Below, piece by piece: positions 1 through 64,000 of a stretch of DNA of 64,000 nt; positions within the stretch are counted from its first letter, which is position 1; each line of letters starts with the position of its first letter. The position numbers and the translations under genes are program-made. The stretch is from NCBI GenBank assembly GCA_964370475.1, contig CAYJJI010000001.1:50363-114362 (forward strand). The letters run 5' to 3'. This DNA comes from an uncultured Muribaculaceae bacterium (GTDB taxonomy: Bacteria > Bacillota_I > Bacilli_A > RF39 > UBA660). The notes beneath the pieces are model-generated. The model was not told the DNA's origin. It saw only the letters and a program-made list of their open reading frames with translations, and did not search any database.

Positions 1-1
1 T

Positions 2-445
2 ATTAAAGGCATAGACAGTTATTCTAAGTCCAAAAGTACTAGAATAACTACCTATGCTGCTAGATGCATAGAAAACGAAATATTAATGCATTTTCGTTCA
101 TCAAAAAAACACTTAAACAATATATCTTTAAACGACTATGTCGGTTACGACAAAGACGGAAATGAAGTAAGCCTAATTGATTTAGTTAAAGATGATGAAA
201 TAGACATAGCTACTAAAATCCATTTAGAAAATAACATTGATTTATTAACAAATTATTTAAAAGTATTAAATGAAAGAGAAAAAGAAATAATAACTAAAAG
301 ATATGGATTATTTAATACAGAATCAATGACACAAAAACAAATATCTAAAGAATTAAAAATAAGTAGAAGCTATGTATCAAGAATTGAAAAAAGAGCCTTA
401 ACAAGGCTCTTAAAAGAATTTATAAAAAGTAAAAACGAAATCTAA
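2..445 (+). CDS. Sporulation-type sigma factor (SigE/SigG/SigK family), 5'-truncated at the window edge
   Basis: Frame continues from position 2. TYAARCIENEILMHFR (region 2.4/3 hallmark of sporulation sigmas) and C-terminal ISRSYVSRIEKRALTRLLKEF (region 4.2 HTH). Confidence 0.7.
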   Translation: MKGIDSYSKSKSTRITTYAARCIENEILMHFRSSKKHLNNISLNDYVGYDKDGNEVSLIDLVKDDEIDIATKIHLENNIDLLTNYLKVLNEREKEIITKRYGLFNTESMTQKQISKELKISRSYVSRIEKRALTRLLKEFIKSKNEI

Positions 446-861
446 AGATTTACTTTATCAATATCATCAATTACAAGTAATTGATCTTCAATAACTCCTT
501 TAATTCTTCTTTTATATAATACAATTTTTCTTCTTAATTCTTCAGATTCCTCATTAACTCTACGAGCTCTAATTAAAGAATCATTAAGTATTCTTGAAGC
601 ATCATTCTTAGCTTTATCAATAATTAAAGAAGCCTCATTCTGAGCGTTTCTTTTTATTTGTTTACCCGCTTCTTCAGCAACATAAACAGCTTTTTCAAAT
701 GTTTCATTTATATTTACAGGATTACTCCTCAAAGATTTTAATTCTTCTTCTTGAACTTTCAACTTACTTAAAATGCTTTCATACTCTTTAGTAACACTAT
801 TTAGAAATTCAATAACTTCTAACTTATCATAACCATTAATACTAGTTTTAAAATTCTTCAT
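442..861 (-). CDS. divIVA: DivIVA-domain cell-division protein
   Basis: N-terminal GYDKLEVIEFL DivIVA motif, coiled-coil remainder. 6 nt downstream of sepF, as in the ylm-sepF-divIVA cluster. Confidence 0.6.
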   Translation of the reverse strand: MKNFKTSINGYDKLEVIEFLNSVTKEYESILSKLKVQEEELKSLRSNPVNINETFEKAVYVAEEAGKQIKRNAQNEASLIIDKAKNDASRILNDSLIRARRVNEESEELRRKIVLYKRRIKGVIEDQLLVIDDIDKVNL

Positions 862-867
862 GGTATA

Positions 868-1275
868 TTACCATTCTATTTCTTCGTCTATTTCTTCTTT
901 ACTACTAGCATCTTCAGTTATTTTACCTTGAACATTAACATTTTTAGGAGCACATAAATAAATACCAACTCCAATTTTTTGCATTGAACCACCTATAGAA
1001 TATATACATCCACTAAGAAAATCAATAATTCTCTTAGCTTGATCAGAAGTAACTCTCTTTAAATTAACTACAACACTATTTCTAGTCTTCAAGTGATCAG
1101 CTATTTGTTGACTTTCAGAAAATGCACGAGGTTCAAGTAAAATCATTTTATTACCAGTTCTCTCAGCTTCTTCTATAGCTTCTTCCTCAGATATAGTGTA
1201 AAATTCATCTTCAGAACCAGACATTTTTTCTTCTTCACCCATACCTAATAAATTCTTTAACTTCTTTAGTGCCAT
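868..1275 (-). CDS. sepF: Cell division protein SepF (DUF552)
   Basis: 135 aa, SepF-like core (VVVNLKRV...DFLSG.IYSIGG). AGGAGG ribosome-binding site upstream of the ATG. Confidence 0.7.
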   Translation of the reverse strand: MALKKLKNLLGMGEEEKMSGSEDEFYTISEEEAIEEAERTGNKMILLEPRAFSESQQIADHLKTRNSVVVNLKRVTSDQAKRIIDFLSGCIYSIGGSMQKIGVGIYLCAPKNVNVQGKITEDASSKEEIDEEIEW

Positions 1276-1298
1276 AACTAATCCTCCTTAGTATCTTA

Positions 1299-1327
1299 AT
1301 TATACTAAAATATAAATAATAATTCAA
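1299..1327 (-). promoter_or_regulatory. Sigma-A-type promoter candidate for sepF-divIVA (-35 TTGAAT, 17 bp spacer, -10 TATAAT on minus strand)
   Basis: Plus-strand attcaa at 1322-1327 and attata at 1299-1304, read as TTGAAT-N17-TATAAT on the minus strand, about 25 nt upstream of the sepF ribosome-binding site. Confidence 0.4.
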
Positions 1328-1593
1328 TATCAAATAGATAAAAAATTTATATTTTAAAATCTATCACTCCACATCCTTTAATTAAACTTTTCATAAGTGC
1401 CGAAATTTTTCTATCAGGGTTATAGTGTGCTTCGTGCCTATTTATTTCCACCCTAATTTCCAGTGCATTTGCAGAAAGTTTGAAATCAGGACAGCCTCTC
1501 TCATCAATTCAGCCACTTAAAGGAATATCACCTTTCATCCTCAAAGTAGAACATACTTAAAAGCATTATCTCTATAAATTCATCAAATTTTGC

Positions 1594-1765
1594 TACTGTA
1601 AAACGGAAACCACTGAGCGTGCCGAATGGACGACACCGCCAAAACCACCATTCCTGGCAAAGGTCCAAACACCAGTAACACTACCATTGTTAGAATGTCC
1701 GCCTCGCATGAACCAGGAATTGCTCGAGTTCACAAAGTTAGCGTCTTATAACAGCTGTCCACCAA
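1594..1765 (-). pseudogene. Decayed 3'-terminal fragment of an FGE-like paralog (last ~50 codons, no 5' part)
   Basis: Minus-strand translation ANFVNSSNSWFMRGGHSNNGSVTGVWTFARNGGFGGVVHSARSVVSVLQ* aligns with the C-terminus of the 2072..3850 gene (ANFVNSTYSWFNRGGSCYDDSGAGVWNF...SARSVLSFAQ*). DNA is about 70-75% identical. An in-frame TAA and a 2-nt indel lie immediately upstream. Confidence 0.55.
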
Positions 1766-2043
1766 TCATCAAACTATACACTATTTGACATATAATTTCA
1801 TTCTGAAAATTTCTACGCAGGGTTTCTTTTAATACATTTCAAAAAACCCTGCGCAGTACACCATGTTTGTACTGCACTTCGTGCTTGTTTATTCCCCTCC
1901 ATCAACTCTTGCTTCGCTAGAGTTGATGCTGTCCCGATTTTTGGAGCGTTCGCGCAAGGTGAAAAATCGGAACGGGTCATCGCCCGAAGTCTCTGCTGCT
2001 TTAGGGAGCTTTCACGTTACTTATTAAGTGAGGAACGCACTTT

Positions 2044-2070
2044 AAAAAAACGAACTACGTTCGTTTTTTT
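2044..2070. terminator. Bidirectional rho-independent terminator (A7-CGAAC-TAC-GTTCG-T7)
   Basis: aaaaaaacgaactacgttcgttttttt lies directly after the stop of the 2072..3850 gene. Confidence 0.6.
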
Positions 2071-2071
2071 G

Positions 2072-3850
2072 TTACTGCGCGAAGGAAAGCACCGAGCGTG
2101 CCGAAGAGAGGCCGTTAGGATATCCAGTGAGGCTGCTGAAATTCCAAACACCAGCACCACTGTCATCATAACAAGACCCACCTCGGTTGAACCAGGAATA
2201 AGTCGAGTTGACAAAGTTAGCTTTATCAGAGCTCCAGTTGGACATCGTAGTGCTATATGGATTTAACTCTACTGTTGCATCTCCATATATACCTCTTGTA
2301 TAATCACTAGAACTTGATCCATTAGCATATGAATCATAGTGCTTTGCATCTGGGGTAGTGGTGAAACCTGAAAGACTTGGATAGAAGTTTCCACTGCTAT
2401 CTTGCATATTCCCCATTACATATTCCCATCTTCCTCCTGCCATATCATATATACCTGTTATATTATGGGTTGTACTTGCTTTTATTCCATTTGCTGTTTC
2501 CCATCTATTACTTGCTGGACATATATTTATCCCTAATTCTGAGACATCTTGACTTGTATCAGATCCTCCACATCCAGTTACTATATCATATCCATTTGAA
2601 CTAGAATAATAATTATTGTTCTCTATTTTTACTGAACACGCTACATCATCTTCACATATTCCGTATTTAGATTGCGATAGATACGCTACCGCTCCCCACT
2701 CAGTATTTTTCATCATATGCATATCTGTGGTTGCATCCAATGAATATGCATTTTTAGTTCTTTGTATATTATAAAACATTGTACTTACATTTGCATTATG
2801 TGCTGAATTGACATTTGGTTTTATAATATAAGTAGTTTCCATGTCATTATTATTTTTTGGGTAATCTCCAGCATCTATAAAAATATTTTGCCATCCTAAC
2901 TCAAACTTCCCTACCCAAAGACCAGCTTGTTCTACACCACCAAAAGTAAATGCAGGATGAATTATTACATCATTATTTTCTATATCAGTATTAACTTTAC
3001 TAATTGGTACAAAGTTTATTTCTATTGATTCTTGTGCATTTACTATTGATGATTTTTTATATTCATATCTTGGAATCCATACATACATCTGCTCTATTGA
3101 TTCCATTGGTATTGTAGTTCCCGGATTTAGTGTTGTAAATGTTGGATCTACTATTACCGCATTCGCCCATTTTGATTCAGCATAACTATACCAAGCATCT
3201 TCATATATATCAGCAACAGTTACAACACCTGTATCTGCTATATTAACTGGTATCATTTTACTATCTAATACTGGATCACTTCCTGCTAAAACAGGATCAG
3301 TATAAGGAGGAAATGCTGCCTCAGCACTAACCGTAATCTTAGCTTGTATCTTTTTATTAGCAGCATTAGAAAGAGTTCCAGATCCATCTATCCACATTCT
3401 AAACATATGTTCATTAACTGCTCCTGGAGCTAAATTATAAGAAGATAAATTATAAGCAGTAGCTCCTTCAATAGTTGCTGTAGTAGTATTGCTTATAATA
3501 CTAGGAGTTAATCCATCAATAGAATATTTAATAAGATCATGACTTATATCAGTAATACTTAATACTTCTAAATTAACACTATATCTAGCATCAACAGTAC
3601 AAGTATTTTCTATTGAAAAGAAATAAGGAGCTTGAAACATTCCTTGATCATCAGTTAAAGGAAAAGAATTAGTTAAATTAATAGTACTACTACTATCCTC
3701 AGCAAAAACAATACTAAAACATCCCGAATCAACTAAATTTTCTCCAGATTGAGTTTCCCTTATCGACCATAATGCATACGAAAAACCAACAGCTATAGCT
3801 ACTGTTAATAATAAAGCAGTACCAATCAATATAATAAATTTAGGTTTCAT
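2072..3850 (-). CDS. Secreted modular protein, paralog 1: Sec signal peptide, unknown N-terminal module A, conserved linker B, C-terminal FGE/SUMF1-like domain
   Basis: Probable start at MKPKF (AGGAG 8 nt upstream; the ORF track has a longer alternative start). Hydrophobic segment ends ..SYA/LW. C-terminal motifs GIYDMAGGRWEYVMGN and WFNRGGSCYDDSGAGVW resemble FGE motifs GxYDMxGNVWEW and RVxRGGSW. Confidence 0.6.
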   Translation of the reverse strand: MKPKFIILIGTALLLTVAIAVGFSYALWSIRETQSGENLVDSGCFSIVFAEDSSSTINLTNSFPLTDDQGMFQAPYFFSIENTCTVDARYSVNLEVLSITDISHDLIKYSIDGLTPSIISNTTTATIEGATAYNLSSYNLAPGAVNEHMFRMWIDGSGTLSNAANKKIQAKITVSAEAAFPPYTDPVLAGSDPVLDSKMIPVNIADTGVVTVADIYEDAWYSYAESKWANAVIVDPTFTTLNPGTTIPMESIEQMYVWIPRYEYKKSSIVNAQESIEINFVPISKVNTDIENNDVIIHPAFTFGGVEQAGLWVGKFELGWQNIFIDAGDYPKNNNDMETTYIIKPNVNSAHNANVSTMFYNIQRTKNAYSLDATTDMHMMKNTEWGAVAYLSQSKYGICEDDVACSVKIENNNYYSSSNGYDIVTGCGGSDTSQDVSELGINICPASNRWETANGIKASTTHNITGIYDMAGGRWEYVMGNMQDSSGNFYPSLSGFTTTPDAKHYDSYANGSSSSDYTRGIYGDATVELNPYSTTMSNWSSDKANFVNSTYSWFNRGGSCYDDSGAGVWNFSSLTGYPNGLSSARSVLSFAQ

Positions 3851-3904
3851 TAAAACACTCCTATCATTAAAATAATTATATAACAAAATAAATATAAGTA
3901 CAAG

Positions 3905-3937
3905 TTAAAAGAATTACTAAAATAGTAATTCTTTTAA
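3905..3937. promoter_or_regulatory. Perfect 15-bp-arm palindrome (ttaaaagaattacta-aaa-tagtaattcttttaa) upstream of paralog 1
   Basis: Seen directly in the sequence. Sits about 55-90 nt upstream of the paralog 1 start codon. Could be an operator or a divergent terminator. Confidence 0.3.
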
Positions 3938-3977
3938 CTAAATATATAACTCTACATAAAATATATTAGGTGATTAT

Positions 3978-4160
3978 ATGAACAAACCTCCTAAACAAGT
4001 TACTCCTTTTAAAGTATTTATTATTACTACCCTTTTAGTACTAATATTTTATCAATCAATAATAACTTTAATAATACCATTTAGAATAAATGTATTTGTT
4101 TTATTTATTGAAGTCTGTTTACTTATTTTCTTTCTCTTTAGAGTAATATGGCCTTATTAA
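3978..4160 (+). CDS. Small hydrophobic ORF (60 aa, 2 predicted TM), uncertain
   Basis: AGGTGA 4 nt before the ATG. Composition is the F/I/L/Y codon set expected by chance in AT-rich DNA. Overlaps the 3' end of the ysxE-like gene. Confidence 0.2.
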   Translation: MNKPPKQVTPFKVFIITTLLVLIFYQSIITLIIPFRINVFVLFIEVCLLIFFLFRVIWPY

Positions 4161-5012
4161 TGCTTCACTCTTAAATATATAATCTAACTGCTTTCTAACT
4201 ACTTCTGTTTTATCATACTCACTACCACTAAATACTATCTCACCAGGCATTGCAATCAAAATATATAATAATTTCAATTCATCTTCATTTAAAGAAAACT
4301 CATCCAAATATATATTTAACAGCGTACTAAATTCCAAATCATAGTAATGTTTTTTATAAAACATTACTATATCCCACACTGGTGTATCAACCCGACTCTT
4401 TTCCCAACTAACTAAATAGTCTAAATCCCCTTTTAAATAATGATCAAGTTCCAAATTATTATGTAACAAACAAACTCTTTGTTTGTTTTTTTCTTTAACT
4501 AAATCATACCATTTATCCAACTCACTTTCACAAAATAATAAAGCATTATTAATAGAAGAATAATTCCTAACAAATAAATAACTAGAAGGACTCATAAACT
4601 CTTCAATTATTAATTCATCAAATAAAGAAATATAAAATGATTTAGAATACAATATATTATTTTTAATATTATCATAAATCTCTTTATATACATTATTTGT
4701 TACTTCCTTAAAATAAGCAGTCTTATTATGTAAAGAAGCTATCAATCTAATTAAATCTTCTGATTGTTGTTCTATAGGTTCGTTAATAGTATCAATATAT
4801 TCATACACTAAAACATCACTTCTAGAACCATCAATAAGTTTAGGAACATTATGAAAATTCCTACTCTTTAAATAATTAAATAACTCATTAATATCCTTTT
4901 CCTTTTTCTTTACTATAAACTTTCCATCCATAGTATCAAAAATTTTAACACTCTTATTTAAAGTAACCCTAAGAGGTTTATATATCTCTGTTAATAAATC
5001 AACACTATTCAT
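4119..5012 (-). CDS. ysxE: CotS/YsxE-family spore-coat kinase-like protein
   Basis: 297 aa with an APH/CotS-like fold (CLLHNNLELDHYL resembles the H.D....N catalytic loop). Overlaps the preceding spoVID-like gene by 8 nt, as in the spoVID-ysxE operon. Confidence 0.45.
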   Translation of the reverse strand: MNSVDLLTEIYKPLRVTLNKSVKIFDTMDGKFIVKKKEKDINELFNYLKSRNFHNVPKLIDGSRSDVLVYEYIDTINEPIEQQSEDLIRLIASLHNKTAYFKEVTNNVYKEIYDNIKNNILYSKSFYISLFDELIIEEFMSPSSYLFVRNYSSINNALLFCESELDKWYDLVKEKNKQRVCLLHNNLELDHYLKGDLDYLVSWEKSRVDTPVWDIVMFYKKHYYDLEFSTLLNIYLDEFSLNEDELKLLYILIAMPGEIVFSGSEYDKTEVVRKQLDYIFKSEALIRPYYSKEKENK

Positions 5013-5574
5013 TATTACTAGGTATAATTAACTTATCTCCAACTTTTATATTACTAATATCATTATACTCCTTAATATATTCAACACTAGTTTGATATTT
5101 AGAACATATTATTTCAATAGTTTCTTCTTCTTTAACTATATGAATATTATAAAGAATATAAGAATCATCACTATTAGTAATTAACTCTTCCTTAGGTTCT
5201 TCTATTTCATTAACTAATTCCTTATAATCAACTCTAACATCCTCTATAATTTCTTTCTCCATAGTATCAATCATAAACTCTATATTAACTCTTAATATAT
5301 TAGGACTTACAACATCATAAGTAAAATCAACAATCGAAAAGTCAACAAGCTCAGTAACATCATTAGTATAATTAATCGAAAAAGGAATTAAATGTCTAAA
5401 ACTATCTTTATTAACACTAATTTCATGAGCTTTATATTCTCCACTAACTATAAAATTCCCGCTAACTCCCTCAGTATCATCAACATAATCATGTTCCAAA
5501 GATATACTGCATATTTCAGCTATCTTAGTATCAAATTCAATATCATTAGATATTGGCACATTCTTCTTCATCAA
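5005..5574 (-). CDS. spoVID: SpoVID/SipL-like spore morphogenetic protein (short form) with C-terminal LysM domain
   Basis: N-terminus SISLEHDYV...VSGEY resembles SpoVID_N (SLDPDIRV...LTGEY). C-terminal LysM (CSKYQTSVEYIKEYNDISNIKVGDKLIIP). Confidence 0.5.
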   Translation of the reverse strand: MMKKNVPISNDIEFDTKIAEICSISLEHDYVDDTEGVSGNFIVSGEYKAHEISVNKDSFRHLIPFSINYTNDVTELVDFSIVDFTYDVVSPNILRVNIEFMIDTMEKEIIEDVRVDYKELVNEIEEPKEELITNSDDSYILYNIHIVKEEETIEIICSKYQTSVEYIKEYNDISNIKVGDKLIIPSNNE

Positions 5575-5614
5575 ATCATCTCCTAAAAAAGAATATGAAT
5601 ATAATAATTTTTTA

Positions 5615-5645
5615 TACCAAAAAAAGAAGATTACTCTTCTTTAAA
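5615..5645 (-). terminator. Rho-independent terminator of lon (hairpin including the stop codon, then T-run on minus strand)
   Basis: Minus strand reads aaagaag-agtaat-cttcttt followed by a T-run. Confidence 0.5.
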
Positions 5646-7949
5646 TAAATTATTAAATATTTCATCATATTTATTAACCCCAATAATCTCTAAATTATCA
5701 AGGACATATTTAGGAATAAACTCCAAATCAGTAACATTATCTTTAGGAATAAATATCTTTTTAATACCACTGTTATAAGCTCCAATAACTTTTTCTCTTA
5801 ATCCACCAATTTTTAATACATCACCTTGTAAATTAATTTCTCCAGTCATTGATATCTTATAATCAATTAATTTACTAGATAATAAACTAATCAAAGAAGT
5901 AACAATAGCACAACCAGCACTAGGTCCATCCTTTTTTATAGCTCCCTCTAAAAAGTGAATATGAATATCTTTCTTATCAAAAAAATAATCATTTACCATA
6001 AATTTATCTTTATTAGATCTTATATAACTGATAGCTACATCAACAGACTCATTCATCGTTTGACCAAGTAATCCCGTAATAATTCTCTTCCCACTACCAT
6101 CATACATCGAAGATTCTATTTGCATTATTAAACCACCAAAAGGAGTATAAGCCATTCCATTAACTACTCCAAAACTATCAAATAATATTTCATTATTAGA
6201 GTACTTACTATAACTTAAATATTTAACTAAATCCTTATCAGTTAATTTCTTAATAGATTTTTTATCTTTAATAATCCAATCAGTAACAATCTTTCTAACT
6301 ATTGTTTCCAAATTTCTTTGTAAATCTCTAACCCCAGATTCCTTCGTATAAGATTTAATAATTTTTAAAAGTAACTCATCATTAAAAACAATATCTTTCT
6401 TTAAAACTATATGATCTTTATATATATTAGGCAACAAATAGTTTTTAGCTATATCTACTTTTTGAAACTCAGTATAACTAGATAACTCAATTATCTCTAA
6501 TCTATCTAATAAAGCAGCTGGAATAGCTCCTATATCATTAGCAGTAAGAATAAACAATACCTTAGATAAATCAAAAGGTTCTTCTATATAATTATCAATA
6601 AACATCATATTTTGTTCAGTATCTAAAATATCTAATAAAACAGAAGCAGGATCCCCTTTAAAATCCTTAACCATCTTATCAATTTCATCAATTAAAATTA
6701 AAGGATTATTAACACCAGTCTTATTAATACCTTGAATAATCTTCCCTGCATTAGCTCCAAGATAAGTCTTACGATGTCCAATTAACTCATTAGAATCGTT
6801 CAACCCTCCAACACTAATCTTATAAAAACTTTTCTTTAAAGCTCCAGCAACTGCTTTAGCAAGCGTTGTCTTACCAACACCAGGAGGTCCTACAAAACAC
6901 AAAACAGGCGATTTAATATCCTTATTACGATTCTTTATAGCCACATATTCAATAATTCTCTCTTTAATATTTTCAAGACCATAATGACTCTTATCCAAAT
7001 ACTTTCTAATAACCTTCAAATCATCTTCATCTAAACTACTATTATTCCAAGGCAAATTAAGTACCAAATCTAAATAATTACGTATCACAGATGACTCAGG
7101 AGAAGATTCATTAGTATGTTCAAATTTCTTAATTTCTTTAGATATCTTAGCTTTAATAGAATCACTTATATCTAAATTATTTAATACATCAAAATAACTA
7201 CTAGTTAAATCATCTTTTTCTTCTTCATCACCAAGTTCCTTTTGAATTTCTTTTAACTTTTCTTTTAAAATAAACTCTCTTTGATTGTTTTCAAAAGACA
7301 TCTTCAAATTTTCTTCAATATGGTTATCTAACTCAAGAACTTGTAACTCTAACTTCAAATCAACTATCAAAGCATTAGCACGATGATAAGGATTTAATTC
7401 AACCATATAAGAAAGTTTTTTCTCCATACTAAAAGGAACATTATTAACAACTAAATCAACTAATAAATCTAAATCCTTTGAATTATTTAAAGTATTTATA
7501 AAACTATTAGAAACATATTTAGCAATCTTTAAAAAATCCTTAGTTAAATCAACTATTTTTCTTCTAACAGCTAATTCCTTAATTTCATTAAGTTTAGGAA
7601 AATCCAATAACATACAACGAGCTTCTAACACTTCATTATCTAAAATATAATTTGAATAAGACTTTATCTTAACTCTTCTCTTACCAGTAAGTACTATGCG
7701 GTAATTTCCATTAGGTAATTCTATTTTACTTTTAACAATAGCAATAACCCCTATAAAAGGCAAATCATTAATATCAGGACTCTCTTCAAATTGATTTCTA
7801 GGAGCTACAATTAATAACTCATTATTATGACTTCTAGTAGAAAGCTCAATAATGTTTTTAGATAAAATATTATTAAGTTCTAATTTAACTTCTTGATGAG
7901 GCAAAAGGACTAAATTTTTTAATAATAACACTGGTAAATTAATTGTCAT
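5631..7949 (-). CDS. lon: ATP-dependent Lon protease (LonA)
   Basis: 772 aa with an N-terminal LON domain, Walker A GPPGVGKTT and S16 active-site KDGPSAGCAIVTSLIS. AGGAGG ribosome-binding site. Confidence 0.9.
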   Translation of the reverse strand: MTINLPVLLLKNLVLLPHQEVKLELNNILSKNIIELSTRSHNNELLIVAPRNQFEESPDINDLPFIGVIAIVKSKIELPNGNYRIVLTGKRRVKIKSYSNYILDNEVLEARCMLLDFPKLNEIKELAVRRKIVDLTKDFLKIAKYVSNSFINTLNNSKDLDLLVDLVVNNVPFSMEKKLSYMVELNPYHRANALIVDLKLELQVLELDNHIEENLKMSFENNQREFILKEKLKEIQKELGDEEEKDDLTSSYFDVLNNLDISDSIKAKISKEIKKFEHTNESSPESSVIRNYLDLVLNLPWNNSSLDEDDLKVIRKYLDKSHYGLENIKERIIEYVAIKNRNKDIKSPVLCFVGPPGVGKTTLAKAVAGALKKSFYKISVGGLNDSNELIGHRKTYLGANAGKIIQGINKTGVNNPLILIDEIDKMVKDFKGDPASVLLDILDTEQNMMFIDNYIEEPFDLSKVLFILTANDIGAIPAALLDRLEIIELSSYTEFQKVDIAKNYLLPNIYKDHIVLKKDIVFNDELLLKIIKSYTKESGVRDLQRNLETIVRKIVTDWIIKDKKSIKKLTDKDLVKYLSYSKYSNNEILFDSFGVVNGMAYTPFGGLIMQIESSMYDGSGKRIITGLLGQTMNESVDVAISYIRSNKDKFMVNDYFFDKKDIHIHFLEGAIKKDGPSAGCAIVTSLISLLSSKLIDYKISMTGEINLQGDVLKIGGLREKVIGAYNSGIKKIFIPKDNVTDLEFIPKYVLDNLEIIGVNKYDEIFNNLFKEE

Positions 7950-8041
7950 AATCCGCCTCCTAAAATATATAAAGTATATTATATCTTATCAAAAAAAAAA
8001 GTAAACAACTTTTCACTTTTTTTACATCAACTTGGCAACAT

Positions 8042-9532
8042 TCAGTAAACAGCAGCTACAGATCTAGTAGCATACATTCCATAAGCTATCCCAAAATAAC
8101 TATTAAAAGCAAATACTCCCGCTTCAGTACCTAAATTAGCAGTAGAACCTCTATACATCCAATGATATTCGCCACCAACAAATCCAGCTGAATCACCATT
8201 CCAAGTTATTCTATTCGCTGGAGACATTTCAGTAGTAGCATCACCCGCAATACCTCTTGAATATTCATACATATTGGAAGAATAATTATAAGAATCATAA
8301 TACTTACTAGCAGGAACTGTAGGAAAAGCAGCATATGAATTAACAAAAGTTCCACTAGTACTCTTCATATTAGCCATTACTGCATCATATTTACCACCAG
8401 CCATATCATAAACTCCATAAACATTTCTAGTAGTAGAAGCCTTCGCCCCATTAGTAGTATTCCATCTATAAGTAGAAGGACAAATAGAAAGACCAGAAGC
8501 ATTAACTAAAACAGAAGTATCACTCCCTCCACATCCAGTAATAGTATCTAAATTAGTATTATGGTAACTATTATTCTCAACTTTTAAAGAACATGTCCCA
8601 TTGTCATTACAAACACCATACTTAGATTGAGATAAATACGCAATAGCACCCCATTCAATATTTTTAATCATATGAACATCTGTAGTTGAATCTAAACTAT
8701 AAAGTGTTTTAGCTTCTTGAACTTCCGTAAATAATCCATAATGATTTAAATTAACTACAGGAGCAACATTTGGAATATTCTTTGTATTTGCACCTTGTTC
8801 AAACTTACCTACCCAAAAACCAGATAACTTATCAGTTCCAAATGTAAAAGCAGAATGAGCAGTAGTATTTTTATCAACAAAATAAACATCAATAGCATTT
8901 GCAGAATTTACAATAGAACTAACATCATATCTAAATCTAGGAATCCATACATACATCTGTCCAACAGCACTCATAGGAATAACTGTTCCAGGAGGAGAAT
9001 TAAGATAAGATGTATTAGAAAGAACTATAGCATTCGCCCACTCACTATTCACATAATTGTACCATTCTTCTTCTAAATCAGCTACTTTGATCGTTCCATC
9101 ACTTTCTAAAACAATCGGTAACATTTTCGAATCTAAAAGTGGATCATTTCCATTCAATTCCGTTTCAATATATTTTTTAAAAAAATATATAGAACAATCA
9201 TCATTACCACTAAAAGACATATCTAAAGACCAATTTGATTGATTCCACACAGCTGTAGTAACTCCATCACAAACAAATCTATCAAAATGATAATTAGAAT
9301 TAGCAACAGGAAATTCAGTAGACTTAACACCACTAACATACACATTTAAATTAATAGGAGAATCAACTAACGAATTAATAATTACAGTATTATAATTAAC
9401 TTCAAAATACGCAAAAGAAATTCCCAAAATAGTAAATGCTATTAAAACAAGCAAAGAAAAAATTAAATGCTTTTTAGTATATTTCTTTTTATTATATTCC
9501 TTTGAAACATTAAATTGTTTCATATGAATCAC
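8042..9532 (-). CDS. Secreted modular protein, paralog 2: different N-terminal module, shared linker B, C-terminal FGE/SUMF1-like domain
   Basis: DPLLDSKMLPIV...WYNYVNSEWANAIV linker, then MYVWIPRFRYD..AFTFG..GFWVGKFE..EWGAIAYLSQSKYGVC..ITGCGGSDTS..GVYDMAGGKYDAVMANM..YRGS. Only 6 nt separate it from the pdp stop. Confidence 0.6.
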   Translation of the reverse strand: MIHMKQFNVSKEYNKKKYTKKHLIFSLLVLIAFTILGISFAYFEVNYNTVIINSLVDSPINLNVYVSGVKSTEFPVANSNYHFDRFVCDGVTTAVWNQSNWSLDMSFSGNDDCSIYFFKKYIETELNGNDPLLDSKMLPIVLESDGTIKVADLEEEWYNYVNSEWANAIVLSNTSYLNSPPGTVIPMSAVGQMYVWIPRFRYDVSSIVNSANAIDVYFVDKNTTAHSAFTFGTDKLSGFWVGKFEQGANTKNIPNVAPVVNLNHYGLFTEVQEAKTLYSLDSTTDVHMIKNIEWGAIAYLSQSKYGVCNDNGTCSLKVENNSYHNTNLDTITGCGGSDTSVLVNASGLSICPSTYRWNTTNGAKASTTRNVYGVYDMAGGKYDAVMANMKSTSGTFVNSYAAFPTVPASKYYDSYNYSSNMYEYSRGIAGDATTEMSPANRITWNGDSAGFVGGEYHWMYRGSTANLGTEAGVFAFNSYFGIAYGMYATRSVAAVY

Positions 9533-9538
9533 CTTTCA

Positions 9539-10780
9539 CTATTCTACAACATCATGAATTAAAGTAAAATCTGATTTTTCACCTATTTTATAAGGTACTC
9601 CTTTAGCTTCAATTGGACTATCACTAAACATAGTAAATAATACATCTCCAATTTTAACTTCATCATTAATATGTTTATTTATAACAATACCAGCATTAAA
9701 GTCTATTTTATCTTCCAAAGTTTTACGACCAGCACCTAATTCTAAAGATAACTTACCCATTTGCAAAGCATCAATAGAAGTAACATAACCACTAAATTTA
9801 CTTCTTACATCTACTCTATACTTAGCTACTTCATCAACTAAATGAATATTACCACCTTGATAACTAATAAATTCTCTTAACTTATTTAAGCCATCACCTT
9901 CAAGTATTTGTAAAACAATTTCTTCACTTTTATCTAAAGACATATTATGTCTTAAAGAAATAATCTGACTAGCTATAGTAATACATAAATCACGTAACTC
10001 CTCATTACCCTTACCACTTAAAACCTCAACAGCTTCTCTAACTTCTAATCTATTACCAATAGTAGATCCTAAAGGAATATCCATATTAGATAAAATAGCT
10101 CTAGTTTTAATTCCACACTCAGAACCAATCTTAACCATTAATTTAGCCAATTTTTTAGCATCTTTAATATTCTTCATGAATGCTCCACTACCTACTTTAA
10201 CATCTAATAATAACGTTTTAGCTCCACTAGCAATCTTTTTACTCATAATACTAGCAGCAATTAATGGAATGCTCTCAACAGTACCAGTAACATCTCTTAA
10301 ATGATATAACTTCTTATCAGCAGGAGCAATATTCTTAGTTTGACCCATAATAGCTATATTAATTTTTTTAGCTTGATCTATAAATTCTTCTTCAGTTAAA
10401 GAAGTATTAACTCCAACTGACTCTAACTTATCAATAGTACCACCAGTATATCCAAGACCTCTACCACTCATCTTTGCCAATCTACAATGAGCACAAGCAA
10501 CAATAGGACCGACAATCAAACTAACCTTATCACCAATACCTCCAGTAGAATGCTTATCAACCGTTTGAAAAGGCAAAGTAACACAATCTCCAGAATCAGT
10601 CATCTCTTTAGTTAAGCAAATCGTCTCCGCCTCACTCATTCCATTAATAACAATAGCCATTAATAAAGCAGATATTTGATAATCTTTAAAACTATCTAAA
10701 TTAGTAATAAAAAAACTAATATCTTCATTAGATAACTCTAATTTATTCTTCTTCTTTTCAATAATATCTAATATAGTCAT
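9539..10780 (-). CDS. pdp: Pyrimidine-nucleoside (thymidine) phosphorylase
   Basis: DKHSTGGIGDK, SGRGLGYTGGTIDKLE motifs. 413 aa. Confidence 0.85.
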   Translation of the reverse strand: MTILDIIEKKKNKLELSNEDISFFITNLDSFKDYQISALLMAIVINGMSEAETICLTKEMTDSGDCVTLPFQTVDKHSTGGIGDKVSLIVGPIVACAHCRLAKMSGRGLGYTGGTIDKLESVGVNTSLTEEEFIDQAKKINIAIMGQTKNIAPADKKLYHLRDVTGTVESIPLIAASIMSKKIASGAKTLLLDVKVGSGAFMKNIKDAKKLAKLMVKIGSECGIKTRAILSNMDIPLGSTIGNRLEVREAVEVLSGKGNEELRDLCITIASQIISLRHNMSLDKSEEIVLQILEGDGLNKLREFISYQGGNIHLVDEVAKYRVDVRSKFSGYVTSIDALQMGKLSLELGAGRKTLEDKIDFNAGIVINKHINDEVKIGDVLFTMFSDSPIEAKGVPYKIGEKSDFTLIHDVVE

Positions 10781-11163
10781 TTAACTTCTCCCTTAAAAGC
10801 ATAAGGTAATATACTATCAAGAGTATACTCCAATATCTCATCATTATTCTTTACATATATCTTAAAATCACTATTACAAAATTCACTCATCACTTGACGA
10901 CACACTCCACAAGGATAAGCAGGTTTATTTATATCATTACCAACAATAGCAATAGCAACAAACTCAAGTTCACCTTCACTAACTGCTTTAAAAAAAGCAG
11001 TTCGCTCAGCACAGTTACTAGGAGAATAAGCCTCATTTTCAACATTACAACCAGTATATATCTTACCACTTTTAGTTAATAAAGCTGCCCCTACCTTAAA
11101 ATTAGAATAAGGACTATAAGAAAATTCACGCGCTTCTATTGCACTATTAATTAATACATTCAT
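10777..11163 (-). CDS. cdd: Cytidine deaminase
   Basis: CAERTAFFKA and PCGVCRQV zinc-binding motifs. 128 aa. Confidence 0.85.
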   Translation of the reverse strand: MNVLINSAIEAREFSYSPYSNFKVGAALLTKSGKIYTGCNVENEAYSPSNCAERTAFFKAVSEGELEFVAIAIVGNDINKPAYPCGVCRQVMSEFCNSDFKIYVKNNDEILEYTLDSILPYAFKGEVK

Positions 11164-11192
11164 AATACACTCTCCATCTTAAAAATTATAAC

Positions 11193-11222
11193 ATAAAAAA
11201 AAGACTTATAAAAGTCTATTTT
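11193..11222. terminator. Hairpin terminator (aagactt-ataa-aagtctt with A/T flanks), copy 1 of an identical 27-bp repeat
   Basis: ataaaaaaaagacttataaaagtctatttt. Identical core at 13539-13568. Confidence 0.55.
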
Positions 11223-11937
11223 AATGATAATATACTCTATTTATAAAAGTTTTAACTTCATCATAAACCATATACTCTAAATCATTTACATTGTCACTAA
11301 AAGGATAAATATAATCTACAACACTTAACTCTTCTAAAGACCTTAAATCATTCAAATTAATATTAGTAATATAAACTAATTCACTTTTATTAAAAAACAA
11401 ATTATATCCACTTACATCAATCATAGTATCAGATTCATTTCCAACAGTAGTAGAAATTTCATAAGCATTAAAATCTTCTATCTTAGAAACATCAACACTA
11501 ACTGAATAATCATCTTTTCTAATAGATTCAAAATATTCAGTAATAATCGGTTCAACTACAACTTTCCCAGCATAACTATCTATTAAGATAGGTATATTAG
11601 AAAAAGCAATACTCTCTTCTCCAGCTAATATATTCCCACCATATACCGTCTCTGACTTTATCAAGTTTTCTTCATAATCATAATACTTAACATTAAAATC
11701 AATTGATTGATTTTTATTAGTATTATTTTCATAAATAAATACTAGTAGATCTTGTTTACTTATCAAATGATAAGTAAACAATACATCACTCTCTATAACC
11801 TCAATGTCCTCAGATTTATAATTATTAGAAACTAATACCTCCAAAGATTCATCAACACCTTTATTTATAAATAAATAAATTGATAAACTAATAAATATTA
11901 TCGACACAAAACTTAAAATCCATATAGCTATTTTCAT
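11221..11937 (-). CDS. Hypothetical membrane-anchored protein (N-terminal TM), encoded directly downstream of the large pilin
   Basis: 238 aa with an N-terminal hydrophobic segment (MKIAIWILSFVSIIFISLSIYLF), then a polar extracellular region. 18 nt from the pilin gene. Confidence 0.4.
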   Translation of the reverse strand: MKIAIWILSFVSIIFISLSIYLFINKGVDESLEVLVSNNYKSEDIEVIESDVLFTYHLISKQDLLVFIYENNTNKNQSIDFNVKYYDYEENLIKSETVYGGNILAGEESIAFSNIPILIDSYAGKVVVEPIITEYFESIRKDDYSVSVDVSKIEDFNAYEISTTVGNESDTMIDVSGYNLFFNKSELVYITNINLNDLRSLEELSVVDYIYPFSDNVNDLEYMVYDEVKTFINRVYYH

Positions 11938-11955
11938 TTTCTAACCTCCAAAAAA

Positions 11956-13491
11956 TCACTCAACTTCATAACACATACCCTCTGGACTATTTCCAAGACA
12001 TCTTTTAATTTCACATGTATGTTCACCAGTACAAACATCAAATCCCCAATCAGACCAAGGACCATTTTCTCTATAACCACTTCTTTCACAACTAAAAATA
12101 GGTTGATCTGCATTATTAATACAATAAGGATGACTTAAAACATAAAAGCTACCATTATACTGACATCTATTTCCATTATCACATACATATCCTGGTATAG
12201 GAGCTTTCGGATATACATGATGACCACTAATAAAAACAGAAGACCTAGTCCTATACTTAGTTACTATTGATAATTTAAAATAAACTTCAACAACAGTATT
12301 CTCTCTTGGCATAATAAAATTATCACTATTTAATAAAACTCCATTAACATACATTTTATCCACTTCATAATTTACATTCGGAACAAATGATAATGAAATA
12401 TTATTTCCAAATAAAGAAGAATCCTTACTTGAATATGCAACTCCACCATCACCATTAACAACACTAATGGTATATAAAGTTTTATCAACCTTACTTACAT
12501 TAAAAGGCATCTTAGCTTCATTACCTGCATTATCATAAACATATAAAACATAATCCCCATTATCTCTAGTAACAGTAATCAAACCATTATTAGAAAGAAA
12601 AACATTAATATCATTAATTCTTAATGAATTAATACCAGAGCCAACAACGCCATCATTATATTCGATATTTACTTCTCTATCCTTATTTATATACTCACTA
12701 TTATCAACATCTACTTCAATTACTGGAGGAATCTTATCAATCTTAAGTGTTCTAACTTTAGTTTTAAATCCTTCATTAGTTAAAATAGAACCATATATTG
12801 AAATAATAGAATTATCGGCACTAACTAATAACATATTAGAACAATCATCAACATTATTAATATCTACATTAGAAACATCACAAAAATTACTATCACTATA
12901 CTTTGAAGACTTATTTACTCCACCTCCAGTAAATACAATATCAGATCCTTCCTTAACGCTAAATCCATCATCAACATCTAAAACTAATAAAACGTCAGTA
13001 TTAATCCAAACAAATTCAGATAAACCACTAATTAATTCTAATTTATCACCAATAACCCCGTTAACTACCTTATAACCATCAAATTTCAACCCATCTTCAT
13101 CTTCAAGTTCATATTTAACACTACAATCATCAATTACTTCATCAGAAAAAGTAGCAACAATTTGATTCTTAGAAAAAGATATATTTATTGCATTACAACT
13201 CATATCACTACTATCAACAGGATTAATAACTTTATCACTATTAACATCATCAGAACTAATATATCCATCATATACAAGCTGTAAAACAGGTATCGTTATC
13301 GGAGCAGACAAGTTAAGTTCATCTCCCCATTTTTCAGAAGCTATTTCCAAACTTTGTATTTTATTATCTAAAGCCTTTTGCTTTCCTGAATTAGTAATAT
13401 TTATATAACTTGGAATAGCTATCAATAACAAAATACCAAGTATTACTATAGCTACTAATATTTCAACAATTGTAAATCCCTTATATTTCAT
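11956..13491 (-). CDS. Large type IV pilin-like protein (prepilin-type N-terminal cleavage/methylation domain plus ~470-aa C-terminal region with a Cys-rich end)
   Basis: MKYKG/FTIVEILVAIVILGILLLIAIPS is a classic class III signal (G at -1, E at +5). 511 aa. The last ~90 residues contain 10 Cys. Confidence 0.7.
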   Translation of the reverse strand: MKYKGFTIVEILVAIVILGILLLIAIPSYINITNSGKQKALDNKIQSLEIASEKWGDELNLSAPITIPVLQLVYDGYISSDDVNSDKVINPVDSSDMSCNAINISFSKNQIVATFSDEVIDDCSVKYELEDEDGLKFDGYKVVNGVIGDKLELISGLSEFVWINTDVLLVLDVDDGFSVKEGSDIVFTGGGVNKSSKYSDSNFCDVSNVDINNVDDCSNMLLVSADNSIISIYGSILTNEGFKTKVRTLKIDKIPPVIEVDVDNSEYINKDREVNIEYNDGVVGSGINSLRINDINVFLSNNGLITVTRDNGDYVLYVYDNAGNEAKMPFNVSKVDKTLYTISVVNGDGGVAYSSKDSSLFGNNISLSFVPNVNYEVDKMYVNGVLLNSDNFIMPRENTVVEVYFKLSIVTKYRTRSSVFISGHHVYPKAPIPGYVCDNGNRCQYNGSFYVLSHPYCINNADQPIFSCERSGYRENGPWSDWGFDVCTGEHTCEIKRCLGNSPEGMCYEVE

Positions 13492-13538
13492 AACTACCTC
13501 TACTATAACAAGTATAACCTAAAACAAAATAAAAACCA

Positions 13539-13568
13539 ATAAAAAAAGACTTATAAAAGTCTATTTTT
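13539..13568. terminator. Hairpin terminator, copy 2 of the identical 27-bp repeat (terminates tig)
   Basis: ataaaaaaagacttataaaagtctatttttt, same core as 11193-11222. Confidence 0.55.
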
Positions 13569-14802
13569 TAATTACTTCCATAGCAGCACGCATTTTCAAA
13601 TCATACTTAACTATATCTAATCCACCAAATGAATCTAAGAAATCAGCTTCCTTCATTCCATATCCTTCAGCCATATTCTTAGCTTCAGCTTTAGCATCTT
13701 TATCAGATATTTCAATCTTTTCAGCATCAGCAATACCTTCAAGTAAATATCTATAAGTCACTCTCTTAGTAGCTTCTGGATTCATTTGTTCATGAATCTT
13801 TTCATGAGTCATACCAGTAAATTGGAAATATTGATCAATATTTAATCCTTGCATTTTCAATTGTTCTTCAAATTGATGAATCATTCTATGAACTTCATCA
13901 CTAATTATTTCAGGATTAATTTCAACTTTCATTTCTTTAGCAGCAGTTTCTAAACATTCATTAATAAACTTATCTTCTACTTCAGCTTCCTTTTTAGTTT
14001 TGATTTTATTTTCAATTTCAGTTCTAAATTCAGCTTCAGTTTCAACTTTATCAAAACCTAAATCTAAATAGAATTCTTTAGTTAATTCAGGTAATTTTCT
14101 TTCTTTAATTTCATTAACTTTAACTTTAAATAAAACTTCTTTATTTTTTAATTCTTCAGTATAGTTTTCAGGAAACTTAAGATTTAACTCTTTAGAATCT
14201 CCAACACTCATCCCAATTAAACCTTCTTCAAAACCAGGAATAAAAGTATGTGAACCAATTTCTAATGGATAATTAGCTCCAGTTCCACCTTCTAATACTT
14301 TACCATCTACAAAACCTTCGAAATCTATAACAGCAGTATTACCATCTTCAACACTACCACTTTCTTTAACAGCTACTTCAGCATACTTACTAGATAAAGA
14401 TTTAATTTCCTCATCAATTTCTTTCTTAGTAACTTTTACAGCATCTTTTTTAACACCTAATTTAGTGTATTTACCTAATTTAACTTCAGGTTTAGTAATT
14501 ATTGTAAATTCAAACTCAACATGTTTATCATCAATTCCAATGATATTCATTTTAGGTTCAACAACTGGTATTAATTTATTATCTTTTAATACTTTAGTAT
14601 ATGCACTATTAAGTGCAATATCAGTAGCATCCATATATAAAGATTCTACACCAACTTTTTTGATATATAAATCTTTAGTAACAGAACCTTTTCTAAACCC
14701 ATCAATTTTAATATCTTTCTTTTTCTTATTAAATGCTTCATCAATAGCAGAAGTCCATTCTTTTCCTTTAACTTCTACTTTGATTGTATGTATATTTTTC
14801 AT
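13561..14802 (-). CDS. tig: Trigger factor
   Basis: GFRKGSV motif near the N-terminus. 413 aa with PPIase-type domain order. Confidence 0.85.
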   Translation of the reverse strand: MKNIHTIKVEVKGKEWTSAIDEAFNKKKKDIKIDGFRKGSVTKDLYIKKVGVESLYMDATDIALNSAYTKVLKDNKLIPVVEPKMNIIGIDDKHVEFEFTIITKPEVKLGKYTKLGVKKDAVKVTKKEIDEEIKSLSSKYAEVAVKESGSVEDGNTAVIDFEGFVDGKVLEGGTGANYPLEIGSHTFIPGFEEGLIGMSVGDSKELNLKFPENYTEELKNKEVLFKVKVNEIKERKLPELTKEFYLDLGFDKVETEAEFRTEIENKIKTKKEAEVEDKFINECLETAAKEMKVEINPEIISDEVHRMIHQFEEQLKMQGLNIDQYFQFTGMTHEKIHEQMNPEATKRVTYRYLLEGIADAEKIEISDKDAKAEAKNMAEGYGMKEADFLDSFGGLDIVKYDLKMRAAMEVIKK

Positions 14803-14861
14803 ATTATCTTCCTCTCGCTAAACATTATACTACAAATAACTAAATATATAAAGTATTTAGT

Positions 14862-14890
14862 AAAAAAATAGCATTTTTATGCTATTTTTA
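14862..14890. terminator. Bidirectional hairpin terminator between greA and tig (aaaatagca-ttttta-tgctatttt)
   Basis: 9-bp perfect stem with A/T-rich flanks. The greA stop lies within the loop. Confidence 0.5.
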
Positions 14891-15353
14891 TAATCTTAAT
14901 ATCATAAGTTCCATTAGGACTTGCAACACTTATTACATCTCCTACTTTACGACCCATAACAGCTTCACCAATAGGTGATTCATTACTAATTTTATTGTTA
15001 AACGGATCAGCTTCCAAAGAACCTACTATTTGGTATTCTTCTTCATCATCATCTTCGTCAATATAACTTATAGTAATTGTATTTCCTACACCAACTTCGT
15101 CTTTAGATCCAACTTCAACAATTTTAGCATTTTGTAATTTATATTCAAGTTCAGTAATTCTCGCTTCTAGTTGAGCTTGCTCTTCACGAGCAGCATCATA
15201 TTCAGAATTTTCTGATAAATCTCCATGGCTTCTAGCTTCTTTAATAGCAGCTACCACTTCAACTCTTTTATTTAATTTTAAATCATTTAATTCTTCTTCT
15301 AATTCTAAATACCCTTTAGATGTCAGCAAAATAGCTTGTTTTTTCATATTCAT
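14877..15353 (-). CDS. greA: Transcription elongation factor GreA
   Basis: 158 aa with an N-terminal coiled coil and C-terminal FKBP-like domain (MGRKVGDVISV). Confidence 0.85.
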   Translation of the reverse strand: MNMKKQAILLTSKGYLELEEELNDLKLNKRVEVVAAIKEARSHGDLSENSEYDAAREEQAQLEARITELEYKLQNAKIVEVGSKDEVGVGNTITISYIDEDDDEEEYQIVGSLEADPFNNKISNESPIGEAVMGRKVGDVISVASPNGTYDIKIIKIA

Positions 15354-15385
15354 CTCTCCTTCAAAAAAGTATCCTAATAAGAATA

Positions 15386-16573
15386 CTACAAATAGTCATT
15401 AATGTCAATCGTTTTCAAACGCATCATATCTCCAGGTAAAACCTTAAGATCACCTTTGAATTTTATTATCATTCTTGGATGTCTCGCAACATCTAAAACA
15501 TTTAAATCTTCATCATAAAATTCATTAATAACATAAGTAAAAACAGAAGTATCAGGTCCAAAAAACTCAACTACATCAGAAGTTTTAAAATAATTTCTTT
15601 GTTCTATAGTAACAATACCATTTTCATTAGATTTAACTATTCCTAAAAAATCTTGATTACTCTCTTCCTTACGACCTAAAAAATACTGTTCTTCCACTCC
15701 AGCAATCTTATCAAAAAATTGCGGTGTACTATCTCTATTAGCACATCTATTTAATATCGCTAAGTAGTACTTAATATATGCATCATTTAATTCATTATTC
15801 ATTATTTTATCAATAATTACTCGATAACTATTAATTACTGTAGCAATATAATAAATACTTCTCATTCTGCCTTCTACTTTAAAAGAGTTAACCCCAATCT
15901 TTATCATTTCTTTAATATTACTAACCATATTTAAATCTTTAGGAGTCATACTATAAGTTAAATTATCATTATCACTTAAAAAAGTAAATCTACATACTTG
16001 AGCACAACCACCTCTGTTACTATCTCTATTAGTAACATAATTACTAAGAACACATTTACCTGAATAAGAAGTACACATTGCTCCATGAATAAAACACTCA
16101 AGTTCTAAATTAGTTTCTTCTTTGATATTTTTAATATCTTCTTTACTACATTCACGAGCTAGTACAACTCTAGTAGCACCCAAACCTTTATAAAACTTAG
16201 CCGTCTCACTATTAGTAATACTTGCTTGAGTAGAAATGTGTAATTCATATTTACAGTTCAACTCACGCCATAATTTCATAACTACTATATCACTACAAAT
16301 AATGGCATCAATCCCAATTTCATCCAAAGAAAGTAAGTATTCCCTCAAACCATCAAGATCATTCTCATGCAACACTATATTAACTGTTACATATATTTTC
16401 TTTTTTAAACTATGAGTATATAATACAGCCTCTTTTAAATCATCTAACGAAAAATTTCTTGCATTTGCTCTCAAACTAAAATTAGTTCCACCAACATATA
16501 CAGCATCAGCTCCATACAACAAAGCAAACTTAAGACGTTCAAAATCACCAGCTGGCGCTAATAACTCAACCAT
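15386..16573 (-). CDS. Peptidase U32 family protein (YrrO-like)
   Basis: N-terminus ELLAPAGDFERLKFALLYGADAVYVGG and the U32 signature ECFIHGAMCTSYSGKCVLSNY. Confidence 0.75.
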   Translation of the reverse strand: MVELLAPAGDFERLKFALLYGADAVYVGGTNFSLRANARNFSLDDLKEAVLYTHSLKKKIYVTVNIVLHENDLDGLREYLLSLDEIGIDAIICSDIVVMKLWRELNCKYELHISTQASITNSETAKFYKGLGATRVVLARECSKEDIKNIKEETNLELECFIHGAMCTSYSGKCVLSNYVTNRDSNRGGCAQVCRFTFLSDNDNLTYSMTPKDLNMVSNIKEMIKIGVNSFKVEGRMRSIYYIATVINSYRVIIDKIMNNELNDAYIKYYLAILNRCANRDSTPQFFDKIAGVEEQYFLGRKEESNQDFLGIVKSNENGIVTIEQRNYFKTSDVVEFFGPDTSVFTYVINEFYDEDLNVLDVARHPRMIIKFKGDLKVLPGDMMRLKTIDINDYL

Positions 16574-17363
16574 TTCGTCTCACCTCTTCAATCTTAAAAA
16601 CCGTTCTCTTATCTAAAAAACCACTAAATAAACCATCCTTACTTAAAATATCAATAACCTTCTCCTTTTCAATATAAGAAGTATTTATATAAAAATAAAG
16701 CACATCAAGTTCTAATAATCTTTTATCAAAAAATATATGATTATCATAAATAACAGTTCCCAAATCACTCTCGGTCATTAAAAATTCATAACCACCTACA
16801 GTTTCCTTAAGCAAAGTCTTACTTTTACTAGGTAACTTATAATTATCAGTATAATTACTTATTAAACTTCTTCTACTATACATAGCTTGATTATAACCAA
16901 ATAAATGAACTACAACTTTCTTTTTAACTTCAGAAACTATATTTTCAAGTTCAGATATAGTTAACTCATTACTTACAACAACACTATCATTAAATTCTAA
17001 TAAATAATTAATAGATTCACTATTAGTAGCAAAATGATTTTGAAACAAAATCAATTCTAAATCAAGATTTAACTCTTTAACTAAATTATATACAGCTAAA
17101 TCTTCATATACAATTCCTTTTATTTTTAATAAAGGCAATATTTTTTTTAGATCCTTAACCATCGATGTATTCAATAAACAATTAATTAAAACATAAGAAT
17201 CAGTAAAATTATTAACATCTTCGACTTTAAAACTTTTTTCATACCCAATAGAAAATCCTTCTAAAGCAAAAAGAAAGGTTGTAAAACCTTTTTCCTTATA
17301 AAATTCTATATCAGCTAAATTATTAATATTTAATAAACAATTAGTTAGCATTTTTTTTAACAC
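16566..17363 (-). CDS. YrrN-like protein (U32-related, degenerate), by synteny
   Basis: Sits at the yrrN position between the O-methyltransferase and the U32 peptidase. No clear U32 signature. Confidence 0.3.
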   Translation of the reverse strand: MLKKMLTNCLLNINNLADIEFYKEKGFTTFLFALEGFSIGYEKSFKVEDVNNFTDSYVLINCLLNTSMVKDLKKILPLLKIKGIVYEDLAVYNLVKELNLDLELILFQNHFATNSESINYLLEFNDSVVVSNELTISELENIVSEVKKKVVVHLFGYNQAMYSRRSLISNYTDNYKLPSKSKTLLKETVGGYEFLMTESDLGTVIYDNHIFFDKRLLELDVLYFYINTSYIEKEKVIDILSKDGLFSGFLDKRTVFKIEEVRRNG

Positions 17364-17940
17364 TCACAGAAATTCCATCACCAACATCAATGAAATCAGT
17401 ATCAAATTCATCATGATGTTTCAAGAAATCAATATAATTCTCTATTTTATTAACTAAGCCTTTTAGATTACGACTTTCAATATTCTTTTTATTAGCAACA
17501 TGTCCATGAAATTTTAAATTATCACTAATAATAATACCACCATCATTTAAAAAATGTTTGAATTTATCAAAATAATTAATATATTGACCCTTAGCAGCAT
17601 CAATAAATATTAAATCATATTTAACTCCAACTAAGTTAACTTCTAAAGCATCTTGAAATACTACGTTAATATTTTTATCTAAAGAACACTTCTTAACATT
17701 CTTTAAACATTCCATATATCTATTATTATCTTTCTCTATAGTAGTAACTTTAACATCATCATTAGCACTAGCCATTAAAATAGCAGAATAACCAATAGCA
17801 CTACCTATCTCTAAGATAGACTTAACATTATGTTTTTTAATATATTTCATAATAAATACTATTGAATCTTTCTCAATAATTGGAACATTATGCTCCTTCG
17901 CATACTCTTCCATTTCTAAAATTATTTCTTTCATTATCAT
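17341..17940 (-). CDS. SAM-dependent O-methyltransferase (YrrM-like, class I)
   Basis: Methyltransferase motif I ILEIGSAIGYSA. DLIFIDAAKGQY. Confidence 0.6.
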   Translation of the reverse strand: MIMKEIILEMEEYAKEHNVPIIEKDSIVFIMKYIKKHNVKSILEIGSAIGYSAILMASANDDVKVTTIEKDNNRYMECLKNVKKCSLDKNINVVFQDALEVNLVGVKYDLIFIDAAKGQYINYFDKFKHFLNDGGIIISDNLKFHGHVANKKNIESRNLKGLVNKIENYIDFLKHHDEFDTDFIDVGDGISVSVKKNAN

Positions 17941-17946
17941 TCACCT

Positions 17947-19008
17947 TTATTCACAAAACATTCCACTTGCTTTAATTTCTGAAGTCTTAGCTATATGTTC
18001 AGCTTCAGTATTTGTATAATATGTTTTACCATTACAATCAGCAACGAAATACATGTATCCTTCATCAGTTGGGTTCAATGCTGCATCAATACTTTTAATT
18101 CCTGGATTACTAATAGGTCCTACACTAAGACCAAAATAAGTTGCACATCTAGTATTATAACTATTCAAACAACTTGAATAACCATATTCTAAATTACTAG
18201 CAGACTCTTTTTGTTCTCCATATAAAGTAGTAACATCACTACCTAAACTCCAACCAGCATCAATTCTATTTAAGAAAACTTCAGAAACCATAGGACGATC
18301 AACATCATATTTAGTTTCCCTTTCAATAATACTAGCTAAAGTTAAAACTTCATGAACAGACATCGAACTACTTAAAATTTCATCCTTATACGCTTCCAGT
18401 TTAGCTAAAGTATTGTTAAGCATAATAACAACAACTTCTTCAACACTTGCATTATAATATATATCATAAGTATCAGGAAATAAATATCCCTCAAGTGCGT
18501 AATAAATATTACCATTTAATACGTCATTAGTCAAGAACCAGTACTTTTCACTATCAATTAATCTTTGAATCATTTCTGGATCATTAATATCTTCAAGAAC
18601 TCTCTCTTCATCCATTTTAATATGATTAGCAATAATTTTGACATGATCAGTTAACTTATCCCCCTCATAAAAAACAACAAAAGAAGAATCACTAACATTT
18701 CCTAAATTCAATGCATCAAATATATGTCTCATAGACATATTTTTATTAAGTTCATATTCACCAGCTTGTAATACAACATCACTTATAAAAGCATAGCCCA
18801 TAGCAATTAATTCACTTCTAATTAAACCAGCATCAGCTAAATTATTAATTATATCAGTAGTAGATTCGCCCTCTCTAATCATAAAATTAACTTTAGTAGA
18901 TGAATTACTCATCGGTTCCATCATAAATAAAACAACAATCACAACTGCAACAATAAATATAATTATACCTATAATTATATTTATTATATTTTTCTTTATA
19001 AATTTCAC
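17947..19008 (-). CDS. mltG: Endolytic murein transglycosylase MltG (YceG-like)
   Basis: N-terminal TM anchor, YceG-like domain, and conserved position after ruvX-yrzB. Confidence 0.6.
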   Translation of the reverse strand: MKFIKKNIINIIIGIIIFIVAVVIVVLFMMEPMSNSSTKVNFMIREGESTTDIINNLADAGLIRSELIAMGYAFISDVVLQAGEYELNKNMSMRHIFDALNLGNVSDSSFVVFYEGDKLTDHVKIIANHIKMDEERVLEDINDPEMIQRLIDSEKYWFLTNDVLNGNIYYALEGYLFPDTYDIYYNASVEEVVVIMLNNTLAKLEAYKDEILSSSMSVHEVLTLASIIERETKYDVDRPMVSEVFLNRIDAGWSLGSDVTTLYGEQKESASNLEYGYSSCLNSYNTRCATYFGLSVGPISNPGIKSIDAALNPTDEGYMYFVADCNGKTYYTNTEAEHIAKTSEIKASGMFCE

Positions 19009-19277
19009 TCTTTATCTCCCTTTTTTTCAATTAAAGAAGATAAAATAGATTCTACTATCTTAAATTCTTCATTAGATTTAATATCTTTAAGCTTCAATTC
19101 CCCATTTTTATATTCACTAATAGAAGCATATATTATTTTATTCTTATCATCATCATAAGTATTATCAGTATATACTATATAATCATGACCAGTCTCCTCA
19201 CTATTAAAAGTAAACAAAACATCACATATCACTTCTTCATTACTTTTATTTATAAAAGTAATAACATTATCTTTCAT
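19005..19277 (-). CDS. DUF1292/UPF0473 protein (YrzB-like)
   Basis: 90 aa. Conserved position between ruvX and mltG. Confidence 0.45.
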   Translation of the reverse strand: MKDNVITFINKSNEEVICDVLFTFNSEETGHDYIVYTDNTYDDDKNKIIYASISEYKNGELKLKDIKSNEEFKIVESILSSLIEKKGDKE

Positions 19278-19686
19278 TTTTTAACCCTTTCAAGTAAGAT
19301 TCTAAAATGATACAAGCTGCATAACTATCTATAACTTGCTTACGTTTATTTCTTCTCATATCAACATCTAATAAATATCTCTCAGCTTCCATAGTAGATA
19401 ATCTCTCATCAATAAGTATTACTTCTATCGGAAACTTATCTAGAAGCCATTCTTTAAAATTTAAAGATCTCTCTGAAGCAAAACCCAAAGAATTATCCAT
19501 ATTTTTAGGTAACCCTAATACAAATGTACCAATATCATTTTCCCTAACAATTTTTTCTAATTCAGGAATTAAATCTTCATAAACTTTAAACTTTAATACA
19601 TCAAACTTAGTAGCAATGGTATTACTTCTATCAGTAATAGCCAACCCAATCTTTTTAGTTCCCAAATCCATTCCTAATACTCTCAT
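19267..19686 (-). CDS. ruvX: Putative pre-16S rRNA nuclease / Holliday junction resolvase-like YqgF
   Basis: MRVLGMDLGTKKIGLAITD N-terminus, 139 aa. Confidence 0.8.
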   Translation of the reverse strand: MRVLGMDLGTKKIGLAITDRSNTIATKFDVLKFKVYEDLIPELEKIVRENDIGTFVLGLPKNMDNSLGFASERSLNFKEWLLDKFPIEVILIDERLSTMEAERYLLDVDMRRNKRKQVIDSYAACIILESYLKGLKNER

Positions 19687-19931
19687 TTATTATTCAAATA
19701 CTCCTTTAAAATAGTAGCTATTAATTCTGACCTATCAATACTAGTTATATTTTTTCTAGCACTCTTAAAACTAGAAATAAATCCAGGATCACCACTCATC
19801 ATATAACCAACAATTTGATTAATAGAGTCGTAACCTTTCTCTTCCAGTGCTAAAATAACATCATCTATTATTTTTTCAACATTCTTAGATTTTAACGCAT
19901 CAACATCAAAAAGTATTGTTTCATCATTCAT
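19683..19931 (-). CDS. UPF0297 protein (YrzL/IreB-like)
   Basis: 82 aa containing ALEEKGYDSINQIVGYMMSGDPGFISS. Canonical position upstream of ruvX. Confidence 0.55.
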   Translation of the reverse strand: MNDETILFDVDALKSKNVEKIIDDVILALEEKGYDSINQIVGYMMSGDPGFISSFKSARKNITSIDRSELIATILKEYLNNK

Positions 19932-19967
19932 ATAATACCTCCAAATTTACTATATTTTACCATTTTA

Positions 19968-20723
19968 TCAATAAATAAACAAGTTATTTAAAACTTCCAT
20001 TATTTGATTTCCAAACATAAATGTAATATAAACAGCAGTAATTAAAAACGGTCCAAAAGGTACTTCAGACTCTAACTTAGTATGAATGAAATAAATAGCA
20101 AACGGTAAAGTCAATAAAGAACCAATTATAAGTGCCACAAAAGATAACTGAAATCCTAGTACAACCCCAAATAAGAAAGCTAACTTAACATCTCCAAAAC
20201 CTAAACTCTCTCTTTTAAATACTCTATCGCCAACAAACTTAATTAAATACATAACAAGAAATAATACCACTCCAACTAAAATACTAAATAAAAATTCTTC
20301 AACACCACTAAGGACTAACTTAGTAATTAAAATAGTAACAATCCCTAAAACTAAAGGAATATCCAATATATACAAATATTTGAAATCACTTACATAAGTA
20401 ATTACTAGTATAGAACTGATAACTAAATATATAATCAACCCTTCTAAGGAATTACTCATATAATAAGATAAACCAAATAAAAATCCAGTTAATAATTCAA
20501 TTAAAACATAACTAATAGACAATTTATACCCACACTTACTACATTTTCCTCTTAAAAAAACATAAGAAAAAACTGGTATTAGTTCATACCATGAAAGAGG
20601 CTTATCACACCCCTCACAATGACTACCAGGTTTAACAATTGATTCTCCTCTAGATAATCTATCACCAACTACGTGAAAGAAAGATCCAAAAAACAACCCA
20701 AAAATTCCAAATAAATAAACCAT
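19968..20723 (-). CDS. pilD: Prepilin peptidase (A24 family)
   Basis: 251 aa polytopic membrane protein. N-terminal Cys tetrad (CEGCDKPL...CSKCGYKL) and C-terminal peptidase domain. 9 nt downstream of the pilC-like gene. Confidence 0.7.
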   Translation of the reverse strand: MVYLFGIFGLFFGSFFHVVGDRLSRGESIVKPGSHCEGCDKPLSWYELIPVFSYVFLRGKCSKCGYKLSISYVLIELLTGFLFGLSYYMSNSLEGLIIYLVISSILVITYVSDFKYLYILDIPLVLGIVTILITKLVLSGVEEFLFSILVGVVLFLVMYLIKFVGDRVFKRESLGFGDVKLAFLFGVVLGFQLSFVALIIGSLLTLPFAIYFIHTKLESEVPFGPFLITAVYITFMFGNQIMEVLNNLFIY

Positions 20724-20732
20724 ATTATCCCC

Positions 20733-22262
20733 CTACATATTAATTGTACCATACATTCCATACATTGGCATTACAACCGCCATCAAAATAGCTCCAACAA
20801 CTACTGCCAAACCAGCAATCATAACCGGTTCTATAATAGCTTTAAAACTAGTAACTATCGACTTATGTTGTATTTGAAAATGCTCACTAACTTTTTCCAT
20901 CATTGAAGCAAGTTCTCCAGTCGATTCCCCAGTAACAATCATGAAATAAGCTGCACTAGGAATAGCCCAGTGATCTTTAAAAGTTTCAGATATCTTACCA
21001 CCAGTAGATATATTATTAATAGTTTCAAACATAATTTCTTTATAAACTTCATTAGAAGTTATCCTACTTAAAATATCCATACTATCAGTAATATAAACAC
21101 TATTCTTTAACAATGACGAAAACGTCTTAGTAAAAATAGTTATCTCATTAAATATTATTAAATCCTTAATTACAGGAATCTTCATTACCATTATTTGCAT
21201 TGCTTTTCTAAAAGCTTTAACTTTCTTATAAGAAAACACAAATACTAAAACAACTAAAATAGTAACAGCTATATATATTAAGTAATTAGCTTGCAAATTT
21301 TCCGATAAATTTAATACTAACAATGTAATCCCAGTAACAGGAGCACCCATTGATTCATAAATACCTTCAAACTCTGGCATTATAAATAACATTATAAATA
21401 TAACAATACCTACAGCAAATACACTTATTATCGCCGGATAAGTCATAGCACTAATCATATCTTTTTTAGTTTTATCAATCTCAGAATAATAATTAGCCAT
21501 ATCATCTAAAGTAGATTGTAAATCTCCAGTAGCTTCAGCTGCTTTTAACATATTAATTAATAAACTAGGAAACATTCCACCTTGCTTAGTTAAAGCATTA
21601 GAAAAACTCTCTCCCATAGTAAGTTCATAAACGATAGCATTAAAAATACTTTTTCTCGCAGTATCTTTACCAGTTTGTTGAGCTAAAATTCTCATAGAGT
21701 CAGTTAATGGTATACCACTTCTTACATAAGTAGATAATTGTGTTAACCAAAAAATTAAATCTTTACTTTTCATCTTACGAGGAAATAAACCACTTTCGCC
21801 ATAAACAAAATTAATCCAATCACTAGTTTCAATACTAAAAACTTCATAACCTTCATTAACTAAAAAAGTATTAACATCTAACTTAGACATCCCAGTAAAA
21901 TTATCAGTAACAAGTTTACCTTTATAATCAAGTGCAGTATATCTAAATATTGTTGGTTTAGTTAATCTCTTAGCATCTTCACCAGTTAACTCAGCATTAA
22001 GCTTAGCTTTCTTCTCTTCTAACTTAGCAAGTACTCTAGGACTAATTTTAGTCTTACGATCTACCACAGCTTCTTTTTTTTCAGTTTTTATTATGTTCTT
22101 AGTACCTTTATAAGTTTTATCAACTGCACTAGAAGAAACATAATATAATTTAGCTAAAGGAGAAAATAAAACTTTTAATCCTAGAAAAGCATATCTAAAT
22201 ATATCAAAAAAACTTAATATAAAATTAATTGGCATAAACAATACATTACTCTTCTTAGCCAT
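20733..22262 (-). CDS. pilC: Type IV pilus / type II secretion platform protein (GspF/PilC family) with ~120-aa N-terminal extension
   Basis: Two T2SSF-like repeats. Characteristic YTALDYKGKLVTDNFTGMSKLDVNTFLVNEGYEVFSIE N-domain. 509 aa. Confidence 0.7.
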   Translation of the reverse strand: MAKKSNVLFMPINFILSFFDIFRYAFLGLKVLFSPLAKLYYVSSSAVDKTYKGTKNIIKTEKKEAVVDRKTKISPRVLAKLEEKKAKLNAELTGEDAKRLTKPTIFRYTALDYKGKLVTDNFTGMSKLDVNTFLVNEGYEVFSIETSDWINFVYGESGLFPRKMKSKDLIFWLTQLSTYVRSGIPLTDSMRILAQQTGKDTARKSIFNAIVYELTMGESFSNALTKQGGMFPSLLINMLKAAEATGDLQSTLDDMANYYSEIDKTKKDMISAMTYPAIISVFAVGIVIFIMLFIMPEFEGIYESMGAPVTGITLLVLNLSENLQANYLIYIAVTILVVLVFVFSYKKVKAFRKAMQIMVMKIPVIKDLIIFNEITIFTKTFSSLLKNSVYITDSMDILSRITSNEVYKEIMFETINNISTGGKISETFKDHWAIPSAAYFMIVTGESTGELASMMEKVSEHFQIQHKSIVTSFKAIIEPVMIAGLAVVVGAILMAVVMPMYGMYGTINM

Positions 22263-22349
22263 AACAACACCTCACTATTTTAATTAATTATAACACAATA
22301 AAAAAACAATGTACATATCAGAAAAAATAAAAAGAAGATAAAATCTTCT

Positions 22350-24041
22350 TTATAAAATAATACTCATAACAGATCTAGTAGAAGTATATAAAGCAGCAGC
22401 TCCATCACCTACATAAAATGCCCAAATACCAGCATAAATATCATTACCAGCTCTTCCTCCTCTTACAAACCAAGGAGCCATTTTATATATAAAATAAGCA
22501 TAATCAGTATTCCAATTTGACATATTTACTGAAGTTGCATCAAGTTCTTTTATCCCATCTCCACTAATTGCCCTATGATAGTCAAGTTCATAAGTACCAT
22601 AAGTATATGAATCATAATACTTAGAAGCAGGAGCTACAGAAAAACCAGAACTCCAAGTATTGAAGTTTCCAAACTCATTTACCATATTAGCCATTACATA
22701 TTCCCATTTACCACCGGCCATATCATAAACACCAGTAACATTAGCTGTAGTACTAGCTTTAACTCCATTTGCTGTTGACCATCTATTTTCTAACGGACAT
22801 ATTTCTATACCACTTAAAGCAACACCAGTAGAAGTATCAACACCACCACAACCAGTAACAGATGCATACGACGTAGAATTGAAATAACTATTATTTTCTA
22901 CCTTTCCACCACAAGTTCCATCAGCACTACAAATACCATATTTTGATTGTGATAAATATGCTACTGCTCCCCATTCCATATTTTTTATAATGTGAACATC
23001 TGATTCTTCATCCAAACCATAAGTATCCATAGTATTATTAACATTATCATATAATACAGAAATAGATGCATTACTAAAAGAATTAATATTAGGTACTATT
23101 TTATTACCAACACCTTGTTCAAACTTACCTATCCAAAAACCAGGTAACTCCTCTTCTCCAAACGTAAAAGCAGGATGAGCAGAAGCAGAAATATCAACAA
23201 AAGTTAAATCAACAGCAGTATCAGCATCAAATACAGACTCCTCAACGTAAGAATATCTAGGAATCCATACATACATTTGTTCTATTTTATCAAGAGGTAT
23301 TTCCACTCCAATATATAAATTAGTATATGTCGGATCAACTATAACAGCATTCGCCCATTCACTATTTTCATAAGAATACCATTTTTTTTCTACATCAGCA
23401 ACAATAACACTACCATCATCATTAATAATTACAGGTAACATCTTAGAATCTAATATCGGATCAGCACCAGCTAAAATTTCATCATCATAAGGTAAAAATG
23501 TCGAATTAGCAACTACTGAAATTTTAGCATCAACAACCTTGTTAGCAGAATTACTCATAGTTGCAGAAGAATCAATCCACATTCTAAATTCATGCGTAAC
23601 TGACTCATTAGGTTCCAAAATATAATCATCAAAGCTATAAGCTTTAGCAGAAGAATTTATGGCATCCACTTCCTCATTACTACTAACTATAACCGGATCA
23701 TCATAATCCAGTGCTCCTTTAATTAAACTATGACTTAAAGTAGTTGTATTTAAAACTTCTAAATTAACTAAATAAGATGTGTTATTAGAACAAGTATTAG
23801 TAACAGTAAACACATAAGGAGTAGATCTCATTCCATCAATATCACTAATAGGATAAGCATTACTCAAATTTATCAGAGATTCAGAATCTTCTGAATAATT
23901 AATCGACAAACAACCGCTATTAACAATACCATCACCAGATTGTTGATTATCACTTACCCACAAAGCAAATGAAAAACTTATAGTCAAGACGCATACTAAC
24001 AGTACACCAATTACAAACAAAAATATCATTTTAACATTCAT
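22350..24041 (-). CDS. Secreted modular protein, paralog 3: signal peptide, module A, linker B, FGE/SUMF1-like domain
   Basis: Module A (SGCLSINYSEDSESLINLSNAYPISD...TNTCSNNTSYLVNLEVL...EFRMWIDSSATMSNSANK), linker (DPILDSKMLPVI..WYSYENSEWANAVIVD), FGE-like motifs (GVYDMAGGKWEYVMANM, PWFVRGG). AGGAT ribosome-binding site 8 nt upstream of the ATG. Confidence 0.6.
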   Translation of the reverse strand: MNVKMIFLFVIGVLLVCVLTISFSFALWVSDNQQSGDGIVNSGCLSINYSEDSESLINLSNAYPISDIDGMRSTPYVFTVTNTCSNNTSYLVNLEVLNTTTLSHSLIKGALDYDDPVIVSSNEEVDAINSSAKAYSFDDYILEPNESVTHEFRMWIDSSATMSNSANKVVDAKISVVANSTFLPYDDEILAGADPILDSKMLPVIINDDGSVIVADVEKKWYSYENSEWANAVIVDPTYTNLYIGVEIPLDKIEQMYVWIPRYSYVEESVFDADTAVDLTFVDISASAHPAFTFGEEELPGFWIGKFEQGVGNKIVPNINSFSNASISVLYDNVNNTMDTYGLDEESDVHIIKNMEWGAVAYLSQSKYGICSADGTCGGKVENNSYFNSTSYASVTGCGGVDTSTGVALSGIEICPLENRWSTANGVKASTTANVTGVYDMAGGKWEYVMANMVNEFGNFNTWSSGFSVAPASKYYDSYTYGTYELDYHRAISGDGIKELDATSVNMSNWNTDYAYFIYKMAPWFVRGGRAGNDIYAGIWAFYVGDGAAALYTSTRSVMSIIL

Positions 24042-24121
24042 TTTATCAATCCTATCTTATAAAAGAATACCATTTATTTTTATTTTTTTCAACAAAAACA
24101 TATAATATAATGAGGTGATTT

Positions 24122-24352
24122 ATGTTTCCATATCAAATTGCAAAAAGTGGTTTAACTTTATCAAAAGTTATTACTGGTATCTCCAAAAGCTTATCAATAG
24201 CTAATCAAGTAATACCTATTTACCAACAAAGCAAACCAGTAATTGACAAAGCAAAAGAAATGTTAAGTGGAATATCTAAAAAAGAACCACAAAAAAAAGA
24301 AATAATCAAAAATGATATTCCTTCTTCCAATAACAATCCAACATTTTTCTAA
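24122..24352 (+). CDS. Small ORF (76 aa), divergently oriented from paralog 3; uncertain
   Basis: GAGGTGA 4 nt before the ATG and a TATAAT-like box upstream. Its 3' end overlaps the convergent trmK stop by 4 nt. Confidence 0.3.
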   Translation: MFPYQIAKSGLTLSKVITGISKSLSIANQVIPIYQQSKPVIDKAKEMLSGISKKEPQKKEIIKNDIPSSNNNPTFF

Positions 24353-24978
24353 AATAAACTAGTAAAATAGTTTATTTTATTTTGAATTTCTACTATCTTA
24401 GAATCTCCATCAGGTAATTGAGTTAATATAAATTTATATTTACTAATTAAAAATTTATAATATTCGCTATAGTCATTATGAAAAACACCATATTCTAATT
24501 CATCATTAGTATTAACTTTAGAAGACTTAGTAAATAACATAACCTCATAATACTTGTCGTTTTCACAAACAACTTTAACCTCTTCTAAATAATATCCTAA
24601 CTTAGATATTCCTTTACGTAAAACAGATAATTCATTATTAGATTGTATAATCAATTTTTGAATATCTTTTAAATCTACATTTAAAATATTCAAAATAGTA
24701 CTAGTACCCATACCAGCTATAATAACTGTATTAAACAAATCCAATTCAATATTATTTAATCCGTCAGTTACTAATGTATCAATATCTAACCCTTTTGATG
24801 CAATATTATTAATTGCATAAGATAAAGCATTACTAGATATATCAGTAGCTAATACTTTGATTGATGGATACATCTCTTTAAGATAAATACTTAAATAACC
24901 ATGATCACTACCAACATCAATAACTTTATCTAATTCATTAACAAAACTAGCAATAGTTTTTAATCTTCTATGTCTCAT
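24349..24978 (-). CDS. trmK: tRNA (adenine22-N1)-methyltransferase TrmK (YqfN-like)
   Basis: [14 protein letters not shown] motif. Conserved position downstream of sigA. Confidence 0.6.
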
Positions 24979-26060
24979 CCTTCAGATAAAAAGTCCTTTA
25001 ATTTTTTAGCACGAGATGGATGTCTTAACTTTCTTAAAGCCTTAGCTTCTATTTGTCTAATTCTTTCTCTTGTAACATTAAATCTCTTACCAACTTCTTC
25101 TAAAGTATGACTCTTACCATCTATAAGACCAAATCTTAATTCTAAAACTTCTTGTTCTCTTTCTTGTAACGTCATTAATACAGATTTAATTTCTTCCTTT
25201 AATATCTCATTAGTAGCATACTCTTCTGGAGACATACTTCTCTCATCTTTAATAAAATCTCCTAAATGAGAATCATCTTCTTCACCTATTGGAGTTTCTA
25301 AAGAAACTGGATCTTGACTAATTTTAATTACCTCACGTACTTTTTCAGGAGCAATACCCATACGTTCAGCTATTTCTTCCTCTGATGGTTCCCTATTAAG
25401 TTCTAGAGTCATTTGTCTTTGAATTCTAGCCATTTTATTAATAGTTTCTACCATATGAACTGGCACACGAATAGTTCTAGCTTGATCAGCTAACGCTCTA
25501 GTAATAGCTTGTCTTATCCACCAAGTAGCATAAGTAGAAAACTTATACCCTTTATCATAATCAAACTTTTCAACAGCTTTCATTAACCCTATATTACCTT
25601 CTTGAATTAAATCAAGAAATAATAATCCACGCCCAACATAACGTTTAGCAATAGATACAACAAGACGTAAGTTAGATTCAGCTAAAATATTTTTAGCCAT
25701 TTCATCACCTTCAGCAACTCTTATTGATAATTCACTTTCTTCATCAGGAGACAACAAACTAACTTGCCCAATTTCCTTTAAATACATTCTAACAGGATCA
25801 TCAATATTAACATCTTTAGTTAAAGTTACTTCATCTAAAATAACAGGAGCAGCACCAGCAGCATCCTCTTCATCTTTATTAGATGCAACTACTTCGATAC
25901 CTTTATCAATAAAGAAATTATACAATCCATCTAAAGAATCACTATCTACATCCAAACCTTTTAAAGCATCTGCCAATTGTTCAAAGGTAATGAAACCTTG
26001 CTCTAAGCCTAACTTTTCTAATTCATTCTTTCTATCTTCTAAACTTTTAATTAATTTCAT
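24975..26060 (-). CDS. sigA: RNA polymerase primary sigma factor
   Basis: Regions 1.2-4.2. Rpo box [15 protein letters not shown]-terminal [29 protein letters not shown]. Confidence 0.9.
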
Positions 26061-26061
26061 C

Positions 26062-27777
26062 TTAATTCACACTTCCTTTTTTTAATTCAGCAATTCTTTT
26101 TGCCATTTCCATCTTTTTATTAACATCTAACTCAGATGTCATTTTTTCTCTTAAGTTCCTAATCTGTTCCTTGAAACTTCTTTTTAAATAAGTATCTAAA
26201 TATTGATTCATATTATAAAAAGATAAATCACTTTCAATTAACATACCCATTATTTCACTAATTATATCTCCCTTACCTTGATTACTCATATAAGTCATAA
26301 AATCTGCCATATTAATATCTCCATAAGTATCAACATAATATAATATTTCATTAACAATACTTCTAAGTTCAGGATTATCTAAAAATCCCAACTTCGTTTT
26401 AAACAATTCTATATATTTAACATCATTCATTAAATAATAAATTATTCTCCTACCAATATCATCCAAATTACTAGTTTTAATTACTTTTTTAACTACTTTC
26501 TTAGGTACAACTTTAGGTTCAACTACAACTCTACTTTTCAAGAGTTCCAAATTAATATCATAATCTTTAGCTAAATTATTAATCGTTAGTTCTCTCAAAA
26601 TAGGATCTTTAATATCTTTAGTAAGATCTATCACTTCATTAATATACTTAGCCAATTCTTTAGGATTATTCATATCATAGCTATCTTTTAAATAATTCAA
26701 TCTAAAATTATAAAAATTCACTGGCTCTTTAACTAAAGTTTTAAAACTTTCACTACCATTTTTAATAATATACTCATCAGCATCTTTAGTTCCACTCATT
26801 TTAATAACAGATACTTCTATCCCATTAGATTCAAGCAACTTACCATTATTTATTGTCGCTTGCAATCCAGCATTATCATTATCCATACAAAGGAGTACTT
26901 TAACCCTTAACTTTTTAATTAATTCAACATGTTCACTGGTCATCGCAGTACCCATTAATGCAACAACATTTAGTAAACCTATAGAATCAATTCTAATAGC
27001 ATCCATAAAACCTTCAACTATTATTAATTCATGAACTCTTTTAGAAGGAATAACAGCATGATGATAATTATATAATAAACTACTTTTATGAAATAATTTA
27101 TTTTCTTTACTATTTACATATTTAGCATTATCACTATCATCATATATTCTTCCACTAAATCCAACTACATTACCTTCACTATCCCATAAAGGAAACATAA
27201 TTCGATTTTGAAAAATATTGTATTCATAATTATTAATTAAACCTAGTTCTACTAAATCTTCATTTTTAAAACCTTTTTTTCCTAACAATTCTTTTAAAGA
27301 ACCACCAGAAGTTAATCCAATTTCAAACTTATTAATTATTTCATCACTAATTCCTCGATTTAATAAATACTTCTTCGCCAAAACTCCTTCAATAGATTTT
27401 AAATTATTATGATATAACTTATTAGTTATATCCATAATATCATACAAAACCTTGTTAACTTTTTCTCTAACCACAGTAGGAGCTATTGTAATATTGATTC
27501 CAGCATTTTGAGCAACCATCGAAACCGCTTCAGGCCACGAAACATTTTCAAAATTCTGAACGAAAGTAAAAACATTCCCTGAAGCTCCACAAGAAAAACA
27601 TTTGTAAATTTGCTTATCAACCGATACACTCATACTAGGAGCATGATCTTCATGAAACGGACAAACGCCAAAATAATTTTTTCCCTTAGGAGTTAACGGA
27701 ACATATTTACTAACAACATCAACAATACTAACTTTAGATCTAATTAAATTTAATTGTTCATCACTAATCAATGCCAT
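26062..27777 (-). CDS. dnaG: DNA primase
   Basis: Zinc ribbon [13 protein letters not shown]...[14 protein letters not shown] (EGFMD). Start refined to MALISDEQ (GAGGG 5 nt upstream); the ORF track start lies further upstream. Confidence 0.9.
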
Positions 27778-27854
27778 AAAATACCCTCTAACTATATATA
27801 TTATAGACAAAAGTCCAATTTCCTTTTTTTTCACGCAAAAAAATGCAAAAAAGT

Positions 27855-29174
27855 CTAAATTTTCTGCTTTTTTATCATTTTTCGCCCTAAAATAACTCCG
27901 AAAATCAAAAATAAATATAAAATTGTATAATCTTGACTCTTATAAGTATCAGGAATAACAACCAATTTCTCACTAATCAGCTTCTTTGATTTAACTAAGC
28001 CATCAGTTCTAACTTTAACTAAGTAATCATCAACTAAAGAAAAACCTTCATTACTAACATGTCTAATAATGTAATCACCATAACCAAGAATACAAACATC
28101 ACTTTCACTAAGTTCCATTCTACTTAATTCATTAAATTCATCATCAAGAATAGAAAAAATACTAACCGTATCAACTACATCATCATTATATTTATTTAAT
28201 GCAATTTCATTAGTAATAAATTTAATATCTAATTCAATTTCAGTATCAAGTCCATCAACAATCTCAAATTCCACAACTTCATCATTTCTTAAAAAACCTA
28301 TATCTCTTGATTTCTCTTTTATTATATAATCCCCTGGACTTAATAATATTTCAAAAACTTCATTACTATTAAAGTCCATAATCTTATTATTATTCTTATA
28401 TAAACTATAATCAATTCCATCACTACACTCTAAACAAATAACTTCATCTTTAACATAATTAATATTTAACTTCCCTACTAATAATGAAAAATTATATACA
28501 ATTTCTCTTTCATCTAATTTACCAGGAACATATATGTAATTATCTCCATTACTAAACATATTAGCTTCTTCAACATAATTGTTATAATTACTCTTTAATA
28601 TAATATCTTCTATATTAGTTTCTATTATTAGTTCATTATCATCAATAATCCCATTACTTGCATTAAAATTATTCAATACATTATTAGTATCAATTAAAAT
28701 ATTCTTTTCATTATATTCTAAAACATCACTATCAAATATAGGATTTAAAGAATCATTTAAAACTAGTTCTAACAATTCATTAATTTCATCTTCATACTTA
28801 ATAACAATATCACCACTACTATCAATGAAATTAACATCATAAAAATAATCCCATATCAAATACTGAGTAATAAAATACCACTTTTGAGCAGTATGATTTT
28901 CATAATTATATCCATAATACATTAACTTATTAATATATTCTACATCATCATAATCTTTAACATAATTATTAAAATACATATAATCATAATTACTACTATA
29001 TACAACTTGATCATCAATATATATAAACTTAACTTTTAAATCAATTCCCTCAACTCTTACATAAGACCCTCTTATCTCACTACCTATATCAACTTCTAAA
29101 GCACCACTTATAATTGAAAAACTAAAAAACATCATTAAAGTAAATAAACATTTAATCATTAAACCTCCTTTCAC
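27855..29174 (-). CDS. Hypothetical secreted protein with signal peptide and C-terminal TM anchor plus basic tail
   Basis: 439 aa, Y/N/D-rich, ending IPDTYKSQDYTILYLFLIFGVILGRKMIKKQKI. Confidence 0.4.
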   Translation of the reverse strand: MKGGLMIKCLFTLMMFFSFSIISGALEVDIGSEIRGSYVRVEGIDLKVKFIYIDDQVVYSSNYDYMYFNNYVKDYDDVEYINKLMYYGYNYENHTAQKWYFITQYLIWDYFYDVNFIDSSGDIVIKYEDEINELLELVLNDSLNPIFDSDVLEYNEKNILIDTNNVLNNFNASNGIIDDNELIIETNIEDIILKSNYNNYVEEANMFSNGDNYIYVPGKLDEREIVYNFSLLVGKLNINYVKDEVICLECSDGIDYSLYKNNNKIMDFNSNEVFEILLSPGDYIIKEKSRDIGFLRNDEVVEFEIVDGLDTEIELDIKFITNEIALNKYNDDVVDTVSIFSILDDEFNELSRMELSESDVCILGYGDYIIRHVSNEGFSLVDDYLVKVRTDGLVKSKKLISEKLVVIPDTYKSQDYTILYLFLIFGVILGRKMIKKQKI

Positions 29175-29211
29175 CTATATATATTAATTATTAATTAAAA
29201 ATTTCCTCCAA

Positions 29212-29238
29212 TAAAAAACTTGTTCTAAAGAACAAGTT
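29212..29238 (-). terminator. Rho-independent terminator of paralog 4 (acttgttct-aa-agaacaagt, T-run on minus strand)
   Basis: 9-bp perfect stem. The A6 on the plus side is the T-run for the minus-strand transcript. Confidence 0.55.
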
Positions 29239-29346
29239 AATCATTATATCTTAGATATTTATAACTCCAAAAAAGCATATTTATCTATAAAACTATAAGC
29301 CATACTTTTTATAACAAACACTATTTATCATTAATAAAGCATATAA

Positions 29347-30738
29347 TTATCCACCAATATTCCCAAAAGCCCATTCATCTAAAAATAAATCATCAAACTC
29401 TAAAGCATATATAGCAAAATAATCATCTACTGAAACAATTTTATAACTTACTCCTTTTATAACTATACTATTATAACCACTATTACTTTCAAATGCCCTA
29501 CTTCCAATATAAGCAACACTATCTGGAATAACCAATTCAGTTAATTCATTATGTCCAAAAGCCAACTCACCTATAGTTTTTAAATTCGCACCTAAAGTTA
29601 ATTGAGTTAAAGAATTAGACTCAAAAGCACCATAACCAATCTCTATAACCCTATCAGGAATAACTAGTTCTGTTAAGTGATTATAAGCAAAAGCACTATT
29701 ACCAATCTCTATAACCCTATCAGGAATAACTAATTCAGTTAATTGATTATAAGCAAAAGCATAATCTCCTATAGTAGTTACATTCTCCCCTAAAGTTAAT
29801 TGAGTTATAAGATTAGCACCAAAAGCCGCATCATTTATTTCTACAACACTATTAGGTATAACCACTTCTGTTAATTTATTCCCAAGAAATGCACCAAAAA
29901 CAGCTCCACTATCCACATCATAATAACCGTCAATTACTTGCAATGTTTCAGGTAATATAGCACTAGTAATATCAAATCCAATCATATTAGTTGTATCTTT
30001 AACAAAAGCTTCTGGTCCTAAAACAGTTACTGGTTTACCATTTATTTCACAAGGAATAACTACATCTTTAGGTCCAGCATCAGTATATCCATCTATAGTT
30101 ACAGAATTACTAGTTTCAGTATAAGTAAAATAACTATCGTCCGTCGGCGTTAAACCTCTAGCTTCATAATCACTTAAACAAATTTCTAAATCACTAAGAA
30201 CTGGAACAGCTACAATCACTATCTTAGAATTAACAATCTTATTTTGAGAATTCTCTAAAGTAGCAGAATAATCTACCCACATTCTAAAATCATGACTTCT
30301 ACTCTCACCAGCATTTAATTTAAATGTATCTAAAAGATACGAAGTAGAATTTGCAATAGTAGATTCAACTACTGATTTATTATTTAAAGTCTCTGGATTA
30401 TTAGTATCTAATACACCACTAATTAATGAATGTCCTAAAGTAGTACTATCCAAAACTTCAATATTCACCTGGTAACTAGCAGCTAAATCACAAGTATTAG
30501 ATATAGTAAAAGAAAACGGATCAGTTAAAATCCCCTCACTATCAGGTATTGGAAAAGTATTTGTAATATTTATATGTTCAGTATCTTCAGTAAAAGTAAT
30601 ATCAAAACACCCTGTACTAACAAGGTTGTTATCAGTTTGTGTTGCTGTAAGCATCCAAACTGCAAAAGTAACACCACTAATTATTAAAGCTACTAACGTA
30701 ATACCCATACCAATCATTAATAATAATCTCTTATTCAT
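29347..30738 (-). CDS. Secreted modular protein, paralog 4: signal peptide, module A, then BspA-type leucine-rich repeats (no FGE domain)
   Basis: Module A (STGCFDITFTEDTEHINITNTFPIPD...SNTCDLAASYQVNIEVL...DFRMWVDYSATLENSQNK). C-terminal repeats of the form ELVIPDRVIEIGNSAFAYNHLT. GAGGG ribosome-binding site. Confidence 0.55.
   Translation of the reverse strand: MNKRLLLMIGMGITLVALIISGVTFAVWMLTATQTDNNLVSTGCFDITFTEDTEHINITNTFPIPDSEGILTDPFSFTISNTCDLAASYQVNIEVLDSTTLGHSLISGVLDTNNPETLNNKSVVESTIANSTSYLLDTFKLNAGESRSHDFRMWVDYSATLENSQNKIVNSKIVIVAVPVLSDLEICLSDYEARGLTPTDDSYFTYTETSNSVTIDGYTDAGPKDVVIPCEINGKPVTVLGPEAFVKDTTNMIGFDITSAILPETLQVIDGYYDVDSGAVFGAFLGNKLTEVVIPNSVVEINDAAFGANLITQLTLGENVTTIGDYAFAYNQLTELVIPDRVIEIGNSAFAYNHLTELVIPDRVIEIGYGAFESNSLTQLTLGANLKTIGELAFGHNELTELVIPDSVAYIGSRAFESNSGYNSIVIKGVSYKIVSVDDYFAIYALEFDDLFLDEWAFGNIGG
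29636..29767. repeat. Two tandem 66-bp direct repeats (~88% identical) encoding consecutive 22-aa LRR units; further partial copies nearby (29591-29632, 29789-29830)
   Basis: ccaatctctataaccctatcaggaataact(a/g)(a/g)ttc(a/t)gtta(a/g)(t/g)tgattataagcaaaagc occurs twice in tandem. Confidence 0.7.
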
Positions 30739-30789
30739 AATCTATTCCCTCTATCATTAAAATGATACCATTAATAGGAGAAAAAAACA

Positions 30790-30817
30790 AGAAAAAAGAA
30801 TAGACATAATCTATTCT
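30790..30817 (-). terminator. Rho-independent terminator of alaS (agaataga-cataa-tctattct, overlapping the stop codon)
   Basis: 8-bp stem followed by a T-run on the minus strand. Confidence 0.45.
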
Positions 30818-32556
30818 AATACAGCTTTAATTCTTCTAACACCAGCTGAAGATGCTTCTTCTTTTTTTATTTTAAAAATACCCAAATCACCAATAGACTC
30901 AACATGAGGTCCACCGCATAATTCCTTAGATATATCACCTATATAATAAACATTTACTACATCTGGATATCTATCTATAAACATACATTCAGCTCCAGTA
31001 GATAAAGCTTCTTCTTTAGACATTTCTTTTTTAGTAACTTTCAATCCTTCACTAATCCATTTATTAACTAATTCTTCTACTTTAGATTTTTCTTCATCAG
31101 TTAACTTATGATCACATGCAAAGTCAAAACGAAGTCTCTCACTAGTGATATTACTTCCCTTTTGATGTACACTAGGATCTACTACTACCTTTAAAGCAGC
31201 ATTAAGTAAGTGAGTAGCAGTATGATATTTAACTTCCATATCACCATTACCTGCTAAACCACCCTTAAACTTCTCCTTAGCTCCAGCTCTTGATAATTCT
31301 TGATGAGCTCTAAACTTATCATTAAATCCCTTAATATCTACAGATAAATTATATTCACTAGCTACTTCTTCAGTTAACTCTATCGGAAAACCATAAGTAT
31401 CATATAACTTAAAAGCTAAAGTAGCATCTATTTCATTAATATTATTAATATTTTTAGATAACTCTCTAAGTCCCTTTTCTAAAGTTCTATTAAATTTAAC
31501 TTTTTCATTAGACAAAACTTCATACACAACGTTTTCATTAATATCTAATTGAACATAATACTTCTTATAATTATTAACTATAATCTTAGCTAATCTAATA
31601 TCAAAATCACTATTAATATCAATATTTAACTTCTTAGCATGTCTAATCATTCTTCTAATTAATCTTCTTAGTATATATCCTTGATCAGTATTAGAAGGTT
31701 TAATCATAGCACTATCACTACTAATAAATACAGCAGTTCTTATATGATCAGCAATAATTCTCATACTACTTTCATTACCTTCATAACTAAATCCAGAAAT
31801 ATTTTCTATTTCATTAATAACATCACTCCATATAGAAGTTTTATAATTATCATTAACACCTTCTATAAAAGAAACAATTCTCTCATAACCCATCCCAGTA
31901 TCTACATTTTTACTAGGTAATTCAGTTATCGATCCATCAGGATGTTTAAAATATTCCATAAACACATTATTCCATACTTCAACCCAATTAGAATCCTCTG
32001 GATCAAAAACAGTCGGAACATCATCGCCACGATATACAAATATCTCAGTATCCGATCCACAAGGACCAGACTCTCCAGCTATCCAAAAATTATCTTCAAC
32101 TCCTAAAAAAACTATTCTATCATCACTAATACCTAAAGACTTCCATACATTAGCAGAAACTAAATCACGAGGTATATCTTCATTACCTTCAAAACAACTT
32201 ACAGCTATTTTAGAAACAGGAATATTTAAGACATCGGTTAAAAACTCAAAACTATATTTAATAGATTCTTCTTTAAAATAATCCCCTAAACTCCAATTAC
32301 CTAACATCTCAAAAAACGTATGATGCGTAGCATCACCAATAACATCTAAATCATTAGTTCTAATACACATTTGATAATCTACAAGCCTTTTACCATAAGG
32401 ATGTTCCTCACCCATTAAAAATGGTATTAAAGGCTGCATACCAGCTGTATTAAATAATACAGATGGATCATTCAAAGGTACAACAGGTGCACTAGGTATT
32501 TGCTTATGTCCTTTACTAACAAAAAAATCAATATACATATCTTTTATATTTTTCAT
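30811..32556 (-). CDS. alaS: Alanyl-tRNA synthetase, unusually short (catalytic plus editing domains, no C-Ala domain)
   Basis: FNTAGMQPL, KRLVDYQMCIRTNDLDVIGDATHHTFFEMLGNWSLGDYFK, editing-domain HTATHLL...CGGPHV. True start MKNIKD with GGAGG 5 nt upstream; the ORF track uses an upstream TTG. Confidence 0.8.
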   Translation of the reverse strand: MKNIKDMYIDFFVSKGHKQIPSAPVVPLNDPSVLFNTAGMQPLIPFLMGEEHPYGKRLVDYQMCIRTNDLDVIGDATHHTFFEMLGNWSLGDYFKEESIKYSFEFLTDVLNIPVSKIAVSCFEGNEDIPRDLVSANVWKSLGISDDRIVFLGVEDNFWIAGESGPCGSDTEIFVYRGDDVPTVFDPEDSNWVEVWNNVFMEYFKHPDGSITELPSKNVDTGMGYERIVSFIEGVNDNYKTSIWSDVINEIENISGFSYEGNESSMRIIADHIRTAVFISSDSAMIKPSNTDQGYILRRLIRRMIRHAKKLNIDINSDFDIRLAKIIVNNYKKYYVQLDINENVVYEVLSNEKVKFNRTLEKGLRELSKNINNINEIDATLAFKLYDTYGFPIELTEEVASEYNLSVDIKGFNDKFRAHQELSRAGAKEKFKGGLAGNGDMEVKYHTATHLLNAALKVVVDPSVHQKGSNITSERLRFDFACDHKLTDEEKSKVEELVNKWISEGLKVTKKEMSKEEALSTGAECMFIDRYPDVVNVYYIGDISKELCGGPHVESIGDLGIFKIKKEEASSAGVRRIKAVLE

Positions 32557-32790
32557 AATTTCCTCCAACAAAAAAAGAATAACACCAAGGAGTCTTACGA
32601 CGGTACCATCCTTTACTTAACTTAATTTAATATAACGGTTTAAACCGACTAATCTCCAAAGATAGCTATTTCTTTATTTAAATTATTTCTTCTCACCTAA
32701 CAGAAACTCTCTTGAAATTCAAATAAATACTTGGTCTTTTTCAACAATTAATAAACAAATTATATCATAAACATAACAATTAATCAAATA
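32557..32790 (-). promoter_or_regulatory. Candidate T-box leader upstream of alaS
   Basis: Minus strand contains AAAGGATGGTACCGTCG (T-box consensus AANNNGGGTGGNACCGCG) about 40 nt upstream of the ribosome-binding site. AGAGAG (GA motif) and GCT-containing loop candidates lie further upstream. No convincing terminator helix was found. Confidence 0.45.
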
Positions 32791-32792
32791 AA

Positions 32793-33407
32793 CTATTTAT
32801 TTAATACCTTGTTAAATACTGGAATAATAATAGCTCCAACAGCATTACCTAAAAGTGCAACTAATATAAAGATAAAAGCTTCCACACTCCATAAACTAGA
32901 TGCAAATGTTAAATAAGATATATTAGCAATACTATGTTCAAAACCAGCCATTACAAATACCATAATACATAAAGAAAATAATAAATACTTACCTACTTCA
33001 TGCCTACATTTCTTAAAACCATCTACTCCAACAAACATTAAAAATCCGCAGAATATTGCTAATATAAATATACTAAGTAATGAATCACTTAACTTAATAT
33101 CAGATAACTCTACAGCTTTTTCAATAACTTTATCAGCATATCTAGTATACATAAACATATAACTAGTAAAAACTACCCCTACAAAATTACCAAGCACTAT
33201 AATCAACAAACGTTTAACATAATCAAATCCATTTTCAACTATATACCCAATCTTTCCAGTATATAAGTTTAACTCATAAATTAATATAGTAGCTAATGCT
33301 ATATTAAACAAAAATGCTCCCACTATTTTATCACTTACGCTAAAATAACAAATTACTGCTATAGTAACAACTAGGCCTGATAAAAAAGCCTTTAAAAAAT
33401 CCTTCAT
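32793..33407 (-). CDS. Polytopic membrane protein (possibly FNT-like channel), function unknown
   Basis: 204 aa with about 6 hydrophobic helices. Confidence 0.35.
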   Translation of the reverse strand: MKDFLKAFLSGLVVTIAVICYFSVSDKIVGAFLFNIALATILIYELNLYTGKIGYIVENGFDYVKRLLIIVLGNFVGVVFTSYMFMYTRYADKVIEKAVELSDIKLSDSLLSIFILAIFCGFLMFVGVDGFKKCRHEVGKYLLFSLCIMVFVMAGFEHSIANISYLTFASSLWSVEAFIFILVALLGNAVGAIIIPVFNKVLNK

Positions 33408-33451
33408 AAAAAATCACCAAGAAGCATTATATCATAAAAAGTAAAAAAGTC

Positions 33452-33476
33452 AAAAAAAAATAGTCCTAAGACTATT
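33452..33476 (-). terminator. Rho-independent terminator (aatagtc-ctaa-gactatt plus T-run on minus strand)
   Basis: Overlaps the stop of the AI-2E transporter gene. Confidence 0.45.
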
Positions 33477-34632
33477 CTTCAAATAAATTATACTTTAAAG
33501 TAAAGAATCTAATTAATACTTTAATCAAAGCCATACATGGAGTAGCAAGTATCATTCCTACTATTCCAAAGAAATAACCAAATATCAATAATCCAATAAT
33601 AATAGTAACTGGATGTAACTTCATAGTTTTACTCATAACCATTGGTTGTAAGATAGTACTCTCAAGTAATTGAACTATTAAAGCAATAACAATAATAGCG
33701 ATTCCTAAAGCAACTGATTGCGTAAATCCAACAATAGCAGCAGCACCACCACCAATATAAGGTCCAATATATGGTATTAAATTAGTAATACCACAAAATA
33801 ACCCAAATAATAAAGGAGCTTCCAAACCTACAATTGTAAATCCAATTGAAGTAATTACAAATACTATAGTAGATACTAATAACGTACCATTAACAGTTCT
33901 TCTAATTTCAAAACCAATATTATCTATTAATGATGTATATTCAAAACGATATTTCTTAGGTAATAACTTAATTAAATGTTCCCTAGTATGATCAAAATCA
34001 ATTAAGATATATAAAGCAACAACCAAACTAATAACAACAGTTCCTATTCCAGAAAATAAACCAGTAATAAAATTAATCAATGTACTAGGTAAACTATTAG
34101 TAATAGCACTAAAAATATCACTTACATTAGTATAAAAAATATCTTGCACATCTTCAACATTAAGACCATCAATATTACTAAATGATTCTATAACACTATC
34201 AGCAAATACCTGTAAATCATCAGCAATTGCTGGTATTGTTCCAATTAACGAATTTAACTGTTGAAATACAACCGGGAATAAAAACGCAAAGAACGACACA
34301 ACACATGCTACAAATATCAAAAAAACTATCAAACACGAAGCTGTTCTATTAAGTCCTTTATTAGTTAATTTATTAACTAAAGGACTTAATAACCAAGCTA
34401 CTATAAAACCTATAAATAATGGTGTTACAATCGATAAAATCTTAAGTAAAAAATCAAATATATGAGTTTCTCTTACTAAGAAAAATATCAATAACACTAT
34501 TCCAACTATCAAAGCAATATAAAGCAAATTAAGAATCTTTTCAGATAAACTTAAAACTCTATTAACACCCTCTACATTAACTTCATCTTTCTTTTTCATA
34601 ACTCCACCTCTTATAATTATATTACCATACAT
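33472..34632 (-). CDS. AI-2E family transporter (UPF0118/PerM-like)
   Basis: 386 aa, 8 TM, with the typical family layout. Confidence 0.6.
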   Translation of the reverse strand: MYGNIIIRGGVMKKKDEVNVEGVNRVLSLSEKILNLLYIALIVGIVLLIFFLVRETHIFDFLLKILSIVTPLFIGFIVAWLLSPLVNKLTNKGLNRTASCLIVFLIFVACVVSFFAFLFPVVFQQLNSLIGTIPAIADDLQVFADSVIESFSNIDGLNVEDVQDIFYTNVSDIFSAITNSLPSTLINFITGLFSGIGTVVISLVVALYILIDFDHTREHLIKLLPKKYRFEYTSLIDNIGFEIRRTVNGTLLVSTIVFVITSIGFTIVGLEAPLLFGLFCGITNLIPYIGPYIGGGAAAIVGFTQSVALGIAIIVIALIVQLLESTILQPMVMSKTMKLHPVTIIIGLLIFGYFFGIVGMILATPCMALIKVLIRFFTLKYNLFEE

Positions 34633-34660
34633 TCAAAATATAAAAAAGACCTTTTAGGTC

Positions 34661-34807
34661 TTACTTAGTCATATCATGAACTTCATGCTTAACTTCACAT
34701 AACATATCAGCAACAGATTTACTTTTAGCCATTTCTAAAGCATATAATGCTCCCATACCTAAAACAGCTCCACCAAGTACTAATCCTACACTGCTTAACA
34801 TTTTCAT
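34661..34807 (-). CDS. Unannotated small membrane protein ORF (48 aa, one TM) followed by a terminator hairpin
   Basis: MKMLSSVGLVLGGAVLGMGALYALEMAKSKSVADMLCEVKHEVHDMTK. AAAGGATG ribosome-binding site. Hairpin aagacc-tttt-ggtctt plus T-run at 34642-34662. Below the size cutoff of the ORF track. Confidence 0.35.
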   Translation of the reverse strand: MKMLSSVGLVLGGAVLGMGALYALEMAKSKSVADMLCEVKHEVHDMTK

Positions 34808-34843
34808 ATTAATCATCCTTTCATAATTAATATGCCTATTTTT

Positions 34844-37027
34844 TTATAATTTATTCAATAATTTATTAGTTAAAGAAGTTTTTCTATTTTGAGAATAACT
34901 ATTATTAACACCCTTAATAAAAGCACTTTCTTCACCTATAATAACCAAACTCTTCTTAGCTCTACTAACCCCAGTATATAATAGTTTATTATATAACATT
35001 ATCCCATAACTACTTATTACTGGCATTAAAACATTTAAAAATTCACTTCCTTGAGCTTTATGAATAGTAATAGCATAAGCATGCTTAATATTAGCAAGCT
35101 CATCCCTACTAGCTTCTACCAAAGAACCTTCAAAATCAATAATAATCTTAGGAACTTTATCATTATTCTTAATACTCTTAATAAATCCAATATCTCCATT
35201 AAATACATTAATATCAGGATCATTTACTAATTGAATAATCTTATCTCCTTCACGAAATATAACTCCATAATGGCTAATTTCATTTTTCTTAGAACTCTTA
35301 GGATTATATATATCTCTAACAACAACATTTAAATTATCAATCCCATTAACCCCTCTATATATTGGAGCTAATATCTGGAAATCTCTCTCAGTTATTCCTT
35401 TATCAAGACTCTTTTTAACTATTTGAGCAATAACATCAACTACATTAAAAGAACCAACATTTAAAAAATTATAATCATCATGCATTATAGTAAAATCACT
35501 TAAATTCTTATTTCTAACTTCATTAGCAAGTACTGGTATATAAGAATTATCTGTTTGTCTATATATATGTTTCAGTGATATAAATGGTATCATATCACTA
35601 CTTATCAAGTCATCTAACACATTACCAGCTCCAACCGAAGGCAACTGATTAACATCACCTACTAATATAAGCGTAATTCTAGAATTAATCCCACTAAGTA
35701 ACGCTTTAAATAAAAACATATCAATCATACTAACTTCATCAACAATTATTAATTTATGTTGATTCTTATTAGTTTCATTCACTTGAAATTCATTCTTATC
35801 CTTATTCCATTTTAAATAACGATGAATAGTCATAGCTCCAAGACCAGTAACATCACTTAACTTCCTACTAGCTCTACCAGTAGGAGCCAATAAAGCTATT
35901 TCATTGCCTATATCTCCTGGACCAAGATCATTAATTCTTGTATAAATTTTAACTATAGCATTAATAATAGTCGTCTTCCCAGTACCAGGTCCTCCAGTAA
36001 CAATACTAATTCTATTTTTAAGAGCACTTTCAATAGCTAAATGTTGCTCCTCATTATAAGATACATCATACTCATCTTCCATAGCTAATATCTCTTCTTT
36101 AACACCTAACACCTTTTTATTAGCACAATTTAATATTGAATATATATCATCACTAATATCTGATTCATCATTATAATATTCTTCCAAACAATAAAGATCA
36201 TCTTCAAATACAATAAATGTTTTATCAACCAAATTAGTTAAAAAATCCAAAAAATCTTCATAAGAAATATCTTTTAGATATTTTTTTAAATTATAAGAAT
36301 ACAACTCCTCAGCACTAAAAAAAACACTACCATCCTGAAAACTTAATAATTCAAAAGATTTAAGTATACACGCATTTACTCTAATCTCACTATTTACACC
36401 ACCAAAGTGGTCTAAAAATACATGATCTAACTTTTCAAAATCAATAATAGTCTTTAAATTATAAACATTATCTTTAATTCTTTCTAAAGCATCATGTCCA
36501 TATTGTTCAATAATTAATAAAGATTCCTTAATAGTAAATCCTAAGTTTTTAAGTTCTATTATTAAATCATCAGTATTATCATAACTCATAACTGATTCAT
36601 AAATTTTAAGAGCCAAAGCTTTAGTAATCCCTTTTATAGAAATCAAACTATTAGGATTCTCTTTAATCTTAGATAATGCATCATCTCCCAAAGCATCAAC
36701 TATTTTTATAGCTGTCTTCTCACCACAACCTTTTATTAAACTACTAGTTAAAAAATCTATAACTGCATCTCTACCAGCAACTTCTTGTTTTTCATAGCTA
36801 CTAACTTTAAACTCATAACCATACTTATCTTTATAAATATAATCTCCTTCAAATATATAAGTAGAATCATATCTTAATTCAGCAAATAATCCAGTAAAAG
36901 TAATAGTTTGATTAACTTTAGATTTTAACTCATCTAAATCAGTTTCTTTTATTCTAATAATCCCAATCTTATAACCACCACTACCCTCAAAAAAAACTTG
37001 ACGAATAGTTCCTTTAACGTAACTCAC
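34844..37027 (-). CDS. recD2: ATP-dependent RecD-like DNA helicase (RecD2/YrrC)
   Basis: Walker A VTGGPGTGKTT. Helicase motifs LILVGDVNQLPSVGAGNVL and AITIHKAQGSEF. Confidence 0.7.
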   Translation of the reverse strand: MSYVKGTIRQVFFEGSGGYKIGIIRIKETDLDELKSKVNQTITFTGLFAELRYDSTYIFEGDYIYKDKYGYEFKVSSYEKQEVAGRDAVIDFLTSSLIKGCGEKTAIKIVDALGDDALSKIKENPNSLISIKGITKALALKIYESVMSYDNTDDLIIELKNLGFTIKESLLIIEQYGHDALERIKDNVYNLKTIIDFEKLDHVFLDHFGGVNSEIRVNACILKSFELLSFQDGSVFFSAEELYSYNLKKYLKDISYEDFLDFLTNLVDKTFIVFEDDLYCLEEYYNDESDISDDIYSILNCANKKVLGVKEEILAMEDEYDVSYNEEQHLAIESALKNRISIVTGGPGTGKTTIINAIVKIYTRINDLGPGDIGNEIALLAPTGRASRKLSDVTGLGAMTIHRYLKWNKDKNEFQVNETNKNQHKLIIVDEVSMIDMFLFKALLSGINSRITLILVGDVNQLPSVGAGNVLDDLISSDMIPFISLKHIYRQTDNSYIPVLANEVRNKNLSDFTIMHDDYNFLNVGSFNVVDVIAQIVKKSLDKGITERDFQILAPIYRGVNGIDNLNVVVRDIYNPKSSKKNEISHYGVIFREGDKIIQLVNDPDINVFNGDIGFIKSIKNNDKVPKIIIDFEGSLVEASRDELANIKHAYAITIHKAQGSEFLNVLMPVISSYGIMLYNKLLYTGVSRAKKSLVIIGEESAFIKGVNNSYSQNRKTSLTNKLLNKL

Positions 37028-38309
37028 TTACATCACCTCTAATTACTTCTCCAAGTAAATGGTAATTATCCATTCTTAAAATCTTAACTTTATACATCTT
37101 ATTAACTTTTAACTTTTCATTAATTTTAACATATAAATAACTACTAGAATGTCCATAACTAACCCCATCTTTTACTCGTTCTATTAAAACATCTACTACC
37201 TTATTTATATTACTAATATTATATAAATCCTCTAAATTATTACTAACTTTCATTAAGTTTTTAACTCTTTCTTTTTTAACTTCAGGTTCTATATGACCTT
37301 CCATAGTTGCACTTAAAGTCCCATCTCTCTTAGAATAAGGAAAAACATGAATCTTAGAAAAACCTACTAACTTACAAAATTCACAAGTATTACTAAATTC
37401 TTCCTTAGTTTCCGAAGGAAAACCAACAATAACATCAGTAGTAATATTTATATCAGGTCTAACCTCTCTTATTTTATTAATAATTTCTAAATATTTCTTA
37501 GTATCATATTTTCTATTCATTAATTTTAAAATACGATCATCTCCAGATTGTAACGGAATATGTAAATGATCACATAGTTTATAATTCTCTTTTAACTCAT
37601 TTAAAAACTTATCACTTATTTCAGTAACTTCTATAGAAGATATTCTAATATTTTTAAGACCATTAACATATCTTAAACGATTAACTAAGTCCGTTAAATC
37701 ATGATCAGTTCCAATCCCATAACTTCCCGTATGAATTCCAGTTAAAACAATCTCCTTATGATGATTCTTAACTAAAGTTTTAACTTCTTCAATAGTTTTA
37801 TCAAAATCCTTATTCCTTAAATTACCCCTTACATAAGGAATAATACAATAAGAACAATAATTGTTACATCCATCTTGAATCTTAACAAAAGCTCTAACTA
37901 AAGAACTAAACTCATTAACTTGCATATCTTCAAAATCTTGATTAAATCTATCATAAAAATTAACAATTTTATCATCACCTTTTTTAAAAGATTTAATCAT
38001 ATCTACAATCTTAGATTTGTCTTGATTACCTATTAAAATATCAATCCCTAATTCATTTAAATCTTCTTGATGATTCTCAGCCATACATCCACAAACAACT
38101 AAAATACAACCAGGGTTTTCTCTTCTAGTACTCCTAATTAATTTCATACTTTTACTATCAGCACTATTAGTAACAGTACAAGTGTTAACAATTGCAACAT
38201 CAGCATAAAAATCAGTTAATTCATAACCTGCATTCAACATCTTCTCTTTTATAACTTCACTCTCATATGTATTAACCTTACACCCTAATGTAACAATCTT
38301 AAACTTCAT
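37014..38309 (-). CDS. mtaB: tRNA methylthiotransferase (MtaB/MiaB-like radical SAM)
   Basis: N-terminal MTTase Cys triad, radical-SAM CNNYCSYCIIPYVRG, C-terminal TRAM. Confidence 0.6.
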   Translation of the reverse strand: MKFKIVTLGCKVNTYESEVIKEKMLNAGYELTDFYADVAIVNTCTVTNSADSKSMKLIRSTRRENPGCILVVCGCMAENHQEDLNELGIDILIGNQDKSKIVDMIKSFKKGDDKIVNFYDRFNQDFEDMQVNEFSSLVRAFVKIQDGCNNYCSYCIIPYVRGNLRNKDFDKTIEEVKTLVKNHHKEIVLTGIHTGSYGIGTDHDLTDLVNRLRYVNGLKNIRISSIEVTEISDKFLNELKENYKLCDHLHIPLQSGDDRILKLMNRKYDTKKYLEIINKIREVRPDINITTDVIVGFPSETKEEFSNTCEFCKLVGFSKIHVFPYSKRDGTLSATMEGHIEPEVKKERVKNLMKVSNNLEDLYNISNINKVVDVLIERVKDGVSYGHSSSYLYVKINEKLKVNKMYKVKILRMDNYHLLGEVIRGDVSELR

Positions 38310-38359
38310 AAAAATACCTCCACATATAAACTATTTTACCATAAAAAAATTAATAAAAA

Positions 38360-39355
38360 CTAATTTTTACTAATTTTTAAATGTTCATAAGCTTTATCAG
38401 TAGCAATTCTCCCTCTTGGAGTTCTCTTAACAAAAGCTTCCTGTAATAAAAACGGCTCTACTACATCTTCAATAGTAGTAACCTCTTCTCCTATTGAAGT
38501 AGCAATCGTAGAAGCACCAACAGGACCACCATTAAATTTTAAAATCAAAGCTTCCAAATACTCTATATCAATAGCATCTAACCCAAACTCATCAACATTC
38601 AATCTTTTCAAACTAGTTCTAGTAATTTCGTCATCTATAACACTCGATTCCATAACTAAAGCAAAATCTCTAACTCTTTTAAACAACCTATTAGCAATTC
38701 TTGGAGTCTTACGACTTCTTTTAGCTAACTCCATCGCCGCACTATCCAAAATATCTATTTCAAGTACTCTACTAGTACGTTTAACAATTGATAACAATTC
38801 TTCTTCATTATAATAATTCAACTTACACACTATTCCAAAACGATCTCTAAGAGGTGAGGAAATGTCTCCAGCTCTTGTAGTTGCACCAACTAAAGTAAAT
38901 GGTGGTAAATCTATTTTCAAATTCCTAGATGATCCATCACCACCAGTAACAACGATATCTAAAACAAAATCTTCCATCGCTGGATACAGTATTTCTTCAA
39001 TATATCTTGGCATTCTATGAATTTCATCTACAAACAAAACATCTCCTTCTTCCAAAGTCGAAAGTATCGCAGCCAAATCTCCAGGCTTTTCTATAGAAGG
39101 ACCACTAGCAGTCTTAATCCCAGTACCCATCTCATTAGCAATAATGTGTGCTAAAGTAGTTTTACCTAGTCCCGGAGGGCCATATAATAATACATGATCT
39201 AACACTTCATCCCTAATCTTACTAGCTTTAATAAACACTCTTAAATTATCTTTAATCTCACTTTGTCCAACATACTCATCTAACGATGCTGGTCTAATAT
39301 TCAAATCTACATCATCTATTAATTGATTCTTATCCATAATACTCAATCTAATCAC
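38360..39355 (-). CDS. ruvB: Holliday junction DNA helicase RuvB
   Basis: [20 protein letters not shown], typical 331 aa. Confidence 0.9.
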
Positions 39356-39906
39356 CTACTCATCAATAATTTTAAAGCTTCTTTAACTTGTGACTCTACA
39401 GGATTACTTTGATTAATCTTAGGTAATATCTTTTTAATATCAGCACTCTTATAACCAAGACTTTCAAGCACATTAGTTAATTCTTCATTAGTATTAGCAA
39501 CAGTAAACAAATTATTAACCAATTTACCTTTAAGATCCAAAATAATTTGTCTAGCAACTTTATCTCCAATCTTAGGAAACTTTGTTAAATATAAAATATT
39601 CTCTCTATCAATAGCATCTATAACACCATTAATATTACCTGTAGCTAAAAATGGTAACGCCACTTTAGGACCAACACCCTTTACATTAATTAATTTTAAA
39701 AATAAAGTTTTCTCTTCACTACTCTTAAACCCATACAAAGAATATTCATCTTCTCTTATATGACTATAAATAAAAACTTTATACTCATCTCCTACTTGAT
39801 AAATAAATGGATTTGCAACAAATACCGCATATCCAATCCCATTATTATCTATTACAATATAATTACTTGCTACCTCAGCAACATTTCCTTTAATATAGTT
39901 ATACAT
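39352..39906 (-). CDS. ruvA: Holliday junction DNA helicase RuvA
   Basis: Start refined to MYNYIKG (GGAGG ribosome-binding site); the ORF track start is a longer upstream extension. HhH motifs [12 protein letters not shown]. Confidence 0.85.
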
Positions 39907-39988
39907 TCTAACCTCCATACCAAGTATACCAAACAATCGTTTGGTAATCAACCAAAAATTAAATTCAATCAAACAAAAAGAATATATC

Positions 39989-41023
39989 TTACATATTCTT
40001 AAGTTTTCTAAATCTTTTACTTGGTAAAGTGTAACAGACATCATAATCCATATAATAATCCTTAACACTATCATTATAATAATCTAAAACTTCACAAGTA
40101 TCAGTAGATATTTTATAATTCGCTATTGAAGCTAAAGCATAAGATAAACAAAAAGCCATTCCAACATAAGCAATCGCTAACATAGATTGTGTAAATGCAT
40201 CATGATCAGCTACCAATTCATTTAAAGACTCATCATAATCATAAAATCTATGATTAAATATTACTTCTTCATCCATATTATCAGGCACTTCATCACTATA
40301 TTCCGTAAACTTTTCTACAGAATCAAGATCCACAAATTCTTCGATAAAAGAAAAATCATCAGTAGCAGTAAAATCAACCAACATATCTACATTATCTAAT
40401 ATTTTACTATTTAAAACTCTATAATTAATTACATCTCTTTGATACTTACCATCTACATTTATCCAAGCAGAAAAATAACTAATATCACTTACAGCTGTTT
40501 TAGAAGAAGAACCATTTTCATTATATATTCTACCTTCTTTCATATAAAAATCATCTGAACTATCAGTTACTAAACTAATATCACCATCACTATAAGTATT
40601 AGTAATATAACTAACATCATCGTTATAGTCAACATTTCTACTAATTTTAAACGAAGATTCACTAAAACCAGCTAAGTAAACAGTAAACGATGCAACAATT
40701 GCAACAATTACACCTGCATTTACCAAAGGTAAAGTTCTTTTTTTAATAATAGTACTTCTATTTGCCAAATAATGTTCATCTATTTCATGAGACTCAGTTA
40801 TCATATCAATTTCATTTTGAATACGTTCATACTCACTTATTAATTCACTTTTTTCATTAGTAAGTTTATATTCAACAGATGATTGATATTCCCCACAAAT
40901 ACAATTAGACAATTCATTTTCCAATTCATCCAAACGCTTCTCAATAATATCTCGTTCTTTAAGTAAAATAACTATTTTATTTTTTTCATACTCCACTAAT
41001 TTTTTATAATCTTTTTTATTCAT
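39989..41023 (-). CDS. Membrane protein, paralog B: cytoplasmic coiled-coil N-terminus, TM, ~170-aa extracytoplasmic region, second TM, Tyr-rich cytoplasmic tail
   Basis: 344 aa. Paralogous to the adjacent 325-aa protein (shared segments around the first TM ..YLAGFSESS.. vs ..YLLGFSDSF.. and tail ..LPSKRFRKL vs ..PSSKRLERF). Confidence 0.35.
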   Translation of the reverse strand: MNKKDYKKLVEYEKNKIVILLKERDIIEKRLDELENELSNCICGEYQSSVEYKLTNEKSELISEYERIQNEIDMITESHEIDEHYLANRSTIIKKRTLPLVNAGVIVAIVASFTVYLAGFSESSFKISRNVDYNDDVSYITNTYSDGDISLVTDSSDDFYMKEGRIYNENGSSSKTAVSDISYFSAWINVDGKYQRDVINYRVLNSKILDNVDMLVDFTATDDFSFIEEFVDLDSVEKFTEYSDEVPDNMDEEVIFNHRFYDYDESLNELVADHDAFTQSMLAIAYVGMAFCLSYALASIANYKISTDTCEVLDYYNDSVKDYYMDYDVCYTLPSKRFRKLKNM

Positions 41024-42001
41024 TTATTTTATTCCTCCAAATCTTTCCAACCTTTTAGAACTAGGTTTATATTCTTCATTATAATTCTCCTTATAACAAT
41101 TCTTATATTTATCAATATCATATTTCATATAAAGCAATTCAAGATAAGAACTTTTATGCATAAGTTTTACTATATTAATTAAATTAGAATAAAGACAACT
41201 ATTTAAAACAGTAAACGAAAATATTAAAAATATATTCAATAAAGTAGTTTTTTCTAAAACTAGCGAAGTATTAGATTCATCCATCTCAAAATCAGTTTGA
41301 TTATAGACTATATGTTGAGACATATTATCAGGAACATCTTCTTGAAATATATAAGAATTATTTAAAATTTTAATACTTTCTATCAATTGTATTATCTTTT
41401 CTATATCATCACTAATAGTAGCTTCTATCAACATATCAATATCAATTCCAGTAACATCATATTCAGTATATTCCCTTTGATATCCGTTATCAACTTGTTC
41501 CCATTTACCATAATGTTTAAGAACATCTTTTGAAACGTATTGATTACCACTACTATCGTATATAAGCTCATCTACATAAGAATATTGACTTGGATAAGTA
41601 ACAACATTAGAAACCTTCCCATCCACATATTCATACACTTTTTTATCAACACTATCATTTTTCGATATTTTTCTATTAATATTTAAAAACGAATCACTAA
41701 ATCCCAATAAATAAGTACTAATTGCCAGTGCACAAGTAGTAATAAAAGCAGCAATATATATAGGAGTTTTTTTTCTAATTACAACCCTCCTATTATAATT
41801 AGATATAGCATTATCTATTTGGTGTAAATCATCTATTTTTTTAATACTATCATCTAAATTTTTAATTGTTTCGTACATATCATTATTAGAATCATTAAAC
41901 CCATTATCAAGTTCATTCATTAATCCTTCTCTAATAATTAACATTGATTCCTTATTTTTATTCTCTTGTTTAATAACTTTCTTGTACATACAAGCCTCCA
42001 T
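41024..42001 (-). CDS. Membrane protein, paralog A of the same two-TM family
   Basis: 325 aa with the same architecture. Tail YKNCYKENYNEEYKPSSKRLERF. Confidence 0.35.
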   Translation of the reverse strand: MEACMYKKVIKQENKNKESMLIIREGLMNELDNGFNDSNNDMYETIKNLDDSIKKIDDLHQIDNAISNYNRRVVIRKKTPIYIAAFITTCALAISTYLLGFSDSFLNINRKISKNDSVDKKVYEYVDGKVSNVVTYPSQYSYVDELIYDSSGNQYVSKDVLKHYGKWEQVDNGYQREYTEYDVTGIDIDMLIEATISDDIEKIIQLIESIKILNNSYIFQEDVPDNMSQHIVYNQTDFEMDESNTSLVLEKTTLLNIFLIFSFTVLNSCLYSNLINIVKLMHKSSYLELLYMKYDIDKYKNCYKENYNEEYKPSSKRLERFGGIK

Positions 42002-42075
42002 TAAAATACTATACTACTATAGACTTAAAAAAACAATAGCTAAATAAAACATAAAAAAAACAAGTAATAACTTGT

Positions 42076-42417
42076 TTATCTAGATAAACCTTTACTATCA
42101 TTACCACTAATTTTAGCTATAACATTAGTAAAAAATTGTATCAATGGAATTTTATGTTTGACTTCAATTGTAGATCTTTTAGATTCAACATCTTCAGCAA
42201 CTTTACGAGCTAATATCCCTTCAATCATAAATTTCTCAGATAATAACAACTCTTGTTTTTCATCAAAAAAATTCCTAGCAGTATCTGAAAACTCAAATCC
42301 ACCTTCTCTACATTGTATCTTAAAGCCTTTAATACTAGAATCTAACTTTTTCATTTCATTATCAATAGAATCTAATTTCACTAAAAGTTCCTCAACCTCT
42401 AATTCTTCATATTTCAT
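42076..42417 (-). CDS. Hypothetical soluble protein (113 aa)
   Basis: No TM segment. Precedes the paralog pair. Confidence 0.3.
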   Translation of the reverse strand: MKYEELEVEELLVKLDSIDNEMKKLDSSIKGFKIQCREGGFEFSDTARNFFDEKQELLLSEKFMIEGILARKVAEDVESKRSTIEVKHKIPLIQFFTNVIAKISGNDSKGLSR

Positions 42418-42489
42418 TTATAAACCCCTTAACTAATATCATTATAGCACAAAATTAAGAAAAAAGCAAACAAACGTACTCCAACGAAC

Positions 42490-42517
42490 AAAAAAACAAT
42501 AGTATCAACTATTGTTA
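42490..42517 (-). terminator. Rho-independent terminator after tadC-like gene (aacaatagt-atca-actattgtt plus T-run on minus strand)
   Basis: 9-bp perfect stem overlapping the stop codon. Confidence 0.5.
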
Positions 42518-43204
42518 ATTTAAAAATTCTATAATTCTTGGAGCTAATATAATTAACATAACAACTGGTAGAAATAATAATAAACTAGCAATAAATACAT
42601 ATACAGGAACTCTATTAATCTTCTCTTTTAATAGAATAAAATTAAACTGTCTCATATCATCTACTTGATAATCCAAAGAAGTTATTATCTCACTCCCCAA
42701 TTTATTAGCTTGAATAAATAACTGAATAATACTTCTTATTTTAATAGAAGGTATTCTCTCAGCTAAAGAATTTAAAGACTCCTTTAAATTCTTACCACTC
42801 TTCATATCTTCTAAAGCCTTAAAAAATTCATCACTAAGTTCACCATCGATATTCTCACAACTAACTAACAAACTCTCACTAATCGACTTACCACTCTTTA
42901 AAGCTAAAGAAACCCCTTCAAAATAATATATAGCATTCTCTTCCAAAGTAACTATTCTAGATTTAATCTTATTATCAAATAAAATAACTCCCATACTTAT
43001 ATATATTACTACTACTATTATCGGAGCAAATATATATCCATAATCTCCTAAAAAACTAGCACCAATTAATATAATCATACATAGTATTAGTCTATTAAAC
43101 AAAAACTTATATACATTAGTATCATTACCACTTAATAAAGCCCTATTATTATAATAATCTATCGTCTTCTTAGAATATATTAACTTAACTAAACCTCTAA
43201 TCAT
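42515..43204 (-). CDS. Tad/Flp-type pilus assembly membrane protein (TadC-like, T2SSF domain)
   Basis: 229 aa. TM, then cytoplasmic helical T2SSF-like domain, then C-terminal TMs. Paired with the TadB-like gene. Confidence 0.5.
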   Translation of the reverse strand: MIRGLVKLIYSKKTIDYYNNRALLSGNDTNVYKFLFNRLILCMIILIGASFLGDYGYIFAPIIVVVIYISMGVILFDNKIKSRIVTLEENAIYYFEGVSLALKSGKSISESLLVSCENIDGELSDEFFKALEDMKSGKNLKESLNSLAERIPSIKIRSIIQLFIQANKLGSEIITSLDYQVDDMRQFNFILLKEKINRVPVYVFIASLLLFLPVVMLIILAPRIIEFLN

Positions 43205-44195
43205 TAAAAACCCTCCTTATTATCTTATCAATAACAAAGATATACGAAAAATAAAGAATTAATCCTATTACTACAATAATAATTCCAAGAACACTATATA
43301 TAGGATCAAAATAAGTACTATCAATATAATATATTCCTAAACATAGTACTGGAGGAATAAATAAAAGAATTTGATAAATCAACAAAGAAGTACTACTCAT
43401 TAACTTAAGTTCATTTCTTAATTTTCTCTTAGTATTAAAATTATTCATTAATCCATCAAACATATCAGAAATATTTCCTCCAGTTTTATGAACTAAAACC
43501 AAAGTCATTGCTATATGTTTAACTTCCTCAAGTCTAACCCTATCATAAAATCTATCAAACGCAACATCAATCTCTAATCCCTTATTTAAATCACTATTAA
43601 CTTTAGCAAATTCACCCTTTAAAGGACCATTTAACTCCTTAGAAACTAACTCTATAGCTTTATATATATTTAAATTAGCTTTAAAAGCATTATTCATAAC
43701 TACCAAAGCATTAAATAAATCATTATTTAACTCTTCCTTACGCTTTCTATATACACTAACAGTAACATAATCAGGACTAATATAACCTAGTACTAATATA
43801 ATAATAAAAGCCAAATAACTAAAATCATAATATCCATTTACAGCATATAAAGTATATAAACCATTTAATACTACAACTACTAAAAACTTAACTAAAACAA
43901 ATTTTACTAAATCATCATCACTTTCAATATACAACTTATATCTAGAAGCTATTCCATTAATAATAAAACTCTTCTTAAATAACTTAACAAAAAAATCACT
44001 AATTTTATTTAAAAATCTAACTATCCTATCCTGCAAAGAATTTGCTCCTACATAACTATTTCTAACAGAATACTTAGAAACCCTTTTAGCAACCTTTAAA
44101 TTCTTAAAAGATACAATAATCCATACTAAAAAAATAATTCCCAGAATCATTAAACCAATTTTTCCAAAACTTATTATTTCAGCAAATTCCACCAT
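43197..44195 (-). CDS. Tad/Flp-type pilus assembly membrane protein (TadB-like, T2SSF domain)
   Basis: 332 aa. Same architecture. 8-nt overlap with the ATPase gene. Confidence 0.5.
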   Translation of the reverse strand: MVEFAEIISFGKIGLMILGIIFLVWIIVSFKNLKVAKRVSKYSVRNSYVGANSLQDRIVRFLNKISDFFVKLFKKSFIINGIASRYKLYIESDDDLVKFVLVKFLVVVVLNGLYTLYAVNGYYDFSYLAFIIILVLGYISPDYVTVSVYRKRKEELNNDLFNALVVMNNAFKANLNIYKAIELVSKELNGPLKGEFAKVNSDLNKGLEIDVAFDRFYDRVRLEEVKHIAMTLVLVHKTGGNISDMFDGLMNNFNTKRKLRNELKLMSSTSLLIYQILLFIPPVLCLGIYYIDSTYFDPIYSVLGIIIVVIGLILYFSYIFVIDKIIRRVFND

Positions 44196-44203
44196 AAACC
44201 TCC

Positions 44204-45520
44204 TTAAGAATTAAAAATATCATCTATACTACTAATCCCTTTATTCTTTATCTTTTTATAAGATAAAGAATTAACATTATTAAGATTATAACTTCCATTA
44301 ACTAATCCACCACTAGTTAAACCATCTTGTACAAAAGAAAATACTTCATTTAATACAATATTACCTTCTCTAAGACCTATCACTTCACTAATACTAGTTA
44401 TTTTTCTTCTGCCATCACTTAGTCTTCCAAGTTGAATAACTATATCTATAGCTCCAGTAATATATTCTCTAACACTATTAATAGGTATATCTAAATTACT
44501 CATTAAAACCATTGTTTCTAGTCTATTTAAAGCCTCTACAGGAGAATTAGCATGTAACGTAGACATAGATCCCTCATGGCCTGTATTCATTGCTTGAAGC
44601 ATATCAAATGCTTCTCCACCACGAACTTCACCAACTATTATTCTATCAGGTCTCATTCTAAGAGCATTTAAAACTAAATCTCTAATCGAAACATCTCCCT
44701 TAGCACCATAATTAACCTTTCTAGTTTCTAAAGTAATTACATGTTCTTGTTTCAATTTTAATTCAGCAGCATCCTCTATAGTAACAATTCTTTCATTTTC
44801 ATTAATAAAAGAACTTAATACATTTAATAATGATGTTTTACCACTACTAGATCCTCCACTTACAACAATATTTAACTTAGCTATAACACAAGCTTCCAAA
44901 AATCTAGCCATATAAGGAGTTATACTTCCAGTACGAATCATATCATCAATATTATCCATCTCACCACTAAACTTACGTATCGTAATTATCGGACTTTTAG
45001 ATAAAGGAGGAATAATAGCGTTAAACCTAGACCCATCACTAAGCCTAGCATCAACCATTGGATTACTTGCATCTATAACCCTACCAACACTTCCAATTAA
45101 TCTTTCAATAGTACTCATTATATGATCATCATTAATAAAAGAAACAGAATTATCCTTAATTAATTGACCTTCAATTTCTATATAAATATCACTAGGTCCA
45201 TTAACCATTATTTCCGTGACATCTTTATCTTTTAATAAAGATGTCAAAGGACCATATCCATTTAATTCATCTTCAATTAAATTATATAAATGATTTCTTT
45301 GTAATACTGATAAATCAATACCATCAACAAATCTATCAATCTCTTCATTAATAAAAGAACTAAGTGATTGATCACTTCTTTTTTCCTTATCAATTAAAGA
45401 ACTAATAATCTTTTCTCTAAGTGAATCCAATAACTTCTTATCTTTAAAAGCTTCGTAATCTTTAACATCATCAATTAAAGATTTACTCTTAAATTCAAAA
45501 GCATCTAATAACTTAGTCAT
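44204..45520 (-). CDS. CpaF/TadA-family type II/IV secretion ATPase
   Basis: Walker A VSGGSSSGKTSLLN, Asp box, Walker B IIVGEVRGGEA, His box MNTGHEGSMSTLHAN. Confidence 0.8.
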   Translation of the reverse strand: MTKLLDAFEFKSKSLIDDVKDYEAFKDKKLLDSLREKIISSLIDKEKRSDQSLSSFINEEIDRFVDGIDLSVLQRNHLYNLIEDELNGYGPLTSLLKDKDVTEIMVNGPSDIYIEIEGQLIKDNSVSFINDDHIMSTIERLIGSVGRVIDASNPMVDARLSDGSRFNAIIPPLSKSPIITIRKFSGEMDNIDDMIRTGSITPYMARFLEACVIAKLNIVVSGGSSSGKTSLLNVLSSFINENERIVTIEDAAELKLKQEHVITLETRKVNYGAKGDVSIRDLVLNALRMRPDRIIVGEVRGGEAFDMLQAMNTGHEGSMSTLHANSPVEALNRLETMVLMSNLDIPINSVREYITGAIDIVIQLGRLSDGRRKITSISEVIGLREGNIVLNEVFSFVQDGLTSGGLVNGSYNLNNVNSLSYKKIKNKGISSIDDIFNS

Positions 45521-46310
45521 GATTAATCACCTCACCTTTAAATAAATCAGCAATAATCATCATCATCGTTGAATAATCCTTAGTAAATAATTTTGAATAT
45601 TTCTTCTCTAGCGTTGGAATCTTACCATTCATCAAATAGTTATCTATATTCTTTAAAAAAGCTTCTTTAGATAAAGTATAATCAATATTACTCTTAATTA
45701 TCGATTTAATATTGAACACTGAAAAATACTCTTTAAAAGGGTCTCTACTATTATTAAGTAATACCTTGTATTTAGTAAATTCGGCATTATTAAAAACATT
45801 AACTAAAGATCTCATATTCTTTAAATCAATCAAATCATTAGTAACTAAAAACAACACCATATCAGCCAACGACATAATCAACAAATTATGTTCATTAATA
45901 ATATGATTAGTATCTATAATAACAAAATCATAATAATTTGTTGATTTTTCAATTACTTGTTCTACAAATTTAGAATCAATCTTATTAGCTTGTCTAGGAT
46001 CTTTAGGACAAGCCAATATATCAATATTTTTACTATATTTCACAGTATAATCATCCAATTTTTTATAAGCACCACTATTGATATCAGTATATAAAGTAAA
46101 TAAATTAGTTTGATAATTAACATTTAAAGAAGCAGCTACTCCACCACTATATAAATCAAAATCAACTAATAATACTTTTTTGTCAAGTGCCTCAGCACAA
46201 CCAGCTATATTAAGAGCAGTAATCGTCTTACCAACTCCACCTTTAGCACTGCTAATACACAAAGATTTACCCTTCTTTAACGTCATAAAACCATTCCCGT
46301 CTTCATCCAA
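45513..46310 (-). CDS. ParA/MinD-family ATPase (CpaE/TadZ-like, no receiver domain)
   Basis: Deviant Walker A SAKGGVGKT. 265 aa. Overlaps the tadA start. Confidence 0.55.
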   Translation of the reverse strand: MDEDGNGFMTLKKGKSLCISSAKGGVGKTITALNIAGCAEALDKKVLLVDFDLYSGGVAASLNVNYQTNLFTLYTDINSGAYKKLDDYTVKYSKNIDILACPKDPRQANKIDSKFVEQVIEKSTNYYDFVIIDTNHIINEHNLLIMSLADMVLFLVTNDLIDLKNMRSLVNVFNNAEFTKYKVLLNNSRDPFKEYFSVFNIKSIIKSNIDYTLSKEAFLKNIDNYLMNGKIPTLEKKYSKLFTKDYSTMMMIIADLFKGEVINHD

Positions 46311-46373
46311 AAACCCCTACTATACAATAATAAAATTATAACATAAACTTACATAAAAAAAAAGAAGTAATTA

Positions 46374-47648
46374 CTACTCCTTAAAAATAAACATATAATC
46401 TAAAATTTGAACTTCGTCTCCAGCTTGCGCTCCAACTCTTTCTAGCTCAGTTTCTACACCCATACCTCTTAACTTACGAGCAAATCTCATAACAGAAGCA
46501 TCTTCAGTAAATTTAGTCATTCTAAATAACTTCTCAATTTCCTTACCTTCAATAACCCAAACACCATTATCATTTTTAATAGTATAAGGTTTTTCATTTT
46601 TAAATTTAAATATAACATGAGATTCAAACGAAGACTCATCATATACATCTTCTAAAATAGTTTTATCAAGTAAATCAGCTAAAGAAGTTAAACAATCATG
46701 GAATCCTTCATCAGTCAAAGCTGATATAGGAAACACCGCCAAATCAGGATAAGCTAATTTAAATTTTTCTAAATTATCATAAGCTCCCTCAATATCCATT
46801 TTATTTGCAATAACAATAGCAGGCTTTCTACTAAGTTTATCATCGTATTTATCTATTTCTTCTTTAATAACCTTATAATCTTCAATAGGATCTCTACCTT
46901 CAAAAGCTCCCATATCAATAACATGAGCAAGAATTCTAGTACGCATTGCATGTTTTAAAAATTTATGACCAAGACCTATACCTTCTGATGCTCCCTCAAT
47001 TAAACCAGGCAAATCAGCCATTACAAACGATCTTTGATCACCAAGTGTAACCAAACCTAAATTAGGATTTAACGTAGTAAAATGATAAGCTCCTATTTTA
47101 GGTTTAGAAGAACTAATAGCACCTAAAATAGTACTTTTACCAACACTTGGCATTCCTACTAAACCTACATCAGCAAGTAACATTAATTCACAACGAATCA
47201 TTCTCTCTTCTCCAGGTTCACCATATTCACTTAACTTAGGAGCTGGATCAGAATTAGTAGCAAAAGCTCTATTTCCTCTACCTCCACGTCCTCCATTAGC
47301 AACAATAACTTCATTATTCTCACCAACTAAATCTGCAATAACTAAACCAGTATCCTCATCAATAACAGTAGTTCCTTCAGGAACTTTGATAACAACAGCA
47401 TCAGCACTTTCACCAGTTCTGTTACTCCCTTTACCATTAACTCCCTTAGGACCTTTTATAGTTTTCATATATCTAAGATCAATTAATGTTTTAAGACCTT
47501 TATCCACACGAAAAATAATGTCTGAACCCTTTCCACCAGATCCTCCATCAGGACCTCCCATAGGTACACACAATTCTCTTCTAAAAGATGTACAACCATC
47601 TCCACCTTTACCAGCAGTAACGCTGATAACAACTTCATCTATAAACAT
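46374..47648 (-). CDS. obg: GTPase Obg
   Basis: Gly-rich Obg fold, G1 GMPSVGKST, G3 DLPGLIEGA, C-terminal TGS-like domain. 424 aa. Confidence 0.9.
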   Translation of the reverse strand: MFIDEVVISVTAGKGGDGCTSFRRELCVPMGGPDGGSGGKGSDIIFRVDKGLKTLIDLRYMKTIKGPKGVNGKGSNRTGESADAVVIKVPEGTTVIDEDTGLVIADLVGENNEVIVANGGRGGRGNRAFATNSDPAPKLSEYGEPGEERMIRCELMLLADVGLVGMPSVGKSTILGAISSSKPKIGAYHFTTLNPNLGLVTLGDQRSFVMADLPGLIEGASEGIGLGHKFLKHAMRTRILAHVIDMGAFEGRDPIEDYKVIKEEIDKYDDKLSRKPAIVIANKMDIEGAYDNLEKFKLAYPDLAVFPISALTDEGFHDCLTSLADLLDKTILEDVYDESSFESHVIFKFKNEKPYTIKNDNGVWVIEGKEIEKLFRMTKFTEDASVMRFARKLRGMGVETELERVGAQAGDEVQILDYMFIFKE

Positions 47649-47695
47649 AATTCATCACCAAAAACATTATAACATAAAAAAATAATTCTTTCGAA

Positions 47696-48364
47696 TTATT
47701 TTTCACATTTTAGTTCATCATACCCATCTTCGTAATAATCTTCAACATCTCTTACATCATCAAAATCCATATCATCCATATATTCTTCTAATGCTTCACC
47801 TTTTAAAGTCATTGTTGAAATAACATTATCTCCACTTTTTTTGATAGTAATATTAAATCCATCAACATCAGCATCATCAATTTCATCTTCAGCATCGTCT
47901 TTTAAATCTTCAATATATTCATCAATATCATCATAATCAAGATAATCTAACATATCTTCAAAATCTTTATCAGTATGATCCATAATAGTTTTAACTTCTA
48001 AATAAGTAACTTCATCATCTCCATTATATTTAGCTTCAACAATAGTTTCAGAGTAATCATCTTTACCTTCACAAACCATTTTATTACCACCAAATACAAC
48101 AAGTAATACAATTATTAATAATAACGCACCACCAGCACCTAAAACTAATGTAGTATTCTTTTTATAGAAATCTTTAGCGAATTCTAAACCTTTCTTGCCT
48201 TTATTAGCAACATCGTTAACAACTTTGTTAACATCAATTTCAGGAGCTGTACCAACTTCTTCAGTTGAAGCTTCTTTAACTGAAGCACCTTTCATTTCAG
48301 CTCCACAATCAGCACAGAACTTTGCACTTACATTGTTTTTTTTGCCACATTTTTCACAAAACAT
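47696..48364 (-). CDS. Zinc-ribbon plus single-TM protein with highly acidic C-terminal region
   Basis: MFCEKCGKKNNVSAKFCADCG zinc ribbon, then a TM helix. Occupies the slot between rpmA and obg where Bacilli carry spo0B. Confidence 0.4.
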   Translation of the reverse strand: MFCEKCGKKNNVSAKFCADCGAEMKGASVKEASTEEVGTAPEIDVNKVVNDVANKGKKGLEFAKDFYKKNTTLVLGAGGALLLIIVLLVVFGGNKMVCEGKDDYSETIVEAKYNGDDEVTYLEVKTIMDHTDKDFEDMLDYLDYDDIDEYIEDLKDDAEDEIDDADVDGFNITIKKSGDNVISTMTLKGEALEEYMDDMDFDDVRDVEDYYEDGYDELKCEK

Positions 48365-48445
48365 AACACATACCTCTCTTCTATATCAATAATATATCAA
48401 AAAACTAAAAATATGTCTATAAATTAAAGCCATAAAAAAAAGTAT

Positions 48446-48733
48446 TTACGCTACTTCGTAAACACTTACTTTTTTCTTATCGCGACCAAGGCGTTCATAT
48501 CTAACAACACCTTCTACTTTAGCGAATAAAGTATGATCTTTTCCTATTCCAACATTTGCACCAGGATTAATCTTAGTTCCTCTTTGACGATAAATAATTG
48601 CACCAGCAGTTATTTTTTGTCCATCAGCAACTTTAGCTCCTAAACGACGTCCTCTAGAGTCACGTCCGTTTTGAGTTGAAGATTGTCCTTTTTTATGAGC
48701 AAATAATTGGATATTTAATTTAATAAACATCAT
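48446..48733 (-). CDS. rpmA: 50S ribosomal protein L27 with cleavable N-terminal extension
   Basis: [26 protein letters not shown]. The extension matches the Prp cleavage motif. Confidence 0.9.
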
Positions 48734-49041
48734 TATTCCTCTTCTCTAATTTTAATATTTTTAGGATAATCTTTTGACAACTCAGTTAATACATTAACTA
48801 AGTTCATCAATATTTTATCATTTAAGTCATCATGCTTTAAAACTTTAATTAAAACATAACCTTCATTTTCCTGATAATTAACTAATTCATTTAAAGATAA
48901 TATAAGATTAACACTAGTAAGTACAGCACTAGATACGGCAGCACAAACTATATCTTTTCCATGCTCATTAAAATTAGCATGTCCTTTAATTTCGATAGAA
49001 TTAATATAATCATTCTTAGAAGTAATTAATACTTTAATCAT
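48733..49041 (-). CDS. prp: Ribosomal-processing cysteine protease Prp (DUF464)
   Basis: 102 aa containing [21 protein letters not shown], located between rplU and rpmA. Confidence 0.7.
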
Positions 49042-49042
49042 A

Positions 49043-49345
49043 TTATTTTACTTCTATAGCTTTAACGATTAATTTAGTATATGGTTGACGATGACCTTGA
49101 GTTTTACGATATTTCTTTTTAGGTTTGTATTTAAAAACAATTATTTTCTTTTGTTTTCCGTGTTTTTCAACATCACAAACAACTTTTGCTCCTTTAACAA
49201 ATGGAGTTCCAGTTTTACCATCAACATATAACACTTCGTTAAATACGATTTCACTTCCAGCTTCGTTATCTAATTTTTCAACATAAATAACATCACCATT
49301 AGTAACATAATATTGTTTACCGCCTGTTACGAATATAGCTTTCAT
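49043..49345 (-). CDS. rplU: 50S ribosomal protein L21
   Basis: [15 protein letters not shown]-terminus, 100 aa. Confidence 0.9.
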
Positions 49346-49448
49346 TTTATACCTCCTTTATAATTTTTTGAAGACTCGCCTTAAAGGTGACTTACGTACT
49401 TAAACCTTTTTAGTGCGGTTTTAAAGAAAAGCCCTTAAAACATTAAAA

Positions 49449-49477
49449 ATAATACCATATTTAATAGAACATGTCAA
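49449..49477 (-). promoter_or_regulatory. Strong sigma-A-type promoter of rplU-prp-rpmA (-35 TTGACA, 17 bp spacer, -10 TATTAT) with ~95-nt structured leader
   Basis: Minus strand reads ttgaca-tgttctattaaatatgg-tattat. The leader contains a hairpin (aaaggt...accttt) and is a candidate L21 leader. Confidence 0.5.
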
Positions 49478-49556
49478 ATATAACCATAAAAAAAGATGAT
49501 AAATCAACTTAATAACTCTAGTTTAAGAAGCAATACTATCAAGATAACTAAAATAT

Positions 49557-50303
49557 TCACTTATCAAACATATCTTTCAACACCTTCTTCTCACTTAAAC
49601 ATTTATTATTATTTTTAAAATAATAATATTTATCTTTAGATAATAAGTTTATATTTCTACCACTTAAATAAACAATTTTATTGTATTCTAAGTCATAAAT
49701 ATATCTTTCTAATAAAAATTTGTTATAAGTATACGGAAACGATTTAACGATTTCATATAACTTAAAAATTAAAAATAATACGATTATTAAATTATTAATT
49801 AATATTTTATTAAATACAGCAATAAATAAACCCAAACTAATAAGAGAAAAAATAACACTAATTTTAAAAGATAATTTATAACTAAATATCCTCTCCATTA
49901 AAAGCCTAAAAATGATACTACCATCTAAAGGCATAATTGGTAACAAATTAAACCCAATAATTACTTTATTATAAAACGTAACTACATCTTTTAAATCACT
50001 AAAAAATAAAGGAATAAAAAAAGAAAAAACAAGCTGAAATATTACACCACCCATCGCAATAATTAATTCCTTGTTGATTGAATAATTGATTAATTTAGAG
50101 ACTTTAGTTATCCCACCAAATGGATACAACTCCACATTTACAACTTCAACACCAAACAATTTACAAAAAAAGACATGACCTGCCTCATGAATAATCACAA
50201 TCATTAATATGATTAATGATTGGTAAAAAAAACCAGCTAAAAGAGAGAACAATAATAAAAAATAAACACTCGAATTTATCTTAAAGATTTTGATAATATT
50301 CAA
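49557..50303 (-). CDS. spoIVFB: Site-2 (M50) metalloprotease, SpoIVFB-like
   Basis: HEAGH zinc motif within a TM helix. Polytopic, 248 aa. Located immediately upstream of rplU as in Bacillus. Confidence 0.55.
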   Translation of the reverse strand: MNIIKIFKINSSVYFLLLFSLLAGFFYQSLIILMIVIIHEAGHVFFCKLFGVEVVNVELYPFGGITKVSKLINYSINKELIIAMGGVIFQLVFSFFIPLFFSDLKDVVTFYNKVIIGFNLLPIMPLDGSIIFRLLMERIFSYKLSFKISVIFSLISLGLFIAVFNKILINNLIIVLFLIFKLYEIVKSFPYTYNKFLLERYIYDLEYNKIVYLSGRNINLLSKDKYYYFKNNNKCLSEKKVLKDMFDK

Positions 50304-50745
50304 GGAAATCTAAAAACTTTCCGTCTTTAATTAAAACTACTATTAAATTTTCATTTATTGTCTCTCCTATTAAAGAATCACTTTCAACATAATCATACAT
50401 AGTAATACCTGATACATTAATTCCACAATACCAAATATCCACTCCATCTACACCTTGAATAATCAAAGTATTCCCATAATTCTCTTTTTCACCATTATAA
50501 ACAACTATTCCACTATTCAAAGAAGATACTAAATAATTAGCACCTACTTCTAAAGAATACCCATCAACATATGATTCAATATTCTTATATACTAGACTTT
50601 CATTAAATACTGGTTCAGTGTTAGGAGTAGGAACATTTAAATCACCAAAATACTTAGTATATAAACTATTTAACTTCCCAAAAGCCAAACTATCACTAAG
50701 TACATACTTATTATATAAAATTTCATTACTATCACTAAAATTCAC
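50281..50745 (-). CDS. Degenerate M23/LytM-domain protein, SpoIVFA-like by position
   Basis: GIVVYNGEKENYGNTLIIQGVDGVDIWYCGI resembles the LytM fold. GTG start. Precedes and overlaps spoIVFB. Confidence 0.35.
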   Translation of the reverse strand: MNFSDSNEILYNKYVLSDSLAFGKLNSLYTKYFGDLNVPTPNTEPVFNESLVYKNIESYVDGYSLEVGANYLVSSLNSGIVVYNGEKENYGNTLIIQGVDGVDIWYCGINVSGITMYDYVESDSLIGETINENLIVVLIKDGKFLDFLEYYQNL

Positions 50746-50852
50746 AAATATTAAACTCCCTAATACAAATATAACACTAATAAGTATTCTCTTAATAAGT
50801 CCATTTAAATACTTATATTCCTTTACTACATTTTTATTTTTAATTCTATTAA

Positions 50853-51242
50853 TTATTTCTTCACGTTTAATATTTCATCACCCGTTAAAATATATGTATC
50901 AAATATATATTTATAACCAAATAATAAAAAACAATTAACTAATAACGTATATCCATAATAAATTAAATCCCTACTAGTAAATAAATATACAATCCCAAAA
51001 TAAAAACTAATAATAAAAAAATTATAAAGATAATAATTATTTAATTTAATTACTTTGCTAATAAAATATATAAAACTAAATATAATAACATTAATAAATA
51101 AAGTCCCAAGTAATAAGTCAATACAAAAACTAATAATTAATACATATCTAAAATCATTATTTTTAAAATTAACTAATATTAATGAAGAAGGAATCAAAAA
51201 CCCTAAATTTAATATTAAATCAAAAATAAATAAGAAAATCAT
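50853..51242 (-). CDS. mreD: Rod shape-determining protein MreD-like (polytopic, hydrophobic)
   Basis: 129 aa, very hydrophobic, 4-nt overlap with mreC. Composition alone could be chance in AT-rich DNA, but the position after mreC supports the call. Confidence 0.35.
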   Translation of the reverse strand: MIFLFIFDLILNLGFLIPSSLILVNFKNNDFRYVLIISFCIDLLLGTLFINVIIFSFIYFISKVIKLNNYYLYNFFIISFYFGIVYLFTSRDLIYYGYTLLVNCFLLFGYKYIFDTYILTGDEILNVKK

Positions 51243-51853
51243 TTTATAACTCCAACATAATTTACATTATATAAACTAACTAAATCAATAGAACAATATC
51301 CTTCTTCTACTAAAACTACATTTCCTACCAAAATTCCTTCTAAAACATCAGTTAAACCTGAAGTATACACTTTATCACCTGCTTGTATCTCAAAATCACT
51401 AACAAAATTAGATACTCCTTCATTATTAAATTCTCCATAATTATTATTAATACTAACAGACAACTTTAAATCCTTATGACTAATTAATTTAACTATACTA
51501 CTATTCTGACTAACCTCATCTACAATTCCAAACATTCCATAAGCACTAACTACTTCATCACCAACCTCAATCGAATCATTACTACCTATATTTATCTTAA
51601 CATATTCATTAAAATTATATATTTCTCTCAAAACCACTTTACCTAATATAACATTTTTATTAACTTCACTTATTTTACTATACTCACCATATTCATTAAT
51701 AACATTTAAATATTCTTTATTTTTAAGTTCCATTATATTATTACTTAATTTATCCTTATCATGTACAAATAAAAAATGAAAAAAATAATTAACTACTAAT
51801 ATCAATAATAAACATCCAATTACATAAATAAACAACTGATATTTTTTAGTCAT
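51239..51853 (-). CDS. mreC: Rod shape-determining protein MreC
   Basis: N-terminal TM, coiled coil, C-terminal beta-domain (GDKVYTSGLTDV..GILVGNV). Start taken at MTKKYQ. Confidence 0.6.
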   Translation of the reverse strand: MTKKYQLFIYVIGCLLLILVVNYFFHFLFVHDKDKLSNNIMELKNKEYLNVINEYGEYSKISEVNKNVILGKVVLREIYNFNEYVKINIGSNDSIEVGDEVVSAYGMFGIVDEVSQNSSIVKLISHKDLKLSVSINNNYGEFNNEGVSNFVSDFEIQAGDKVYTSGLTDVLEGILVGNVVLVEEGYCSIDLVSLYNVNYVGVIK

Positions 51854-51857
51854 TAAA

Positions 51858-52517
51858 TCACCACCCATTATCATAAAAACTATAATAAGTAGTATAACCA
51901 ATTATAATATGATCTATAACCTCCAAACCTAAACTATGAGCTAAAGATCTCATTGACACAGTCACTTCCTTATCTGCTAGAGATGGTTCAACTACCCCAC
52001 TTGGATGATTATGAACTAATATAATATATAAAGCATTCTCCTTAATTGCTTCCCTTAATATATCCCTCGGATATATTAAAGAAGAGTTGATTGTTCCTTT
52101 AAAAATCATTTGCGTATTAATAATTTCTTTTCTATTATTTAAATAAATAGCATGTAATTCTTCTTGAGGTTTAAAAGCAATCTTATCAAAAAAAAGATCA
52201 TACACATCATTAGCTGATTTAATAACCAAACTCTTTTTACGTATTGATCTTCTCCCAAGTTCAAAACAAGCTACTAACTCAATAGCTTTAACTACACCTA
52301 TTCCCCTATTATTAACAAGTTCACTTATAGAAACTTTACTAAGATCAAATAAATCTCCGTATTTATTTAATAATTGATAAGTTAACTCAGATACTCCAAC
52401 ACCTTTAGTACCATTCTTTAAAATAAGAGCTAATAATTCAGAATCACTAAGAGTACTTACTCCTTTATTTAATACTTTCTCACGAGGTCTCTCATTACTT
52501 GGAATATCTCTAATCAA
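51858..52517 (-). CDS. radC: RadC-like JAB-domain protein
   Basis: HhH N-terminus and JAMM motif HNHPSG...D. Confidence 0.75.
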   Translation of the reverse strand: MIRDIPSNERPREKVLNKGVSTLSDSELLALILKNGTKGVGVSELTYQLLNKYGDLFDLSKVSISELVNNRGIGVVKAIELVACFELGRRSIRKKSLVIKSANDVYDLFFDKIAFKPQEELHAIYLNNRKEIINTQMIFKGTINSSLIYPRDILREAIKENALYIILVHNHPSGVVEPSLADKEVTVSMRSLAHSLGLEVIDHIIIGYTTYYSFYDNGW

Positions 52518-52981
52518 ATAACTACATCCTTATATTCACTAAGTATATATCCATTAACTTCAAAAAAATTGATATCTTCACTTATTAATAAATCCTCTTC
52601 ATATGAAGTTAATACATTTAAAAACATATCATCAACTTTTATTTTTTTAACATAAAAAGAAATACCATTATCAGCACAAAAAGCTCGATACTCATCAACT
52701 AACTCTTCATTATTAAATATAGCTATATAAACTCTATACATCTCATCAAATACTACAATACTACCTTCATAAGATCTACTCAAATCAACAGCATTATTAT
52801 AATCATTAAACACGCCTATTTGAAAAGCATTAACAATATTATTATTACTTACAAGTCCATAAGCTTCATTCTTATTACGAAAAAATATAACTACCGAAAA
52901 AATTCCTCCAACAACTATTGCTAAAAAAACTATCATTAAATTCTTTTTCATATTATCACCAATTCCATCATAAACTATCAA
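52514..52981 (-). CDS. Membrane-anchored SPOR-domain-like protein
   Basis: N-terminal TM. C-terminal FQIGVFNDYNNAVDL...YRVYIAIF resembles SPOR repeats. Confidence 0.3.
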   Translation of the reverse strand: MIVYDGIGDNMKKNLMIVFLAIVVGGIFSVVIFFRNKNEAYGLVSNNNIVNAFQIGVFNDYNNAVDLSRSYEGSIVVFDEMYRVYIAIFNNEELVDEYRAFCADNGISFYVKKIKVDDMFLNVLTSYEEDLLISEDINFFEVNGYILSEYKDVVI

Positions 52982-53083
52982 ACATAAAATAAATGTCGAT
53001 AATTATATATTAATTAAATAAATATAAATTCCTTTAAATTTAAAACATATTATAAACAAACAACCAAGAAAAAGCAAATAACA

Positions 53084-53111
53084 TAAAAAAAGACGAATAA
53101 TCGTCTTTTAT
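53084..53111. terminator. Bidirectional hairpin terminator (aagacga-ataa-tcgtctt with A7/T4 flanks)
   Basis: Lies directly downstream of the 53114..55768 gene. Confidence 0.5.
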
Positions 53112-53113
53112 AA

Positions 53114-55768
53114 TTAAGAAATTACTCCCTCTATAAATATCGGTGATGAAGTAACATCTAACCTAACAGTTCCATTATCAACAGAAACAGATTTAGAATT
53201 AGAATATATATCAGTAACTGTTACAGATGTACTACTATAATTTAATGATATTGTAGTATTTGTAAACGTTGACCAAGCAACGATTACACTTTCATTACTA
53301 TTCTTCTTTCTAAATTTTACACCTATTAAATTAGGATAAGTACTAGTATTAGGTTCATATAAAAATTCAACAAACTCTAAATCAGATAATTGATTAGATA
53401 CTGTATTATAAGATAAGAATGGTAACTTAGCAGCAAGAGGAGTTAAATAATCATCCCAACTTCTAAGTAATCCAAAATTATGTTCTTCATAAGAACTATT
53501 ACTTCCATCATTAATTAAATCATACCAAAATATCTTATCTACTCCAGCAGCAGTACCTAAAACATAAGTTCTAGCCAAATATTCAGCAGACTGCCTTTCA
53601 GTAGCACTATACTGCTTATCAGTAACTGGCCATCCTATTTCAGTAACCCATATTGGTAAGACAGCTCCATAATCACTCATAATATTTCTTAACTCATTAA
53701 TTGATTTATAAAAAGTTCCATACTCCGGTACTGTAGAATAAGGATGGTATGATACCGCATCCATATAATTAAGAGCACCAGCTTCTAAAACATCCCTAAA
53801 CCATGTCTCAGGAACCTCACCGTTCTCCAGTGCCATAGCTCCACCAATAACAGTAGCGTCAGGAATAATGCTCTTAATAGTAGTATAAGCTACTTCTAAA
53901 AGCTCTACATAATCCTCAGGAGGTCTATTAGTAGTATTAAACCAAGATAAGTTATATTCATTCCAAATTTCAAAATGACTAACTCTACCTTTAAAATGAG
54001 TAACAACTTCAGTTATATAAGCTTCAAAAGCAGCTAAACCTTCAACAGAATAAGGAGGTCCCCCATCATCATAAAAAGAATTACCAAAAGCTAATATTAA
54101 TAATGGCTCAATTCCATCATTAACAGCCGCATTAATATATTCATCAGTAATAGCAGGAATTTCAAGAACTCCTTTTACTTTTTCTACTTCACTCCATCTA
54201 ACTTCATCTCTTATCCAACCAGTATTTGATACATCTTGAAGATAAGACTTATCATCTACACTTTGATAAAACCACGGAAGTCCATAATGAGTACAAACTC
54301 CAAAAATACTATCTTCATTATGAGTATCATCATAAAAAGGCATTACACTAAATAAAGAAGAATCTAACTCTCCATCACTACCCTTAATATCAAACTTAAT
54401 TTCATAAGAGCTATTTTTATCAATTTCAGTAGAAATTGTAAAGTTCTGCGTAGCACTAGTTTTCATATCAATTTCTTCACTACTAGTATATATAATTTCA
54501 TCAGTAGATAAATCCACTATCGAATAATTTAATTTACCATCAGTAGGAACAATTTCCATTTTTTTAACACTTTGAACAGAAACATTTCTAACACTTAAAG
54601 TTTGCGGAAAAGCATATTCTCTACCAGTAACAGTATTATTAATAGCAAAATCATATCCATATAAAGCATTAGTAAAAGCAGTATTTTCCAAAATAAATGT
54701 AATAGACTTCCACTCCATAGTATTTTGTAAAACAATCGCCTCACTCGCTCTATTATTATCTTGATTAACCTCTAAATCTAAACTAACAACACCATTAGTT
54801 AAAGAATTAGCATCAATTATATTACCAACACCACTAGTAGTAGCACTAGCTTTATAAAGTAAAGAATTATAAAGAATATTAAAACTTCCCGTACCAGAAT
54901 CTAAATATTCAACAGTTACCTCTACCTCAGAATGATCTTCTAAAACATAATCAGAAGATACATCAAATAACATATAATGTATTCCAGTAGCAGGATTCAT
55001 TACCCAAGGATCACTATCATTTTTAGATATAGGAACAACAGTATAATCCAGCATCGCATAATTAACTTTATCCATTCCAACAAACGTTGTTTGATCACCA
55101 TCTACAGATGAATTAGCAACACTTCCAACTATGTCAATCTGATTATAACTACTGCCTTGTAATAAAAATTTAGCATTCAATGATTTTGAAGCATTAGCAA
55201 CTTGATCACCTTCTACATCCAAATAAACTAGTTCAGCAATCCAATTATGAGTAGTATTATTTTTACCACTAATTACATAATCACTTGCTACTTCAACAAG
55301 CCCAGAAAAAGTAGTTATATCATAACCAACACTCTCTCCATAACTAACTTGAGTAAGTCCTTCTAAAATAACCCTACTTCCATTATTATCATAAATATTT
55401 AAAACCACTTCAGCTGCCTTAGAAGCAGTAGTATATGTAAATTGATTCTCCATCACATAAAAATAAACATTATACTCCTCAGTCGCACTAGCAACCTCAG
55501 AACCAAGAGCCAACGAAACACTAGCACTAATATTATCTTTAATACTATATCCATTATCACCTTGATTATCTTGATCAACTTTAAAATTAATTTCTTCTCT
55601 ATTACTAAAAATCAAATTAACACCTTGAGTACTACTAATTAAAGTATTACTAAGTATAGAAATAGAATAAGAAATATTAAAATAAACACAAGGTATAGCA
55701 ATTAATATTGTCAACAATATACATGCTATACCTGCAAATCTTTTCTCATTATATTTATTGAAGTTCAT
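53114..55768 (-). CDS. Large secreted glycoside hydrolase (clan GH-A TIM-barrel, GH5/GH39-like) with N-terminal beta-sandwich modules
   Basis: Signal anchor. FEIWNEYN (acid/base NEP-type) and WVTEIGW (nucleophile TE.G) motifs. 884 aa. Confidence 0.45.
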   Translation of the reverse strand: MNFNKYNEKRFAGIACILLTILIAIPCVYFNISYSISILSNTLISSTQGVNLIFSNREEINFKVDQDNQGDNGYSIKDNISASVSLALGSEVASATEEYNVYFYVMENQFTYTTASKAAEVVLNIYDNNGSRVILEGLTQVSYGESVGYDITTFSGLVEVASDYVISGKNNTTHNWIAELVYLDVEGDQVANASKSLNAKFLLQGSSYNQIDIVGSVANSSVDGDQTTFVGMDKVNYAMLDYTVVPISKNDSDPWVMNPATGIHYMLFDVSSDYVLEDHSEVEVTVEYLDSGTGSFNILYNSLLYKASATTSGVGNIIDANSLTNGVVSLDLEVNQDNNRASEAIVLQNTMEWKSITFILENTAFTNALYGYDFAINNTVTGREYAFPQTLSVRNVSVQSVKKMEIVPTDGKLNYSIVDLSTDEIIYTSSEEIDMKTSATQNFTISTEIDKNSSYEIKFDIKGSDGELDSSLFSVMPFYDDTHNEDSIFGVCTHYGLPWFYQSVDDKSYLQDVSNTGWIRDEVRWSEVEKVKGVLEIPAITDEYINAAVNDGIEPLLILAFGNSFYDDGGPPYSVEGLAAFEAYITEVVTHFKGRVSHFEIWNEYNLSWFNTTNRPPEDYVELLEVAYTTIKSIIPDATVIGGAMALENGEVPETWFRDVLEAGALNYMDAVSYHPYSTVPEYGTFYKSINELRNIMSDYGAVLPIWVTEIGWPVTDKQYSATERQSAEYLARTYVLGTAAGVDKIFWYDLINDGSNSSYEEHNFGLLRSWDDYLTPLAAKLPFLSYNTVSNQLSDLEFVEFLYEPNTSTYPNLIGVKFRKKNSNESVIVAWSTFTNTTISLNYSSTSVTVTDIYSNSKSVSVDNGTVRLDVTSSPIFIEGVIS

Positions 55769-55822
55769 ATCATCACCTACTATAAAACTTTACCACATAT
55801 TAGCTCATATTTCAACCAACCA

Positions 55823-55851
55823 CAAAAAAAAGAAATGATTTATCATTTCTA
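55823..55851 (-). terminator. Rho-independent terminator (agaaatgat-tt-atcatttct plus T-run on minus strand)
   Basis: Downstream of the thioredoxin-like gene. Confidence 0.45.
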
Positions 55852-55853
55852 AA

Positions 55854-56366
55854 TTACTCTACGCTTAAAAACCAATCTTTTAAGGTCTCTTCAGTTTCAA
55901 CACCAATTAAACCACTATCAACAGTTTCACCATCAATTTTCAATAACGTCGGAACCGTTTCAATAGAAAATCTATTACCTAACGCTTCTTTATGAATATC
56001 ATCAAGTAAATTACTTTCAATATAATATATTTCTCTATCTAACTCAGTTAACACTATATCTAATGACATCTTAAGCTGCGCACAATAAAAACAAGTAGTA
56101 CTACTAATTAAGACATAAACACTATCATCACTAGGTAACATAGCATCTAATTCCTTATAGTCTATTCTATTTAAAGTATCATAATTCTCAGACTCATACT
56201 CCAATTCATCTATATCTTCTCCAGTTATTATTGAACCACTTTCACTTTCATAACCATCATATTTACTAGCATATTTATTATATTCTACTATTCCATAAGT
56301 AATACTACTAATTAATAAAACTAAACCTATTACATATAAAATAATACTAAATTTACTTTTTTTCAT
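55854..56366 (-). CDS. Membrane-anchored thioredoxin-family thiol-disulfide oxidoreductase
   Basis: N-terminal TM, CFYC active site (TTCFYCAQL). 170 aa. Confidence 0.5.
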   Translation of the reverse strand: MKKSKFSIILYVIGLVLLISSITYGIVEYNKYASKYDGYESESGSIITGEDIDELEYESENYDTLNRIDYKELDAMLPSDDSVYVLISSTTCFYCAQLKMSLDIVLTELDREIYYIESNLLDDIHKEALGNRFSIETVPTLLKIDGETVDSGLIGVETEETLKDWFLSVE

Positions 56367-56368
56367 CT

Positions 56369-58060
56369 TTACTCCTCATTCATTTGATAATACGAAATTA
56401 ATGTATCTCCCATATTATAAGCTATTTTCTTTTTATTTTCCACAACCCATAATGCATCTTCATAATAATCATGAAAAGCAATTTCAATCAATATTCCAAA
56501 CTTAATATTAGCCTTATTTACTTCTCCTAAAGACCCTTCTGCATACTTAACACCCCTATCAGTATAAACACTTTGATAAGGATATATATCATACAAATTA
56601 TCATACATTAATCTAGCAATACTAAGTGCAGGTGATAATTCCTCATGGACAAATATTTCCATTCCCTGAACATCATGATTAGTACTTCCATTAGTATGAA
56701 TAGCTAAATGTAAATCACTTCCAACATTTCTACTTTCATTCAACCATACACTCATATCAGCATTAGGATTATTTCTATATACTATAAATCCATTATCAAT
56801 CAAATAATCTTCCAAATAATCCGTTATTTCATGAGTAATTAACATTTCATTATAATATCCAACTTCCTTAACGCCAAGGTTTCCATATTGATTACTAGGA
56901 CTTAAATATATAACAGGTTTATCACTACCAACAGAAATATCATAAGTACTAATAACACTATTAATATAATTTTTCTTATAAGCAACAGTTTTCAAAACCA
57001 TTCCATCATTTACTAATATAGGACTTTCATATATTTTACCATCAATTGGATTAGTTCCATCAACACTATAATAAATAGTTGCATCTTCAGTATGCGTATC
57101 TAAACTAATTAAAGTTCCATCATCAATATTGGTATAATCATAATTAATAGTAACTGGTAAGACTTCTAGTTTCTCTCCTATATTAAGCGAAATACGATCA
57201 GTCTTAGAAAGTTCTGCCATATCCATATATTGAGCTACTAACTCTAATTCATAACTAGTATTAGGATTAAAATAACTACTAGGAATTAAAACTTTACCAT
57301 TAACTCCCTCAACACTACCAACTAATTTATTACTCTCATAAATATATACTTTATAACTAGTAGCATTCTCACCACCATAATATTTCACTAAGATATCATC
57401 ATAATAAAAAGTATCATTATCTCCAGGACTCAATATTACAACGTCATCAACTAATAAAGGATCAATATATAAGTTATGAGAATCAACGACAACATTCTTC
57501 GAATTTTCTATCATCGCAATAACTCTACCCTTATAACCATCAACCACACTATAGTCAATACTTATAGTATCATCATCAATATTCTCTTTAAAAATAGTAA
57601 TATTATTGTGCATTAAATGCAAATGATATTCATCATTATTACCAAGAAAATCAAGTTCTATTTCATGGTTCTCTAAAATAACATTTTCACTTGATTCATC
57701 AAAAGAAATTCTATCATTAACATAACTAAATATTTCACTACTTAGCTCAATATCTTCGTTATAACCAACTACTTTTATATAAATTTCTTGCTCATAATCA
57801 AGCATTAATTTACTAATGTCTATTCTATTAGTATCACTAATATTTTCATATAACAAATTATTATATTCATCATGTATAAATACCTGATAGTTACTAATTT
57901 TATCATTAAGATTAGTAACTACAGTCAACTTACCATCTAACTCCTCAACAAACAAAATTTCTACATTAGAAACTTTAGAACTATAAGATATTCCTCTTAC
58001 AATCAAAAAAGAAGATAATAAAACTATCATTACTAAACAATATATAATCTTCTTTTTCAT
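56369..58060 (-). CDS. Secreted cell-wall hydrolase candidate: CHB_HEX_C-like domain plus C-terminal Amidase_3-like (N-acetylmuramoyl-L-alanine amidase) domain
   Basis: IYYSVDGTNPIDGKIYESPIL (chitobiase/hexosaminidase C-like). C-terminal DLHLAIHTNGSTNHDVQGMEIFV resembles the Amidase_3 core. Confidence 0.4.
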   Translation of the reverse strand: MKKKIIYCLVMIVLLSSFLIVRGISYSSKVSNVEILFVEELDGKLTVVTNLNDKISNYQVFIHDEYNNLLYENISDTNRIDISKLMLDYEQEIYIKVVGYNEDIELSSEIFSYVNDRISFDESSENVILENHEIELDFLGNNDEYHLHLMHNNITIFKENIDDDTISIDYSVVDGYKGRVIAMIENSKNVVVDSHNLYIDPLLVDDVVILSPGDNDTFYYDDILVKYYGGENATSYKVYIYESNKLVGSVEGVNGKVLIPSSYFNPNTSYELELVAQYMDMAELSKTDRISLNIGEKLEVLPVTINYDYTNIDDGTLISLDTHTEDATIYYSVDGTNPIDGKIYESPILVNDGMVLKTVAYKKNYINSVISTYDISVGSDKPVIYLSPSNQYGNLGVKEVGYYNEMLITHEITDYLEDYLIDNGFIVYRNNPNADMSVWLNESRNVGSDLHLAIHTNGSTNHDVQGMEIFVHEELSPALSIARLMYDNLYDIYPYQSVYTDRGVKYAEGSLGEVNKANIKFGILIEIAFHDYYEDALWVVENKKKIAYNMGDTLISYYQMNEE

Positions 58061-58072
58061 TTACTTCACTTC

Positions 58073-59389
58073 CTAATCTTTTTGCTTTATTGATTTAAAA
58101 ATTTTCTTCCATAAATCCTTAGAACTATAATTTAATATTCCTACTTTATACACTCTAATTCCATATTTAAATAATAAATAACAAGTTCCTATTAACAATA
58201 AATTAGATATTATTAAATCTATAATCGTAGTTTGATCTAATAAATATATAATAGGTGCTACTAAAGCAGATATAAATGGTATATAAGATATTACCTTAAT
58301 AAAGATTGCCCCATCAAATACCGAAGCCATAATTCCTATATAATATCCTGCTAACAAGATAAACATTAAAGGAGCTTGTAATTGTTGGTAATCTTCAATA
58401 CTAGTAGTCATCGATGCTAAAATACCCGCCAAAAGCGCATAAGCAAAAAAACTAATTACTAATAATATAACTATAAAAGGTAATGCTACTAATAAAGAAT
58501 CTAATACTCCACTAGAACTTAAACTATCAAACATTGAAGATGTATCAATTCCTATACTAGATCCATCACTTATAAACCCTCTAGATATATAACCAAGACC
58601 ACTATATATAAATAACAATCCCGATTGAATAATAACAAACCCCGTAGATGAAACTATCTTAGTTAAAAAATGTATTTTAGGAGGAACATTAGATATAATA
58701 ATTTCCATCCCTCTAGTAGTTTTCTCATCATTAATTTCTGCACCAATCATTTGCACTAATAAAACTACTAACACAAAGAAAGGAATCAAAAATACAATTA
58801 ATAATCCACTAGATAATATATCTTTAGCCTCAGCAAACTCATCCAATTCTGGATTAACAAACTCTTCATTAACAACAATTGGATTTAAAACACTAGCTAA
58901 CTCATCTGGTGATATAGTACTATTTAAAAGTGCATATTCACTCTTAACATTATTAAGAGCAGCATTATATAATTGCATAGTAACTACATCAAGTGGATCA
59001 TAACTAGTTATATCAGCTTCCACAAAATTATCTTCACTTAAATTAATTTCAATAATTGTAAAATCAGTTTCCTCTTCCAAATCTTTTTTTAAAGATTCAA
59101 TACTATCTTCACTATTAATTATTTTATAATCTTTTAAATCTAAAGCAGTTTCATTTACTAATTTCAAATTACTTTCAAAACTATCATAAACTCCAACATT
59201 ATCAACTACATAAACAACAGTTTCTTCAGTAAAATCTCCACCAAATGATTTAATAATAGTATCAATATTAAAAGCCGCAACAACTAAAACTAATAACAAA
59301 ATATTAACAGCCTTAAACCATTTAGTTCCAATCTTTTTATTTAAACTTTGTTTAATTAAAAACTTTATTTTATTTTTCATAAGATTCAC
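58073..59389 (-). CDS. ABC-2 type transporter permease with large extracytoplasmic loop
   Basis: N-terminal TM, ~170-aa loop, then 5 C-terminal TMs. 20-nt overlap with the ATPase gene. Confidence 0.5.
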   Translation of the reverse strand: MNLMKNKIKFLIKQSLNKKIGTKWFKAVNILLLVLVVAAFNIDTIIKSFGGDFTEETVVYVVDNVGVYDSFESNLKLVNETALDLKDYKIINSEDSIESLKKDLEEETDFTIIEINLSEDNFVEADITSYDPLDVVTMQLYNAALNNVKSEYALLNSTISPDELASVLNPIVVNEEFVNPELDEFAEAKDILSSGLLIVFLIPFFVLVVLLVQMIGAEINDEKTTRGMEIIISNVPPKIHFLTKIVSSTGFVIIQSGLLFIYSGLGYISRGFISDGSSIGIDTSSMFDSLSSSGVLDSLLVALPFIVILLVISFFAYALLAGILASMTTSIEDYQQLQAPLMFILLAGYYIGIMASVFDGAIFIKVISYIPFISALVAPIIYLLDQTTIIDLIISNLLLIGTCYLLFKYGIRVYKVGILNYSSKDLWKKIFKSIKQKD

Positions 59390-60269
59390 CTACTTTACTA
59401 ACAAATATCTCATTTAAGGAAGGTTCTTCTACCATGAATTTTGTAATATTATCAAACTTTTTAATAACATTAAAGATACTAGATACAAAACTATCATCTT
59501 CTATTTTAATAACATAGTCATCTCCAACTTTTAAAACACTTAAAACGCCTTTTAAACTCTCAAGTTTTAAAACATCTATATCACCATTAACAACAATATT
59601 CTTTTTACGATATTGTTTTTTAATATCTTTAATACTTCCACTAAGAACACTCTTACCCTTTAATAAAACAACTAACTTCTCACAAAAAAGTTCAACATGT
59701 TCCATTCTATGAGAAGAAAATATTATCATGCTTCCCTTATTCTTATACTCGTTAATAATATCCATAAACAAATCCACATTTATTGGATCCAATCCACTAA
59801 AAGGTTCATCTAAAATCAATAACTTTGGTTCATTTATAATCGCAGTTATAAACTGAATTTTCTGTTGATTTCCCTTACTTAATTCTTTTATTTTTCTATC
59901 TTTATATTCAGGTATTTTAAATTTAACTAACAAATCATCTAGTTTCTCTAAAATCTCTTTTTCACTTAATCCTTTTAAAACTCCATAATATATCACTTGT
60001 TCCTTAACCGTTAACTTAGTTAATAAACTTCTCTCCTCAGTCAAAAAACCAATTTGATCTGTAACAGAATAATCTATATCTTTCCCATTTAAAGTAATAG
60101 TACCACTACTCTTATCTAAAAGTCCCATAATCATTCTAAACGTTGTAGTTTTACCTGCACCATTAACACCCAGCAAACCAAATATTTCACCAGGAGAAAC
60201 TTTAAAAGATAAATCATCAACAGCTAAAAAATCACCATAGTACTTACTAACATTTTCAATCTTTAACAT
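59370..60269 (-). CDS. ABC transporter ATP-binding protein
   Basis: Walker A GVNGAGKTT, signature LSKGNQQK, Walker B LLILDEPFSGLD. Confidence 0.8.
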   Translation of the reverse strand: MLKIENVSKYYGDFLAVDDLSFKVSPGEIFGLLGVNGAGKTTTFRMIMGLLDKSSGTITLNGKDIDYSVTDQIGFLTEERSLLTKLTVKEQVIYYGVLKGLSEKEILEKLDDLLVKFKIPEYKDRKIKELSKGNQQKIQFITAIINEPKLLILDEPFSGLDPINVDLFMDIINEYKNKGSMIIFSSHRMEHVELFCEKLVVLLKGKSVLSGSIKDIKKQYRKKNIVVNGDIDVLKLESLKGVLSVLKVGDDYVIKIEDDSFVSSIFNVIKKFDNITKFMVEEPSLNEIFVSKVGESYEK

Positions 60270-60334
60270 CTAATCCTCCTAATAATAATTATAACACGAT
60301 TATTTTATTAAATAAACACATTATCTTAAGCAAA

Positions 60335-60360
60335 GAAAAAATACAATTTAAATTGTATTT
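60335..60360 (-). terminator. Rho-independent terminator of the cyclophilin gene (aaatacaatt-ta-aattgtattt)
   Basis: 10-bp palindromic stem overlapping the stop codon, then a T-run on the minus strand. Confidence 0.45.
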
Positions 60361-60952
60361 ATTTAATATTCACAAAATATACTTCCTTAATAACTGGTGC
60401 TTCAACAGGAGTTTCACTACCTTCTACTACATCTAAACTTGCTATATCATCTACTACATCTATACCAGCAATAACTTCTCCAAAAGCTGCATATAAATCA
60501 TCAAGATTAGTAGCATTTTCTAAACAAATAAAGAATTGTGATGAAGCAGAATTCATATCAGCACTTCTTGCCATAGATAAAATACCTTTAGTATGACTAA
60601 TTTCTCTCTCTATTCCATCATTACGATAAAATTCTCCAACAATAGTATTTTCACTACCACCAGAACCATCTCCATTAGGATCTCCACCTTGAATTACAAA
60701 TTCCTCAACAACTCTATGAATAGTTAATCCATCATAAAAATCTAAATCAACTAACTTTTGAAAATTTTCAACAGTTAACGGAGCTATTTCAGGATAAAGT
60801 TCAATTATAATAGACCCATAGTCCTCAAATTCCATCTTCACAAAATTAGTTATTTCACTAGTTTCTTCATAAGTAATATCATCAACTTTATTTTGTGAAA
60901 CACATCCACTCAAAGTTAACATACCTAAAACTAATAATATTATTTTTTTCAT
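60359..60952 (-). CDS. Cyclophilin-type peptidyl-prolyl cis-trans isomerase lipoprotein
   Basis: Lipobox LTLSGC. Cyclophilin core (HRVVEEFVIQGGDP, FFI). Confidence 0.8.
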   Translation of the reverse strand: MKKIILLVLGMLTLSGCVSQNKVDDITYEETSEITNFVKMEFEDYGSIIIELYPEIAPLTVENFQKLVDLDFYDGLTIHRVVEEFVIQGGDPNGDGSGGSENTIVGEFYRNDGIEREISHTKGILSMARSADMNSASSQFFICLENATNLDDLYAAFGEVIAGIDVVDDIASLDVVEGSETPVEAPVIKEVYFVNIK

Positions 60953-61053
60953 ATATACTCTCTTCCCTATGTGATTAATTCTACCACTTAAGTAATTGTA
61001 CCAAATATTTAAAAAAAATCAAAGAAATATTTAAATTTGTCAAAATTTACCTA

Positions 61054-61101
61054 TTACAAATAACAATTTATTTGCTATAATTGTATTGAACAAACGTTTG
61101 G
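61054..61101 (+). promoter_or_regulatory. Promoter (-35 TTACAA, 16 bp spacer, -10 TATAAT) with a Gram-positive LexA (Cheo) box GAACAAACGTTT immediately downstream
   Basis: TGAACAAACGTTTG (61087-61100) compared with consensus CGAACRNRYGTTCG. The box sits between the -10 and the GGAGG ribosome-binding site of dinB. Confidence 0.5.
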
Positions 61102-61108
61102 AGGTATT

Positions 61109-62353
61109 ATGAGAAATATATTATGTATTGATTTAAAAAGCTTCTTCGCATCATGCGAATGCTTAGATAAATTTCTAGACCCATTTACAACTCCATTAGT
61201 AGTAGCAAACGAAAAACAAGGTAATGGAGCTATAACTCTAGCTATAACTCCTTATTTAAAAAATCAAGGAATAAAATCAAGATCAAGACTATATGAAATA
61301 CCAAAACACATTAAATATATTATAGCTCCTCCAAGAATGAGCTTATATGCAAAAAAAAGCTCAGAAGTAATTGGTGTATATTTAGATTTTATAGCTAAAG
61401 AAGACATTCATGTTTACTCCATCGATGAAGCCTTCCTAGATGTAACAGAATACTTAAAAATGTATAAAATGACAGATTACCAATTAGCAGAAACAATATT
61501 AAAAACAATCACAAAAAAGACCGGATTAACTGCCACTTGCGGAATAGGACCAAACTTAGTACTAGCAAAAATAGCTCTAGATACAGACGCTAAAAAATAC
61601 AAAAACGGAATCACTAAATGGGAACAAAAAGATATAAAAGAAAAATTATGGCCAATAACCCCTTTATCTAAAATATGGGGTATAGGACCAAAAACAGAAA
61701 AAAAACTAAACCAAATAGGAATTTATAAAGTAAAAGACCTTGCATTATACGATAAAAATAAACTAAAACAAAAATTTGGTGTTATAGGAATTCAATTATG
61801 GGAACATGCCAACGGTATAGATGAATCACGAATCAAAGACATGAAAACAATCCCAAAAGAACAATCAATAAGTCATAGCCAAGTATTACTAACAGATTAC
61901 AATATAAATAATGCCAGATTAATAGTTGAAGAAATGTGCGATGTTCTAGTAGCTCGTTTAAGAACCTCAAAACAACTAGGTTGTTTAATTGGTTTTGGCC
62001 TATCATATTCAATGAATATCGGCGGTGGTTTTAATCATCACATAAAACTAGATAATCCAACTGATGATTTAGAAACATTCAAAAATTTAGCTCTAAACTT
62101 ATATGATCAATATACAAAAGACTTACCAATTAGAAAAATAAATCTAAGTATCGGAAGATTATCAAAAAAGGATTCACTACAACTAAATATTTTTGAACCA
62201 TCAAAAAAAGTAGAAGAAAAAGAAAAATTATTAAAAACCGTTGATGACATAAAAATAAAATACGGAAAAAATAGTATCTTAAATGCAACTGCACTACTAA
62301 AAGATTCTACAATTAAAGAAAGAAACAAAAAAATAGGAGGACATAATTCATGA
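61109..62353 (+). CDS. dinB: Y-family DNA polymerase (Pol IV / UvrX-like)
   Basis: ILCIDLKSFFASCE N-terminus (ImpB/MucB/SamB family), SIDEAFLDVT. 414 aa. Confidence 0.8.
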   Translation: MRNILCIDLKSFFASCECLDKFLDPFTTPLVVANEKQGNGAITLAITPYLKNQGIKSRSRLYEIPKHIKYIIAPPRMSLYAKKSSEVIGVYLDFIAKEDIHVYSIDEAFLDVTEYLKMYKMTDYQLAETILKTITKKTGLTATCGIGPNLVLAKIALDTDAKKYKNGITKWEQKDIKEKLWPITPLSKIWGIGPKTEKKLNQIGIYKVKDLALYDKNKLKQKFGVIGIQLWEHANGIDESRIKDMKTIPKEQSISHSQVLLTDYNINNARLIVEEMCDVLVARLRTSKQLGCLIGFGLSYSMNIGGGFNHHIKLDNPTDDLETFKNLALNLYDQYTKDLPIRKINLSIGRLSKKDSLQLNIFEPSKKVEEKEKLLKTVDDIKIKYGKNSILNATALLKDSTIKERNKKIGGHNS

Positions 62354-62643
62354 AATGGAGATCATTCGACGCCGTAATTCCTAGTGAAGAAACACTCATC
62401 AACGAAGCAATAAAAAAGACAAGAAAAAAAATGCCCAACTTAAGTGAAGAACAAATACAAACAATCGAAAACAATATAACAAACGCTCTAGCAACATCTA
62501 CACCCATAAATATAATATATTATTATAATCAAGAATACTTTAAAATAAAATGTAAAATCAAAAAAATAGATTCTATCACAAAAAAAATAACTCTACACAA
62601 TGATACAGTTATTTACTTTAAACAAATTATCGAGGTAAACTAA
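62350..62643 (+). CDS. YolD-like protein (accessory partner of Gram-positive Y-family polymerases)
   Basis: MKWRSFDAVIPSEE N-terminus resembles the YolD family. The ATG overlaps the dinB TGA (ATGA), suggesting translational coupling. Confidence 0.5.
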   Translation: MKWRSFDAVIPSEETLINEAIKKTRKKMPNLSEEQIQTIENNITNALATSTPINIIYYYNQEYFKIKCKIKKIDSITKKITLHNDTVIYFKQIIEVN

Positions 62644-63367
62644 ATAAACCTCTTTTTTTTATCTCATATTTTATCGGAACCACTTCTTCATTATTTAATA
62701 TCTTAGAAGGATTCAAAACCGTTAAAACGTTAATAGCCTCAGAAGACAAAACATTTTTAAGATCATTATAATATTTATAAGTATTATGAGTTCTCCTATG
62801 ACAATCACTACCTAATAGTTGAATATAACACCCATCAATAAGCTTATACATAGTCTTCTTAACATTATTACCATAATACCCAAATAAACTTCCAACATTT
62901 CCTTGAAATATAACACCCATTTCAATCAAAGGATCAAGATAATGAATATCACTTTGAACGTATTCGTATCTCTCTGGATGAGCAATAACTACTTTAATAC
63001 CTTTAACATTTAAATTAAAGATAATCTCTGTTAAATTATTAATCTTATTTCTAACAGGTAATTCCATTAATAAATACTTAGTACTTAAAAAACTAAGTTC
63101 CTCATAGTCCAAACCTTCATCTAAATATACTTCATTAGCTAAATGTAAATTAATATTTAAATCACTTACATAAGCTTTCAATTGATTAAACTTAATAGTT
63201 CTTTCAGTTAATTTCACATCATAAATACTATCTTTTATAAAATGAGGAGTAACAAAGATATCAGTAATACCAGCATTTATAGCATTAATTACAATATCTC
63301 TACTCTCTTCAATAGAAGTTGAACCATCATCAATATTATGAAGTACATGAGAATGTAAATCAATCAT
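62627..63367 (-). CDS. cpsB: PHP-family protein-tyrosine phosphatase (CpsB/YwqE-like)
   Basis: MIDLHSHVLHNIDDGS metal-binding N-terminus. 246 aa. Confidence 0.75.
   Translation of the reverse strand: MIDLHSHVLHNIDDGSTSIEESRDIVINAINAGITDIFVTPHFIKDSIYDVKLTERTIKFNQLKAYVSDLNINLHLANEVYLDEGLDYEELSFLSTKYLLMELPVRNKINNLTEIIFNLNVKGIKVVIAHPERYEYVQSDIHYLDPLIEMGVIFQGNVGSLFGYYGNNVKKTMYKLIDGCYIQLLGSDCHRRTHNTYKYYNDLKNVLSSEAINVLTVLNPSKILNNEEVVPIKYEIKKRGLFSLPR
62633..62660 (+). terminator. Rho-independent terminator of dinB-yolD (gaggt-aaactaaataa-acctc plus T8)
   Basis: Includes the yolD stop codon. Lies over the convergent 3' end of cpsB. Confidence 0.5.
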
Positions 63368-64000
63368 TTATATAATAGTTGTTATAATACTTACTTTTTA
63401 AAGAAGGTACTTTATTAACAACCACTCCTACTATTTTATCATTATAACTTTCAAGTGATTTTTTTGTTTTAATTAATAAATCACTTGGTGTTTGTTTCAA
63501 AGCACAAACAATAACTATCTTATCTACTTTATCAGCAAGTATTAAAGAATCACTAAGTCCATTAATAGGAACACCATCAAGAATTATTAAGTCAAATTCC
63601 TTTTTAAAAATATTAAGTAAATCAGAAAATCTCTGAGTAGATAACATTTCACTAGGATTTGGAGGAACCAAACCTGAAGTTAATAAATATAAATTATTTA
63701 CTTTAGTTTTATGAATAAAATATCTCTCATAATTCATTCCTAATCTAAAACTCTCAATAGCTTGATCTCTATTAACAATTAAATTAGATAAACCAATATC
63801 TTTCTTAACTCCAAAAATTAAATCTTGACGTCCTCTTCTTAAATCACAATCAACCAACAAAACTTTCTTGCCTACACTAGCAAAAGTAGCAGATAAGTTA
63901 GCAGAAATAAAACTCTTCCCCTCGCCACTTATAGAACTAGTAATTAAAATAGTTTTAATTTCCTTATCAACTTCACTAAATTGAATATTAGTTCTTAAAG
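63360..64000 (-). CDS. cpsD: BY-kinase cytoplasmic ATPase (CpsD/YwqD-like), 5'-truncated at the window edge
   Basis: The frame continues upstream of the ORF-track start with Walker A ILITSSISGEGKSFISANLS (rc of 63900-63960), followed by VLLVDCDLRRG. Confidence 0.7.
   Translation of the reverse strand, partial: LRTNIQFSEVDKEIKTILITSSISGEGKSFISANLSATFASVGKKVLLVDCDLRRGRQDLIFGVKKDIGLSNLIVNRDQAIESFRLGMNYERYFIHKTKVNNLYLLTSGLVPPNPSEMLSTQRFSDLLNIFKKEFDLIILDGVPINGLSDSLILADKVDKIVIVCALKQTPSDLLIKTKKSLESYNDKIVGVVVNKVPSLKSKYYNNYYIND

Follow-up and report, generated by a model that had tools for sequence, protein, structure and literature searches.

Organization of the paralog 4 locus

The window, by which is meant the whole 64-kb stretch of DNA that was analysed, contains a complete gene, paralog 4, in which an N-terminal module (module A) is joined through a linker helix to an array of leucine-rich repeats (LRRs). 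Module A is found also in paralogs 1 and 3, where it is followed by a different C-terminal module; paralog 2 carries this latter module behind an N-terminus of another kind. The features of the region are as follows.

29347..30738, minus strand: paralog 4, complete gene, 463 aa (ORF list and sequence)
30655..30738, minus strand: N-terminal export/anchor segment, aa 1-28 (AF2, family motif, hhalign)
30205..30654, minus strand: module A beta-sandwich, aa 29-178
30133..30204, minus strand: linker helix, aa 179-202, LSDLEICLSDYEARGLTPTDD (AF2 helix at 183-194; subfamily comparison)
29455..30132, minus strand: LRR_5 solenoid, BspA-type, aa 203-428 (Pfam, NCBIfam, pLDDT, Foldseek)
29488..29883, minus strand: six regular 66-bp (22-aa) LRR units in the order A-B-A-A-B-A (unit table, identity matrix, TRF)
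29620..29751, minus strand: LRR units 3 and 4, apparently a recently duplicated or converted pair (identity and codon counts)
29347..29454, minus strand: C-terminal cap/tail, aa 429-463, and stop codon (low-confidence model; subfamily comparison)
29217..29238, minus strand: terminator-like hairpin followed by a T-run, 3' of the paralog 4 stop codon (consensus scan only)
2072..3886, minus strand: paralog 1, module A and a C-terminal module as in paralog 3 (BLASTP)
8042..9532, minus strand: paralog 2, C-terminal module as in paralogs 1 and 3, preceded by an N-terminus that is shorter and of another kind (GISFAYFE...)
22350..24041, minus strand: paralog 3, module A and a weakly FGE-like C-terminal module (ORF list, BLASTP)

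Translation of paralog 4 initiates at an ATG codon (position 30738) with a GAGGG ribosome-binding site ahead of it. The gene lies between an alaS-like gene on one side and adhesin genes on the other and, because of the terminator-like hairpin downstream of its stop codon, looks from its sequence like a transcription unit of its own. Horizontal transfer was rejected as an origin of the gene, since its GC content (0.29-0.32) is similar to that of the adjacent genes; a phage origin was also rejected, megablast having returned no match. The 64-kb window contains an L21 leader, which fits an origin in Bacillota, and no tRNA or rRNA genes.

Module A is a widespread N-terminal module with exchangeable C-termini

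An earlier sequence-only reading of the window proposed that the N-terminal part of paralog 4 is homologous to module A of paralogs 1 and 3. This was confirmed for residues 1-178, which are 38-40% identical to the corresponding regions of the two proteins. In BLASTP comparisons, paralog 4 scored 71 identities in 178 positions with paralog 3 (E 4e-45), the alignment ending at residue 177, and 74 identities in 194 positions with paralog 1 (E 7e-41). The same reading had paralog 4 exchanging an FGE-like domain for LRRs on a shared scaffold. The exchange itself stands, as the C-terminal half of paralog 4 is occupied by a different domain, LRR_5, but the label given to the sister module does not reach threshold: the FGE-sulfatase model PF03781 matched the C-termini of only two of seven members, with a best E of 0.023 and below the cutoff in both cases. 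A search of PDB sequences with the FGE-like module returned a sole match, to the uncharacterised protein 5vf4_A (E 0.007).

Module A has no Pfam or NCBIfam model. It matches more than 5000 protein clusters (5013, defined at 50% identity), known to date chiefly from uncultured gut Bacilli and "Tenericutes" MAGs, and its position is strictly N-terminal. The C-termini that follow it are FGE-like, LRR_5, DUF285, PKD/beta-helix or other modules; some members have none, stand-alone proteins of at most 260 aa accounting for 24 of 150 representatives. In a module A tree built by neighbour joining with no bootstrap, proteins of the LRR type and of the FGE type are interleaved, and exchange of the C-terminal part characterizes the family at large. 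Its members sit amid housekeeping genes, and all-against-all ORF clustering of 31 module A loci together with the window revealed no recurrent partner gene. Two family members (L009 and L028) bear arrays of DUF285 instead of LRR_5. DUF285 (PF03382) defines LRR-like surface families in Mycoplasma/Mollicutes, and these share with the module A proteins the principle of mounting a variable repeat adhesin on a common leader; the bacteria concerned are related Bacillota with reduced walls or small genomes. DUF285 is, however, a different repeat family and is absent from paralog 4.

The first 28 residues of paralog 4 form a Sec-type segment, in which a basic n-region is followed by about 20 aa of hydrophobic helix (AF2 places a helix at residues 3-28) and which ends in the sequence G-V-T-F-A-V-W (aa 22-28, 30655..30675). 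The corresponding motif, G-x-[ST]-[YF]-A-x-W, is near-invariant among 27 module A family members. A putative signal-peptidase site follows Ala26, where the protein may be cleaved. Residues Cys44, Cys83, Pro63, Phe77 and Asn81 are invariant in the module. Module A would serve to export paralog 4 and to keep the protein either at the cell surface or at some distance from it.

Possible relationship of module A to TasA-type fibre subunits

The motif around Ala26 raises the possibility that module A is a distant subunit of the TasA/camelysin type. A SipW-like (ER-type) peptidase would then cut after Ala26, and the new N-terminus, VWMLTATQTDNN, would act as a donor strand in the assembly of a fibre; paralog 4 would be a subunit, or the tip, displaying the LRR array, and the short stand-alone proteins would be the bulk subunits. 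We regard this as possible, although the balance of the evidence inclines against it. TasA is processed by SipW at the site T-W-A|A-F, with an aromatic P2' residue (PMC10269814), and its donor strand consists of residues 28-38 (PMC9674648); the mature N-terminus of TasA was confirmed against 8aur. The module A site, S/T-aromatic-Ala | x-aromatic, fits this pattern, so that module A and the TasA/CalY/camelysin proteins (PF12389, TIGR04088) have in common an aromatic P2, an alanine P1 and an aromatic P2' at the end of the signal peptide; they may also share a beta-sandwich or jellyroll of similar size. When the two families were compared with hhalign, the module A motif fell on the GGTWA|AF sequence of TasA and the register was kept through the signal peptide and the first strands; the probabilities, 32% and 27.5%, are nonetheless low and in part driven by the signal peptide. 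AF2 leaves disordered a segment of module A in which residues W28, Q34 and N38 hardly vary, and among the stand-alone genes that could provide bulk subunits, three short ones lie in tandem at one locus (L021).

The sequence and structure signals are weak, if in agreeing register. Among the 27 members, one matched TIGR04088 (cognate_SipW; E 0.006) and one matched TasA (E 0.036), both below cutoff, whereas at threshold there was no match of module A to Pfam Peptidase_M73 (PF12389) or to NCBIfam models, and paralog 4 had no hit at all. A module A profile found nothing among PDB sequences even at E 10, and a Foldseek search of the PDB with the module returned generic sandwiches only, with TM-scores below 0.4. 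Furthermore, the invariant Cys pair of module A is absent from the TasA family, and the long C-terminal fusions are likewise confined to module A. The tasA gene is part of a tapA-sipW-tasA operon, unlike the module A loci, which have neither sipW nor tapA nearby; a motif-level search for ORFs of at least 100 aa encoding an SGSMxP-type peptidase was negative in the window and in the 31 module A loci.

The C-terminal half of paralog 4 is a BspA-type LRR_5 domain

Pfam LRR_5 (PF13306) matches paralog 4 with an E of 6.4e-43 (146.1 bits against a cutoff of 27.7 bits) in two stretches, the better one spanning residues 283-396. The domain consists of an N-terminal cap, two irregular turns and six in-register 22-aa units (aa 286-417) with the skeleton L..[VL].IP..V..IG..AF; the two peptides in which BspA-type repeats had been recognized from the sequence are residues 330-351 and 352-373. 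Structure prediction, proposed at the time as a check, yielded a confident solenoid: the AF2 pLDDT exceeds 90 across most of the interval 200-420, and each LRR unit contributes one short strand. Foldseek assigned a probability of 1.0 to matches with the LRR_5 structures 4gt6, 4fs7, 4fd0, 4cp6 and 4h09. The accompanying TM-scores are only 0.19-0.35, because a two-domain model and the curvature of the solenoid align poorly. The tail (residues 430-463) is modelled with a pLDDT below 50; an ending of the same type, W..G...(I/V)N(Y/F)(L/I)G, is found in the homologs P0122, P0125 and P0132.

Gut and oral bacteria commonly have BspA-type LRR proteins whose coding DNA is internally repeated, and surface proteins can be expected to shuffle their domains. 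Known LRR_5 proteins of this type include BspA of Tannerella forsythia, LrrA of Treponema denticola, pneumococcal PcpA (PDB 4cp6) and the gut-commensal structures 4fs7, 4gt6, 4fd0 and 4h09. Paralog 4 shares with them the 22-residue units and their L-T-x-[VL]-x-I-P-x-x-V-x-x-I-G-x-x-A-F pattern, the solenoid (predicted here), an export signal, a presumed role in surface binding and an array whose coding DNA consists of 66-bp units prone to duplication and deletion. It differs from them in its carrier, which is module A rather than a lipoprotein signal, a choline-binding domain, an LPXTG anchor or a T9SS C-terminal domain, and in the shortness of its array (about nine turns). A local match was also obtained with the HupY/LrrG adhesin of Streptococcus agalactiae (NCBIfam NF047961; E 8.7e-29, residues 217-420). 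Since the score of 100 bits is far below the equivalog cutoff of 1250 and the match covers only the LRR part of the 978-position model, paralog 4 is not a HupY/LrrG ortholog. By analogy with BspA-type proteins, ligands would be bound by the solenoid, most probably macromolecules on the surface of the host or of microbes; this presumed activity, as well as the presumed location of the protein at the cell surface, follows from family membership and from the export segment, respectively.

The LRR array has changed by whole 22-aa units

The repeats singled out initially proved reproducible on exact alignment. The tandem units at 29636-29701 and 29702-29767, given as about 88% identical, agree at 59 of 66 positions (89%), and a further pair claimed to be related, 29591-29632 and 29789-29830, at 34 of 42 (81%). 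The tandem-repeat finder TRF detected a 66-bp array at 29622-29761 (2.1 copies, 93% matches, score 245) nested inside an array of 198-bp period at 29515-29874 (1.8 copies, 79%, score 485), the latter representing the six-unit array of the LRR domain. No other array in the 64-kb window reached a score of 100.

When the units are aligned in codon register, units 3 and 4 are alike at 18 of 22 amino acids and at 59 of 66 nucleotides, the longest exact run being 32 nt, and the remaining 14 pairs agree at 33 to 51 of 66 nucleotides (50-77%). Units 3 and 4 differ by two synonymous and four non-synonymous codons, too few sites for dN/dS. Where their amino acids are identical, the same codon is used at 16 of 18 positions against 11.0 expected from the codon usage of the window (P = 0.007 uncorrected, about 0.1 when corrected for 15 pairs). 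Among the units of paralog 4, only this pair looks like the product of a recent duplication or conversion, with a codon excess that is marginal after correction. In the other pairs, shared codons are at or near expectation, the largest excess being that of units 2 and 5 (11 against 8.0 expected); hence their likeness at the DNA level is, as far as codon counts can tell, the LRR consensus written through a biased codon table. The 66-bp tandem repeat appears to be the footprint of the latest whole-unit event, which involved units 3 and 4 and came after an older duplication of an A-B-A triplet.

Paralog 4 belongs to a conserved subfamily composed of module A, linker and LRR domain, whose arrays grow and shrink by whole 22-aa units. 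Only the LRR-bearing subfamily has this linker helix, which recurs in P0122, P0125, P0128, P0129 and P0132; its Cys187 is conserved jointly with Cys230 of the sequence VIPCE. P0122, the sister of paralog 4 (42% identical), has about 13 units, and in one homolog the 66-bp array comprises 12.5 copies. Length comparisons show that gain and loss of units take place on an evolutionary time scale: LRR_5 relatives that are about 88% identical to each other differ by 22 or 44 aa exactly, and the size of subfamily members varies between 399 and 645 aa. Relatives close to paralog 4 itself are scarce in the collections searched. The 90% cluster of paralog 4 has a single member, the identical protein P0001 of an NCBI-derived collection, and a full-length search gave nothing above 50% identity apart from the protein itself; the best relative in the genome collection is 51% identical, a word-based search with the N-terminus returned one relative (44%), and one scan of metagenome contigs found a 31% relative but no close one. 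Looking up contigs by the exact protein yielded none.

The original suggestion was that these repeats permit changes in number through slipped-strand or recombinational events. In its strongest form this would make the 66-bp repeat a contingency locus, at which frequent slipped-strand or RecA-mediated changes generate size or antigenic variants of an adhesin. Such a locus could draw on adjacent units 89-93% identical, on the whole-unit indels between closely related LRR_5 proteins and on the variable unit number in the LRR-bearing subfamily; moreover, every unit change would stay in frame because the unit measures 66 bp. With only 2.1 imperfect copies, seven mismatches and no exact run longer than 32 nt, however, the array does not have the structure of a slipped-strand contingency locus. 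The other units are alike only to the level expected from codon bias, and in the homolog P0088 no tandem DNA repeat was detectable. We therefore think it unlikely that paralog 4 is a contingency gene. What is left of the suggestion is its recombinational part, the array being of a kind that would permit rare unequal recombination. Altogether, paralog 4 is quite probably an exported cell-surface BspA-type LRR protein of an uncultured, low-GC gut Bacillota bacterium, with an array that grows and shrinks by 22-aa units rather than acting as a fast, reversible switch.

Module A proteins and filament machineries

Some module A genes lie close to genes for type IV or Tad machineries. In one locus (L016), a stand-alone module A gene is found between cpaF and tadB, its start overlapping the cpaF stop codon, and paralog 3 has a pilC-like gene and a prepilin peptidase gene directly downstream, at a distance of 87 bp. 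The window also has a Tad locus, at 42515..46310, and one-TMH "pilin-like" proteins, their homology unknown, occur in the Tad cluster of TANB77, an uncultured gut clade (PMC11680825), offering a precedent by analogy. It could be imagined from these associations that a type IV or Tad machine handles module A proteins as non-canonical pilin-like substrates and that paralog 4 is a minor pilin with an LRR tip adhesin. In P0014 and P0017, the same LRR_5-plus-tail cassette indeed follows a true type IV pilin N-terminus; in these, as in P0032 (annotated as "leucine-rich repeat protein", Candidatus Altimarinota), the cassette stands behind a membrane-inserted N-terminal module, and their C-terminal tail recurs in the module A-LRR proteins P0088, P0097 and P0002. 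These fusions, however, bear a canonical prepilin signal, GFTLVE (PF07963), that paralog 4 lacks, and its C-terminal cap differs from theirs. Paralog 4 is devoid of a class III signal: it has neither G|F-x-x-x-E nor the Flp-type G|xxxxEY and matches neither N_methyl nor TIGR02532, both of which are matched by the true pilin of the window (11956..13491). A search for Flp-type pilin ORFs in the window with a narrow regular expression was negative. The conserved module A motif, furthermore, lies after the hydrophobic helix and not before it. Tad genes adjoin one of the 31 module A loci and pilC/pilD homologs none, and paralog 4 itself has no filament gene as its neighbour, being flanked by the alaS-like and adhesin genes. 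We consider a pilin-like role for module A proteins, and for paralog 4 among them, highly improbable.

Least credible of all is an origin of the repeat in faulty assembly, or a gene decaying into a pseudogene: the contig is probably metagenome-assembled, near-identical units could in principle be mis-assembled and the last 35 aa are poorly modelled, but the two units differ at seven positions, so that short reads can separate them, and the uninterrupted ORF, which a ribosome-binding site precedes and a terminator-like hairpin follows, corresponds to subfamily members over its full length, C-terminal cap included.

Significance of module A

The LRR finding is in itself routine, the protein being an ordinary one of the BspA type in all but its N-terminus; its value is as an entry point to module A, with its processing-like motif and its Cys pair. 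Extended to the whole superfamily (at least 5000 clusters), the comparison with TasA would make module A proteins SipW-type-processed subunits polymerizing by donor-strand exchange, short members forming the shaft and long ones decorating or capping it with LRR_5, FGE-like lectin fold, DUF285 or PKD domains. We consider this general scheme doubtful, a shade more so than the reading of paralog 4 from which it extends. If true, it would represent an undescribed modular adhesive fibre system of Gram-positive bacteria, which some lineages might couple to Tad machinery. More broadly, module A emerges as a common chassis for many binding domains in uncultured small-genome gut Bacillota, one without coverage in domain databases. 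The way in which this chassis is processed and anchored, whether released, held in the membrane or assembled into a TasA-like polymer, would explain how members of the clade construct their surface and gain attachment in the gut.

Paralog 4 is a BspA-type LRR protein, probably exported

Paralog 4 appears in the ORF list of the window as a single unbroken ORF of 463 aa (29347..30738, minus strand). A GAGGG ribosome-binding site precedes its ATG, a terminator-like hairpin (29238-29217) separates its stop codon from the next gene, and its GC content (0.29-0.32) is the same as that of its neighbours. An identical protein is recorded only once, on a contig of an NCBI assembly. The proposal that the C-terminal half consists of leucine-rich repeats (LRRs) was borne out: it matches Pfam LRR_5 with an E-value of 6.4e-43 (146 bits; cutoff 27.7 bits) and, partially, the NCBIfam model of the LRR adhesin HupY/LrrG. 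An AF2 model made with ten homologs (mean pLDDT 81.8) divides the protein as follows.

Predicted structure of paralog 4 (AF2 model)
aa 3-28, hydrophobic helix
aa 33-178, beta-sandwich
aa 183-194, linker helix
aa 200 to ~428, solenoid in which a short strand recurs every 22 residues, pLDDT mostly >90
aa 430-463, low-confidence tail

A Foldseek search of the PDB with this model placed solved BspA-type LRR proteins at the top (4gt6, 4fs7, 4fd0, PcpA 4cp6 and 4h09; probability 1.0 each), the TM-scores being low because the query has two domains. The region is therefore predicted to fold as LRR_5, which removes one of the grounds named for refuting the sequence-only reading. Paralog 4 is a BspA-type LRR protein, probably exported, and so a member of an already known type.

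A second conserved cysteine pair is restricted to the LRR-bearing subfamily and is also found in the homologs P0122, P0128 and P0132. Cys187 (30139-30180) lies in the linker helix, within E-I-C-L-S-D-Y, and Cys230 (30049-30051) in the first LRR turn, V-I-P-C-E; their positions suggest a disulfide fixing the linker to the solenoid in a surface protein of an anaerobe. The next gene 3' of paralog 4 (27855-29174, minus strand) encodes a thioester domain (TED, E 5.7e-5) and a SpaA-like prealbumin fold; the C-terminus combines a hydrophobic segment with a basic tail and shows no clear LPXTG motif. Its product is a probable further adhesin.

Nearly all long ORFs up to ~61 kb (86-60952) lie on the minus strand, the exceptions being a 119-aa ORF (86..445) and a few short antisense ORFs nested within others. 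Over the profiled interval 26000-33800, GC skew takes strongly negative values, from -0.2 to -0.67. Strand bias and skew fit a single replichore with strong gene co-orientation. The sole Rfam match in the window, an L21 leader upstream of rplU (49362-49430, minus strand; 45.7 bits), is consistent with a Bacillota origin. No tRNA genes occur in the 64 kb.

Origin of the tandem DNA repeat

The 66-bp tandem units described in the sequence-only reading (29636-29701 and 29702-29767) proved identical at 59/66 nt, and the related pair flanking them (29591-29632 and 29789-29830) at 34/42 nt. An independent TRF run placed a 66-bp array (29622-29761; 2.1 copies, 93%) within a longer one of 198-bp period (29515-29874; 1.8 copies, 79%); no other array scoring at least 100 was found anywhere in the 64-kb window. 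Read in codon register, the region contains six regular 22-aa units (aa 286-417, 29488..29883), four of type A, with an LTE[LV]VIP strand, and two of type B, with LTQLTLG. Their order is A-B-A-A-B-A and the two A-B-A triplets are identical at 147/198 nt; the 198-bp period therefore reflects an old duplication of the triplet. The closest pair, units 3 and 4 (59/66 nt, 18/22 aa), is found where the two triplets join. It differs by two synonymous and four non-synonymous codon changes, and its longest exact run is 32 nt.

In an AT-rich, codon-biased genome, a repeated protein sequence may by itself account for DNA identity. Same-codon counts at identical residues were therefore compared with expectation in all 15 unit pairs. 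Units 3 and 4 use the same codon at 16/18 such residues, where 11.0 would be expected (P = 0.007 before and about 0.1 after correction for 15 pairs). The remaining pairs are at or near expectation, the biggest excess being that of units 2 and 5 (11 versus 8.0). These results point to one recent duplication or conversion, that of units 3/4; elsewhere, the repetition in the DNA reflects the LRR consensus as encoded with biased codons.

Variation in repeat number was sought among relatives. The 90% cluster of paralog 4 has one member; among the GTDB species genomes, the best relative reaches 51% identity within the N-terminal module A, and a metagenome scan returned a single relative, 31% identical. 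More distant homologs give indirect evidence. P0014 and P0017 (~88% identical) differ by a gap of exactly 44 aa within the LRR array, and P0002 and P0019 (~88% identical) by one of exactly 22 aa. One homolog contains 12.5 tandem 66-bp copies at 81%; in another, no DNA repeat is detectable. The subfamily with paralog 4's specific linker (E-x-C-x-x-D-Y-x-x-R-G-x-T-P-T ... V-I-P-C-E; P0128, P0132, P0122, P0125 and P0129) ranges from 399 to 645 aa. P0122 (562 aa; 42% identity to paralog 4) combines module A and this linker with ~13 LRR units. Its contig is exactly as long as that of paralog 4 (129,411 bp), so that it probably represents a fifth paralog of the same genome, lying beyond the window. 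Such arrays therefore evolve by gain and loss of whole units. That the repeat of paralog 4 is a contingency locus, varying by slippage, is improbable because two imperfect copies make a poor substrate for rapid slippage. The tandem repeat is real; it is the mark of ordinary LRR-array unit duplication and no demonstration of a variation mechanism.

Exchange of C-terminal domains

The N-terminus of paralog 4 is indeed shared with its sisters: BLASTP aligns it to paralog 3 (22350..24041) with 71/178 identities (E 4e-45), up to residue 177, and to paralog 1 (2072..3886) with 74/194 identities (E 7e-41). The C-terminal module of paralogs 1, 2 and 3 is common to all three and occurs in proteins from several other MAGs. 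It has no Pfam match at threshold; FGE-sulfatase matches two of seven members carrying it (best E 0.023), and the sole match in a PDB sequence search is an uncharacterised protein, 5vf4 (E 0.007). Of the claim that paralog 4 swapped an FGE-like domain for LRRs, the swap has good support and is general, whereas the FGE identity, sub-threshold throughout, is a reasonable lead and not established.

Module A occupies the N-terminus and either stands alone or precedes one of various partners, among them the FGE-like module, LRR_5, DUF285, PKD with beta-helix-like repeats and DUF6273-like domains. LRR-type and FGE-type proteins are mixed among the module A sequences nearest to that of paralog 4 (44-54% identity) and interleaved in a neighbour-joining tree of module A (no bootstrap), in which the LRR fusions P0088 and P0002 are distant from the paralog 4 clade. 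Fusion of LRR_5 to module A has thus occurred more than once.

Module A is a large uncurated family

Module A in the window
30205-30738, minus strand, paralog 4
23500-24041, minus strand, paralog 3
3300-3832, minus strand, paralog 1

A profile built from four sequences was searched against 1.84 billion proteins (clusters being 50% identity representatives) and matched 5013 clusters at E <=1e-3, and 582 at E <=1e-30. Neither Pfam-A nor NCBIfam contains a model of module A. It starts within the first 20 residues in every match listed but P0222 (residues 92-276). Genome matches are to uncultured gut Bacilli, "Tenericutes" and "Mycoplasma sp." MAGs, with several loci per genome and genes often in tandem. 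Three loci deposited as "uncultured Muribaculaceae" MAGs (L001, L002 and L012) have module A genes that reach 51% identity with those of the window, on contigs that otherwise resemble Bacilli loci; these short contigs are probably mis-binned.

In the family alignment, the motif that closes the hydrophobic helix, G-x-[ST]-[YF]-A-x-W, is near-invariant. The segment after it, disordered in the AF2 model, has conserved Q34 and N38, and C44, P63, F77, N81 and C83 are invariant. Paralog 2 (8042-9532, minus strand) carries the C-terminal module of paralogs 1 and 3 behind an N-terminal region that is shorter and of another kind. The last residues of its signal, GISFAYFE, are closer still to the CalY/TasA-type ending, TFAYFSD.

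Possible relationship to TasA and to pili

The module A motif has small residues at -3/-1, as in a signal-peptidase site, and aromatics at P2 and P2'. The site of TasA, GGTWA|AF, shows the same aromatic peculiarity and needs the ER-type peptidase SipW (PMC10269814); the mature TasA N-terminus was confirmed against PDB 8aur. hhalign places module A on TasA in exactly the motif register and on through the first strands, with a probability of only 32%, and likewise on a 32-member TasA family profile (only 27.5%). One of 27 module A members matches TIGR04088 and one of 27 the TasA model, both sub-threshold. However, a SipW-motif gene was not found near any of 31 module A loci, and neither the invariant Cys pair (C44 and C83) nor the long fusions of module A proteins occur in TasA proteins. 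Kinship with TasA, with a SipW-type site and possibly a donor-strand role, is a tentative and rather unlikely reading. The donor strand that polymerises the TasA fibre comprises residues 28-38 (PMC9674648); if the two were related, module A residues 27 to ~40 could serve likewise.

A tie to pilus machinery is very doubtful, since module A lacks a class III signal and linkage to pilus genes was not seen at 30 other module A loci. It was suggested by locus L016 (2940-8323), where a gene for module A alone (193 aa, 6001-6582) forms part of a tad operon (flp, two tadE-like genes, tadZ, cpaF, module A, tadB, tadC) and overlaps, at its start, the stop of cpaF. L016 is syntenic with the Tad/ruvAB region of the window (38-46 kb), where the module A gene is absent from the corresponding position. 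In addition, only 87 bp separate paralog 3 (22350..24041, minus strand) from the pilC-like gene downstream of it (20733..22262), which is followed on the same strand by a prepilin peptidase gene (19968..20723); a pilB ATPase is not adjacent to these genes (19968-24041). Lastly, in P0014, P0017, P0032 and others the LRR_5 cassette is joined to a canonical type IV pilin N-terminus (GFTLVELL, PF07963). These proteins share a C-terminal tail, KI[VI]NK.GK.F.W ... F[IV]TGT, with the module A-LRR proteins P0088, P0097 and P0002, so that the LRR cassette is mobile between N-terminal carriers of two types.

The window also encodes a large pilin-like adhesin of 511 aa (11956-13491, minus strand), in which a true prepilin N-terminus (KGFTIVEI, matched by N_methyl and TIGR02532) is combined with an InlB B-repeat-like domain. 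The Tad-type locus of the window (39989-46310, minus strand) comprises tadZ-like, cpaF, tadB and tadC genes, after which come a 113-aa ORF and 325- and 344-aa ORFs, the latter two with similar-looking coiled-coil-plus-transmembrane layouts. Unlike in L016, flp and tadE were not recognised upstream of it.

The part of paralog 4 that is out of the ordinary is the shared module A, which merits follow-up of its own.
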